Shown one piece after another: positions 1 through 64,000 of a stretch of 64,000 nt of DNA; the first letter of the stretch is position 1, and each line of letters begins with the position of its first letter. This stretch comes from Neodothiora populina (lineage: Eukaryota): positions 992,001-1,056,000 of the forward strand of contig NW_027191408.1 of the NCBI RefSeq assembly GCF_041146345.1. Reading direction: 5' to 3'. The position numbers and the translations under genes are program-made. The notes beneath the pieces were generated by a model that was not told the DNA's origin, did no database searches, and saw nothing but the letters and a program-made list of their open reading frames with translations.

Positions 1-1168
1 AGGAGTGGAACCGGGCGATGAAACCATTTGCACGAAATAGCTAGAAAGCATTGACCTTTGGTTCGCAAAAGAGTTTTGCGAGTCTCAACCGGTTATGTCT
101 CCTGAACCAAGTAGTCTCTGCGCCGAGCTGTAAACAGTATTGCAGTCTTGCCAGCCTGACTTTTTTGTGTCGTGCATTAAGCAAGTATCCCTGATCAGCG
201 GGGATGGACAGACCAGATAATTACCGACCGACCCCAAAAGAAGCCACCAGGTACGTTACACGTAGATCCTCCAACCTACCTTATCCTTGTTCCAGTGGGA
301 TCGGTACAAGTACGATTTCGTTTTCATAGACAAATCTGCATCGATATCATTTGAATCCCATGTACAAGTACAGCCTGTTCCCCGATCTACAACATTCAGA
401 TAGTCGACTTCGTGATGCAAACCGTAGCTTCTTCCGAGCATCGGAACGTCGAGTCAGCACTGCAACGTCCAAAGTCGAAATGCCAAGGGCAGGAAAGCGC
501 CGAAACCCTGCCAGCCTCTATCCACCGGTTGCTACAGTTCAGTGCTACCTAAAGCAGGAAGTAGGACCTGAGCACTCATCGCGGTCTACCGAATGATAGC
601 ATTATCGTGCCAGAGCAACACATGATTACCTTAGGTAGCTATATGGGTAGCAGAAGTAGTTCAAACAAAACATGCCACAGTCTAATGCAGACACATCTCT
701 CCCAGCACATCGTGTTGTTTGGCTACTCAAAATCTTCCATGATTAAAGTACGTATGAACGTTGACAACCCCCATAATTGAGCCTTTTTGGCGTAATCGTC
801 ATCATCGTTAAGATGCCTCGTGCGCCACATCAGTTTCTCCTCGAGTGTCTCCTCGAGCGTCTTGCTCCCCATCTCTGGGCTGTATATGTCGTAGAAAAAG
901 ACAGCGGAAAAGGAGGCATGTCTCAAGTAGACGATCCAAACTGAACACTCACTCCCTTCCTAAACGCCGCATCTGAGGTCTTTCAACCGTCAAGTACATG
1001 TAAGAAACGAACACCCGCCCATGTCTAGGTACCTTGGGTAAGGTAGCTAGGGCTTCAAGGTGGAGTCGGGAAGCGTGGGCCACGCGCTCGTTCTTGGCCG
1101 ACGTCGACCCTTTTGGTAAACCGCACTCCGTACGCATCCTACCATCATCTAAAAAACATTGAGAAAAG

Positions 1169-3748
1169 TTAACACTCGTGCATGAATTTGTTCTTCGGCC
1201 ATGTGTAGCCTGGTATATCCGTCCAATGCTGTGACATGAGATATTAGCATGAATGTTCTCTAGCATTCCCAAGAAGACACTGTCGACTTACCGTGTAATT
1301 AGGATTATTGTATGCCTCCGGATGATTCTTGATATACTCCGTCGTTTCGTACCCAGGCGGATCACATGTCACCATCTCCTCGCCTTCCTTTTGGTACCAT
1401 CTCACATAGTCGATTCGCATCGTGGTTGGAAAGTGCAACGCGGGCCAGTCGATGTTGACCCAAGCTTCACTGATACCCAAATTCATCACCAAACTCATGG
1501 GCTCCTCGCTGATGATGCGTTGCCCAATATTACCATTAGGACCAATAGCTCGAGCATCGAATTGCATCGTCATCTGATCACCTACCCACCACGCGATACT
1601 TGAGTTTAGAGTCACACCAGGCGTGTACTCATAAGCGTACTTTTGGTACATCAGCCCATCATACCAAGAATTGTTCAGCATCGTTGTCGTGGAGACAGCC
1701 TGTTGGAATGGACCGCCAGTATACGTGTTGACGAACGAAGTAGCGTAGTCCGGCGTCTCCATGAAGTCGTAGTTGGGGTACCACCAAATATCGAAGGGTG
1801 CTACTTGATAAGATTGGGTGGCCACAGCAACGCCCATTCCCTAATGCTTCTGTCAGCTAAAAGTGAACGATCAGCACCTTTACGCAAGAACGCTTACACC
1901 CCAGTCGCCAGACACCTCAATAATATCAATCTCCGGCGCACCTCTTCCGACACCAGGAGTCGGATGGTCCGAGTTCGGACAACCACAGCTCGTCAATTTC
2001 TGACCGGGCAAATAGCTCAAGCCATCTGTAGTGCTCTGGTTCGGCGTGACACCGACGTCGCACAAATCATAGGTGTAAGGCCAGATTCCGTCAGTGGTGG
2101 CAAGATAACCAGGCCTGCCTAGGTTACCCATCGACCACACGCCAGGCCACAATCCGTGGATACCGCCGGGGCCAGGAAGCGATACGGAAACCTCGAAGAT
2201 ACCTCCTTTAAAACATAGTTGATTCCATGAATTCAACATTCCTGAACGATATTGCAGGCCATGGTTGGGAAAGGCATCCAGTGTGAGCTCCAAAGCGCCA
2301 TTGTAAGTTGTCGCGGCATCCGGATCATACCATTCCAAATCTCTCGTCGCACCGTACCAGATGTCGGGGGCAAACCAGTATGGATCGTCACCCTTGTAGA
2401 ATGTCCTGTTGTTGTCGGAGAATTCATCACTGAACACAAGTTTATACTCGGAACCGTCCTTGGCGGTCCTCGTGCGAGCACTTGCGGGAGTGTCTCCGTC
2501 GATGAGACCAGTCCTGACATTCTTCAACAATGGCCAGGTCCTATTCGGGTCAATTGTCGCCCAGGTTATCGTCGACTCGTCCCCATTTCCGAATTGATCC
2601 ATCGGTGTTTCCGCATTGTAGTTCAGAAGGTCGATACCGGTAGAACTGAGCACGGGAAGAGCGATGAAAAGAGTCAACAGACCAAGTACCATTAGTATCA
2701 AACCTATCGTACTTAGAATGGTATCTTTGGCGAAATGCTCCCGGAATGTAGGGGCCATTGTCTTGTCGTCATCAGGCATAGGCATATGCATGTCATCATC
2801 CGGCTCCTTTTCGTCCCAGTACAGAGGGAAATTGTACCCTTGTTTATCGATGGTTGTCGCGCCTAATCTGTCGTCAAGATACACAGGAAAGAAGCCCATC
2901 GTCTCTGACTGATGATTCGCAGTAGCATTTGGAGTTGCAGCGACAGATTCTGCCGTCGTCGTCACGCCGACTTTCGGTCCCACAGTTGCCACGCCTGGCG
3001 GGACTGCGGATGTGCCAGAATCCATGAGATTGGTACTGGATTGATTGTTTTCATCGTCAAAAGGATCAGAATTTCTTTTCGAGCCTGTTGTCGAGCCATC
3101 ACCGATAAGTGGGCTGAAAGCGCCTGTCGTTGAGTTGTACCGCGGCAGTAGCGAGGTCACATCTGTGGAAGAGTTGTTACGAGTCGCAAAAGGATTGTAG
3201 TATCGATCATAATCCTGGCCAAGATCTCTCACAGATCTCGGTGAGTTCATTCGAGAAATGCTATTCGAGGACGAGTACGGACTCATCTGTACAGGACGGG
3301 ATGCAGGTATGGGCGGCGGAGGTGGGAGACCTGCCGCAATAGCCGCTCCAACTGCTCTTGCTTCCGACTCCCTCGTGCGAGAGCCAGTAATGTCGTACAT
3401 GTCATCACTTTGACTTGACGGAGTCGGGTGAGACGAGGTGCTGGAATGCGAACTATGTGAGTTTGTCGCAGTCATGCGTGAGTGAGGCGTTGTGGTCCTT
3501 GTTACGAGCGGAGAGCCCGTAGGCGTACTCTCTCCCTTTCCCGGACTTCGTGGTCTGCTTTTCTTCTTCAAGATATTCGGCGAGATTCCTTGTTGACTGG
3601 ATGTCCGTCGCAAAGAGGCGGCCGAGGCTTGGGCGTGAAGATTAGTGGATGATCTACCAGCTTGCTGGCCAATAGAGTCTCCCCCGTCATTAGTGAGTCC
3701 TCCGGTCTGTGAGTGCAGACGAGAAGCTTCTGGTTGTGCCGGAGCCAT
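1169..3748 (-). CDS. KRE6: Beta-1,6-glucan synthesis-associated protein, KRE6/SKN1 family (GH16-like type II membrane protein), ~819 aa; exons 3748-1898, 1840-1292, 1228-1169
   Basis: Low-complexity N-terminus, one TM helix (TILSTIGLILMVLGLLTLFIALPVL), then LVFSDEF, YRSGMLNSWNQLCFKGG, GLWPGVWSMGNLGRPGY, GRGAPEIDIIE (ExDxxE), MRIDYVRWYQ, TCDPPGYETTEYI. Introns GTAAGC..GCTGAC..TAG (1897-1841) and GTAAGT..GCTAAT..CAG (1291-1229) keep the frame to the end WPKNKFMHEC*. Confidence 0.92.
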
Positions 3749-6416
3749 AATGGTAGGTGGTTCTTTGTATTATATTCTTTCTTTTTAACAGACGCAGTAA
3801 AAGCACAGTGCAAGGAACGTGAGATGCTGATGCTGCTGCTAGCCGCACAGGATGCACGTGGGTGCGGGAGGGATTAATACAGTTCGCGCGACATATGGAG
3901 AGGAAGATCCTTTGTTCTCTACAAGGAAGTAGCGACTGTGGGTGGATATTTGTAGTTGCAGGTGCTGGAAGTGGCTGCGATGCGACGGAAATGCAGCAGG
4001 ACGCAGTAGATGAGACTCGAGTGGAATGGATTCTGCTCCTGTGTTGCACCCGTTTTTTGGACCGATAATGAAGAGTCGCAAGAGGTGGAAGGTGCTTGCG
4101 CAATTTACATGGGTTGAGTACTGGCAGGTAAGGCAGGTACACGGGACTAGCAACCTTGAGTGCTTGGGAATGGCCTTGGTAGTCCACCGCTCTACACGTC
4201 AATCATCCGCCAAGCTTGTGGGGTGCTGTCTGGGGCGGCCTTGGGGGAGGGGAAAGGTTGGCGGGGGCTACGAGCGCTTTTCTCCAAAGAAATGGGATCT
4301 AACGGACCGAGTGCTGACGCGTGCAGATCTGGAGTAACAATTAGAATAGATCTTGTAGCACGGTACATGCTTGTACATGAGGTAAAGTACCCACCTTCTC
4401 TGACAATATAATGATCACAACTTGAGAAGGGACAAGGGACACACACGGGTCAGACGGAAACAAGAAGAGACGGCTCACGACCGCTATCTGTAAGGATCAG
4501 ACATGGAGGAGCAGCGAAACGATGAACTAAAGTGAAACAAAATGTCGCCCTGCCGAGGCCAAAGGCTACAAAGAACCGCTGATGACAGAGGCGCAACTGG
4601 GAGAGACATTTGCTGCATGCCAATCTTTTCGATCCGATCGACTTCCCTCTACTGCCAAGATTACCCAAAATAATTGTCTTGAAGTGCCATGCTTTCGTGA
4701 GCCTCTGTTGGGTATCTGAGAAGAAAAGGCAAAGTGCATTCCATCACGGCACTTCACCTTACTGTAGCTGACTTTCCGTGGCCCAGTATAGAATATGTCG
4801 AGAAAGCCAGTCTCCTACTCTAAAGCCCTCTCACCCTTCTTGTGCTCTCGTAGTAGTGTACGAGCATATTTCAATCCCGACTCAAGTCACTCATTGCGCA
4901 GGGAAACGGGACAAGACAGCGCCGCGCGCCCTTGCATTTTCCTTTCTCTCGTCTGGTCTCGCAAAGCGACCGAACGGTACGACCATGCTGGGACGAAAGG
5001 AAAACCAAGCTGAGTTGAGGCTAAGGCCCAGTTTCTGCTTCACCTTCTACCTGCCCGTAACAGTCGTACCCAACAACGGGCGCGACGGGCGGGTCAGGTC
5101 GTTCGGTCGGGCGTACCGTTCGTGTGGCGTTAGGTCAATTTACCAAGTAAAGAATAGCCCCAAGATAAGGTAAAGGGTTGGATCCAAAGTGCTGTACAAT
5201 CAACGATGGATCATTTATTTTCCAAGTTTATCCGCGATGTTTTCTTGGTGCTGGCGCAATTAGTTTGATGAAGGGGCTCTCAACAATCTTATCCGCCAGT
5301 CTTCTCTCCAACACCTCGTTTTATCCCGTACAGTACTCAGCTTTCTGCAAATATCGCTTTCACAGAGTAACGTATAGTAGGTACCTACTACTGGACGTGA
5401 CTCGAATGCGAACCACATGCACGCATGCATGCATGCCCCGTTCGCTTTGTGCCCGTTACAACGATAAAATCAAGGGATCCCCTCGAATCTAATACTGCTA
5501 TAGTACCGGATATGCAGGACCCCGTCCCTCTCCTGTATGCCGAATACGGAATCAATACGAACAGAAAATGACGATCTTCTATCTCCTTCTCGTGTTCAAC
5601 ATAGCGGAGCGAGAGAATGCAAAGACGGCAAAGCAATATGTAGAGTTGTCTCCTGATCACAGATGAAGTTCACCTCCATCCGCTTACCTCGATCCTCACC
5701 GGATATCAAACGAGTTTTAAAAGTGCCTATTAGCTACAATAATCCCAACTTCTCTACTCATGCAGTGCCTTACCTACGGTATTGTCCTCTCTCATCTGTT
5801 TCGAAGCTCAACATTAAAAGTTTTTGAGCTCACGAGAACGCCAAACCCACGCATTTACAGTACAAGTACGAGCTGAGAAAATGGGACTATCATACCTTAG
5901 TTCGGCCGGCGCACCAAGTACAGCAAGATGGGCGATCGACCGTATATCCGTCAACCCACGCTCAGAATGTGAAACTCTACCGCTGCTGCTCTGTATCCTC
6001 GCTAAAGTCCACAAGACACTTTTTTCTTTCCGGCTCTCGCTTTCGTGATTCTTTCACGTGCATACACATGCGTACATATCAAGTCCCCTCACAACAAATA
6101 CTGTATATCTTAAAGTCATAACACGAAGTGATGTGAACAAGTTCTCCGAGCTCGTATCAAACTCTTACTTATATTATACAGTACAATAGAGGAAAGTATG
6201 TACTGTGCCTTAGCCACGCTACTCTACACCACCACGACGACCAACATGCTCTATAGAAGAGACCCCGTCTTCTGACTCAGATCGTGACCTTGAACATTGC
6301 GCGTGGATCCCCTTCCTTTCTCTTGTTCTTTGCTCGCCTGTATGTATGTTTCAAGGCCGTATGTCTCTTGGTCTGTAGTAGTATACTGTACAAAGGATTG
6401 TAAAGTGTGGAGGAGG

Positions 6417-6420
<4 letters not shown>

Positions 6421-6474
<54 letters not shown>
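6421..6474. repeat. (GA)27 microsatellite
   Basis: Perfect GA run read directly, ~270 nt downstream of the HFL1-like stop codon. Confidence 0.98.
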
Positions 6475-6477
<3 letters not shown>

Positions 6478-6740
6478 GGAATGGTGAGATATAGTGAATT
6501 AACTCTGTTTTGTGATCCATCCTGCGTTAGTTACTTTACTACTTTGTCGTTGCTGTTAGTTTGGAAATGTTAGTGCTGAGATTGTCATTGGATTTTAGGT
6601 GAGGTACTCGGAAAGAAAGAAAAAAAGACTCGCTAAAGTTGCTATCAACTACAGAAAAAGACATCCAACATTCATCAAGTAGAGAGCCACAGCCTTGCTT
6701 TTGCAGAAGGAGCAGGAGTGGACTTCATCTTTCAGACAAT

Positions 6741-9062
6741 TCATTTCCCGTCATCTTCACCCCATACGTGTCGTTCTTCGTTGAAACTGCCGTATTCAGG
6801 TGTCCGCTGACGTTCTTGTGACGACGACGACGATGAATCGCCATAGTCTCTATGCTCCCACGGCTGCTCTTGCTCGAGCTCGTCTAGGGGTTTCTTTGCG
6901 TCGTTGTCATCGTTTTCGCCCTCGTCCTCGTCTTCGCCGATTGCAAAGGCCATGTCGGTGTTGTGCATCTGGTCCGTTGCGGCACCCTCGGGCTCGTCGG
7001 GATTATAGCCGTGACGCACCTCCTCGACTTCGCCTTCGTCTGGGTTCGTGACACTGGTCTGGTTGTTAGCAACGGCTCCAGTCTGCATTGGAAGGGTTAT
7101 CGAAGACGTACACAAAATGCTTTTGCTCAACCCCGTTCCAGCCAGGGCCGCCTTCTTTGCGAGCCCTGACACGTTCTATTTCCTCAGCCTCATGGTCTTC
7201 CACGACCAGATCGACGAGCTGGCTGTTCCCAGACTTGGAAGAGGCCGAAGAACTCGAGGATTCCTGGCGCAGCAGCTTGCCAATGATGGGGAGCTTCCCA
7301 CGGGACTTTGCGTGTGAGCCAGCACTGCTGGACGCTTCTCCATGATGCGACGCATCCTCTCCGTGCTTCACGTTGTTTTGAATTTCCTTGATCTTGCTCT
7401 TGCGTCGTTGCTTGTTGCCCTTGGTAGGCTGGAGGAGGTTGCGATTGGTCGAGCTGGTGATGACGTCCGGGGCCGCGCCGAGTCCGTCGGCCTTGGTGGC
7501 ATAGTGAGTGTTGATGACAGGGTAGTTCCAGTCACCAAACTCAAGGGCGCGCGCGTTATCGTACAGCCGCTCCTCCTCGGGATCCAGCATGGGCTCTTCC
7601 GGCGGGCCGGGGGAGCCGTAGCGATTTGCACTGACGGGAGGCGAATGCGACTTGCCTCCTCCGGGGCTCATTGTTCTGGCCCGGCTACTGGCCAGATGAC
7701 CGAGCAATGGCGTTTTGGCGTCGGCATGACCACGTTCAGGCAACCAGTATTTCCCCTTGCCTCCTCTTCCGTATCTCATACCCTCCTTGATGCGAGCTTC
7801 GCGAGAGCTGGACTGCTCATGAGCAATGACATTGTCGTCAGCATCGAAGTAGCGGTATTCGTACTGTGTGCCGTAGAATGTCTCTTTGGCGTCTTCGATG
7901 AGGTCGCGGGGGCCGAAGGCGTCGCGCAGAGCATACTTGACGGGCATACGGGCGTCGGAGATGGTCTTGTCGGCATAGTCGTGCCAGGAGAAAGCATACC
8001 AATGCGCCAGAGCGAAGACGGGCATTTCGAAGCAGATCAGCGCATCTTGAATCGCGGCAGCGAGGTTGTCCGCCGAGTAGCCGCCTTTGATGTCTGGGAT
8101 GGCGCCGAGCCAGACGAGGATGGAGAGCATGAAGCCCTGCCAGTATGAGGCAAAGATGATACCCTTGATGCACAAGAACTTGGGCATGGGGCGGAAGGGG
8201 TGCAGGTCGTCGGACATGCAGACCCAGAAGAGGGCGAGTGCATACAGACTGATGGAGATGCTGACGTTGTAAATCAGACTGCTCCAGAAATAGCCCGAGG
8301 CGACTCCTATGTAGCCTTCTCTGTATGTCCCGGTGGCCTTCATTGCGATTGTGGAGACAGCAAGCAGAGGCTTGATCCAGGTGTATTGTAGAATGCCACG
8401 CTTGATGCTGAGGAAGGTGTGAGGATCGGAGATGTCGACTTTGGCCAGGCAGTGGTTGAGTGGCCAGAGGTGGGACACGGGCGCGCGGCCGTGCATCATG
8501 ATGATGAGAGCTCGCTCACCGCCGAGGAAGTTGATGAGTAGCTGGAAGAAAGCATACAAGGTGAAAGCCTGGCACACGTATCAGCAGTCGACAGGGAGGC
8601 CAATGTCTCACGAGGCAACACACCTCGTAGACGTCCCGGAAGGGATCTATCCAGAACGCCACCCTCATGGATATCAAGCTCGCCCATGACGCGGCGCAAT
8701 AAATTGGCACCCTGTGTCGGTCATCAGCTGCTTTGTTGCATACAAGTCGTGTCAGAAGGAGGGACGAACATGATCAGGATCCGGATGACATAGCGCTGCA
8801 ACAGGGGCTTCCTGTAGTTTTTCCTGCAACACAATCTCAATACCAGAGCCTCTTGTTTTTCACAGACTGCAATTGCGCCTACGTTTGAAGCCATACTGCG
8901 CTGCATAGAGGTTCAGCGAATGACGTTATACATGTTTCGTTGACAGAGGACTTACACAAAAGTCGTCAGGGTAGCAGAGAGCGCAGCCACACCGGCGAGG
9001 ATAGTGACGAGGCTCGCAAAGCGACTGCCTGTGCCAGACGGTATAGTCTGGTCGCCTGCCAT
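6741..9062 (-). CDS. HFL1: TMEM184/organic solute transporter alpha family protein (Hfl1-like vacuolar membrane protein), ~678 aa; exons 9062-8956, 8900-8883, 8823-8770, 8711-8624, 8568-7112, 7053-6741
   Basis: Spliced product MAGDQTIPSGTGSRFASLVTILAG...WLQTKNYRKPLLQRYVIRILIMVPIY...DPFRDVYEAFTLYAFFQLLINFLGGER...KRGILQY...PFRPMPKFLCIKGIIFASYWQG...QDALICFEMPVFALAHWYAFSW. All five introns are GT..AG and the exon sum (2037 nt) is a multiple of 3. Last intron boundaries are less certain because two in-frame options exist. Confidence 0.88.
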
Positions 9063-10130
9063 GGTGATGTTTTTGAGGTATGCGATCCTTCTTGAGGAGG
9101 AAGCAACTTATTCTACGCCGACACAGGGAGTATCATGTTGCGATGATTATGTGGGCGCAATGTGCCTTTTAATAGAGGAGACGATGCACACAGTGACCAA
9201 AGAAGAAGGAGGTTAGTAGTGCTGATTGTGACAGTGATGGTGGTGGTGGCAGTCAAGGCATCAGAATAAACACAAAAGACAAAAGACTTGGATCAGGGTA
9301 AAAGGCTCTCTACTTGCAGTCGAGTAAAGCAGTCAAAGCGTGACCGCGGGCGTACGAATAACACACTACTAACACTGCACTACTTTACTAAACACTGAGC
9401 GGAGCACTGCCTTCCAACGAGTCTCCGCCTTTTGTGCGGTTCCCCTTCACTACTCGGCTTCCATTCCACTGCCACACTGGAGACCTTTGAGTTGTCGGCC
9501 CTTTCTCACCGTCTTCGTGGGCATCACCAGGCGGGGGAGAGACTTGACTCTAGATTGAGTCACTCGACTCTGTAATCAGATCTGTGCTTTGCAAGTCGAG
9601 TCGCGGTACAAATGCGCCTCAGTCCAGCAGCAGGACCATTATTGTACCAAGCCAAGATGGCGGGGCTTTTTACTCGTTCGAGACAAGTCATGTACAGGCA
9701 GCACATGCTATTGAAGACGGTCAGTTCTGTACTACTGTGTCTGCAATACACTCAAGTCTCCATCGATCGTTCATATACTCTCCTGCCGCCAGCGCATCGT
9801 TTACAGTAGGTATATTCAATAGCACACAACTTCGACAGCGTCATAATTAAGGTAATTCTAGAACGCTTTGACATAAGGTACTCCGCATTCTACCTGTAGT
9901 GTTACCTTTAATTCTTGAATTACGACAGCCAGCGACGTTGTTCACAACAGCGTCTGTTCCCGATATTTCTCCCCTTTTCGTGTTTCTATCAGTGTCAACG
10001 TGTGTTTTGCAGAGTCGCGCATTGCCACGCTCTTGCCGCGACACACGCTTCTGGCCACGATGAATTGCGTCGACGGACAAGACACAACGAGACCACGGAT
10101 AAGGACCAGGTCAGGAGTATCTTCGCAGCC

Positions 10131-13100
10131 ATGGCGAATGGCCTCACCGCTCAACCGGTAATTTGCTTCTCTTTCTTCTCTCTCCCCTTCACCTATTGAT
10201 CTCTCTTTGTAGCTGGGTCAGCAGGCGGGCTTTAACTGGGTCTTCCTCATCGACGTGATTGTTTGTTTGGTCTTGGCCTTATTCTTCTTATTCTACTGGA
10301 ATCGCGCATTTGCGACAATTGTATCTTACATTATACGTGCCTACACATGGCACGCATATCGCGCCTATATCGACATTACTTCGCTTCAACTATCATTGCT
10401 TGGAGGACGTCTGTTCTTCAAAAGTATCCGCTATCACGGCCACAATCAGACCGTCCTGGTTCACGATGGATATATCACCTGGCGCTACTGGTTGAGGCAG
10501 GTTCAGGACGCCGAGATCTTTATGAAACAGCGTGAACGGCCTTTGAAATCGCCATCACGCACTTCGACGGATAGTCTGGACGAGCCGGTCCCAGCATCCT
10601 CCGCCCGACATTCCACAGCCAGAACCCGGAGCAGGAGCAGGAGCAGAGGCGCGCGTGGAGACTCGACCACCAGCCCGAGCGACAGCAGGAGCGGAAGCAG
10701 GATCAGGAGCAGGAGCAGAAACTCGAGTCTGGGTCAGGCAGAGGCAGGAAAACTACCAGCCCGTCCGCTTCTGCCGTGTCGCATCGAGGTCAAAGTCTCC
10801 GGTGTCGAGGCCTTTCTGTACAATCAGACTCCCATCTACGACACCATCATCGCCAACCTCACCGGAGATCCCAAAACCAATGCTGCGCCGAACGCTCCCG
10901 CTGACAACGTCGAGACTGACACATTCTCGAGTAATCAATCCCCACCGGAGGATGAGGAAAAAGCGGCCTACACTCGCTCGAGGCACATGGACAGTCAACA
11001 ATTCCGCACTAGCTTCGAGTCCCAGCGTCCGGATCCCTCTGCCGCGTCGCGCGATCGTTCTTCTATCCCGGCGTTCCTGCGACTCTTCCCTGTGCAGATT
11101 GAATGCAAGAAAGCTGCTGCCGCAGTGGGCAATGAACACACCCCTAGTGTTGTCACAGCCAAGCTGGACCATGCTATAGGCCGGATCGATGCCGACGAAG
11201 CTGGCTCCTTGGATCTATATAAGCTCTTGTTCAAATTCGATTTCTCTAATGTCAACGTCGCTTTCAAGTCTAATGCCGACTTCCACACTTACCAGCTGCA
11301 AGCTGCGCATCACTTGTCCGTGACTGCGACCCCCAAGAAGAAGAAGCGATCTTTCTTCGGCCTGCGCATCCACAGGCGCATCCGGAAGACGGTGTCCTTT
11401 CTTCGCAGACTCTTCACCTTGCATCGCGATTCCAATCGGTCCATCCGGACAGCTTCACTCTTGAGTAACGACGAGCTCGTCGATGAAGCAGCTCCCAAGC
11501 TCCCTGGGGAAGCGCAATGGCAGGGCCTTGCGCGTTATTTGGATGACGATCCGACAAACCAGAGTCACGAATGGGACGACGTCGAGTATGCCAGATCTTC
11601 ACAGATTGTGGATTGCTCCAAAGTCAAGATGAACTTCTACTGGGATGTCCCGGGTCCAGTACTCAAGCAACGGAGCCCATTGGAGCAATCCGATGACGTG
11701 AACGGGGCGACGCCACCAGAGTACGGACTTGACCTTTTTGTTGAGGGCGGCAACATCACTTATGGGCCATGGGCTGACCGTCAGCGGGTCATTTTGCAAC
11801 AGATGTTCTTTCCTGTCAGCTATTGTGATGCTCGTCCGGCTCAGCGACGTACCTCCGACCAGATCCGACTGGCGACCGTCTTCAAACTGTACCTCTGTTT
11901 GGAGAAAGACATCGTGTTGAGGATTCCAACCCGCGAATCGTCTAAGGATTGGCACTGGCAAGGACGTACCGAGACCCATCGCAAAGACGGTGCATCAGAA
12001 CCTAGCTTGCGGAAGAGGAGTGGAAAGGGAAGCAAGAAAGCCGGCAAGGGCAAGAAGAATGCGCAGAAACAGCAGCAGCAGCAAGCTGCGGGTGCAAATG
12101 TTCGACCGTTTGGTTGGATTGATGTAAAGGTGCTTGCCGACACTACTGTCAACTACTACATGGATATGTATGCCCGCAAAGACAGATATTGCAACCTTCT
12201 CGATCTAGATGTCAAAGGCACGGAGATCTTCTCTAGTGTGAACCACGCTCTGCTATGGCGCGCGGGGAATCTCACAATGCAAGCAGACTTGTCAAATCCC
12301 CTCGGCTGGAATACCTTGCGCAAATGGCTCTTCAAGGTGACGTGCCATGACTTGGATCTGTTCATCTTGCGGGACCACATGTTTCTCATGACCGACCTCA
12401 TCGCCGATTGGGCTGCTGGTCCCCCTCCGGACTTTTATACCTTTACACCCTATGAGTATGGTCTCGATCTCAACTTCAACAATTTCAATCTCTTCCTCAA
12501 CGGCAACGATGCAAACATAGTCAACGATCCCTCGGATCTTGAAGCAAACAATTTCCTCATCTTGCGCGGTGAGAAGCTGAACTGCGCCCTCAGCATACCG
12601 ATCGACGAATATCGTCCGGCACAGAGTGGAGTCACGTTTGATGTGACAGCCCACGATCTGTCGCTTGATCTGAGTAACTCCGTCAAGATGACACTCCACA
12701 CCCTGCTCCGGGATAAGCGCGTGGCAACATTGAAGAAACTTACTCTCAACGGAACCCAGACCTTTTACTCCGAACAATCTCCCGGCCTTTGCGATGTCTT
12801 ACGTATGGACATTGGCGGCCACGAACTCCATTTGTGTCTGTTTGGCTTCCTGATCCGTTATTTTGTCAATGTCAAGGAAAATTACTTCGGAGAGTTTCTG
12901 CATTTCAAGACTCTAGAGGAGTATCAACACAGCGACGGCTCCGCAGCTGATACCGAAGCAAACGTTATCGGAAGACACAACTACAGACCGGCCAATGACC
13001 TCGATGTTATCCTCTGTATCAAGGCAACACGCCCTACCATTCTGCTTCCTTCCAATATCTACTCAGCAGAAACTTATGTGAGGGCAGAGCTGCCAATCGC

Positions 13101-16100
13101 CTCGGCCGATCTGCGCGTCACAAACTATTATCTAGACCTTCAGACTGATATCAGTCCCATCGCCATCTCGTGGTCAGGTCTCTCAGGCAAGGCTGATCTT
13201 GATGCCTCGAAGCCTCAGATTCTGATTGATTATGCATCGATTGTGGGCCACCGGCTCTTCGGACTACCCCCAACCGAACCTGCATACGTGGACACCTGGG
13301 CCGTAGAACTAGGTAGCGTCTCTGGCGACTGCTCGTTGCAGTTTGTAGAAAACCTTGCCAAAGCTGGCAGAGCATTTGCATTTGCTCTCGCTGATAGCGA
13401 GAATGCTTTGCCCCTTGCACAGACTCCACCCATCCCGAGTATCACTTTTTTGAGCTTGAAGACCGGGAGTGTTTGCCTTTGGATAAACGATGGATTGGCT
13501 GCGACGCGAATCTGCACAGATCCGATCGCACTGTCGCAGAATGATCGTGCTGATAAACTATTTTCTTCTCGCATGCGCCTCGTTATACCTAACCTCACTG
13601 CTACCTGTGTGGAGGCCGACTCTGCATCTCGCCACCACTTGAAGATAAATGAAGAGCCAGCGAAGTGCATGGCCTACATACAAACAAGCATCGAGCTCAA
13701 CACTGTTTCTCGCAAGGCTCACTTCCATGAGGAATATCGCAAACAGCAGCAGCACATTCGCCGTCATGACAGCCGTAGCAAACGTGCTCAATTCCTCATA
13801 GACCGAGCGTTAGATGGCAACAGTATCTTTGACAATTTCGATCAAGAAATTGACGGCTCGGACCTCCCGCCTCCCTCCATGTCTCTCCCAGGACTGCCGT
13901 TGCCTATGGTTGGCCCGATATCCCGTGCCAACAAAAGAGCAGGTACAATATCGTCTCAGTCGGCAACAGGTCCCATGGCATATTCTGTGGCGGAACCTCC
14001 AAGTCCAGGGACGAAGGCAGACCAACAACATCCGGCGTTTGACAGCGGTGGACGTACGGCATCTGACTTGAGTACTGTCAACCTATGGAGTCAGTTCGCT
14101 GCACCTGATGATCACTTCTCTCACGTTGATGTGGACCTCAGCCAAGTTCCCACTTTCACAAACACAGTGGACTACGAAGATGACGTATCCCTGCTTTCGC
14201 TAAGTGACGGCGGCTACAACTTCGATGCGAACAACGACTCGGACCAGCATACACTCATGATTCGTCTGCATCCAGGCATACGTGTATATGTGGAGCCTCG
14301 TATCAGTGAGCCAGTGCTCAACATCATCGATGCCGTCCTTCCTACACGTCCCATCGATGTGATGGACAAGTTTCAGATAGACGTCATGAGCCAGGTCGAA
14401 TTGGGTCTTCTACAAAGGAGCAGCCAAAGCACCATGACAGAACTGAACCTAGTGATACCTAGCATCGACATCCGTCTTTGCAACGACCGAGAAGGAGACA
14501 TGGCTTCAATACCATCAGACATGGCTCATGATCAGCTGGATGTCAACTTGAGCTATCTAAATCTGACTCTCAGACAGCGCCGTCAAGCCGCAAAGGTAGA
14601 TGTTGACTCGATGTTCTCGTTACACCTAACGCTTGAGTCTGCTCTGACTAAGCTCTCTAATATCTCGGCCGCGAACCTCATCCAAGGAGATGCCATCCGC
14701 CTTGGTGTTGGTGATGTTCTCGTTTGGCTCGTACTTTCTCGGACCAGATCCATACACGTATCATTCAAAGATCTTCTTGCGATGGTCTCTGGACAACAGT
14801 CTACCTATCTCGCCGCAGTGTTCTCCAAGTACGCTGTGATAGGCACGTCAATACAGAAGCGCGCAGATGCTATTCAGAGGACAGCCAAGGCAAGATTAAG
14901 GTATCTAACAGACTACTTGACCGGTCATTCCAGTGTCTCCGCGGATCCTCCATATTTGTCGCGTATGACATTTGTATTACGAGCCTTTCCGGATCACTTC
15001 AGAAATCAAGACTCATGGAAGATCGTCGCACGCTTTCGGCATATCTACGACGGTCTAGGTCGTCGTGATCGTGCGGAGCTTGAGAACGCAATCTTTAAAG
15101 GCTGGGAAAGTACTATGAAACCATCAGCCATACTGGACCAATGGGCGGAATGGTGTAGCTGGGATATACCCAACATCGGAAAGACTCATGTCTTCAGGAT
15201 GTTGTTAGGTGATGCTGATGCTAGAGAACCAGTAGACGAAGTACATCCGATGGAGCTTACGCTACGCGTGGGCAATTTGCATGTCTCGGTAGAATCTGGA
15301 CACAAGTCAAGTGATGTTTCATTAGGTGGTCTTTCCCTTGGACTGCAGATTGTTCCGCCTAGTCGCCCGTCGGGTCTTATGCTTGTCGAAGAGAACTTGC
15401 GTACGAAGACCATCGTGCAAGCTCACACTGCACTTATGATGATTCGACTAGACTGGGAGATTCTTGACCAGGCCGAGGACTTTATCGACATCTACTGTAC
15501 ACAAGTCGCGCCGGCCATGGACATATTGCCCGATGATGGAGGCACAAATAACGTCGAAACTGATGATAACATATTCAGACAAGACATACATATCGTGGTC
15601 TCGAACGATCGTACCGTCATTGAACTGGAAACGATCAATCTTCGACATGTCTCAGAAGGCGAGAACATGCAGTTGTCTTTGATCGGCACGAGCAGAGCAT
15701 CTGAGGACTACGGATCGTGTATAAGCCTGCTTACTACTGTTGGCCATGCGTCTACAGAATTGAGCAGCGAGTATTCCAAGATCTACCGCACAGATCTCGC
15801 TGCTCCCAACATATACTTTGATTACAGGCAAAGACTAAATAGTGATGCGATTGAGATCAACCTTGGCGGTTCTTATAAAGAAATGACGATTAGTCTACAA
15901 CAAGGTATTCTCGACTTGCTTGAGACAGCAGACTCTGTGCTGGCAGATGAAGTGAGCTATATCAAGAGCTTGCAGCAGAGAGTGGTGGAGCAGCATGGCT
16001 ACGCACCATCGAAACCGAAAGCGAAGAAACCAGAGAAAACCTTCCATTTCAATGTTGCGTTTATGGCTGGTAAATTTGCATTCACAATTGCTCTGCTTCA

Positions 16101-19100
16101 AGCATTGAATCTTTCCATTACAGGCGAGACTGCGAATCTCAAAATCAGACCCAAAATGGGCGCTGAGACAGCATTTGACATTGAAGCGCATCTTGGAGAG
16201 ATCGAATATGCTCTCGTCCGTAAGCAGGACGGACACACCGGTCAGAAAGCTACCTTCCATACCCCGACAGCGTCTGCTCTAGTTGGCGTCAACATTTCCG
16301 GGGACAAAGTGGATCTTGCCGTCACTGCCATTATACAGAGAATCATGCTCGAAGCCACTTCTGTGCAGAGTGCACTGTCGATAATAAATCGTCCAGAAGT
16401 GCAGAGTGTCTTCAAGGCCATGAAGAACCAAGTCGCCGAGGTGCAACAACGAGTAACGGATATCTTCCCGGAAAAGGAGCCGCATCCGCATACTGCAGCC
16501 AAAGGTGAAAAGGTCTTTATATACGATGTCAAGTCCACACTTGCCGGTCTGAAGGTGGTCGCGAGCGCACCAGCAATGAGCATTGGCAAAGCCCGCGCGG
16601 AGCTCTCGTTTGGTTTTGGTAGCGTACGAGGTGTAGCCTCAAATGCTGGGCTCAAAGATAGTGGAGGCATGCCGAACGTGTTCGTTCAGATCCAGGATAT
16701 TGGGGCTTTGCTTACCTTGGTCGAGAACGATAAGCGACATCGATGCGGATATATCTCTCTGGGTATCAGTATCGACTGCTCGACGCACGAGGAAGAATCA
16801 GGGCGGTTGACCAGAGAAGTCAAGGCGAGAAGCGATGCCCTACGAGTCAACATCTTCGCCGAGACGGCATGCACCGTCGTCGATATCGTCACTCACGTTC
16901 AGCGCAAGATCCTAGACCTCGACTTGTCGAGGGAAGTAGAGTACATACGCCGCCTGCGCCATTCGAGGGAGAAGCGTAGACGTGTCGATCTTGACGATGC
17001 GGCTTCCCAGTATGCCGACGCAGCGTCTCGTCACTCGATAGAAGTGGCCAGCCCTCCACCACCCATGACAGACTTCAGTCTTGACCTCAGAAAGATCAGA
17101 GTCGCATGGGTCACCACACCTACCACGCCTGGGTATAGAGAGGAAGATGCTCATGACCTTGAGCTTTCCTTCACTCGCATCAGCCTCATGCTCCAGAAAC
17201 AGAATGAAGCACGACTGTCTATTCAGAACTTCCAGCTCCAAGTGGTACCCAAGAGCCATCCTGGCTTTGATCGTGCAGACAATTCGGCCCTTCTTCCAGA
17301 AGTTGTGTTCACTGTCAGATATGCCACTGTTAGTCAAGGGGTCAAAGTCGCCTTTAATGCAAGCGGCCAAGCTCTCGACCTCAGACTGGATGCTGGGTTC
17401 GTACTTCCTGTAAGTCTGATACATGAATCAATGTCGCAAGCAATCTCGAAATACCATGCGGCTGCCGCTACGTGGCAGACAGAATCAAGCGGCGATACAA
17501 CTTCTCGTAAGAATCCTTTCGGCGACACACGATTGGTCCAACTACAGGCAGATGCGAGATTCGATGGCGCCCATTTTCGCATACAAGGAGATCCTCCGCC
17601 TCAATTCCACGCGTCGATGCATCAGCCACCTGACACGCCGACTAGAGTCAAGAGCAGGCGTAGAAGAGGCTCGCGACCTATCATTGAGACCTCTCTTAGA
17701 GTACCAGGCATCGCCGTGAAGCTCGAGTTCAACTCCGACGATCATCCTGGCAAGTCGTCGGTTCTCAACGGCGAGATCAAGGTGGATGCGTCTAGTAACA
17801 CAGTCTATCCACAATTGGTGCCCATTGTGCTTCAAATTTCCGACAATGTCAAGCAAGTCGTGCGCAAAGCAGAAGCGCACAAGGATGCGAAAGTTACTCG
17901 TAAATCCTCGCAGGTCGTTCTACAAGAAAAAGCGCAAGATATCATCGGCCAGGACTCTTTGTTGACCAAGGACCCCAGTGCGCTGATAGGTAAGCTCCAG
18001 CTGAATCTTGGTTTGCGGATATGCCAACAAGAATTTGGTCTAAGCTGCCAACCAATCGCTCGTGTCAACGCGAAGGCTCAGTTGGAGGACATCTACATCA
18101 CCATGAACACAATCAATTCTGAGCAGTTCGGCCACTTCTTTGCTTTGTCCGCCACATTCACGAAACTCGGAGCTTCAGTGCAGCACGTTTACTCGCGAGA
18201 GTCTACGTTCAGCTTTGAGATGGAGTCTATTGCCTTGTCTTTGATGAACAGTAAACACCTCGGTGCCGGTTCGAGTGGTGTTTCTGCAGTGCTCAAGATT
18301 GCGCCTACACGTACAGCTCTGAATGCACGGCAGGTTCAGGATCTTCTTCTGTTCCGCGAAATCTGGTTCCCGGACGAATTGCGTAGTGCATCTGCCTTCA
18401 GTGGAACATCGCAAAGTCATGCGCAAGAAGAGATCATGGTGCAAAAGTATCAGCATGTCAGTGCGGCTGCAGCGTTCCCATGGAGTGCTACCATCTCTAT
18501 CGCCGACTTGGCCGTCGACCTCGACCTGGGACAAAGCATTGGCAAGTCTTCTTTCACAATCAAGAACATGTGGGCTTGTTCGAAGAAGTCTTCAACTTGG
18601 AAGCAGGACCTGTGCATAGGTCTAGACGCAGTCGGCATCAACAGCACGGGAAGAATGAGTGGATTCGTCGAACTCGAACAAATTGCAGTGCGATCTTCGA
18701 TCGAGTGGCCAACCCCGGACTCTACAATACACAAAGCGCCACTTGTCCAGGCTTCGATTGGCTTTGGAAGACTGAGAGCTAAGAGTTCTTTTGACTACCA
18801 GCCCTTTGGATTTGTCGATGTCGAGGAGTTCAACTTGCTGATGTACAATATTCGAGACCGCAGCAATGCGCCTGATCGTCTTGTGGCCATCTTGGATGGA
18901 AACAAGGTCTTTGCGTTTTGCACATCTACCAGTGCAGCTCAGGCACTGGGGCTCTACCAAGCGTTTGATCGTCTTGTCCAAGAAAAGCAGACTGCTTACA
19001 AGGAGTCGATGCGTGATCTTGCCCATCAATTGAAGCGCAGGTCCGTAAGTCAGTTCCACCAGAGACCTCCCAGTCCAACTCCGTCGAGACCATCGTTGCC

Positions 19101-20046
19101 ACAAGGAGACGAAAAATCGAAGTCGAAATACCCCATTACACTCCACTCGGATGTCGTTGTCAAGCTGCGCCAGATAGCCTTCGGAGCCTTTCCCGGAACC
19201 TTCTTTGACAATCAAGTACTCAAGCTCGAGGCTTCCGACGTGGCTGCACGTTTTGCAGTAGGCTTGGAAGATGACCGTATCCACAGCCATCTCGGCATGA
19301 CACTGGGACAGCTACAAGCAGCACTGGGTTCAGTCAAGAAAGTCAGTGTGCCAAAGACGCTCGGCGACATTTCCATCGACGAAGTCATCGTCAACGCGAC
19401 CGGCGCAAAAGGCGGCACCATCCTGCGCGTACCTCGAGTCGTCGCCAACATGCAGACCTGGCAAGTGCCCAGCGAGAACAAGATCGACTTCATCTTCAAG
19501 TCCCTCTTCGAGGGCAAAGTCGACGTTGGCTGGAACTACAGTCGCATCTCGCAGATCCGTGCCATGTGGAACACTCACTCGCGGACCCTGGCCGCTCGAC
19601 TAGGCAAAGCGCTCCCCGAGTCCGCTGTCAAGATCCGCTCGCCGTCCTTGTCCCAGCAGCCCGACAGCGGCGACGACGAAGCGGCGACCAAATCCGACAA
19701 CGACGTCGACGCCTCAAAAGCCCCCCAGCACCACCAACAACCACCGGCCGCGCCATCAACAAAAGAAACAAGCGCGGACGCAGCACTAGCGTCAGCAGAA
19801 CAAGACGGCAAAATCACCGCCGTGGTGAACGTGCCGCAGAGCAAATACGAATACAACGCCCTCGAGCCACCCGTCATCGAAACGCCGCAGTTGCGCGACA
19901 TGGGCGAGGCGACGCCGCCGCTCGAGTGGATCGGTCTGCACAGGGATCGATTGCCAAACGTCACGCATCAGATTGTCATTGTCACCTTGCTCGAGATTGC
20001 TAAGGAGGTCGAGGACGCTTATGATCGCATTTTGGGATCTGCATAG
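10131..20046 (+). CDS. CSF1: Csf1 / bridge-like lipid transfer protein (BLTP1 family), ~3286 aa; exons 10131-10157, 10213-20046
   Basis: N-terminal TM (FNWVFLIDVIVCLVLALFFLFYWNR), SLLGGRLFFK, GYITWRYW, FYWDVPG, ITYGPWADRQR, KENYFGEFLHFKTLEEY, and C-terminal PQLRDMGEATPPLEWIGLHRDRLP. A 55-nt intron GTAATT..TAG links an ATG in good context (GCCATGG) to the 9.8 kb open frame. Confidence 0.92.
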
Positions 20047-20529
20047 ACATTTCATGGGGTGGGAGCAGCTCTTTCTGTTCACGTTTCCCATTGGTCGGTC
20101 GACAAAAACGTAGGACATGGCATGGGAGCAAAGGGCCATAATATTGCAATGCTTATCATGTGCTTGCAGGAGAAGATACATTCATACATACTAATTTGGA
20201 TCTTTGGAAAAGGCGTTCTCTCAAGAAGAAGGCTTGGTATGACGGGGGAATAAGGAAACAACAGTATCCAAGGCGTGCATAAAACGCATCAGCGAGGAGT
20301 TGAGTTTCTAATTTTAATAATATATATATATATTATTTTCCTTCGAGGATCAACAATACATCTTTGATCTTATACAATATGAACACGAAAGAAGTGAAAG
20401 CGCACTGTCGAGGGCAGACGGCTTTCAAGCGATCAAAATAACAGTGGCACTTCGAGACGGTGATACGCTCGCAACACTAAACCAACAGTACCAGACGCCA
20501 AAGGAGACGGAAAAGCGACAAAAAGAGAA

Positions 20530-20648
20530 ACGTACAGCAGCTGGGATTCCCACGTGGTCACCCACCGTAGTACTAATCAGCCGGTCAACTGCTTATGTCT
20601 GGCAGAGCGGACGGGATGCCCAGTTCTCAGCTGCCTGTGGCCGTACGT
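20530..20648 (-). rRNA. 5S rRNA gene (dispersed copy A)
   Basis: 119 nt ACGTACGGCCACAGG...CCCGTCCGCTCTGCC...TTAGTACTACGGTGGGTGACCACGTGGGAATCC...GCTGTACGT. The ends pair as helix I, a T-rich tract follows (TTCTCTTTT), and TATAAT lies ~30 nt upstream. Confidence 0.95.
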
Positions 20649-23600
20649 AAGTTTACAACATGTTAGGGGAATTATTATACTTTGGATATGATTAGTCGTG
20701 GGGTCGAATAGTGATATCTTTCCGTCTGCTTTGCCAATGTTCGGCTTTTTCTAATATGTTGGTTATTCATGTATTTTGCTTTTTTTTAATGTTTTCGGTT
20801 CTTTTGCACGGCAAGGATGTTTGAACGTTGGAGGCTCGAGTAGATAGTTGCTTACGACGACAAGAATGTTCTCCTACTGGTTCACTGGTATTGTTGATGT
20901 AGTTGCTCTCAGCGGTGGCATATAGAAATGCAAATTGCCCGTCCTCTAAGAGATGGCTACAACAGCAAAGCAGGACCGAGCCAAGTTCTGTGTCATCCGT
21001 GGGTCGAGATTTCTTGCACCTACGCCCCATCTTGTCGTACGTACGTGCTTTTGCTCACAGGGTCCAAGCTAGGAACACAGTCGTCCCGTGTGCATGAGTC
21101 AAGATCGGTAGGTCGCGTGGGAGGGATTGATCTTGGATCAAGAGAGCACACTGCAGTGGCGGTCAACGTCGGGGAACATTATGAATCAATCACGTATTCA
21201 CTGGCTGGCCAGGCCAGGCCAGACCATGCATATTGGCATCGTTTTGCGCCCAACTTTTTGTCTCTCGTCGTGTTATAGTAATTCTGTGGGTAGGATTGAG
21301 TAGAGGCTTGGTGAAGTGGAGAGCGGTACGAGCTTGAATAAAATGAAATATGGGTGCAAAGTGGTTAGTGTGGACCCCTCTTTCTTGAAAGGGAGAAACG
21401 TCTGGAGCGAGCCTTCGAACAGTCGAGGCCGAGGAAAACCTGTGCGGCCTCGTTGCAGTTGGAACATCTGATATTAATGAGGCAAAAGAAAACTCCGTAT
21501 CTGAGGGCATGATGGACTTGAGCTGTCAGTGCGGAGGAAAAGAGTTGAATGTGCTCTGGGCGTGTGAAAGCCTCGATCTAATGTCGGTCATACTTCTTGA
21601 GCCCGATGAGAGAGGTTTCACACCTGCGTTTCATAGCCCAGTGTGCAGGTAGCAACTGCTGACGGCCGAGTGGCTCTAAGAACAAGGAGCAGCTGCTCTT
21701 CGGCAGGCCACGCACGTTCATGTTGACTTATACCTTCGTCACAGGAGACACAGTGCAGGAGACACAGTGCTGTGACTGGAGTCGAGCAATAGTATTAGTA
21801 TCCCCAAGCGGAGCCGATCATGCATCGTGCAATCTAAATCCCGACATAGAAGGTGGTCATGAGTCGGGTAAGTTGACTGGCATTCGCGGTTTGACTATGG
21901 TCCCGCGTCTCAAAATATGTCAGAAGGGATCAAGGTACTGCAGTACTGTTTTTTTCTACGCAATCATGTTGCGCAGAAGCCAGACAGACGACGCTATGCT
22001 TCAATCGGACATCACCATACCTCATTGTCTTGAAAGAAACCTGGAACCGGGTACAAGGATAGGAAAGGAGCGACGAGATCACCATCTGATATCCGTTACA
22101 CATTGCCTTTTGTCATATCAGCTGGCGATTGTAATCGACATGGTAATGTCTGTATATCGTCGAATAACAAAGTCAGGCTCTCAAATAACGACGAGATCAA
22201 CTTGGTCAAGTCAGTCCAATCATGTGTCCAGGCCGAATTGTTCTGCGTCAGGATGTGTGTACTTCGAGTCATTCTAAGCTTAGAGACAGTAAGCACAAGC
22301 ACAAGTGCGCTTTCCTGTTGCGAAGTCTCCACAGAAATCCAGTGCAGCCCTGGTGATGTGCCTACCAATTTGTATGAATGCAAAACATCTTCCCTGCAAG
22401 CTTTCTGGCCATCATGTCTGTTGACCCTGGGAAAACATGACAGCGTGGTATAAGCCTCTCGGACTCAGCATCCTTGGTTTAGCACCCACATCAGCTGGTC
22501 TATATCATTGGTACAGCATGCCAAACGATTCGCACTGAGTCGTGTCACTGAACAGCAAAGGCTAGGGGACAGAGACGACGACTGCCGGACTTTTGCCCTG
22601 ATGTCGCGACTCACGTTGTTTGGTACACCATGGAGTGCAATGTAAGTGTAGGCTGGCCCGGACTTGGTTCTGTAGCGTTTTGTACTGTGAGTCGACGGCA
22701 GAAGAGCAGTCTCAGTCGGGTCGGGTCGACCGGGCAAATACACTTTAATTATATGAACCTTATCCTGTGAACCGCGCAGGGTCCTCCAAGGAATGTTGAT
22801 ATGGACGTAATGACAACACAGTATGAAGCTCCGTCTACGAGTCCGTCTGGTTTCGCAGGGCCAGTAGATTCAAGCGGCAACTTCGGACCGGCGACGGGTC
22901 GATACTTAGCGCAACACGTACTTCACAGATAATCACGAAGGCCTGGTACTTGCTTGTACTGCGCGCTAAGCCCCGTGAAGAGTCCGGACTTCCAGTCCGA
23001 GTTCTCTTATAGGGACCACCCAAAGTTTACCTGCACACATCAGGATCCACTCAGCTCAGCCTCGACAAGCTTTTAAAGTAGCGGCCCTAGATACATGTGG
23101 CGCTGCTTGAGAACTGGGTACGATACGCCCTCTTCGCCTCCTACTTGTCAGGGAATTGCCGAGACGCCAGGTCTAACTGAACGAAGACGGGAGAAGAAAA
23201 TGGCGGTATCGATGAAAACGGAGAATGCGACAGATACTGAGGTACAGCCTCTTACAGACTGTAAAAGCAACGTCACCCTCTTCGAGTCATGAGCAAATGA
23301 CTGAGCCGGAATCGCGGCTTGTCACTATGCCTAAAATCTCATATGACCAACCAAATTCGATAGCGGATCATCAACTAGCCACCTTGAGATATTCCAGCGC
23401 CTTCCTTCGCTCTACGTTTCTGGTGACAGATGATCATGTCCCGTCAATATCGCACCGAGTCCTGGGTCATTGGTACGGTGATAGAGTCTAGTATCATTTC
23501 GGGCAGATCCTCACACTCCTAAGATTATCAGAATTGTAGGGTGTCACGCGGATTGTCCTCAACAAAGCCTTCCTAGACAGTCGAGTGAGAGACATCCGAG

Positions 23601-25374
23601 ACCATCAGTACATTCTGATTCGTGACATCGCCTTTCCCCAGCGATCCTAGGCTATCACTCGCTCTTTCACGACTGATCAGCATGGATCGTAGAAGTATGA
23701 ATGATTGAAAAATTGCTTCCTTACAGAAGACAATGCTTATGCATGCTTAGCTTCGGACGTAAAGCTAAGGACCTTAGGCTTGTGGGTGCTTACCTTAAGC
23801 AGCATTAGACTGCGTTAATTTTCACTTCTGTGACAACAAGGATAGCGAAACAATGTCAGCCCTTCCTTTGAATGCGCGTATTATGCAAGCCGACTTCAAT
23901 TTACACATCTGCTCAGTTTCTTTATCTAAAACTCAAAGCTTTGGTACCGTAGGCGATATGGTTTTGGTCATAAAGAGCAGCCTGTGATTTTGCAATGGGT
24001 CAATATCGCGCCGATAAGGGTTCTGTGGGCTTGCAATGACTCTGGAATCGGCCATCAAATTGTTTGTCGGATGGTGGATTAATGTGGGAGCGCGACACGA
24101 ATGTTTATTACAGGTGCTGTAGTGGTGTGTGCGGGGCTGCTGCAGGGCCAGCCAATCATATGACGCAGTGTTTCTTTCCCCTGCTGATCGCGGTTTCAAA
24201 CGAGAAGCGTTTGAGCCTCAAAGCTTGCAACGACGACGGCCCTCCACTTCTCAAACCCTCGATCCGATGCATGGTAAAGTGCTGTGGGAAACCCTACAGT
24301 CTTACTGCGGATATTTGCCTATCCAGCTTACGGTAATATACAGTGACAATCTTACAGACGTGAGATAGCTGCGCTTGTAGTTCCAATTCCCCGTCCTCGA
24401 ATGCAGGTTCCATGAAGTCAGGCCTGTCCGTCGAAGAGGCAAATGCCGATATGCTGAAACTTGCGTTGCCTCGAAGTCCGTCACATTGTGCTTGACTGGT
24501 AGCGTTCGCCATCCAGAATACCTAGGTAACCTGCATGCAACAATCGGACTAGATGAGGAGATGTACAAGTACTTGTGGCCGGGACAACTACTGCGTGGTA
24601 CTTTCCACCCAATGTTGAGCCACATTATCGACATGGTTCAAGTGGCATACCCCGACTAGTCTACTTGGGCTATTGTTCCACACAGCTTCCACGTTGTGGC
24701 CCTAAGGCGGGGACGTTGAACGACGATCTCGAATTAACTACAGGAACTGGTGCAGACAATAGCAAAACTCTCAAGACCTTCATTCTGAATTTCACACCAG
24801 GAAGCACGAGCGAATGTGGCACGCGGGCGATGACTCGTCAACCAAGTAGTCAACCCTTTGCTGGCTTCGTAGATCTGGTTGATTTTTACTAAAAGCGGCT
24901 CCTTCGTGATGATGAGGGTTTCTTGATCACCATACCCCAGAATACTAGCATATTGACTAGCTCCCTCGCCAATAGATGAACAGGATTCTGGTGGTGAGCA
25001 CGGTCATGGTGGTTCAGACAGAGTTAGATCAGGATGGGTTCCTTGCAAAGCAATGTAGTCCACTGGACTACTTATGCACCATGCTTCTCGCCGTTGATTG
25101 TTGTAACATGTATAGAACCCACAACGCATCACCTATTTTATGCTTCGCACTCCCTTCCTTTTGTCTCAACACACTGAACTCCCTTCGCCATACCTGCACG
25201 GTCCTGTGCCTATTGTCCCACCAGCTGAAGCACATTCGTTCAGCAGACCCTGGGCTTCCGGATACAGAGTCATTGTACGGGAGAAGCTAACTCGATTGCT
25301 GCTTTTCTGCTGGACTGGGACTACTCGAGAAAGCTCTTGCATCACACAGGGAACCTAAGCGTCTGGTCGCCATC

Positions 25375-26827
25375 ATGACGGTGCCGCCTCAATACTTCCC
25401 ATACCCTCTCAGCCAGAAGCCTTTGCCTGACGATCTGCGCCGAGGTCTCTATGCTCCTGGATTACTGGCTGTCTTGTCTACAGTGGGAACCGTTGCCCTC
25501 CTTTCCTTTATTGTCTATCGAATGACAACATGGCAACGACATTATCGGACGTATGTTAGAGCATGTATCTCACATGTCCAGAGGACTAATCCGTAATAGC
25601 TTCGTTGGATACAACCAATATATTGTTCTCATCATGAATCTTCTTCTCGCGGATTTGATCCAAGCTATCTCATTCTTGGTCTCTTTTCATTGGATTCGAC
25701 AAGACGCCATGCTTGCGCCTAGCACGGCCTGCATCTCCCAGGGGTTTCTGCTAAACATCGGCGACCTCTCATCAGGCTTCTTCGTCATGGCGATTGCACT
25801 TCACACTTTCTACACTGCTGTCAAAGGTCGCAGATTAGAGCACAACCATTTCATGTGGTCTGTCATCGCCACGTGGGGTCTCGCTCTCGTACTGAGTATT
25901 GTTGGACCAATAGCGTATGTCTTCTCCTTCGTACACTATATGTTGATACTGACTTTCTCCAGACATGGTAACAAATACTTTGTAAAAGCTGGGGCTTGGT
26001 GTTGGGCAGGTCCGTCCTACGAGAAGGACCGACTGGCTTTGCATTACATATGGATTTTCATCGTCCAATTCGGAACCATCATCATATACGCTGCTGTCCT
26101 GGTTCAACTCAAAACGGCCATGAGGGCCATTGTGCCTAGTATCCGTGCTCAATCTGACACTTTCGCCAAAGTCGATCATGCAGCGAGACTCATGGTTCTA
26201 TATCCTTTCTTTTACATCATCTTGACCCTCCCGCTGTCCGCAGGTCGGATGTGGAGTATGGCTCATAAGGGTACAGAATTACCGAACACCTATCAATGTG
26301 TTGCAGGAGCGCTTCTCTCCAGTTCGGGTTTCGTTGACGCTGCCTTGTACACTCTGACACGCAAGACGCTTTTGGCCGGTGGTTTATCCAAACCAATTCA
26401 CAGTCACAGACATCACATTAACGGAAAAGAGAGCAGTAAGAGCGGGGAAGTCAGTCTCTCTGATCTGCCAGGTGGTATCACTCAGACACGCACTGTCACA
26501 GTGACCGGTCATGTGTTGAAGTTCCCTATGGATGATGAAGAAGACCATCGTGGCAGAAATGTGGACAAGACAGTCTACCATAATTTCGAACGATCCAGCC
26601 ATAGCCCGACTGGGAGCCTCGATCCTATCATCGGTACTGTGGCCAATACAGTATCAGAGAAGACCCACGATAAAGGAGTCAAATTCGCATCCGATGTTCG
26701 CGTAACGGCCACCTCCCTAGACGATGTCAGTGACGATGATAATTCGACGAAGTCCATCAACGCGCACAAGACTTCTCCAAGCGGAGACAACAGGACAGAA
26801 TACAAGGATTTTTCCAGATCGGCATGA
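25375..26827 (+). CDS. Git3/cAMP-receptor-like 7-TM G protein-coupled receptor, ~451 aa; exons 25375-25550, 25600-25914, 25963-26827
   Basis: NQYIVLIMNLLLADLIQAISF, ACISQGFLLNIGDLSSGFFVMAIALHTF, YFVKAGAWCW, RLALHYIWIF, MVLYPFFYIILTLPLSAGRM, SSGFVDAALYTLTR match the fungal Git3-type GPCR pattern. Both introns are GTATGT..CTRAY..YAG. Confidence 0.85.
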
Positions 26828-28502
26828 GCGGGTAGGCATTTTGATGTTACGTATCGCGAGACCTTTCGCATTTTCAACAGATTTTCGGGCGGCCCCTTTT
26901 CCTTTTTACGAGATACCACTTTCAGATTTTCATTCTCATCGGATTATATCAGTGTTTTATGACCTGTGCCGTTAATTTTCAGTAATATGCAAATATACCA
27001 GAAAACAACATCTGTTGCTGAATCGAGTCCGCAGTGCAGGAATCCATACAGCAGGCACTTTTGCTGAGTCTTTAAAGATATTATCAGCTCAACTCGAACC
27101 GCTGCGTCACAGGCACATGCAAGTGGTCGAGCTAGTAATGATCGTTTATCGTTGCAGGTCCTCTAGGATTTGCATGCTCGGGCTTCGGATCGGGCGATTG
27201 GATGATCCAGTGCAGCACGACGATCAAATTCGCATGTCCTGCACTGCTCAAGCTGTTCAGATGCCTCTCTCACTTCTTCGCGATCGTTGCTATGCGCATT
27301 TTCTTAGGTGCGTTTTTTTTTCAGCGACTCTATATCGTCCGAGTGCCTGTACCGGAAGGGCGCAGCAGCACCGAGGACCCATCAAGAACATATTGCTCTC
27401 GCAGTCAACAGTTTCATTTCATCTTGGTTGGTAAATCAATCTACATTAAGTATTTTTCCGGATCTAGGAGGGCGCACAGACACCTCAATGGGGACAGTTC
27501 CGCTTTATATGCACCCTGTGCCATGGGACTGAGAAGCCATATTGATATGTTCAGGAGATGCAATTCATAATGTGTATCACCACGCACAGATGTGTTGTGG
27601 GTTTATCCTCCCACGTGTGAAAGAAGCGACTTCGCCAGTATGCTAAATTTCAGGAGTGGCTTAGATCTTATGTTGGGACCTTTGAATGATTGGAGAGGTG
27701 CGCAAATCGCTGCCTATATATAGACCTGGCATATGAATTGCTGCGACGAGCAACCTCTATATCTTGTACTTGCAGGACAGTTGTGGAGAGGTTACGCGTA
27801 GACGATTACATGCCAGGTTTGTCAAGTAGATTACTTACCCCACTGAGACACGCTCATACCTTTTCTTGTTTGAGCGCTATCTACTCCGTACTGTGTATCT
27901 GTCGTCGTTCGCGGCGCAAGAAGTGACAAAACTGCCAAGTCAGCCTCCAATGTGTATCATAGGGACACATGTTCACATTTCATTTTTATGCTCAAACCTA
28001 CAGCGTGTGGCCGTAGAAAGCTGCACTCCATTGATGCCGCATTTGTACCTGCGAGTGAGTTCAATAGTTCTCGACCGACACAGTCCTGGTGTCATCTCCA
28101 TCTCAATTGCGACGCGTGAGCCTTGCACACTATGCGAACAGGCACTCTCCATTTATTTACTATGCTCATGACAATGCTCGACGAAAGAATAAAATGAAGA
28201 CTTCAATCAGAATGGTAATGCTGCCTTACGTACTGGGGTAGAGGTGCCTATTGCCTACCTCCTGTGTACGTACTGCTGGATTTGTCGTTTTCGGACAACC
28301 CCTCGTGGCTCCTGCCCCGGCCCTGAATCATATTCTTGGCGCAGTGACGCGTGAATCGTAACATTGGGACAACGCACAGAAAAAACGAGGCGACCATTCT
28401 GTGCAACACTTCTCAGTACTAAAGAGGAGCATCAACGTTACATCTGACATCTATAACTCTCATTGAACCCCGTCGTAGTCCGTCTAGCAAGGGACACCAA
28501 AG

Positions 28503-29310
28503 ATGGTAATGATGAAAATACGTGGTCTTGGCATTGGGGTTCGGTTACTGACGCGCTTGTCCCTTAGGCTGAACAATTTGATGAAGAGCAGATGAAGGAG
28601 TTGAAGGAGGTTTTCAGAATTTTCGTACGTCAGGATGTGTACTCCCTCAGATTCAGAGTCGACCATATGCTCACGTTTCAGTAGGATAAAGACGGTGATG
28701 GTAAGTGTTTCTTTGGATCATCGTAGTCATGTCATGGTAGAACGAAGCGCTCATAATAGACCTATCCATAAAACTTCACGAATCGCTTGTAACTGGGTGG
28801 TGTACCTGTTTATTGACTTGTCCGGGCGTTTTCTAGGAAGCATATCTGTCCAGGAACTCGGCGAAGTCATGCGCTCGCTAGGTCTCAATCCGTCGGATGA
28901 GGACCTACATGACATCGTCAATGAGATTGACGTCGACAACACAGGCACGATCGAGTTCGAAGGTAGGTAGCCACGTCAGATTTGCTTGAAGTCGCACCCA
29001 ATAACACGGAACAGAGTTCTTCGCGATCATGTCACGAAAGGTCAAGAAGTCAGACACAGATTCCGAGCTGCGCGAGGCATTCAACATCTTCGACCGTGAT
29101 GGGAGCGGAACCATCAACGCCGAAGAGCTTCGCCAAGTCATGAAAGCTCTTGGGGAGGATCTCTCGAAGACCGAGATTGATGAGATGATCAAAGAAGCTG
29201 ACAAGAACGGCGACGGAAGTATTGATTGTAAGTCGACTTTGTGCTATGATGAAAATCGCTTGCTTACCTCGATGACTACAGATGAAGAGTTTGTCAGAAT
29301 CCTCCAATAG
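28503..29310 (+). CDS. Calmodulin-like four-EF-hand protein (divergent calmodulin paralog), 147 aa; exons 28503-28505, 28568-28624, 28685-28700, 28837-28962, 29015-29227, 29282-29310
   Basis: Spliced product [147 protein letters not shown]. Four EF-hand loops and five GT..AG introns; exon total 444 nt. Confidence 0.9.
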
Positions 29311-32300
29311 GCGTGGTGAAACGAGGCAGAACCGCGTATATCCATCCCCTTGATACCGGTGAATGGTTCAACGGATTCGCACAACATGCGTGTCTATCGC
29401 TTGGATCTTGGGAGGATTGCACCATCGCTATGGAATGATCATGGATAGGCCTAATCAGGTATTTGAGACTAATCAGGAACATTCATAAGGCCGGCGATAT
29501 TCCAAATCAATTGAGCATTACTACCATACTGCTCCCTTCTATTATCATATATCTCGTGCCTCATGTATCCCATGACTTCGGTGCCGTCGCCCTTGCGTGA
29601 AACACCATCCCTGCCCTAAGACCTTTTTGTTGGCCCGTAACAAGGTCGGCGACGAACGACAGCAATGAGTTAGAGCTGCAAACAAGAGATTCCAGGAATC
29701 TGAACTCAAAAGGTAAGGAACAATCAAACGTGTTGCGAACTTTTGACAGCATATTACACTCTCGCCCACTCGACATATACATAATGGGCCAGATGAATGT
29801 CTTAGACGAGCAGATAAAGGACGAAGCATGAAAATTTATCGAGGCACGAACCATTAGTCAGGTTGGATATCGAACTTGTCCGCTTGGAATGGTTGCGAAT
29901 TTTGCGCCTTGCTGTATGCTCAATGCTCTGGAGGTGCCACATCGGACCAGATTGGACGTATAGGCAATTGCATGTAAGAAGGAATTATGGTTTATCTGAC
30001 ATACACAAAATGTGGATTTGAGGGGAACCCTGTCTGTGTGTCATCCCGTCTCTGCTTGCCCGGCCTAGCACCTGCTCACTTTCGCAACTTACGAGGGATC
30101 CGCTGTTCGGTCTACGAGCGCACATTAGTTGCTTTGATAACATTCTTGGTCTCTATGCTATTGTTCTCAGATGGTGGATGTTGCGAGGTATCGGGAAAAT
30201 ACACTTCTTTCTGTATCAAGCGCCTGCGCAAACATTCTTGACCACCACTTCCTCAAGGCTTCCTTTCCTGGCAATATTGCATCCACCCTACGACTAGGGT
30301 GCAAGCCGAGGCCTCCATGGGAATGGGTGCGTGTCATCCCCAAGCATGTTGCAGCCTACGGTACAGTTGATCAAATGTTGTAGTACTTACCTTAGGCATC
30401 GAGCACATCTCAAGTAACGATGACTTCATTGGCCGGGTATCTCCTTGCCTCCAGCTTTAGGAAGTCCTACCATTGTGCTATAATCGTGTCATCCTGAAAG
30501 CCGATTGGATATCTTGTCGTCATTGCGAGGATGTTTGATGATCAAGACTGAGTTTCTCAACCTCATTGGTACGTTATAGCTGACCTTGAGGTTCCGTAGT
30601 CTGGGGGTGTAACACAACTATCAGCTACAGACCCAAAGTGGAATATCTCTTCCGAAAGAAGAGAGTAATGGCCGAGACTAGATATTGTAGGCAACAACGG
30701 AGTCTTACCATTCAAGCCCCGGAAGGTACAAATTGATGCGATGTGAAGCTACAGGTCTTCGTGCAGCAAGTTCATGCAGATCTTGGCGCGTTCCACATCA
30801 CCATGGTCACCTAAGATCGTACAATGTACATCCTGTTTTATATGTGATATATTTTGGTGTTGAGCTCTGTTAGATGCCGTAAGCAAGGCGAGGGCCAGGA
30901 AATAGGAGTCAAAACTGCGTACTGCTAAAATGCACAAGGCACAGACATGACATGAAGATGCCGAGCTGCGTCCCTGTTCACCTACGTCAATATTATATCT
31001 ATCAGTTGCACGAACATGTGAAGGGTTCCGCGAAATGGGATTGATGCTCGTGGAAATGCGAAAGATATCAATTGATGGCCGCAGGAGGACGCTCGGGCGT
31101 GAGCCTTGACTTCTACCCAAAGCTCGTTCGCATCACATATCCTGTTCGAGAAGTGCTTGCTCTTCATTCGTGAGACAGATCCTCGTGTCGTCGGTGTGGA
31201 CAGCCTTTCGTACTGGCACTAACACGATTGCGCAGTACTCTTTGCCAGCAAGTCACACATAAAGGAGTCCGAGCGATTAGCACAACTATATAATGTTGAG
31301 TCTTTCTTATCGGAAATTGAAAATGTGGCGCCTTGCTTCGAATACTCCTCTGCAGAGTACACAGCTTCATTAAGAATCTGATGATATAGGTATCATCAGG
31401 TGTTTGTACTCATTCTTGCAAGTATGCACAATTGCCCCAACACTGCGGTGTTGCCCAACTAGGGAGGATGAGACAAACTGGAGGCCAATGCGTTTATAAT
31501 AACACAGCGGCCGACTTCCTGGAAAGAGCTCATATCAGTATTCACGCGTTGTGTCTCATCTTCACTCATTCGCTGGGCTGAATGTCAAGTAGCGGGACCC
31601 GTGAGCTGTTGTATCCAGGGCCTGGAGAACAGGTAATGTAAATCTCAAGATTTTGACAAGTCGCACGTAGCGGTCTACTACTGCAACCCAAAGCTTCGCA
31701 AAGTCCATGACTGTGCTAGAGCACGAAGTGATTTGATAAGTGATCTCGTCGGAGTTTGTAGTTTCCGCAAGGAGAAACTTCAAACACGGGCTGATGGCTC
31801 TGATCTTCACATACCTTTAACTTTGCGCCGCCTACAAGGGCATGACACATTGACATCGAAAAAGCATGGAAACCTACGACACCCTTGCACACCACGGAAG
31901 ATGCAATTATTACCATATTTCCATGAGCCAGTGTATACCACACGGTCGTATGATATCATAGACTATTCAATGCCGTACCGCGCAGAATTTATGGGTTGGT
32001 GTTTGTGGAAGCTGTATCAGTCTACAACGTTCTTTTAAGAGGGGAAGCATTAATCGAGGCAGTAGGATCTCGCACACAAGGGAGGGCACCAAAAAGGGCA
32101 GTCGCATGAGTTCACTAATCAGTCCAATATCAAGGGTAAGCTACTGTAGGTATATGCTCCACAGTGGCCTACGATCTAGGACCTGCGCTTTGATATGCTG
32201 CTGTAGTCGTTGTGCAGATACTTGTACGGTGTACCAATGCGATGCGAGCCGAAGCCTTGTCGCAGCACGGAACACTTTTGCAACTAGAAAAAAAAAGCCC

Positions 32301-33588
32301 CACATAGACCCCACTACCTTGACAACGGTGTGATCATGATGTAAAGAGTCATTGAAGTGACGACGTGGTCGAGTTTCAAGTTTCATCATGGCATTCGGCT
32401 AGGAGACTGGACTGTTGTTTACAGTAAGGTAGCCAGTCGGCCTGCACTAGAAGGCTGCTCAAAGATAACGTCCAGTTGCATACTAAGTATGACCCAGCTG
32501 TCTCCGTACGCAACCCTTCATCCCCACTGTGCCGTTGCATGTGCATTCGAATGTGCACACCGGGACGTGTGTAGAGCTGTGGTCTATACATGTCACTTGC
32601 TCTATCACAATACGTAAAACTTGACCATATTTGCCCTAGGGACGCCTCGGATATACGACGGGCATGAGCACGGCATGCTGCCCGGGAATCGGTGCAGCCC
32701 CCTGTACGAGATATAGCCGTTGCCAGACACCTGTCATCCAAGCTGCTGGGAAAATCAAGGTTCGAAACACTTGGAGGATGTCACCAATGTAACCCGATCA
32801 CCATTGAGGCCAAGGATGCAAGCATAAATCCTACGAGCGTACAGTTAAAATCCTACCTACGCCTCGTGGGACATGCCTCCGTAGCGTGGCTACGGCTGTC
32901 ACCTGCTACGGCTAGTCAGCCAGACAACCTCTCAGATTTGATAATGGCCCCGTTTTATAGCACTCATTGCACACTATAATAGGGGTCGCGCAATTGCCGT
33001 GTCCATGTTCTGAACACTGCGTGAATTCCCATGGACGGATCGAACACATACAGGAACCCTTTCTAGACTCGAAACGCCGATCAGCAGCGGCGTGGCCCGA
33101 TCCCCCACGTGGGAACAAGCCCGAAGCCGAATGTCCACCGGATATTGGCCCTTCTCGAATGCACAGTATAGCGGAAGACACAAATTCTATACCAAAGCTG
33201 CCCATGACCATTTCGCTACGTTGACACAACCCGTCTCGGCTCTAGCAAGCCTGCGAAGGATGCAGAATCACTGGTACGCTTGAAAAATGTTCATTGGCAT
33301 CGTCTCACACGAGGATCTGGGGTAACGCCCGTGTTGCATGTCGAGTCAGGACAGTGGTCGAAATGAAATAATTATCGGCTTATTTTCGTAGACTCAGATC
33401 TGGTTCTACATTGTGAGATCTCGAACTGAGTGCCATCTCCGCGCTTGCCATGCAGCCGCTGGGGCGATAGATATACATAAGGCGGGCTCCTCTTGACTCG
33501 ATCGAGACAGTGCTGCTTTTCTTCTCCCTTGCCTTCATTCACCTCTGTAACATCGCATGCTCTTTATCGTCCCATCTATTTCTTCTAG

Positions 33589-34869
33589 ATGGCGACTACG
33601 ACTGGAGATTACCAACTTGCCGCTGCTGCTGCAGGCTTCACACTTGGTTTTGGTTTCTTGACGGTCTGGAAGGCTATTAAACAGACCAGGCAAAACAAGT
33701 CACCCTTACGCAGTGTATACGTTTATATGCTCTGGGGAGAGATCTTGTCCAACCTCATCATCGGTATCCTCGGATGGCTATTTCTTCACGAGGTGCTAGG
33801 CGCGACGTACGTTAGTCAATGACTCTTCGAGTGCATCATACTGATAGTCACAGTGCAATAGTGTTGTTTTGGATCCTCTTCTGCTATGTCTTCGAAGTGC
33901 AACTGCTACTTCAAATTATCATCAATCGAATCGCAATCTTCACCGAGCGTAGGAGCACTGCTACCTACATGAAATGGGGAACTGCCATTTTCATCACATG
34001 TGTGAACATTGTGGTTTTCTGCATATGGATACCCGCGCATATGGTCCCTCCTCCATCTGCGAAGTAGGTTCACTGGAGCTAATGTCTCTTGTGGTCCCTT
34101 GTTAACGGTCCAATAGACTTGTTCATATCAACGTATACTGGGATCGTGTCTCGAAGGTTCTCATTCTCCTTGTCGACGCCGGCCTCAATTGGTACTTTGT
34201 CCACGTTGTCAGCACCAGACTTGTCAAACACAACGGACTCAAGAAATACAAGTCCCTCATCAGATACTACACACGTCTGGGAGTCATCTCTGTCTGTATG
34301 GATGTAAGTCCTTCTAAGTCTTTTTTGCCTGTTGCGCGTGCTGACTCCTGTCCTAGATTATGCTTATCGGCTTGATGTCTTTGCGCAATCAAGTTGTGTA
34401 TATTCAATTCCACCCTGTCGCTTACATGGTAAAACTTAATATCGAAATGTCGATGGCAGACCTTATTGTCAAGATTGCTCGTTCTTCAGAAATCGACGTT
34501 CACGATATGTCATCTGGACCAAAAGGCCTGCCAGATACCAATACTATTGGCGGTTCGAAGGTGCCACCGGGCATGCACAGCGGTGTGCATGACTATGGTC
34601 CAGGTCAAGCATCGACTTTCAAAGCAGCGCATGCACCAATATCAGCGCAGGACCAAGCCGATAGAGATGATGTGAAAGGAATCACGCGGCAAAGAGAAGT
34701 CCAAGTCTACATCCAAGATTCAGATGGAGACTCATTAAAGATGGACAACCCCAAAAAGATGAGCAGGGATGATGGTCACGACCTTACACTGGAGCGCCAC
34801 CCCTCACGAACCTCCAATGGTTCGCAGATACCCTTGAAGGATATGCACCCACATAGTTCATATGCATGA
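33589..34869 (+). CDS. Uncharacterised fungal multi-pass (~7 TM) integral membrane protein, ~375 aa; exons 33589-33806, 33854-34063, 34117-34303, 34357-34869
   Basis: Three canonical introns join hydrophobic exons in frame: AAGFTLGFGFLTVW, YVYMLWGEILSNLIIGILGWLFL, FWILFCYVFEVQLLLQIIINRI, INVYWDRVSKVLILLVDAGLNWYF, VYIQFHPVAYMVKLNIEMSMADLI. A polar tail follows. TACATAA lies ~110 nt upstream. Confidence 0.85.
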
Positions 34870-36050
34870 GAGGGCTTTATCGAGGCCATCAGCAAGTGGC
34901 CTTGCGAAACGCATTCGAAGAGGGCAGAGGGAGGAAGCGGTCCCTCGCTTAGGGACTCTCGGTGCACGCAATTTCTACAGCAAGCAGGTGTCTATAGCAT
35001 GCAGACCCCTGCTGCATTCAGTGACTGGCTGGAGGAAGCAGAGCCTGCAAAGATACCCAGCATGCGGTGCATGCTTCGCCAGCCAGGATTTCGATTCTCA
35101 GACATGCGTTTAATTGATGTTTTGACATTCTCACCAGGATCAATAGAGCCGAGTTCGAGCCCCATCGACAGCCTGATCAACCACAAGCGGTCATCCGGAA
35201 CGACAGGGATTTCATTTGTAGCGATTTACAGGAGCTACCTCTCTCCACAGGAAGGGAGGACAGCCCGGAATTTTTTGTATATACCCCCCAGTTAATCACA
35301 TTATGAGTAACGATCGTCACACTGAGTTTTGAGGAGAGGCTCCATGACCGTCTACTGCCTTGACAATTTCTTCTGTCCCACAAGAATGCTGAAATTTTGC
35401 GGTCACACGACGCTGTTCTACGAGCTACTACTGTGCACGCACAGCCATAGACGTCCTAAGCTGTACCGGAGCCTTGGCCAAACATAATCTTGTGGCTGAT
35501 GTCTGATCTAAATTGAGCTTAGCCCATGCAGTCAACCCGGGAACACCGGACACCACAGTGGCCTACAGCTGCCATGTTCATATTCATTTGATCGCTTCAC
35601 GCTCGTACCAAAAAATCTTGCACTCTCCTGACTTGGTGGTCCACAGCGGATCCTGACCGTGAATTGCGCTAAGCCGGAGTGCTTGCACCTTTTTGCACTG
35701 CTGCTGTAAAATGTCCAAGTCCATGCTCGTGCCGATAATTTCTGACGCGTCTGAGTCATGGGCGATTTCCTCTGGCTCCTATCGAGGATTGAGCAGTTCG
35801 ATCCCCTCGAGAGAATAAGATGTCTCGATGGCCGATGCGCAGATGGCTGTGGGTGGGCTGCGTGATCAGGAACTAGTCTCACGGTCTCGAACCAGTATCT
35901 GCAGGAACAATCTATGTTATACAGTTTCACTAATCATTAACAGGACTCCGCTTTAGAAGTTGGAAGTTGGAAGATTTTTCAGAGAGGACCTCTGCACTCG
36001 TATCTGTTTAGGTGATTGTCTGTTCATCGTTATTGCAGTCGCAGGCTCTT

Positions 36051-37222
36051 CTACTGTCTCTTGTTTTCCTGAACTGCTTGCTCTAATTGTCCCAAGAATC
36101 TCCACCGGGTCTTTGCACCGGCATCTTTCTCATACCAGTCATTCAGGGTACCTTTTGGGAAGAAGTCGAGCACTGCCTCTACAGTAGGATCATGGGCAAT
36201 GATGATCAGTACATTTTCTGCACTGTCAAACTCTTGTAGTCCTGCGATGCTCCAATTGGCCGCCTCTAAATCGTGGTTGAAGTCCTTGCTCATACTGAGA
36301 AAAGGCGCATTGGCACTCTTACCACAGTGGACATCTACGAATAGATGACCAGGGCATACTGTTGCCACAGTGTGCGGGATCGGCGAGGGGACGAGATTGG
36401 TCGGGATAGGAAGATACTCGGATGGCCTCAGCTCACCCGCGTGGTGTGACGCGTCGCCACCCAGGAAGACAAAAGTTGGCGGTAAGACTGTAGTTCTAGC
36501 CAGACCACACATGTGGCCTACCATGTGGCCTGGTGTATCAAGCAGATAGAATGAGCCGTCGCCAAAGTAATCGTGAGCGTCGAATCGGCCAATTTTCAAG
36601 CCTTGCTTGAAATCAATCTCGTGCAGCTCACGATCTTGAAAGTCATGCGCGAAGACGTCTGACTTCTGATTTTCCGGATACGCAGGCAGGAAACCTTCTT
36701 TGAAGCCCTTGCCAACCACGAGTTTCGTGGAGGTGGGGAAAGTAGTCAAGTCTCCAATATGGTCAAAGTGGGGATGACTCCAGATAACGGTGTCAACAGC
36801 ACCATCTCGAACCGGGATGCCGTTCTCCTCCAGAATCTCACTGACGTTTTTTTTGATATCGAAGGTGGCGCCAATATGTTTGGCAAGTGCGACTATACCG
36901 GGTGGCAGGTTCTCCCAATCCTTCCTGATTCCGAGATCGAAAAGTACGCGTTCTCCATCATGCTCAATGAGGAAAGAGAAGCTAGGCCCGCTGAGGCGTT
37001 CTGTTCCCTTGTATGTTGGTGTATGAAATAGATGAGACGGGAAGGAAAAGCGCGAAGTGCTATCTCATCACGTCAACAACTTGTGATGCGGGGGCATTCA
37101 TATCGAATCGATCACTCAGTTCGAACTTACGTATCGATAATCGATATCCTTACGGCATTGTTCGATTTGGGTATATTGAGTCTAGCAGGAGCCTTCGGTG
37201 GTACTAGTGTAGATTCACTCAT
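36051..37222 (-). CDS. Metallo-beta-lactamase-fold hydrolase (N-acyl homoserine lactonase/lactamase-like), ~366 aa; exons 37222-37131, 37059-36051
   Basis: The frame continues upstream of the ORF-track start: SFLIEH..VLFDLGIRKDWENLPP..VIWSHPHFDHIGD (HxHxDH), then DYFGDGSFYLLDTPGHMVGH, LGGDASHH, IIAHD. Intron GTAAGT..TAG (37130-37060) follows RISIIDT. Confidence 0.9.
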
Positions 37223-38809
37223 CTTCGGCGGAATGATACAAGCACGACGTCCGTAGGCAGACAAAAGTTGCGACGCTCGAGTAGGTGAGTTGTAACAATA
37301 AAATCACCAAATAGAGCTGCCTTAGTATAGTGGCAGCGACGATGCACTAGTAAAGTATCAGAGTAAGACTGATGTCGCACATCCGGGACCCGGACACGGA
37401 GAGTCAGGTTCCGAGACACAGGCACTATGGGGAACGGGAGGCCTGGATTTGATAAAGGAGTGCAAGATGGAGTCGTCTGCTGTTGTGCTTTTTTGTATAC
37501 GGGACCATGCATACGAGTAGCATGTTACATCGGGGCAACTCTTCCGCTGTGGGTCATTTCTAACTTACTTGGTCAACGCGTACTTATGGCTGATGTACAA
37601 GGAATTAAACTGCAAGGTATGAAATGTTCTAAGTCTTCGTCGCATAGCCCGGCCTGTTCCATATTACTGCTTGCCCAGCTATATCGATTGAATATCGTCG
37701 GTGACCAGGCCTGAGTGTACATCTAGAAAGTTTGTTTGTAATAACCACATTCGATTATGATCCAAGCCTTGGATGTCTTCTGTGTGCTGTGCAGACGACG
37801 ACTTTAATCACTACTTTACCTCACACGTGCGTCTGTGATATATGCGACACTACCTTATGAGATAGTTCGTCCTCACAACATGATCCTGGTGAGCTTCCTA
37901 TGCTATCCTGGCTTCGCAAAGTGTGTGCATGTCTTACCTCAGCTTTGGGTCATTACTATAATGCCATTTATATCCCTGTCACTCTCACTCACTGTGTCCT
38001 GCCGATCATATTCTGATCTTCCCATCAGGGTCCTCTCCGTGCTCGCGTCATCTCGGTCGGTTTCTGCTCGAGCTCACGTTATTCAGCAGTTAGAGAGAGG
38101 CGCTTATATCCGGGTCAAGGCAGTCACGATCACTTTCAAGCCACATGCTGGGCGAGGACCTTGTCATAAGCACCTGCTTTGGTCAACGCCATTTATGTTC
38201 CGATTAAAAGGGGCACCGACGACTCCGATGTGGAAGTACTTGTACATCAGTATATACGAAGGCTATCATGATCTCTGTATCTAGGTAGCCTAAAGGTATT
38301 TGATTCACCGTTCCGCCACGATTATGACCCATCCAAGTATGGAGTCAAGTGATCTATGATTGAAGATCTTGATCTACGAAGTCTCGAATTGCGTGCATAC
38401 CCTGATGTTCGAGGAGAACGACAGACCTTCGCAATCAAGCAGGATCAACAAAATAGGGACACGCTTCATATGCTGGTGTGTGAATAGCAGTAGAGGTAAA
38501 TATACTCTATGTGCACGAATATCCTCCTTGTTCTCGTTCGATAGCCTCAAAATTGCTCCAAGGTAGACATAATCACCATATTGGATGGAAATACACGGCG
38601 CAGAGTGGGTACTCCTGTCTGATAATGTTTGCACTACTTCAAGTGATCATGGGTCTACTCCTCATACTTTGACAGTAATGGAGATGGCTCAAGAGAGCGA
38701 CCGCAATAGATCTTGTGTCAATGTGTTGCCTACTTATTGACAACATGACTAATTGTAAAAGTCACACTTACAAGGAGCAATCTGGTCGGACTCCGGTCGA
38801 ATGTTTACA

Positions 38810-39948
38810 TCAAATATCTGCGAACCAAGGGTGCTTCAATGCTTGGACCGCTGTGATTCTCTTCACAGGATCAAGATTCATCATGCCTCGAATGATATCT
38901 CTAATGCCTGTGTCTTTGATCTCTTGCCAGTCAGAGAATGGCGAATAATGGCATTGTTCGTCATTTCGATCTTCCCAAAGCATTTGCAAGACTTGGCAGC
39001 TGATCTCATCATCGCAAATATGCTTCATGAGTCCATGAACTCCTTCCCCATTTCCAAAGTAAGAGACTTGTCGTTGCAAGTGGATCAAAGCAGGGAGGGC
39101 GCCCTGTGTTTCATGAAATTTGAAGTCATCATCGATGGCAAAGATGACGCGCTCAAGAATGGCATAGATGCACAGAGGTTGTCAGTAAGCAGACCTCCGT
39201 CTCATGGAAGCAATACGTACTGTTATGCCGAAGGAGAATATATCAGAGGGCTTGTTAAGTTCGCCTTTGCAGTGCCCTTCTGGGCTGCGCCAGCTGTCGT
39301 TGCCTGGCAGCATGCCTTTGATACATCTTCCCACGGGAAGATATGCTGCATTTTCAAGGTCAGTGATTTGGGTATTCTCGATCAACGGTTCCTGTGAATC
39401 GTGTCGGTAGTCGACCAGAACGTTGTCAGGCTTGGTATCTACCTCGTGTTATCATTTATAGTCTCGAGAGCTACAAGAAGGCGACGTTAAAGATTTACCA
39501 AGATGAACGATGTCTTCAGAATGTAATTCGGCAATTCCTTGAAAGCAGCCTTCAATATTCTCCGTTTGACCCGGACGTTGATTTGCTTTTTTATAAGAAA
39601 ATAGAAGTCATCTGTCAAGTATTTGTAGACAAGTATGTTCTCTTGCGGGATGTGGTCAACAGGCCCTCGTATGTGCGGGCTGTGGGGCAGTCGAGGTTGT
39701 ACGTTCTCCTTGGAATTGGTGAAGATATTCTTTGGGACATCCTTCAGAATGTTATGATCTTGTCCAGATCTGTAAGAGTGTCAGTGTGCAAGGAGACAGT
39801 CCACTTAGCCCTGATACCCGGTAGTTGCTAGCCAAACGCGGCCGAAGTCTTCTCTCTCCTGTATGAGCTCCTTGAAATGGTAGTGTCGGCCAGTAGAGCC
39901 CGTCATGTCGAGCGCCCTGGCCATCGTCTTGAGACTTCTTGAAAGCAT
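38810..39948 (-). pseudogene. Fungal protein kinase-like gene with a frameshift and a lost splice acceptor (probable pseudogene, or assembly errors)
   Basis: Kinase motifs GRVWLA, ILKDVP, LVYKYLTDD, IVHLDTKPDNVLV, ITDLENAA, GNDSWRSPEG, KPSDIFSFG, MNLDPVKRITAVQALKHPWF. The frame shifts at ~39541-39543 (ILKAA|QGIAELHSEDIVHL needs one extra base). The third intron ends in CTG rather than CAG (39175-39173). Confidence 0.8.
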
Positions 39949-40256
39949 GACCAAGGGACAAGGCGAATGATAACTCGTCCAAGTAGACTCGAGAACTGAC
40001 ACCCAAGCTGGAATGCACACTCAGGTCGATACTTCAGCTCTGCGCGCGCAATAGTCAGTGGGCATGTCCAGTGATTTATTCGACATGTGCAAGGAGGTTA
40101 AAGCCTTGTACGACTGATGATTGAACGCTAGTGGCTTAAACAACCTGTCTTCATAGTCTCTCTACCGACATGTTGCACTGTAGCAAAGAGATGCACGGCC
40201 AAGAGATGATCAATTTATCTCAACGTACATATACGATCTTCAACGCTGTGTGTTTC

Positions 40257-40375
40257 ACGTACGACCACAGGCAGCTGAGAACTGGGCATCCCGTCCGTTC
40301 TGCCAGACATAAGCAGTTGACCGGCAGATTAGTACTACGGTGGGTGACCACGTGGGAATCCCTGCTGTTGTACGT
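40257..40375 (+). rRNA. 5S rRNA gene (dispersed copy B)
   Basis: 119 nt, 114/119 identical to copy A. Terminal helix ACGTACGAC/GTTGTACGT, TACATATA ~30 nt upstream, TTATTTT shortly downstream. Confidence 0.95.
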
Positions 40376-40421
40376 TGCGTTATTTTGTTCTTGACCGCGT
40401 AGCAAACAAGCGACTGTTATT

Positions 40422-40451
40422 ATACTCCATACTCCATTGAGTATGGAGTAT
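40422..40451. repeat. Perfect 13-bp inverted repeat with a 4-nt loop (ATACTCCATACTC-CATT-GAGTATGGAGTAT)
   Basis: Read directly; the arms are exact reverse complements. Confidence 0.9.
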
Positions 40452-40518
40452 GTGCAATGCAGACGAGAAGGGTAATGTGATTATGATCCCGAACGCAAGT
40501 GTTGTACACATCATCTAT

Positions 40519-42213
40519 CTACCCATCTAGTATCTTTATCATCTCTGCCACGCTCTTGCATTTTTCTCTTTCCTTCCCAGACTCCTGCCCTCTCCTCTTC
40601 TCTTCTTTATCAATAATCTCCCAATCATTCCAGTTTATACTCCTGATGCCTCTTTGATCTGCTTCACTCTTGACATTCTCCCAACCCCCTTTCATGCAGT
40701 CCTGCTCTCGGTCGCCAATGAATTGAGCGCTATCAGCCCAATCTTGAGAAACTGCTTCAGCGGTTGTGAAAGCATCCTCCATAGTACTAGCTATTACACC
40801 AGTCGGTCCTCGTTTGACCCAACCAGCGCAGTACATGCCAGGTACGTGTCCAGCAGTCATGTCGCCAGGACCAAGGGCAGGCGACAAAACACGTCCAGCA
40901 CGATCGTTGGGTATAATGCCCATGCGATCGTCGAATGGGATACCCAGGTCGCTGAAGCCTGAGAGCGGAGTGCTTTTATAGCCGACACTCTTGAAGGCAA
41001 TATCAGCTGGTAAGCTGACCGCGTCCGAATCGTGTGCTTTTTGCACACGCATTGACCGTAAAGCATTGAGATCAGAGAGATCGATTTTGCTCAAGTCGTC
41101 CGAGAAGGTTGTCTGATCGAAGTCGACAGCTCCAAGGCTCGAAGGATCAGTGGAAGAGGGAGAGAAAGAGACAGGTGAGAGCATATATTTGAGCTCCCAT
41201 TCTTTCGCTGCTTGGGACTTCTCTACTGGTGAGCCCTTCTGCAATAGCTGAGCCACCCGCATCAGCTGCCGGGGCAACTTCTTCAGGTTTGAGGTGAGAA
41301 GTAATGATTCGTCAATGCCAGGGAAGGACACGGATGGCAAATGCAACAGCTCCCGGACTTCTTTGATAGTATACGGGGCCTGCAAGGGGCCTCGCCTACC
41401 AACAATCTTGACCCTCTTGACGCGGGATCGGGACAGAGTCGCGAGAGCAGACTCGGTCATATCGGTCTGCTTGAGTTGTTCCAGCGGAGACAGAAGAACA
41501 CGAGCGACATCGAGCGCGACGTTTCCTTGGCCAATAATGACAGCCTCTTCGCTCTCAGATAGAGGGGGGGCCATATCAGCATATTCAGGAAGTCCGTTAT
41601 ACCAGCTTACAAAGGCACGCGCAGAGAGGACGCGATTCAGGCTTTCGCCTGGTATATGCAGCTGGCGATCTTCGGATGCGCCATAAGAAAAAAGCATAGC
41701 GTTATAATGTGGTGCGAGAGTAGAGAGTGGCAATTGATGGGGCTCGTTACCGATACGTGTGTTACCTATGAAAGTGAAAGAAGGGTGATTCGCTATCTCG
41801 GTGAATTTATCTATGCAGTTCTATTATTTCCCTACCTGTATCAGTTTAGTCTTTACTACAGCATGTGACATGCGATCTCTTCTCATGAGGAGGGATATGA
41901 GCCTCACCTTTACTTCTGGATGGTCAGGTGCAACACCGAATCGTACAAGACCATATGGTGTAGGCAAGGCTTCATACATGTCTATACGGGCGTTCGGAAT
42001 ACGCTGGAGCATACGATATGCGGCATAGAAGCCTGCAGGCCCTGACCCAATGATTGCACATCTGAAGTGTCTGTCAATTGATGCTGGCGTGCTGTAGTTC
42101 CGCCTTGCATCTTGCCACGGAAAAGGTTTCCTGCCGGCATTTTTCCGCCCATATGTAAGGCAAGTGTCACTGAGCTGACTGACAGTCCGACGACTGTACG
42201 CTAGTGACCGCAT
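40519..42213 (-). CDS. ARH1: Mitochondrial NADPH:adrenodoxin (ferredoxin) oxidoreductase, ~535 aa; exons 42213-41908, 41820-40519
   Basis: Arg/Ser-rich presequence, AIIGSGPAGFY, PTPYGLVRFGVAPDHPEVK|NC, FSYGASEDRQLHIPGE, SARAFVSWYNGLP, IIGQGNVALDVAR, IVGRRGP, GMYCAGWVKRGPTGVIASTM. Confidence 0.93.
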
Positions 42214-42883
42214 TGTATATGTGACTCGATCGACTTGGGATGAGAGTAAAGTAGTTGTGGCATTCGAGGCAAGATTTTCTCCGTTAGAGTGGGTGGCGGA
42301 AGAGCTACTGCCAATCGATCGGCAATGTCGTTGGACCATTCCGATAAGCGGCCCGGATAAGAGGTCGTTTCTCCACATTCCGTCATACTCCTCTTTGTCC
42401 TTTGCACCACATCTACCGGTCTACTGCTTCAGGTTCAATGCGATACGCCATACAAATATTTCAATCTGGTTGTCAACATTGCCTGGACTTCAAGCCATCG
42501 GTTCTCAGCCTATGTCGCAATCCGGTCTATCCGAAGACCGGATACAGCCCTGCATGTAAGGGGTCGTATTGCTCCTAGAAAAACCTCAAGGTTCAACGTC
42601 CCCCCACAAAAAGTCCCAATCGATAGCGTTGCTATGGCAGACCTGCTTGTTTTGCTGCAACCAACCATGTCCATAGCTACCATGCATCTGTACATAACCT
42701 ACCTCAGTTGTCCTCGTCCTTGAGAGAAAAACGTTTCTTGTCTTCATCTCTTGGGTCAACGTACTTCAGTCCACAATCCGTCCGTTTTGCTATTTCCGTT
42801 GCTCATCGAGCATAATATTCGCGTCTGATTGGCATTCTTCCCTTTGCACATCAACTTTCATTTGGTGGTAGCCGCCGTGCAAG

Positions 42884-44980
42884 ATGGGAATATCCCCACC
42901 ATATATGTATAAACCTCCCTCGCATCAAGGCTCTGCTTTTGACCCGTCTTACGACTTCGATCCAAAGGCCGTCACCCGGGCTAGCTGGACAAGTGTTTCC
43001 TCTCCCAAGCCTAAGCAAAGCGGTCCTCTGATAAATTTCAACAAACACCCCGATAGCTATGTCATTTTACCTTATGGTACCAACGATGCTCCCCCTCTCT
43101 CACCAAGCACAAGAAAATGGATCGTGTCGATACGATGGGTCCAGTTCGGCTTACGCATCGTTCAATTGATCGGCGCTCTGGGCTTGCTGGCCTGCGTCAT
43201 ATGCATCAGAAGCATCAGTGATTCGCTGAGTTGGATAATGAGGATCCCTCCCGCGTGGGATGTCTGTATTGCTACATACGCTATCATTCATCTGTTTCGC
43301 CCCGCTAAGGCCCGCACTCCTATGTCCTCGTCAACTTACCATGCCTTTTGCGTGTTCATGGACTTGGGCCTCATCCCCTTCATGGTACTTACCGCATACT
43401 ATGCAGAGAAGAACAGACAAATGGTCCCGAATAGCGAGGGAAGATGGTCTTCGTTCTTCCATGCTACGGGTGCTACCGAGACGCTCTTGTTTGTGACCTG
43501 GATTGCTGCGACCACTATTGGGGGCCTTCATCTAATCAGCGCATGTATTGACGTCTATCTGGTCGTCATCTTTCGCAAGATCGCCCGCTATCCGCCTGAT
43601 GTCAACCCGCTGGAGGACAACCTCACCAGTCGTCTCGCCACCAAGCACCGATACAAGAACTCTGACCTCAGCATGACATCGGAGAAGAAGTTCGCCAACA
43701 TGAGCGGTAGTACCCTGGCACTAAGCGCGCCAACTTCTTCGAATATCGGCAAAGAAAAGATGCCCGATGTTTCTGCTCAACCAGTCTCTTTCTACCAATC
43801 GCGTACTAGACTCGATCAAACATACTCGGCCCATACGCAAGAGTCCGCACGCGCATCTCGAGACAACATGTATCAACAGTCGCGCTCCGCTAGAACATCT
43901 CACACAGAGGTCAATGGGTTGCCAGTAGCAGCTCGTTACCATTCACAGTCACGCAGTAGATCAAGACCCCGCTCCCACGGTGGTAGTTCTTCCGCCAGCC
44001 ATAACAGAACTTCTCAATCTGGTGCCCAAGAGCCGATGCCAAGTCATCCATCAAGCTATTTGCCCACCTATGAGCGGCCCTCTGGCTCTGGTATGCTTGT
44101 CTCGGAGCATCAAACATCTCTTCCAGCGAACGTAGCCAAAAGCCATCAACATGACTCTTTGCTCAGCGACAATTGGTACGTCATGGCCGATGATGAGTAC
44201 GGGGATCTCTCATCCCCCCACCGTACACCTGTAGAGCCATGGGCCCGCAATTTGGACGAAGATCATGAAACATGTAGGCAAAGAGCTGATCGGCTTGCGC
44301 TCAACAACAGGGGTGAGCAGGGCTTACTTCCTGAGCCCTTGAAGACTCACGCTCCCACCCCACCAGCCCATGCCACTCTTGCACATGAAGGAGGTGGACA
44401 CACCAACGATGAAGCCTTTTACTTCTCAGATACGACCATGTCACCACCAGCCCTCGATGCATATGGTAACTCACATGCCTCAGATGCCGCGTCAATGAAG
44501 TCAGGATCAGAAGCAAACTCCTTACGCAACTCGGAGGGCACTATTGGTCGTGCTTTGACCATCACGTCTGCCATATCCGCCGTCTCGTCTCTCTATTCCC
44601 AAGGCAGTACACCTGATCTAAGCCGCGCTCCTAGTCCGAAGCGGAAGGCTTACGGCAATTTGGCAGAAGCTACCAAGGTCATCCGTGGCTTCTCTGTGGG
44701 GAATGATAGCACCAACACCCATACATCTCCTTTTCGCGGACAATCCAATGATACCAACGATGGCAGCCACAACCTGCAGATGGGCCATGTGAAAGTAGGT
44801 GGTCGGGTAGTCAGTAGGACTGGTGTCGATCTTGTTGATGCAAACGTCATGTACCTTGACAACTCTGGTACAAGAAGTAGACACGTCAGCGGAAAGATCG
44901 CCGAGGAGGGTATGGCTGGTACAAGAAGCTCGTGGTGGAACAGCACCATGAGACAGAGAGAAGTCAGCGGAACTGCCTGA
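42884..44980 (+). CDS. Uncharacterised fungal membrane protein (four N-terminal TM helices, MARVEL-like arrangement, long Ser-rich disordered tail), 698 aa
   Basis: Single 2.1 kb ORF with AAGATGG start. FDPKAVTRASW..GPLINFNKHPDSY precedes hydrophobic segments ending FRKIARYPPDVNPLEDNLTSR. Confidence 0.85.
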   Translation: MGISPPYMYKPPSHQGSAFDPSYDFDPKAVTRASWTSVSSPKPKQSGPLINFNKHPDSYVILPYGTNDAPPLSPSTRKWIVSIRWVQFGLRIVQLIGALGLLACVICIRSISDSLSWIMRIPPAWDVCIATYAIIHLFRPAKARTPMSSSTYHAFCVFMDLGLIPFMVLTAYYAEKNRQMVPNSEGRWSSFFHATGATETLLFVTWIAATTIGGLHLISACIDVYLVVIFRKIARYPPDVNPLEDNLTSRLATKHRYKNSDLSMTSEKKFANMSGSTLALSAPTSSNIGKEKMPDVSAQPVSFYQSRTRLDQTYSAHTQESARASRDNMYQQSRSARTSHTEVNGLPVAARYHSQSRSRSRPRSHGGSSSASHNRTSQSGAQEPMPSHPSSYLPTYERPSGSGMLVSEHQTSLPANVAKSHQHDSLLSDNWYVMADDEYGDLSSPHRTPVEPWARNLDEDHETCRQRADRLALNNRGEQGLLPEPLKTHAPTPPAHATLAHEGGGHTNDEAFYFSDTTMSPPALDAYGNSHASDAASMKSGSEANSLRNSEGTIGRALTITSAISAVSSLYSQGSTPDLSRAPSPKRKAYGNLAEATKVIRGFSVGNDSTNTHTSPFRGQSNDTNDGSHNLQMGHVKVGGRVVSRTGVDLVDANVMYLDNSGTRSRHVSGKIAEEGMAGTRSSWWNSTMRQREVSGTA

Positions 44981-47900
44981 TTGTCGTATGGCTCTACAAC
45001 ATGATCACTTTCTACAGAGTAATCCCGACAGTCTACAATGGGTATTGACATCTGAACGGGGTGACAAACGGGAAGTTGATGCCTTGACTCCCTGATCTGT
45101 CACGCTCACACGTGATTCAACGCATCTCGAGTTTCCACCAAAGTTGACGAACAACAATGTATGGTAATGATCGATGGAGACGATGACTGCAGAAGTCCCT
45201 TGAAGACGCTGGACGCTTCATGGACACTTCTTCTGCGACGAATGATGGATTGAATAGTAATTATGGCGTCACGAAAAGGAATGAAGTTGGATCGATGGGC
45301 AATTGTAGCACTTCTTTTGGCGATGGGATTGGCGTGCGGCTATTGTATAGTTATACGGAGCCCTTTTTGAAATTGAAAAACCTTCTCTTCTTAGGCCACG
45401 GTGCCACATCGTCAATTGGAACGTGAGGAAGAATAGCAGGTCGGGAGAGACAGGAGCAGGAGAAAGAGATATCTGACCAGTTTGAGGCCATGGCTCCATC
45501 AGAGAGATGCAGCAAAAGACTAGGATGAAATGCAGCCGGATAGCAAGGGGAACAGGACTCAACTATGGAGAAATAAAGAAAGCGGGAAGCCAAATGTGTC
45601 AGAAAAGAACAGCAATCACGAAAGTGCAGAGGAGAAAGATACACATAGAAAGAGAGCGGGAAGGTACATTGATCGAAATGGTAGCGGGATGCTTGGGATA
45701 CCTGGGAACCACGAATAGAGCCTGACAAACTACGATCCAAGGATACTGAGAGCGATAAAAGATTGACGGTCGAAGTGTCAGCGGCTCCTGCGTTCTTGAA
45801 TCATGACCCGAATCGACATGGATCCAGTGTGCAGAATGAAGACTGGACAGGGTCGCCGTCAAGGTGCTCAATAAACCATTACGCCTCCGAAGGCCTGGAT
45901 CCAATTGTTTCGCCTTTCTGAATCTGTATATACGTATCAAGGACGAGCTTGAGTTCCACCGGGAGATTGCGTTGAGCATTACTTTTGGCTGGATGAGATT
46001 TGACAAGGAAGTGTTAGATTGAGTGAGAAGTGGATAGGAAGACTACTTGTTTGGCAGAGACTTTCGACGAACACAAGTTTGTGACCCGAGACGAGGCCAC
46101 AGACCAGAATATCGTCGCACAAATCACCACATCACCAACGCTTGACATGCAGACGTCTCAGATACCCAACTTAATCTACCTCACTAACTCACCAAACGAT
46201 GTTCGCGGTCTGGTCAGACGCAGATGTGGGCCACTACATCGAAGATGCGGACAGGGTCGCCCTCCATACAAAGACATTTCCCCATAGTATGCGGTCTAAC
46301 GACGTCTTACCTTTACCCACAGCAAACGGTCGACTGTTACTGTGAACAACGGAGAATCTGACAAGCGGAGAAAATCTCCGTCTTTTTCAGATTAGGCTGC
46401 AACGAGCACGTTTGAACACCACCAAGGAGGCACAGACACTGCTGCCGTTGACGACGATTCCAAATCGTTTCAGGCGTTTTGATCGATCAAGAGATTGGCT
46501 CAACTTGATGAGGCTGAATATGTGAATCAATTTTTGTAGACTGGTATGGTCGAGACTCCTGGCCAAGCTGTACTATGTTGGACAATGCTTGGTGATTCAC
46601 GAGGACCGATGGCTAAACAGGGCCGTACGCAATGCTGCAGCAAGCATTCGACTTCCTCCGATCCAGTGGTGAATCATCACCAAGGATATTCAGAGACACA
46701 TGACTTTCTGACATCACTCTCTAAGGCTTGAATCTTGTTTTGCGACAACCAAACATCGACGAGACATTGAGACACATTGAAATCGCACCCAATAGAGCAT
46801 CCTGGTTGACGAAGTCTTCAAAATCCATAGTCATCGAGACGAGGCCGCTTGATTCCAACACATAGAAAAGCGAGCTTACGTCCGTACGCTATAAAAGTTA
46901 GAGATTGGATAATGGTATGCCTTCCGAACAATTACTGGTACATCCGCAGACAAATCCTCAGGGGGTTTTCCGGCTTTACAACAATAGTAAGGCGAGCCGT
47001 GACCGGAAGAGTTCCGCAGGTCTTACTCGCCATTCTTTACTCCTCTGGGCATAAAAAAGCGTCATCGACCTATGTCCGGACCTCAACGGCGAGCCAGCTG
47101 CGACGTGATGCTTGACCATCGGAAGACGTTCATCAAAGAAGGGTGCGGCGAAAATAGGGAAAAGCACTTTGGTATGACATCGCGACAATTGCACGGCCAT
47201 CAATTCCGGGCGCGAGCAGAGAGTCGTAGCCGCGGACCTGCTTTGCCCCCTGATCAATGTCATCAGGACAAATGCCGTATCCCGTAGATTGGAGCGAAGC
47301 AAAGCTTGTGTGGCATTGCTACATCTAACCATCCAGCGAGTGCTCAGGCTGTTTACAGTATTAAGCTTAACAAGAAGCATCTTCAAACGGTCATGACTGT
47401 TCGAGGTCAGAGGGAACGGAGACAACGCTCGAGATCGATCGAGAATCCGTTTGCAACCCGTCTATCGTAACAGACCTATATCGCAACGCCTTTAAGCACG
47501 AAACACCATATGCCAGACTAAGAACAGCATATGGTCACTGATCCGTTAGGCCGCCCGACTCGAAGAAATTTAGGTATCGACAGGCTACTCAGCCAATAGG
47601 AACATACCATTCCATTACACTCTCAGGGTATCCCTCGGAGCATTGCCGAACCAGAGACCATTGTGAGCAGTCCCTGAGACATCAAGGGCGTGGATACTCT
47701 TAGAGTATCGGAACATGTCTCGACTAGGGCTCAGTCAAGCACGAAGATCTTCCTTTCAAGTATAGTGAGACAACGGTAGCATCATGTGGTCGATCCTTCA
47801 GTGAACAAAGATAGGAAATGCTTCAATCTGTAGTGTAAGTGTCATGTGCAAAAGAATCGTAACAGCACTTAGCAGATCAATCTCACTCGTGACGATGGAA

Positions 47901-50900
47901 CGAGCGACATCCTGGTAGTCATACAAATATAGATCGATTCAATGATCGAGAGCAGTGGTTAGAGTGCAGAGTTTGGCAAATCTTGGATAGGACATAGCGA
48001 TAGTCTGGTTTGACGTCCGCCACAACCGCAATGAAGAGGGTTTCCCCATCTGACAGCACCAAGCTTCTGCCCTGAAATTATTGAGACGGAGTTGAAGACA
48101 TTCGACTCTCAAACAATGGTCGCGCTATCTTTCTATAGCGGATAATGGTTGACGTTCTCGGACGGGCCGGTGTGGAATAAGCCTAAACTCCAACGGCTTT
48201 TCAATATTGAACCCTCATGATTCGATGAACAGTAAGACATGTGTTTCTGAGGTTGGTAATTCGACCTTTCTATTGATAGCATACAGATGGACGAAGAATT
48301 GCTGTAAAAATCCTGCCAACACTGACGCTAGGAATATGGATGGCAGGATGGATGAGAACTAAAGCCATTCTATCGAAGCGTAATGTATCGAGTTACCATG
48401 CTGTCGGCTCATAGTCGGTATATCGTGCCCTTCGTCTATCATGTGTGTATCAGATTAGAGCACGGTATGAGTAAATACGAATGGAATACCTTGAAGCTTT
48501 GGTACACTTGCTTTACTCTATACCACTTTACAACCGCGCATGGACGAGGGTTCATTGCTGAGACCCTTGCCGAGTAGTTGCCATCTACTCCACAACGGTA
48601 GAGTATCTCAATAAGATTCCGCTCCGGGTCGGAGTTTTGTCTGATTTCAGGATATTGTATAGGATAGACGACCATGTCACATAGACTTCAAGACGGAGAA
48701 ATCTAGTGCTGTGACAGGCATCATTATAGTCCTGGTATTATTGCACGTGCAGCAAAGTCACTGCGCCTTTTGTGATCTTGTCACCTGATGCGCATTTCGA
48801 TAGAAATCTGTTGGAGAGACGAGAAACTAATATACACATCCTTAGTACAGTGAAACATAGATGTATGGCTGGGGTTGAGGCCGTGTTAGCGATTAAGCAT
48901 GTAAAATACAAATACCACCTTAAGCGAACAGGTACATCATGATGGTACCTGTCGCGGCACCTCTTGGCGTAGATTGACGAGGGATGCTCAGTGAGGTATC
49001 TATCTGAATGATGACTTCAATACAAGGTACGAGTACTTAATCTTCCGCCTTTCGGATGTCAAGGAAGCAGTAAGCCAACCGGGATGGCTCACGATGCTTG
49101 TAAAAGTCATGTCATGTAGATCGGCCCTGTCAGATTTGGTACTTCGTAGGGTAGGGTGAGGTACCTTTTGGCTTAGACATTCTGTCATTTGACGAGCAGA
49201 ATCGGGACGCGATTGGTGAACCCTAACGCTAATCTGTCGATCATATATCCACCCTTTTCATGACATTTCCTGGATTATAATACAATGTTCAAAGATAAGC
49301 TAGGAGGCGAAAGAAAGACCAAAGAAAGTGTGAAGGCTTGCTCGTTCAGCAGACGCATACATGCAGCTGTCAAAAAATGCAGTCTTCCTTATGGGCTCGT
49401 GCCGGGCACACCGCATGCGCCACACCCGATATTGTACCTTCTGGTTGGGTCTTTCTTTACAACTTGGCCTGTCTACCACACACTTGTTCTCCAGAGACTG
49501 CAGAGGATGATCAAGCCACCTAGGCAAATATGTAGGGATATAACAAGAGTGGGTAACATATACTAAGGCATTGTTCTTTGTATGCTGTAAAGCCATTACT
49601 CGTACGTATAAAGATAAAGGTGGATGTTAGGTGGGGTACTAGCGAGTGAGGTACAGGTCGGGTTCTTCACTACAGGTACAAAGGATCAAAAGTGACGACT
49701 TTCCAAATTGACCATACTCCTGCAACTTACCTTATGGAAGCAAGTGGCTCGCTAGACGGTCGGCATTCGTGATGGCTACAGCAAGACCGAGCAGCTAATA
49801 TTTGGAGCCTGATGATCATTGCATGATGGTCGGATGCAGTGCAAATCTGAATCCACATTTAATATATGCCCTGACAGCACCCGGGCGCAGGCGTCCTCAC
49901 TATGGTTAAAAGAAACCTGCTTTCAGGCATTTGACGAGCTTACTGCGCCACCAGCGCCTGAATAGCACTATGAGTTCCCCACTAGTGTCGAAAGTAGTCG
50001 TCAGGAAGCAAGACGCGCATCACATTACGAGCAGTCGTTCGCTCGATCTGAAGCGCATACTTGTCGAGAGCTTTGCACCTCATCGATCATAGCATGGTGC
50101 GGTGGTGCGATGGTGACACAAGTTAATATTGACCGAGAAACCCACGGGCAGCCTGCAATCGCAACCGAGTCTATGAGCCAATGATAGCCAATGCCAAGTG
50201 AGACATTCTGGAGCAATCACAAGGCTCAATGGCAGCGGGCCGCGACGTTACGAAACTGCTTCGCGATCCACCCAATGTAGACATTCGACCATGGGACAGT
50301 ATGTGTTATTCATCTTGCCCTTAGTAGTCGATTACTTTGAATCATGTGGGCTTGTCACTCTACTCCGATCGTTCTTGATCTGCTTCTGGTCATGTAATAT
50401 CTGTTTCAAAAGTTGCTGGATGATTTGAGAATTGCTGCATGAGATAGTCGCTAAGTTTTGCTTGTTCAGGTCTAGCTGACCATGCCAGCCATGCACTGTC
50501 GTGGTCTTGCAGCATGCAAGCTTAGTCGGGACCGCAGATAGGTTTAGCCAGGACTCATATGTAACGGCGATCCCAGGTCCATCCTGGCTTTTTGTCATTG
50601 AGACGCGTCGATAACTATACGCATTGCGCATTGGCAGCGTCCGGAGACAAGTAGATTGGATGGGCAGAGAGACACAGGGAAGCTATGGGATGCGCTGTAA
50701 CTAAACTATTATCGCGTCAAAGTCGAGCTACGGAAGCAAGAACTAAATCCTGCGCAAGAGGATAAGAGCCGAGCAAGGGGACGATGATGATGACAGTGGA
50801 CAGTCATGATGATCAAGCTGCGGCGTGCTCTCTGAGCCAGATAAGATGACCCTGTCGTTCTCTGTACAGTAGACGAGCATTACGAATAATTGATACTGAT

Positions 50901-51730
50901 TGACATGGACTAGATGCTGTGTCTCGGTGTGCCCGTAGCGTGGGCCCTGGGGATAATGAAAAGATATGCATTTGTGCAGGCGATCGCGATACTTGTCATA
51001 AACCGATCTTGATTCATATTGAGTAGAGACAGATGTAGCGATTGATTAACCGCAAAGGGCAATAACCAAAGGGTAAGGCTGGAAGAGGAATAGTGGAGTT
51101 GAGGACTAAGGCGCTAGGCAAGGTAGTATTACAAATTGGTGAAGACCATGATTGATCAACTATAACCGGATCCACGGCGAGAAGGTCTGGATTGCCCGCA
51201 AGCTGCAGGCGAGATCAAGCAAGTAGCATAGCGTACTGTACTCCGTAAAGTACAGTTATTCCTAGCGTTCTACCGGTTTGACGGATAAGACAATCGATGG
51301 TCCGAAGTAGGGCACAGGATAGACAAGTCTGAGGACTTCACAGCGAGTTTCTCCCTGCTTCGCCGTCACTAAAACTAAGATGGGGTTTAGGAGATGGTCG
51401 ACCGAAGCGGAAATGCCCCTTCTCACGCCATGGCGCAGGCTAACGCGAGCGACTGTGCCACTGGTACGGAGCTTTACCAAGAAAATCATTACGATGCGTG
51501 ATGGTCGACAGGCGGCTGCATGGCGGCTCTGAGGAAAGTGTAAGTTGAACAACATGGCATTCACACAGACAAGATCGAGGGACAGTAAAATGAAGTCCAG
51601 CAGCAGGTAGAGCTTATATCAATGTAAGATTAAACAAAACATGTCGACATGCAGAGCAGTTGTGAACGGTACGGGTAAGCGAAATAACAGGGAGGCATAA
51701 CAGTTGACAGGGAGGAACGGTCACGATGCA

Positions 51731-52771
51731 AGGGGCAGACCATTTTCTGGCTCCGTAAACAAGGTTATTGCGGGCCACACCGAGGATGCGAGCAAATCTG
51801 GCGTGGTCGAGCGTCCGCGTCCGATCTTGATTGCGCGACATAGCCGGACAGGGGGGCTACACCAAGTCCGGGGCGCAGATCTCCACTCCCCTCTCATGCA
51901 TGCCGCCAGCCCTTCGAATCGCGTATCAGCGCATGCTTCAGTAGCGCTCGTCATATCTACGCTCGGCGCATTCGTACTCGTACGACGGACTTTTGTGCAG
52001 AAAATGCGACGAATGGCATAAGCTCTGGTTGCCAGGCCATAAGCAGCACTCACCTGTTCCGATACCATGGTGATAATCATAAAAGGGCATAACTATTGTT
52101 GGCACTATTTGCGGTTTCACATAATTGCCAACGTCTCCCAAAAACTGTCGAACGGCGTGAGAAATGACGCGCTTTCCTTCCAGGCTCGGATCGGGCCCCG
52201 CTGCTTGCAACGGCCACAGGGAGGGGAGCGCAACGGCGTATGACCTGCAGTAGACTGAAAGTATGGCAGGACTATGGGCAGATTTAGTATGGGTAAGGCG
52301 CCGCGCGATGCGTTTTGGCGTGTGGTCCTTGGTAAAAAAAAGGATACACTTTGACAGGAAGAGGTAAGGGGCCACCGCCTGTCGCCGCATGTTTCCGAAT
52401 GCTGGCAAGAAGGGGAGAGGGAGGGGGGCAAGGTCCCACCACGCGCCATACCGTCTTTGATACCCCTGCCGTGCATCACGTATCCGAAGATCTGGATAAG
52501 CTCTGACACTTCACATTAGTTTTTATCTGCCAAGGGCGAGTGGGTGTCATCGGCCAGTCTTGCTAGTCCTAGTTCTTCCTTCAACTCTCTCTGCCCTCTT
52601 GCCCTCTGGAACAAGTGAGCCTGGGTCTACGACTCTTTCGGACCGTTGCGCAATTGACTGTCTCCTGCTTTTGCTCAACGGGCGCCATCTTCTTTCGTAA
52701 GAGCTAACGTCTAAAGCCAGAACGCCGTTGCCCCTCATCCCACTATCTCTTCTGAGAAAAAGACTACCCCT
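51731..52771. promoter_or_regulatory. Cluster of ten STRE-like (AGGGG/CCCCT) elements upstream of flbD
   Basis: Sites at 51731, 51850, 51888, 52222, 52367, 52411, 52422, 52463, 52731 and 52767. Function is inferred only. Confidence 0.4.
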
Positions 52772-53049
52772 CCGGCTGTTTAAGCGCATTGGAGTGTAAC
52801 TGCTCGTGACGGATTGGGAAATACTTCTTGACCCCCGTTTCGAGATCGAGTCTGATACAAATACAACGATCTCCTCGCAACAACTGTCGTACAACATCCA
52901 AACCAGTTGTGCATCGGTTCAAAAACGACCTCGTTTGCCTGTCTCCGCTGTCTTACTACAACTCTCTTTTCCTCTCTATCTTCCTAGATCCTCTTACACA
53001 GTAGAAACATATAGTCCTTTTCCTCTCTCAAGCTTTGCATACCCGCTCG

Positions 53050-53215
53050 GTAAGTTCGCACCAACCATCTGAAGCCATTCACCACGTCACATGGTCTTTG
53101 AAATGCCCTTGCTGCTGCCCGCTGCCCACTTCCGACTTATTTTCTGTCATCGATTATAATCTTGTCTCCATCCGCCCATCGAAGTGCCAAAACCGTCTTT
53201 TCTAACGCTCTACAG
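53050..53215 (+). other. Probable 5'-UTR intron of the flbD-like gene
   Basis: Consensus donor GTAAGT at 53050, branch TCTAAC and acceptor TACAG ending at 53215, 44 nt before the ATG, in a pyrimidine-rich leader. Confidence 0.7.
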
Positions 53216-53259
53216 CCTCATCCTCTCTTATTCTTCATCAACCACACTTTCTTGCAAAA

Positions 53260-54423
53260 ATGCCCGCACACAAGAGAGGCCCTTGGTCTCAACAGGAGGA
53301 CCACATCCTCATGAGTCTCGTCCACTCACAGGGCGCCCACAACTGGGTGCGCATCTCTAGCATGATGGGCACTCGTTCCCCCAAGCAGTGCCGAGAGCGT
53401 TACCACCAGAACCTCAAGCCTAACCTCAACCACGACCCCATCACACCCGAGGAGGGTGAGCTGATCGAGCAGATGGTCGCTGAGATGGGTAAGCGATGGG
53501 CTGAGATCGCCCGCCGCCTCCGTGGTCGCAGTGATAATGCCGTCAAGAACTGGTGGAACGGCGGCATGAACCGCCGCAGACGCAATGCCCAGAGACGCGC
53601 AGAGATGGAGACCAGATCGACACAGCAGATGCCCCAGGGCCAGCCCATGTCTCAACAGGGCCTTCCCGATGCTGCTTCCTACTACAACAGCGCGAGTCTC
53701 CAGCGACCGCAGTACTTTGACCAGCATGCGCTCCCTGCAATCTACCAGCAGCAAGCACACATGGCTCAGTATCAGCCTCAAAACCAATATCCTCAGTACG
53801 CGCACACCCTTGGCGTCCCTCAAATTGGTCGTACCCTGCGCAATGCTTCTTTCGAGAGTCCCCTCCCATCACCTGGCGCCTATTCAGACGTCGCTCCCTC
53901 TCTGGTTTCTGACCACTCCTCTTATTCCACTCGCTCTCCTCATCATGGCACTTCACCCGTTGAGCTTCCTCCACTTGCACAGGATGTTCGCTTCGGCGCT
54001 GACGACCGTCGTCCATCCAGCTCCTACATGACCGCAAACCAACGCCTTGCCGTCCCCGGATCAGTAGTCCACCACCAGCACGAGAACTACATTCCCATGC
54101 GCATGAGCCAGTCCGATGACGGTTCCAAGCGATCTCACATGATGGCTCAGGGTTATCACTCTCAAGCGGCTATGATGTACCGTCAGCCCCAAGACTATCC
54201 TCAGATGCAATATGCTCAGCCATCCGCTCTTCCCTTTGTCCACCAACAGCTTGCCCCTCAGCAACACATGTACGCACACTCGATGGCAGGGGCACAGCCC
54301 TCGATTCAGATTCCAAGCATGCCCTCAGCGGCACCCCTCGACCCTGAGCTACATGACTCTCCTCAACAGGAGAACGACTCTCCCAAGGAGAAGATGAGTC
54401 TCTCAACGATCGTGTCACGGTAG
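53260..54423 (+). CDS. flbD: Two-repeat Myb transcription factor, FlbD/Rca-1-like (conidiation regulator), 387 aa
   Basis: HKRGPWSQQED..NWVRIS..RSPKQCRERYHQNLKP..EMGKRWAEIARRLRGRSDNAVKNWWNGGMNRRRR matches the FlbD Myb domain as I recall it. Q/P/S-rich C-terminal region. Confidence 0.88.
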   Translation: MPAHKRGPWSQQEDHILMSLVHSQGAHNWVRISSMMGTRSPKQCRERYHQNLKPNLNHDPITPEEGELIEQMVAEMGKRWAEIARRLRGRSDNAVKNWWNGGMNRRRRNAQRRAEMETRSTQQMPQGQPMSQQGLPDAASYYNSASLQRPQYFDQHALPAIYQQQAHMAQYQPQNQYPQYAHTLGVPQIGRTLRNASFESPLPSPGAYSDVAPSLVSDHSSYSTRSPHHGTSPVELPPLAQDVRFGADDRRPSSSYMTANQRLAVPGSVVHHQHENYIPMRMSQSDDGSKRSHMMAQGYHSQAAMMYRQPQDYPQMQYAQPSALPFVHQQLAPQQHMYAHSMAGAQPSIQIPSMPSAAPLDPELHDSPQQENDSPKEKMSLSTIVSR

Positions 54424-57248
54424 ATACAGGCTATCGATTCAACAACGACAGGAACATGATATGTATGATGCATGAGGCGTAATGGGCTGGGACTATTTTC
54501 TCTTTCTTTATATTCTAATAATTTCACTTGACCGCGCTCAGCTGCGTAGGAAACATAGACTGCCATTTGGCGGTCATGTGCATTGTACAAGTACACTTTG
54601 GCACGAAAGGTGGAATGATTTGACTGTGGTATATCCATCTTCTTTCCTTGGTTTTTGGGAGGGGGTCTTCTATCGTTACAATACCCAATTTTCACACTTT
54701 TTACAATACAATATTATCACTTCTATACTTCAAACCATCTTCCATTTTTATTGTTGTTTGTGACTTTGTGACTTGCCCTCAAATATGTTGAAGATACTGA
54801 TGGACTTGGCAAAATGACTGTCTTCCATGCTCGCACACTCGACGAACTACCAGGTCTAGTTGTCCACATGTTGGGCATTACTTGGATGCCCGATCATTCC
54901 CCTTTGGCTCTCACTTGGACTCCACATTTGGACAACCGTCGCTCATTCTCGCCTCCCATGTGACTTGGGATCGTACGTACGAGAGAGATAGACAAAGATA
55001 CAAGGACAAATCGAGCTTTCGAGTCTCGTCACATACACCTCATAATGAAGATCCTACACATATCTGCTGTCTACCGTTCGTGTTTCGCCACCACTTCTCC
55101 ACTCTTCTACAACTTCCATCCACCCGTTTCCCTTGCCCGTTCCGAGTTTGTTGTACTGTTTACTGTTGACAGGAACTGTTTACATGTTTCTTGTTGATGT
55201 TTGATGTTTGTGATGTTTTTAATGTTATGATGTTGATGACTGTTGGACGGCCAGATTACACCATCGTTCATAACATCCCAAACCATATGAGCGAACAACA
55301 CAACGGCTGTGGGACCTGAACAGCGGACGTTTTGTAGCTTCCTGGCGTTCACAATTTCATAGACTTCATTGATTTTCCACGCTTGGTATCTTCTTTTCTG
55401 TGTGCGCAGCTGAGTAGTGAAAAGTAAGATTACGACTTACGCTGTAACATCGACGTTCGCCACTTGAGGGGACTTCATCGTCACTTGACGGATGTACCTT
55501 GCAGGGAAGGGCAGGTGACTGTTGCGAAAACGCAGGACAGTTGGCAGATTGCAGTCGTTGGCAGATTGAACAGGGAAAACTGTACATTCAAAGCTGCCGA
55601 GCGTCCAATGCCGTTTTCCCGCTCGCGTCGTAGAAGGATAATGGTGGAAAAAAGCATGCAGGAACAAAAGGGGGTGAGTTCTACAGGCCCAAGCATAGGA
55701 GGGAAGGTTGTTCCTTTCAGCGTAAAGTTTCTCTCTTCTATGAGAATCATGGCAAAAGGTCAAAGGTAGAGAGTCAGAACAAAAATGCAGGGCAGGGGGT
55801 TGGCTCCTAGTTTGAACAGGCGCGAAGTGCAGTGACCCTACGCCCTCCACGGCCGTAATGACCCTTGAGGTTCTGACTGAATCTCGTAATTCCCTCCCCG
55901 TCCCCCGTCGCTCAGCTTACCTCAATGTAGATCGCTGTCACTTGTATCATCTTTCGTACTTGTGGAGACATCAGACACGCGATTGGACTGTACATGAAGT
56001 TCGGGAAAGCCGATCCCATGCGCGTTTCCCAAAGGATACGCGTCTCGGCGACTTCTCGCAAGATCATCCATGTGTTATTCCCACTGTACAAGTACTGTAC
56101 ATCAACCGCAACTCTGTACATTGATGGAGCGGCTCGGCAATAGGACTGCTAAAAGTCCGCGATTCAGACTGCGTGAGTAAGGCAAGTACTTGACCGGTCA
56201 AGGACACGCGATGGCTCGCCGGCGGGAGTGTCCGCCACCGCCAGGGGCTCAATCCTGCAAGACGCAAGTGCACTTGAGCACGCACTGTGATGCTCAGAAC
56301 GTGGCAGGGGAAGGTGACACTACTGGCCTGAGCATTTGATTGACAGACGCGGAGAGAAAGCGGCCATATCTGGTTCGGCGATGGGGCCCAAGAGACAGTG
56401 CCCGAGGGCGGGCCCTTTGATAGGCTTTCTATAGACGAGAATCGACTTACAGTAGGTGGCGTCTAATGGATGCTAGCCCGTGGACTTTCACGCACATCAA
56501 TTCTCCGTGGAGGTTCACTTGTGCATCGCGCTAATGTTCAGCATAAAAGAAATGGTCCGTGACTTGTGACAGTGGGATAGGGAGCAGTACTCTTCGAGAT
56601 CAAAGTCAATCGCTTCTAGGGTTGACGTTTAAACCAACAGGTCGGGCTCAGGCCTGGTCAACGGCATTGCAGGACGCAGAAAAGGAGGAGCTCCGAATCC
56701 TCGAAACGCCTTTGCATACTCATGCCTCCTTTCGCTGGCCACAGCGGCAGGCGTAACCGGGGCTTGCTTGTTCCTCCAGGTGCATTTTTTACATTGCGGC
56801 GCAGAGCATGCAAGTTTCCGCCAGCCCTTGCACTTTCCTTGGCTAGCTTGAATGAGGTGAGCAGAAGCGACCCTGACGACTGTACTGCTGCTTTGAATTT
56901 GGTTAACTAGCGTCCTGTCCAACCCAATTTGACCGAAGTGTTATTGTGTGTTCGTCTAGCTACGGACACAAGAGCGGCGCGACATACGGTCAAAACTAGG
57001 TAGGCAGTGATCTGCCTGCAATGTCGATCGTCCGCGACGTTGTGCCTCGGATGGCTTGCCGATTGGTCGGACAGCGCAGGACCCCGATACAGCTTACTGA
57101 TTCTATGTGCCACACTGCGGTGGGTGGATAACAACATCATCAGAAACCTGTTCGCCAGAGAGCGATTCCAACAAACCACAAGACAAGGAATAATATATTC
57201 CGACAATCTATCGCATGGCCACATGACCCAGTTCGAGGAGCCGAAGGA

Positions 57249-59308
57249 ATGTCTAGGTACAATCCGGACACTTCCGCCACCGTGATAGGCCGCCTGTCGA
57301 GTGCGCAACTAGTATGTAGGATGGAAGGAACGAGGCAGCAATATGGGTTCTCACAATCCGAATCTGACCATCGTTTTAGTCGCAGCGAGATGTCGGTCTA
57401 AGAGTGCCCATCAACTTTGTGACCAACCCAGGTGTAGAATTGAGTGCTGCATGCTTCTCGGACAACCGCTTCGAAGCCACGCGCGCAGAAAAATGCCTGT
57501 CAAACTTGCTCGCCATTGGATTCCATAGATTTGTCATAGACTTGTACTGGGACACCAGTAGATCGACATGGAGTTTGTGTCCGGCAGAGCTCGAAATACA
57601 GACAACAGACCTGAGCTCTACAGCTGAAGTGCAAGCAACGACGAGCGCGCCAGCTAGCTTGACTCTGGCAAGCTTCGCAATCTCGACTAACGATGATCGA
57701 GTATCTCTTGCTTTGAGTGCAAGGTCGCATGAGCCACCTACGACGACAGGTGGCTTTGAAGCGCGACAGGCAGAAGCGAGCTCTACGGCCACGGCCAGTG
57801 ATGCTAGTGCGACACAAATTGAAACTCAGGCAACTGGCTCAACGAATACGTTTGCGACATCTGTAGGTAGCGACATTGTGTCCGGCGTGCCGACTCCGCT
57901 CTCCAATAGTGCCGGAAACCTGTATCAAGTAGGTCCCTATGTCTGCGACGCGACTTTCGGTCTCGAGGCCCTGCATGAAGTTGTAGCTGGCCATCTCAAG
58001 GCTACGGAGAATAGCCTCAATGCCACCTTGAAGTACCTCATCTACAATTTACATGTAGCAGGTGCATCTGATGGTGACTCTCCTACTCCACAAGGCACTT
58101 CATTACCGCAAGCTGGCGACTATGTCAGCGAGCTGCTCAACTCGAGCCTTTCTGCCTACATCTACACTCCTGCAGCACTTCAGACTCAGCGAGCGAACCT
58201 CAACTCGTCATGGTTCACAGTGCCTTTCGAGTGGCGTCCGCTGACACAGTACTATGACATGAAAGCTCGCCCCGACGGCATTCTTTCGACCAACGACGGG
58301 TGGCCCAGCGAGAGCTTCGTCGAGCTTCTGAGAGCATTGCGGCTTCTCGCAGGGTTTGGAACCATTGATGCTCAGATAGCTGGGTACAATTTCACAGCAG
58401 ATGCCGACACAATTTTTCCAGCCGGATATCTATCAAACAACATCAACGCGACTTATTCATCCACAGATCTAGCTGCAGAACCCGAGTGCATCTTCAAATC
58501 CAACATAACCAGCCTTTCCGAGGTCAACTCATCATGGGCGATAACAAACAACACAGGCACGAGTCCGCAAGACATATACTCTCTGTCTTTACAAGCAGGG
58601 AACCTAACCTCATGCGGGATCTCGCCCTTACTCACATCAACCACAACGTCAACCGCAGACACAGACATCGCGCCATGGACAGCCTATCTAAACCAACTGA
58701 TCTGGTCCTGGGCGCTCAACGAACCGCGCGACTCGAACAGCCTAGGCTCAGACGCCGACCACAGCAACAGCCACTGCGCAGCACTGAACCTCAGCAACGG
58801 AGGGCGCTGGCAAATCGCCGACTGCTCAGACAGCCACTACGGAGCGTGCCGCATCGCCGACTCGCCCTACAACTGGACCTTCACGTCTCAAAGCGGGCGG
58901 TACGACACCATGCCCTCGGCCTGCTCGAACACGGCCCCCGACGACTCTTCGTCCTCAGACTACGACTTCTCGGTCCCGCGCACCCCGCTTGAGAACTCGT
59001 ACCTGCGCCAGGCCATCACGGCGCACCTCGACACCTCCGACGACGACTCGCGCCTGTTCTGGATCAATCTCAATGACGTCGATGAGCGCGGGTGCTGGGT
59101 CACGGGGGTCAATGCCACTTGTCCGTATGTCGAGCAGAACGCGTCGGATCCGACGAAACATGTTGTCGTACCTACGGTTGCGGCGGTTATTATCTTCGTC
59201 ATCGCGATCGTCATCGTTTTTGTCAAGTGTGCCGGTAATCGGCGTGTGGCGCGTAAGAGGAAGAGGAGGGGGGACGGGGGGTGGGAGTATGAGGGCGTGC
59301 CTTCTTGA
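57249..59308 (+). CDS. MTC6: Mtc6-like protein (PLC-like N-terminal region, C-type-lectin-like domain, C-terminal TM), ~663 aa; exons 57249-57311, 57380-59308
   Basis: SQRDVGLRVPINFVT, GFHRFVIDLYWD..WSLCP, IYTPAALQTQRANLNSSW, DGWPSESFVE, CGISPLL, WSWALNEP, FSVPRTPLENSYL, WINLNDVDERGCWV, then a TM helix and WEYEGVPS*. Intron GTATGT..TCTGAC..TAG. Confidence 0.8.
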
Positions 59309-60089
59309 TTATCTCCTATCGCTTTGCCGTTCCCTCTCTCTCTATCAACGAGCGAGTGAAATGAAGTCGACGCTCGTCTGTTTGGAAGATTCAATGGATT
59401 TTTCGATACCAATACAACAATGATATTCCGATCCCCGCTACATGCATCGTTTCTTGCTCAAGTTCAGGCTCCCACTCTCTCTCGTATCTTCGGAAGCGAA
59501 TGCTGACTGAGCGCTTGGAGAATCACGGACGGTGTTTTCACAGATGCATGACCCATGATAAGGTTATGTTGGTCATCATGTCTGGCATGGCCATTTCCTT
59601 CTTCGTGTATATTCTACTTGATCGTTCTCGTGCATATAGATAGATTTACGTGTCTGTCTGTATATACAGATATATCTACTTATATACATATCTATGTACA
59701 GTATGTAACGTCGAGTGATGTTTATGTACATTTATAATCTCGAGTGACACATCTACAATCTCGAGTGTTCATCGAAGCCACGTTGTTCCTTGTCGCTATC
59801 TCTTGTCGAGCTCTGAACCACTTCGTCGCCCGCCACTATCTGCTTGATCGTCAGACCGCGTCCTTCGTCGTCGTCGTCTCTCGAGAAATGATCAAATCAT
59901 GTCATCCTGTCGCTTTGTCTTATCTGTCGTCTGGCCACTTCATCGCCTTCGCCGTCTGAACAATCGATTCCTCGACTCCACTGTACTCAAGAAGGCCTAC
60001 TGTTAGACCTGCTACACCACCACCGCCACCAAAACGATTGCTACAACACGAATCCATAAAGAGAGAGAGAGAGAAACCTCGAAAAAAGA

Positions 60090-61582
60090 TCACCGATGCA
60101 AAAGCCCATAAACCTCCTCAGCAATAGCCAAACTACTCGTCAGCCCCGGACTCTCAATACCCAACAGATTAACAAACCCCTCGAACCCCTTTTCCTGCAC
60201 AACGTAAAAGTCCTGGAAGCCCTTGCCGGCAGACACGGCGCCCAACCTGCCCAGTTTGGGCCTGATGCCGGCGTAATCCGCCGCCACGGCCGTCGTGTCG
60301 ACGTCTGGGAGGTAGGTTCTTATCTCGGCGAGTGCGGCTTCGAAGCGCGCGGGGTTCGGAGAGGGCGCCAGGTCCGTCGGTGAGTCGACCCATTCGACGT
60401 CTGGGCCGAAGCGCACGCGGCCCGCCATGTCGAGGGTGAGATGGGTTCCTAGACCGCCGTGGCCGGGGACGGGGGCCGGGTAGATGAGGGTCGAGGGTTT
60501 GGGGTGGGACTTGGAGTAGGAGAAGTAGGAGCCTTTGGCGTAGTAGGCTGTTCGGTGACGGTGCGGGGGCATGATCATGTTGTTGACGGCGACTGCGTAT
60601 AGCCCCGCGCTGTTGATTAGTGTTGAGGCTGTGATGTAGCTTGAGTCTTCTGGGGTCGTTTGGTCCGGTGGCGAGGTGTAGATTTTCCAGTGGGGGGAGG
60701 CTGGGGTTGGGGGGTCGATTCGCGTCACGGGACTCGCGAGCGCGGTGTCGCCGCCTGCTTCCTCGAACAGGCCGTGTAGGGCCTGCATGTACGCATGGCT
60801 GTCGACGATGCCTGTCGAGGGGCTCTCGAGGACGCCGGCTTCACATCGCACGTCGGGCTCTCTGCGGCGGGCTTCTCCCTTGGTCAGCCACTGGATGGGG
60901 ATATCCATTGTTTTGGCAAAGTCGTAGACTTTCTGCAGAGCGTCGAGTTGCGCTTGGTCTTGCCCCACTATCCATTTCCCACAATTCATGTGTGGCACGT
61001 TGTGGGCTTTGCAGAAGTCGTACATCATTTCTTTGCCTCTGAGACATAGTTTTGTCTTTAGTGAGTCGGGCCCGTAGTAGAGACCCGCATGGATGACCTG
61101 CTTTGCTGTTAGTTATTCAGTCACTTCATTGAGAGGCGCGAAGTGGCTTTTGTCTTTATGTGTAATGTTGCACATGGAGAGCATGACAATCGATGGATGC
61201 ATTGAAAGACTGCCTCACGGGTGACAGCTAGACAAGTGCAATATCAAGAAGATACCTCTGAATTCCTCGAACTCGTCTCAGTGCCCACAGCACCATGTTT
61301 CTCAATGAGAACAGTGCTGGCACCATCACCACCATTGTGCATCTGCAGTCTGCGCGCAATGGCCAATCCGACCGCACCACCTCCAATGACGGCATGAGTG
61401 AAGTCGGCATTGGTCCGCACAACAGAGTGGCTGGACAGTCTTCGATGCTTTGGGGCTGTGGCGGCGGTGTGGGGATTGATCAGACAATAATGTGGACTCG
61501 GTCGTCGTCGTACGAGCAGGTGGTGTGGTATACGGGCCTCCGCCGCCGCTATATTGGGCAGATAAGCTTTGAGATGAGACAT
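60090..61582 (-). CDS. L2HGDH: L-2-hydroxyglutarate dehydrogenase-like FAD-dependent oxidoreductase (mitochondrial), ~444 aa; exons 61582-61256, 61097-60090
   Basis: HAVIGGGAVGLAIAR, ETSSRNSE|VIHAGLYYGPDSLKT, LESPSTGIVDSH, INSAGL, YYAKGSYFSY, GLGTHLTLD..RFGPDVEWV, DYAGIRPKL, NLLGIESPGLTSSLAIAE. Intron GTATCT..ACTAAC..CAG. Confidence 0.9.
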
Positions 61583-62759
61583 TGTTCGTACTTTGTTTGC
61601 GGCGGCGCGCAACGATGAGAAGGCTATGTATAGATGTTGACAGAAGGAAAGAAAGACAAGATTGACGACGTCCGAGACGTTTCTGCGTCGTGCGCCTCTA
61701 TATTGTGTTGGGTGTGTTTCGAAGTCGCACTATATGAAGGTTAAGTGGTTGTGGTGATGATGGCAGCATGTTCGACTCGAGTAAGTCGACGCGAGGATTC
61801 GAGGGCGCTCGGCTGGATGCGCCAGTGTCTGTGAAGTTATACGAGGATTACGATAACAATAGATGTGTGAGAGTATCGTGCAGAAGAGACAGGATATCGA
61901 GTGTCACAGCAAGTATTGCGGAGTGGTTCCGTCCAAGTCACTGAATACGGTACGGACTGTACGAGCCATGTTTCATGCAGCAAGGTACTGTACCAGCTCA
62001 CAGGACCCAAGGATCTCGACTCGACGCGTGAGAGTGCTTTTATATTGCTTCATTGGAGATCACCTCGAATCGCATTACAGTACATTTACTTCATCCGACT
62101 TGTACGAGTACAAGTATCTTCTGCTTCATCTGCCTGTGACGAAGATTATGCTGGCCTGAGTGCCTCAGCTGCAGTAGTGTGGCATCTCCGTTGAGCCGAC
62201 GAAGCGTTCTTACTATAGTGCAGTACAACAATAAGCTACTTATATGTTGCTATGCCTTCCGAACCACGCGGACTCAAGACATGATCGAGGAGGACAAACT
62301 AGAGTCATCTCCCTTCTGTTTGACAGCAACGGGACTTGGTCGAGCTACATATGTTGGTTGCAACCATGGAGCAGGTAAGATGTGTACTGTAGCTCAAGGT
62401 ACTGTAAGATGCAGTATAAAGGCGAGCTCGGACCATACGGACAGCAGTGCGGAGGGGTCGAGCAAGGCAGAGAAAGATGGGATACAGAACAAGAATCAGT
62501 CAAGCATCCAACTTGTCGATGGTGTGTGCGACAGTAATGCAGCATCTTTGTCTCTTTTCTCTGTCTCCGTTCCTGACATGCCATCGGCGAATTTCCTTTG
62601 AATAAGGCAAAGCGGGGAGAACGTCTCGAAAAGTACACAACGTCAGCTTAACTAGACGAAGCAAAGAAGAAACCGTCATAGCAACGCAACAATAAGACCG
62701 ACCCATTTCTTTCTCACTTGCACTTCAACCATCAAAACACAACAACAAAGGAAATAAAA

Positions 62760-63455
62760 ATGGCGTCAAACCCAACCCTAACACAAGTGATAACCTCAGC
62801 CAACCAGCCGGACTTTGGCTTCCTGGTGATCAGAACAGGCGGGTACGGCGAGAAAGACTCTGAAGAGCAATGGGAGCTATGGGCGGACGAGTTCAGCAAC
62901 ATTGTTGAAAAGTCCGTCCTGGACTGCTCTTCTTTTTCTTCATCAGCGACTGACAACGACATGATCAACAAACTCATGATCCCCATGATCGACGACCCGG
63001 AGCTCGACGGCGTCGACTACAAAGGCGTACGAAGCTTCTACGACGACTGTGGAGAAAACGACATGGTGCCGCCGGGCGTCGATGTGGGTTTCTGTCTCGC
63101 CGTCGACAGGGAAGCCATGGACTCGTTGTTGCGTCCTGCTGCAGAAGACAACAACAACAACAACAACAACAAGGAGCCGTGGGTCTGGGCCGTCGACACG
63201 GACTTCGAGGACGATGCAGAATCAGCAGAAGCAGCAGAAACGAAAGACTCATCGTACCCGGGCTACTTCCGCGTCGCCATCTCGACGCTGATGACAGAGT
63301 TCTACCCGGCTGTCGCGCAGATGATGCTAGACGATCAGAGCGTCGAGGACAACGAACAACAACAACAACAACAACAACAGGTGACGCTGCTGAAGAAGAC
63401 GAAGCTGTGGCAGGATGCCTCGCCCGTGTGGAAGAGTCGGCGCGCTGTGGCCTGA
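62760..63455 (+). CDS. Hypothetical acidic protein, 231 aa, with poly-N and poly-Q tracts
   Basis: ATG in an A-rich context (AAAAATGG), strong GC3 bias, protein-like segments FGFLVIRTGGYG..EQWELW, FCLAVDREAMDSLL, PWVWAVD, YPGYFRVAISTLMTEFY. Confidence 0.75.
   Translation: MASNPTLTQVITSANQPDFGFLVIRTGGYGEKDSEEQWELWADEFSNIVEKSVLDCSSFSSSATDNDMINKLMIPMIDDPELDGVDYKGVRSFYDDCGENDMVPPGVDVGFCLAVDREAMDSLLRPAAEDNNNNNNNKEPWVWAVDTDFEDDAESAEAAETKDSSYPGYFRVAISTLMTEFYPAVAQMMLDDQSVEDNEQQQQQQQQVTLLKKTKLWQDASPVWKSRRAVA
63149..63380. repeat. Two coding (CAA)n microsatellites: (CAA)8 at 63149-63172 read as poly-Asn; (CAA)7CAG at 63357-63380 read as poly-Gln
   Basis: Read directly from the sequence. Confidence 0.9.
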
Positions 63456-63528
63456 AGGAAGGGGTTTTTTTTTCCGAAGTGCTCTAGCAAAGACATGAAT
63501 CGACCACGAAGAGCATTGAGAATGCGAG

Positions 63529-63530
<2 letters not shown>

Positions 63531-63560
<30 letters not shown>
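63531..63560. repeat. (CGA)10 microsatellite
   Basis: Perfect trinucleotide run just downstream of the hypothetical gene. Confidence 0.95.
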
Positions 63561-63561
<1 letters not shown>

Positions 63562-64000
63562 TATGGATGAATGAATGTCGCACTTGCTCAATCTCGTCGA
63601 CGGACCTCCCAGCTTCCCTCAGCTGTTGTTCTTCTCAGCCTGAGGTCAAAGATCGACCATCGATCAGAGATTTGGGTGGATGTTTTCAAGACGAAAAAAA
63701 CGAGAGAGCCGACACGGCACGACTGCTCAGACTCGACTTCGCGACTCCGCGGCCTTGATCTGTATGCCCCATTCATCCATCTAACCCCCGACAATCATAT
63801 TGTTCACTCGGACCTCGACACAATATTCTCCATTTCGATGTTGTCTCCGCCGATGCACCGTTCTTGGACGATTTACGTTGTTCTTTCCTCGAATGATGGA
63901 TGCACGATTGAGCGCGCGAGGGACAGAGTCGGTGAGTCGAGGTCTTGATACGGAAGACAGAGGGTCAGTGAGGCAGCAAAGAGAGTGACTCGGCGAGGAG

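What the first reader, a model, noticed from the sequence alone, without database searches (positions are those of the whole stretch)
20530..40375. ~19.6 kb gene-poor signalling island bracketed by two inverted, outward-facing 5S rRNA genes
Seen: 5S copy A (minus strand, 20530-20648) and copy B (plus strand, 40257-40375) form a 119-bp, 96%-identical inverted repeat. Between them only ~4 kb is intact coding sequence, and every gene is accessory or signalling-like (GPCR, calmodulin paralog, 7-TM protein, MBL lactonase, kinase pseudogene). Conserved housekeeping genes (CSF1, ARH1) abut the outer sides. Established: dispersed 5S genes are normal in filamentous ascomycetes, and some Starship elements target 5S rDNA. 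Inference: the 5S genes may act as boundaries, insertion targets or inversion substrates for a variable island. No recombinase was seen and both 5S copies are full length, so chance placement remains possible.
Basis: partly seen in the sequence, partly recalled or inferred. Interest (0 to 1): 0.7.

Follow-up and report, generated by a model that had tools for sequence, protein, structure and literature searches.

The report
Two ordinary 5S genes, variable interval
Two of this fungus's roughly 47 scattered 5S ribosomal RNA genes lie at the edges of a gene-poor stretch of chromosome whose gene content differs between related species; the stretch shows no sign of being a mobile or flippable island, although 5S genes in this genome do cluster and lean towards gene-poor regions.

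Summary
Observation confirmed. Two full-length 5S genes (20529-20648 minus, 40257-40376 plus; 115/120 identical) face outwards around 19.6 kb holding 4,029 nt of intact coding sequence (four genes) and a kinase pseudogene, between CSF1 and ARH1 of a Dothideales fungus.

A 5S-bounded island is not supported. The genome has 47 5S matches. Copy A is identical to eight copies elsewhere but not to B, and no flanks are shared. The interior is single-copy, with no recombinase or Starship captain. The GPCR is an old neighbour of CSF1 (2-12 locus tags away in Aureobasidium and NU459). In A. pullulans the 10 kb 3' of CSF1 holds other accessory-type genes and no 5S. A second study's sample carries near-identical pieces of the interior. 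An outward pair this close arises by chance with probability 0.43.

What remains: 5S copies cluster (8 pairs within 25 kb, 2.2 expected) and sit in somewhat gene-poorer DNA, and a second locus (C2) has the same anatomy. Best reading: ordinary dispersed 5S genes at the edges of an old, plastic interval. A role as inversion substrates could not be tested. The scan's notes held no earlier report of this.

The parts
10213..20046 (+). CSF1 (BLTP1/Csf1-family lipid-transfer protein), main exon; its stop lies 482 bp from the 3' end of 5S A
   Evidence: Pfam Csf1_N and Csf1_C; region 2700-3277 is 100% identical to P0001, labelled Neodothiora populina
20529..20648 (-). 5S rRNA gene A, full length; TATA-like TATAAT at -31 to -26 and a T-run downstream; a common sequence type of this genome
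   Evidence: Rfam 79.2 bits; flanks; 120/120 identical to 8 of the other 43 copies compared
20649..25374 (.). 4.7 kb without a recognisable gene; upstream region of the GPCR
   Evidence: no Pfam hit in stop-to-stop ORFs of 66 aa or more; no coding-model segment scoring 9 or more; no second copy in the genome
22064..22466 (-). short spliced transcript piece (joint with CT..AC ends and a 16-nt inner exon); function unknown
   Evidence: one contig of run X3 at depth 2.5
25375..26827 (+). Git3/Gpr1-like G-protein-coupled receptor, 451 aa, 3 exons; old neighbour of CSF1
   Evidence: model identical to P0292; Pfam 7tm_1 and GPR_Gpa2_C over cut-off; locus tags of relatives
28503..29310 (+). calmodulin-like EF-hand gene, 147 aa, 6 exons (the first is the ATG alone); spliced in RNA-like contigs
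   Evidence: Pfam EF-hand; joints in X3; open model; its C-terminal half is 56% identical to a second EF-hand gene on C8
33589..34869 (+). integral-membrane protein, 375 aa, 4 exons; family unsettled (DUF7703 is a lead only)
   Evidence: open model; no Pfam family over cut-off; ESM Atlas 0.87; no contig of X3 over it
36051..37222 (-). metallo-beta-lactamase-fold hydrolase (lactonase-like), 366 aa, 2 exons; one paralog on C17
   Evidence: Pfam Lactamase_B; ESM 0.97-0.98 to fungal MBL/AHL-lactonase clusters; intron spliced in X3; paralog
38810..39925 (-). protein-kinase pseudogene, still transcribed: a frameshift in the N-terminal half and an intron-like stretch without an AG acceptor that stays in the RNA contig (5' end approximate)
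   Evidence: Pfam Pkinase pieces; frames; X3 contig 38794-39756 has stops in all three frames
40257..40376 (+). 5S rRNA gene B, full length; TACATATA at -31 to -24 and a T-run downstream; a minor sequence type shared with copies on C17, C6 and elsewhere on C5
   Evidence: Rfam 77.3 bits; 119/120 to C17:427155, 118/120 to C17:150548 and C6:346245, 115/120 to A
40519..42200 (-). ARH1, NADPH:adrenodoxin oxidoreductase; its stop lies 142 bp from the 3' end of 5S B (5' end approximate)
   Evidence: 100% to P0121; homologs named adrenodoxin reductase

Best explanation
A and B are two independent, probably functional members of a dispersed 5S rRNA family of about 47 copies. Each sits just beyond the 3' end of a protein gene, which is the usual position of 5S genes in this genome. 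CSF1 and ARH1 point towards each other across an old, plastic interval. Its resident GPCR has stayed near CSF1 across Dothideales while other accessory-type genes have come and gone; in this species the interval is mostly long upstream regions, four genes and a decaying kinase. The inverted repeat is a by-product of two 5S genes on opposite strands (a one-in-four orientation), not the ends of an element. Shown: family size, independence of A and B, single-copy interior, no recombinase, old linkage of the GPCR and ARH1 with CSF1, clustering of 5S copies. Inferred: that 5S copies accumulate where gene-free room and turnover allow it, and that the long spacers are regulatory or eroded DNA.
For: 47 5S matches in 24 Mb (union; one search reports 47 candidates). 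A is identical to 8 other copies and differs from B at 5 sites; no flank similarity among 44 copies; TATA-like and T-run signals on both. Of 9 pairs within 30 kb, 3 face outwards, 1 inwards and 5 the same way, as random orientation predicts. Of 39 contacts under 1 kb between a 5S gene and an ORF of 250 codons or more, 30 are with a 3' end, 15 tail-to-tail and 15 in tandem (my hand count). The interior has no second copy except an MBL paralog. The only DUF3435 locus found is on C4, with no 5S in the 20 kb fetched around it. GPCR homologs lie 2, 3, 6 and 12 locus tags from CSF1 in A. subglaciale (3 strains), A. pullulans (1 and 2 strains) and NU459. CSF1 and ARH1 share a 66.6-kb contig in Aureobasidium sp. 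EXF-3400 and are 7 tags apart in Neophaeotheca. A. pullulans contig L001 has five other genes and no 5S in the 10 kb 3' of CSF1. Run X2, from a second study, holds interior pieces at 99% or more (11 of 12 laid contigs). An 8.2-kb gap without a long ORF lies at 44980-53200 of the same window with no 5S.
Against: 5S copies cluster more than uniform placement predicts (8 pairs within 25 kb vs 2.2; p 0.0009). The three outward-facing close pairs enclose the three lowest coding-model coverages of the 9 close pairs (0.04, 0.10, 0.12) and rank 1, 3 and 4 of 9 by ORF>=150 coverage. The C2 pair has the same anatomy: SNF2 helicase, 5S, a near-empty 7 kb with a glutamine-synthetase fragment, 5S, RanBP1-domain gene. 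The nearest long ORF downstream of a 5S gene is convergent in 27 of 36 cases, or 26 of 39 and 25 of 38 by the coding model (p 0.05-0.07). The DNA 3' of CSF1 is not collinear with A. pullulans, so a synteny break does lie at or near 5S A. In fission yeasts 5S genes were found at 12 of 19 breakpoints (PMC6168568, passages).
Confidence: 0.66

Rival explanations
1. The 5S genes are active causes of the interval's plasticity. Ectopic recombination between the 120-bp, 96%-identical inverted copies, or between either and other copies, has inverted or exchanged the interval by host repair enzymes alone, so 5S genes mark rearrangement breakpoints in this lineage.
For: The repeat has the geometry needed for an inversion that leaves both genes whole. 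Gene order 3' of CSF1 differs from A. pullulans. 5S copies cluster and outward pairs enclose gene-poor DNA. Precedent: 12 of 19 breakpoints between two fission yeasts carry 5S genes (PMC6168568); wtf genes spread through 5S genes (PMC9562144); Dothideomycete gene order changes by intrachromosomal inversions (PMC3516569).
Against: A and B are not homogenised: A matches eight distant copies better than it matches B. The slot beside CSF1 varies in Aureobasidium with no 5S in the 10 kb seen. Outward orientation is not enriched among close pairs (3 of 9). No joint that changes strand was listed in three runs, but their contigs end inside the 5S genes, so this says little. Published Dothideomycete breakpoints were linked to simple repeats.
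Confidence: 0.2
2. The two Pol III genes act as chromatin barriers that separate a silent or conditionally expressed domain from the housekeeping genes on either side. TFIIIC-bound tRNA genes as barriers in yeasts is recalled knowledge, not tested here.
For: Both 5S genes lie within 500 bp of the 3' ends of CSF1 and ARH1. The C2 locus has the same layout. Two contigs of another Aureobasidium carry a tRNA match about 520 bp 3' of CSF1 on the same strand as 5S A.
Against: Three of the five interior loci are covered by spliced contigs of run X3, so the domain is not silent. GC (48%) is close to the control mean (51%) and there are no repeats. Most 5S copies are not paired. A. pullulans L001 has no Pol III gene in that position. 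Sitting near 3' ends is the genome's norm.
Confidence: 0.08
3. The interval is a mobile element or its remnant: a Starship inserted at 5S, a wtf-like 5S-flanked cassette, or a composite element with 5S genes as terminal inverted repeats.
For: Its size falls within the reported Starship range of 15-511 kb, and 23% of Starship insertion sites were in 5S rDNA (PMC11162782). The genome has one DUF3435 locus. MBL and kinase are cargo-like genes (inference).
Against: No captain, transposase or recombinase in the interval. Both 5S genes are whole and inverted, whereas Starship target sites are internal and leave direct repeats and many wtf units have direct 5S repeats. The interior is single-copy. 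The GPCR is an old neighbour of CSF1. A second study's sample holds interior pieces.
Confidence: 0.04
4. The arrangement is an assembly artefact: a misjoin or a wrongly oriented segment at the repeated 5S genes.
For: Short-word contigs break at both 5S genes, so their data do not fix the orientation of the interval.
Against: Depth is even at 31-38 across the interior in X1. The GPCR's linkage to CSF1, and to ARH1 on one 50.7-kb contig of a relative (P0294 and P0158, same longest-contig length), places these genes here independently.
Confidence: 0.02

Closest known systems
Dispersed 5S rRNA gene families of filamentous ascomycetes (Selker et al. 1981; Rooney & Ward 2005; both seen only as cited in passages of PMC5555474)
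   Same: Dozens of single, dispersed copies with several sequence types and unrelated flanks; 47 matches here against the 50-200 quoted for fungi.
   Different: Nothing essential. Few copies look broken here (44 compared, 43 aligning ungapped at 110-120 of 120 to B); the clustering and the lean to 3' ends of genes were measured here and not looked up for other species.
5S rDNA at rearrangement breakpoints in fission yeasts (S. octosporus vs S. cryophilus, 12 of 19; PMC6168568, passages)
   Same: Dispersed 5S genes next to a place where gene order differs between relatives.
   Different: There breakpoints were mapped by whole-genome alignment; here no sister genome could be aligned, and the neighbouring slot also varies in a relative that has no 5S there.
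wtf-5S rDNA units of S. octosporus and S. osmophilus (PMC9562144, passages)
   Same: Non-core genes lying between two 5S genes.
   Different: wtf units are multi-copy with similar intergenic DNA, many have direct 5S repeats, and the syntenic empty site has one 5S. Here the repeats are inverted, the interior is single-copy and 19.6 kb long.
5S-targeting Starships (Enterprise, Arwing, Voyager families; PMC11162782, passages)
   Same: Size range; 5S sequence at the borders of accessory-looking DNA.
   Different: No DUF3435 captain at either end, no split 5S gene, inverted and not direct repeats, and a resident GPCR inside.
Mesosynteny of Dothideomycetes (PMC3516569, passages)
   Same: CSF1, the GPCR and ARH1 stay on one chromosome region while order and spacing change: 5 to 44 accessions or tags between CSF1 and ARH1 in several relatives.
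   Different: That paper ties inversion breakpoints to simple repeats; 5S genes do not appear in the passages read.

Membership tests
Dispersed 5S rRNA gene family | Full-length 5S gene that fits the 5S structure model | tested here: met
   RF00001 positions 1-120, 79.2 and 77.3 bits against a cut-off of 38
Dispersed 5S rRNA gene family | Many single copies over the genome with unrelated flanks | tested here: met
   47 matches on 14 of 18 contigs; no blastn hit among the 300-bp flanks of 44 copies
Dispersed 5S rRNA gene family | Upstream TATA-like box near -30 and a downstream T-run (features recalled from Pol III 5S genes) | tested here: met
   seen by eye on A, B and most other copies
Dispersed 5S rRNA gene family | Transcription of these two copies | not testable with these tools
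   only contigs were available, and they cannot assign short RNA to a copy
Starship | DUF3435 tyrosine recombinase (captain) at the 5' end | tested here: not met
   the only PF11917 locus found is C4:1189556-1190921; none on C5; no recombinase among 111 ORFs of the interval
Starship | Short direct repeats at the borders; a 5S target split internally | tested here: not met
   both 5S genes whole and on opposite strands; no direct repeat pairs the two borders
Starship | Presence/absence between strains with a clean empty site | tested here: inconclusive
   a second study's run holds interior pieces at 99% or more in 11 of 30 bins, but gives no order or position
wtf-like 5S-flanked cassette | 5S genes in direct orientation around a unit that is repeated in the genome | tested here: not met
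   inverted orientation; interior single-copy
Invertible segment | Inverted repeats at both ends | tested here: met
   129-nt arms, 93% complementary
Invertible segment | A dedicated recombinase in or next to the segment | tested here: not met
   none among the ORFs scanned in the interval (111) or the rest of the window (68)
Invertible segment | Both orientations present in reads or strains | not testable with these tools
   all contigs laid end inside the 5S genes; no long reads were served
5S-marked synteny breakpoints (fission-yeast type) | Breakpoints against a sister genome map onto 5S genes | tested here: inconclusive
   order 3' of CSF1 differs from A. pullulans, but that genus is too distant (CSF1 C-terminus 66-68% identical) and no sister genome could be aligned
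Pol III chromatin barrier | Change of chromatin state at the gene, dependent on its promoter | not testable with these tools
   no ChIP data

The most novel reading that the evidence does not exclude
In Dothideales, dispersed 5S genes are the preferred borders of plastic intervals: outward-facing pairs (C5 here, C2:1202437/1209569, C12:44199/66981) enclose gene-poor DNA with accessory genes and pseudogenes between housekeeping genes, and ectopic recombination between 5S copies supplies part of the inversions and gene turnover behind Dothideomycete mesosynteny, without any element-encoded recombinase.
Probability: 0.2. Interest if true: 0.6.

Novelty: new member of a known kind. Interest (0 to 1): 0.24.

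Why it matters
On the best reading it matters little: it is an ordinary pair from a dispersed 5S family and a reminder that such families create long inverted repeats by chance. If the novel case held, it would name a concrete substrate for the inversions behind mesosynteny, whose mechanism PMC3516569 (2012) calls unknown, and it would be directly testable by aligning one sister genome and counting breakpoints at the 47 5S sites.

Tried and rejected
1) Remnants of lost genes in the spacers: Pfam on 111 stop-to-stop ORFs of 66 aa or more gave hits only in the five known loci; tblastx of the interval against all fetched loci gave only the MBL paralog, the other pieces being low-complexity; a protein-like 92-aa frame at 24381-24656 matched only two long repetitive proteins (25 and 6 summed stretches) and was rejected. 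A stop-read-through Pfam scan of the spacers was not completed, so broken remnants are not fully excluded.
2) Synteny from DNA: 80 metagenome loci at the 3' end of CSF1; 4 are Aureobasidium-like, only L001 with 10 kb downstream. None of the 80 had a tblastn hit to the interior genes or ARH1, and none a 5S hit by nhmmer; Rfam on 18 of the 80 found no 5S. The rest of L001's contig was not held, so whether the GPCR lies 5' or 3' of CSF1 in Aureobasidium is open; accession numbers were ambiguous on this.
3) An orientation rule for 5S genes as the cause of the outward pair: 27 of 36 downstream neighbours are convergent, but within 1 kb of a 3' end tail-to-tail and tandem are 15 and 15, so I do not claim a rule.
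4) A 5S-targeting Starship elsewhere: no whole or partial 5S in C4:1176000-1195999 around the DUF3435 locus.
5) Centromere: rejected, since the interval has four intact genes and spliced transcripts.
6) No RNA holder was listed by the run search; X3 is on record as 'DNA?' but shows spliced joints. No X3 contig covers the GPCR or the membrane protein; this is no evidence on expression.
7) No tRNA in the window. ARAGORN did not confirm the Rfam tRNA match in L007/L010.
8) Earlier notes of the scan: four look-ups, nothing on this finding.
9) Literature: six searches listed no paper on 5S genes at rearrangement breakpoints in Dothideomycetes; the library lacks most subscription journals and supplements were not read.


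Full report
Observation. Rfam finds exactly two RNA genes in the window, both full-length 5S rRNA: A at 20529-20648 (minus) and B at 40257-40376 (plus). They agree at 115 of 120 bases and form the window's only long inverted repeat. Each is transcribed away from the 19,608 bp between them and towards the 3' end of a housekeeping gene, CSF1 on the left and ARH1 on the right. The interval holds four intact gene models totalling 4,029 nt (20.5%): a Git3/Gpr1-like GPCR, a calmodulin-like gene, a membrane protein of unsettled family and an MBL-fold hydrolase. A kinase locus has a frameshift and an intron-like stretch with no AG acceptor; a contig of run X3 splices one intron but keeps that stretch and has stops in all frames, so it is a transcribed pseudogene. 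X3 also shows spliced joints for the calmodulin-like and MBL genes. CSF1, the GPCR and ARH1 match database proteins labelled Neodothiora populina (Dothideales) whose locus tags run n, n+1 and n+6.

Is it gene-poor? Yes. A codon model trained on this genome covers 0.10 of the interval against a mean of 0.49 in 40 random 10-kb controls (lowest 0.09, next 0.27). The model undercalls genes with unusual codon use (my gene models give 0.205) and has 2-6% false coverage on reversed DNA. A model-free measure agrees: ORFs of 150 codons or more cover 0.28 against 0.60. One control (L159) proved to hold a 5S gene; it stayed and was dropped. Gene-free stretches also occur without 5S: 44980-53200 in this window has no ORF of 200 codons or more.

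Are the two 5S genes a unit? The genome (24 Mb, 18 contigs) has 47 5S matches (union); 44 were compared in detail, the last three being found later. A is identical to eight copies on other contigs and B is 118-119/120 to copies on C17 and C6, so A and B are not each other's closest relatives. No two copies share flanks, and both A and B have a TATA-like box near -30 and a T-run behind. With 47 copies placed uniformly, at least one outward pair within 25 kb appears in 43% of simulations. Of the 9 pairs within 30 kb, 3 face outwards, 1 inwards and 5 the same way. Lying close to a gene's 3' end is normal here: 30 of 39 contacts under 1 kb with a long ORF are with a 3' end, half tail-to-tail and half in tandem (hand count; long last exons may inflate this).

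Is the interior mobile? It has no second copy in the genome apart from an MBL paralog on C17. No recombinase or transposase was found among 111 ORFs of the interval. The only Starship-type DUF3435 locus is on C4, without 5S sequence in the 20 kb fetched around it. Starship sites in 5S are internal and leave direct repeats (PMC11162782, passages); many wtf units have direct 5S repeats and they are multi-copy (PMC9562144, passages). Neither fits. Depth over the interior is even in X1, which may be the source of the assembly. Run X2, from another study, has low-depth contigs over 11 of 30 bins, 11 of 12 of them at least 99% alike and including non-coding parts. That shows presence of pieces in a second sample, not their order.

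Synteny. No sister genome could be aligned, so I used locus tags, accessions and metagenome contigs. The best GPCR homolog lies 2 tags from CSF1 in three A. subglaciale strains, 3 or 6 tags in three A. pullulans strains and 12 tags in Dothideomycetes sp. NU459. In some other assemblies the two have distant tags (D6D24, EXF-3400, EXF-12344, EXF-12298), which may be contig breaks or real separations. CSF1 and ARH1 share a 66.6-kb contig in EXF-3400 and a 140.6-kb contig in one A. pullulans strain, are 7 tags apart in Neophaeotheca and 40-44 accessions apart in Teratosphaeria and Polychaeton; they are on different contigs in A. subglaciale and NU459. A GPCR and an ARH1 homolog of an unnamed closer relative both report a longest contig of 50,699 bp. 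So the neighbourhood is old and the GPCR is a resident. The content is not fixed: in A. pullulans contig L001 the 10 kb 3' of CSF1 holds a zinc-type dehydrogenase, a WD40 protein, a hydrophobin, an FAD monooxygenase and a fungal transcription factor, with no homolog of the interior genes and no 5S. Whether the GPCR is 5' or 3' of CSF1 there is unresolved. This picture of retained linkage with changed order matches mesosynteny (PMC3516569, passages).

5S copies cluster: 8 pairs within 25 kb against 2.2 expected (p 0.0009). Their surroundings are modestly gene-poorer than controls (0.39 vs 0.49, p 0.004; p 0.03-0.05 by ORF measures). The three outward pairs enclose the three lowest model coverages of the 9 close pairs and rank 1, 3 and 4 by ORF>=150 coverage. 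Leaving out our own pair, which was picked for this trait, two pairs remain (1 in 28 by rank on the model measure). The C12 interval is less empty than the model says, since Pfam finds a lyase, an MFS transporter, a Zn2Cys6 factor and an oxidoreductase in it. The C2 pair repeats our anatomy closely. In fission yeasts 5S genes stood at 12 of 19 breakpoints (PMC6168568, passages). These facts keep a causal role for 5S open but do not show it; 5S copies may simply persist where intergenic room exists.

Mechanism and verdict. Most likely (0.66) two independent 5S genes settled behind the 3' ends of CSF1 and ARH1, at the edges of an old interval in which accessory-type genes are gained, lost and decay. 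The inverted repeat could in principle be used by host recombination to flip the interval (0.2 that this has mattered); the contigs available end inside the 5S genes and cannot show it. A barrier role (0.08), a mobile element (0.04) and a misassembly (0.02) are less likely. It is a new instance of known things: dispersed 5S genes (PMC5555474, passages) beside a variable interval. Six literature searches listed nothing on 5S genes at Dothideomycete breakpoints, and passages of a recent inversion study in Sphaerulina contain no mention of rDNA or rRNA (PMC12778737); supplements were not read. The genome-wide test is cheap and would settle the novel case.

Noticed in passing
G000:C2:1202437-1209688 (L081, L082): A second outward-facing 5S pair with the same anatomy: SNF2-family helicase gene pointing in, 7 kb almost without coding sequence but with a 110-aa glutamine-synthetase fragment, and a RanBP1-domain gene pointing in from the other side. 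The two copies are 118/120 alike and share a minor variant.
   Followed up: partly
G000:C12:37822-67100 (L083-L086): Three 5S genes in 29 kb on a 138-kb contig, among accessory-type metabolic genes (esterase, GH3, sugar transporter, beta-eliminating lyase in three overlapping frames, MFS, Zn2Cys6 factor, oxidoreductase, RNase H pieces).
   Followed up: partly
G000:C17:150548-560308: Seven 5S genes all on the minus strand, six of them within 156 kb, all of the B-like sequence type; suggests local duplication or conversion.
   Followed up: partly
G000:C4:1189556-1190921 (L171): The genome's only DUF3435 (Starship captain-type) locus found, about 52 kb from the contig end, in two pieces with one TAG inside the first; no 5S sequence within the 20 kb fetched.
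   Followed up: partly
G000:C7:83626-83745 (L159:4010-4129): A divergent full-length 5S type, 87.5% identical to B yet scoring 78.5 bits in Rfam, without an obvious TATA-like box at -30. Two more divergent matches at C6:2456281 and C16:1091860 were not examined.
   Followed up: partly
L007:9770-9860 and L010:9506-9596: In two contigs of an Aureobasidium species an Rfam tRNA match lies about 520 bp 3' of CSF1 on the minus strand, the position and strand that 5S A has here; ARAGORN did not call it.
   Followed up: partly
window 44980-53200: 8.2 kb without an ORF of 200 codons or a coding-model segment, upstream of a Myb-domain gene (53206-54423); no 5S or other Rfam gene.
   Followed up: no
window 22064-22466 and 23198-23472: Low-depth contigs of run X3 in the gene-free spacer, one spliced as a minus-strand transcript with a 16-nt inner exon; possibly non-coding RNA.
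   Followed up: no
window 28503-29310: The calmodulin-like gene begins with an exon that is the ATG alone, as fungal calmodulin genes do (recalled), and has a 16-nt micro-exon at 28685-28700.
   Followed up: partly
window 42872-44980: A 702-codon ORF next to ARH1 with no Pfam family at E up to 1.
   Followed up: no
L009, L013, L034, L058, L063: In Cladosporium-like contigs the Ost-alpha transporter gene lies 3' of CSF1, whereas here it lies 5' of it (7066-8580): a local inversion within the conserved neighbourhood.
   Followed up: no
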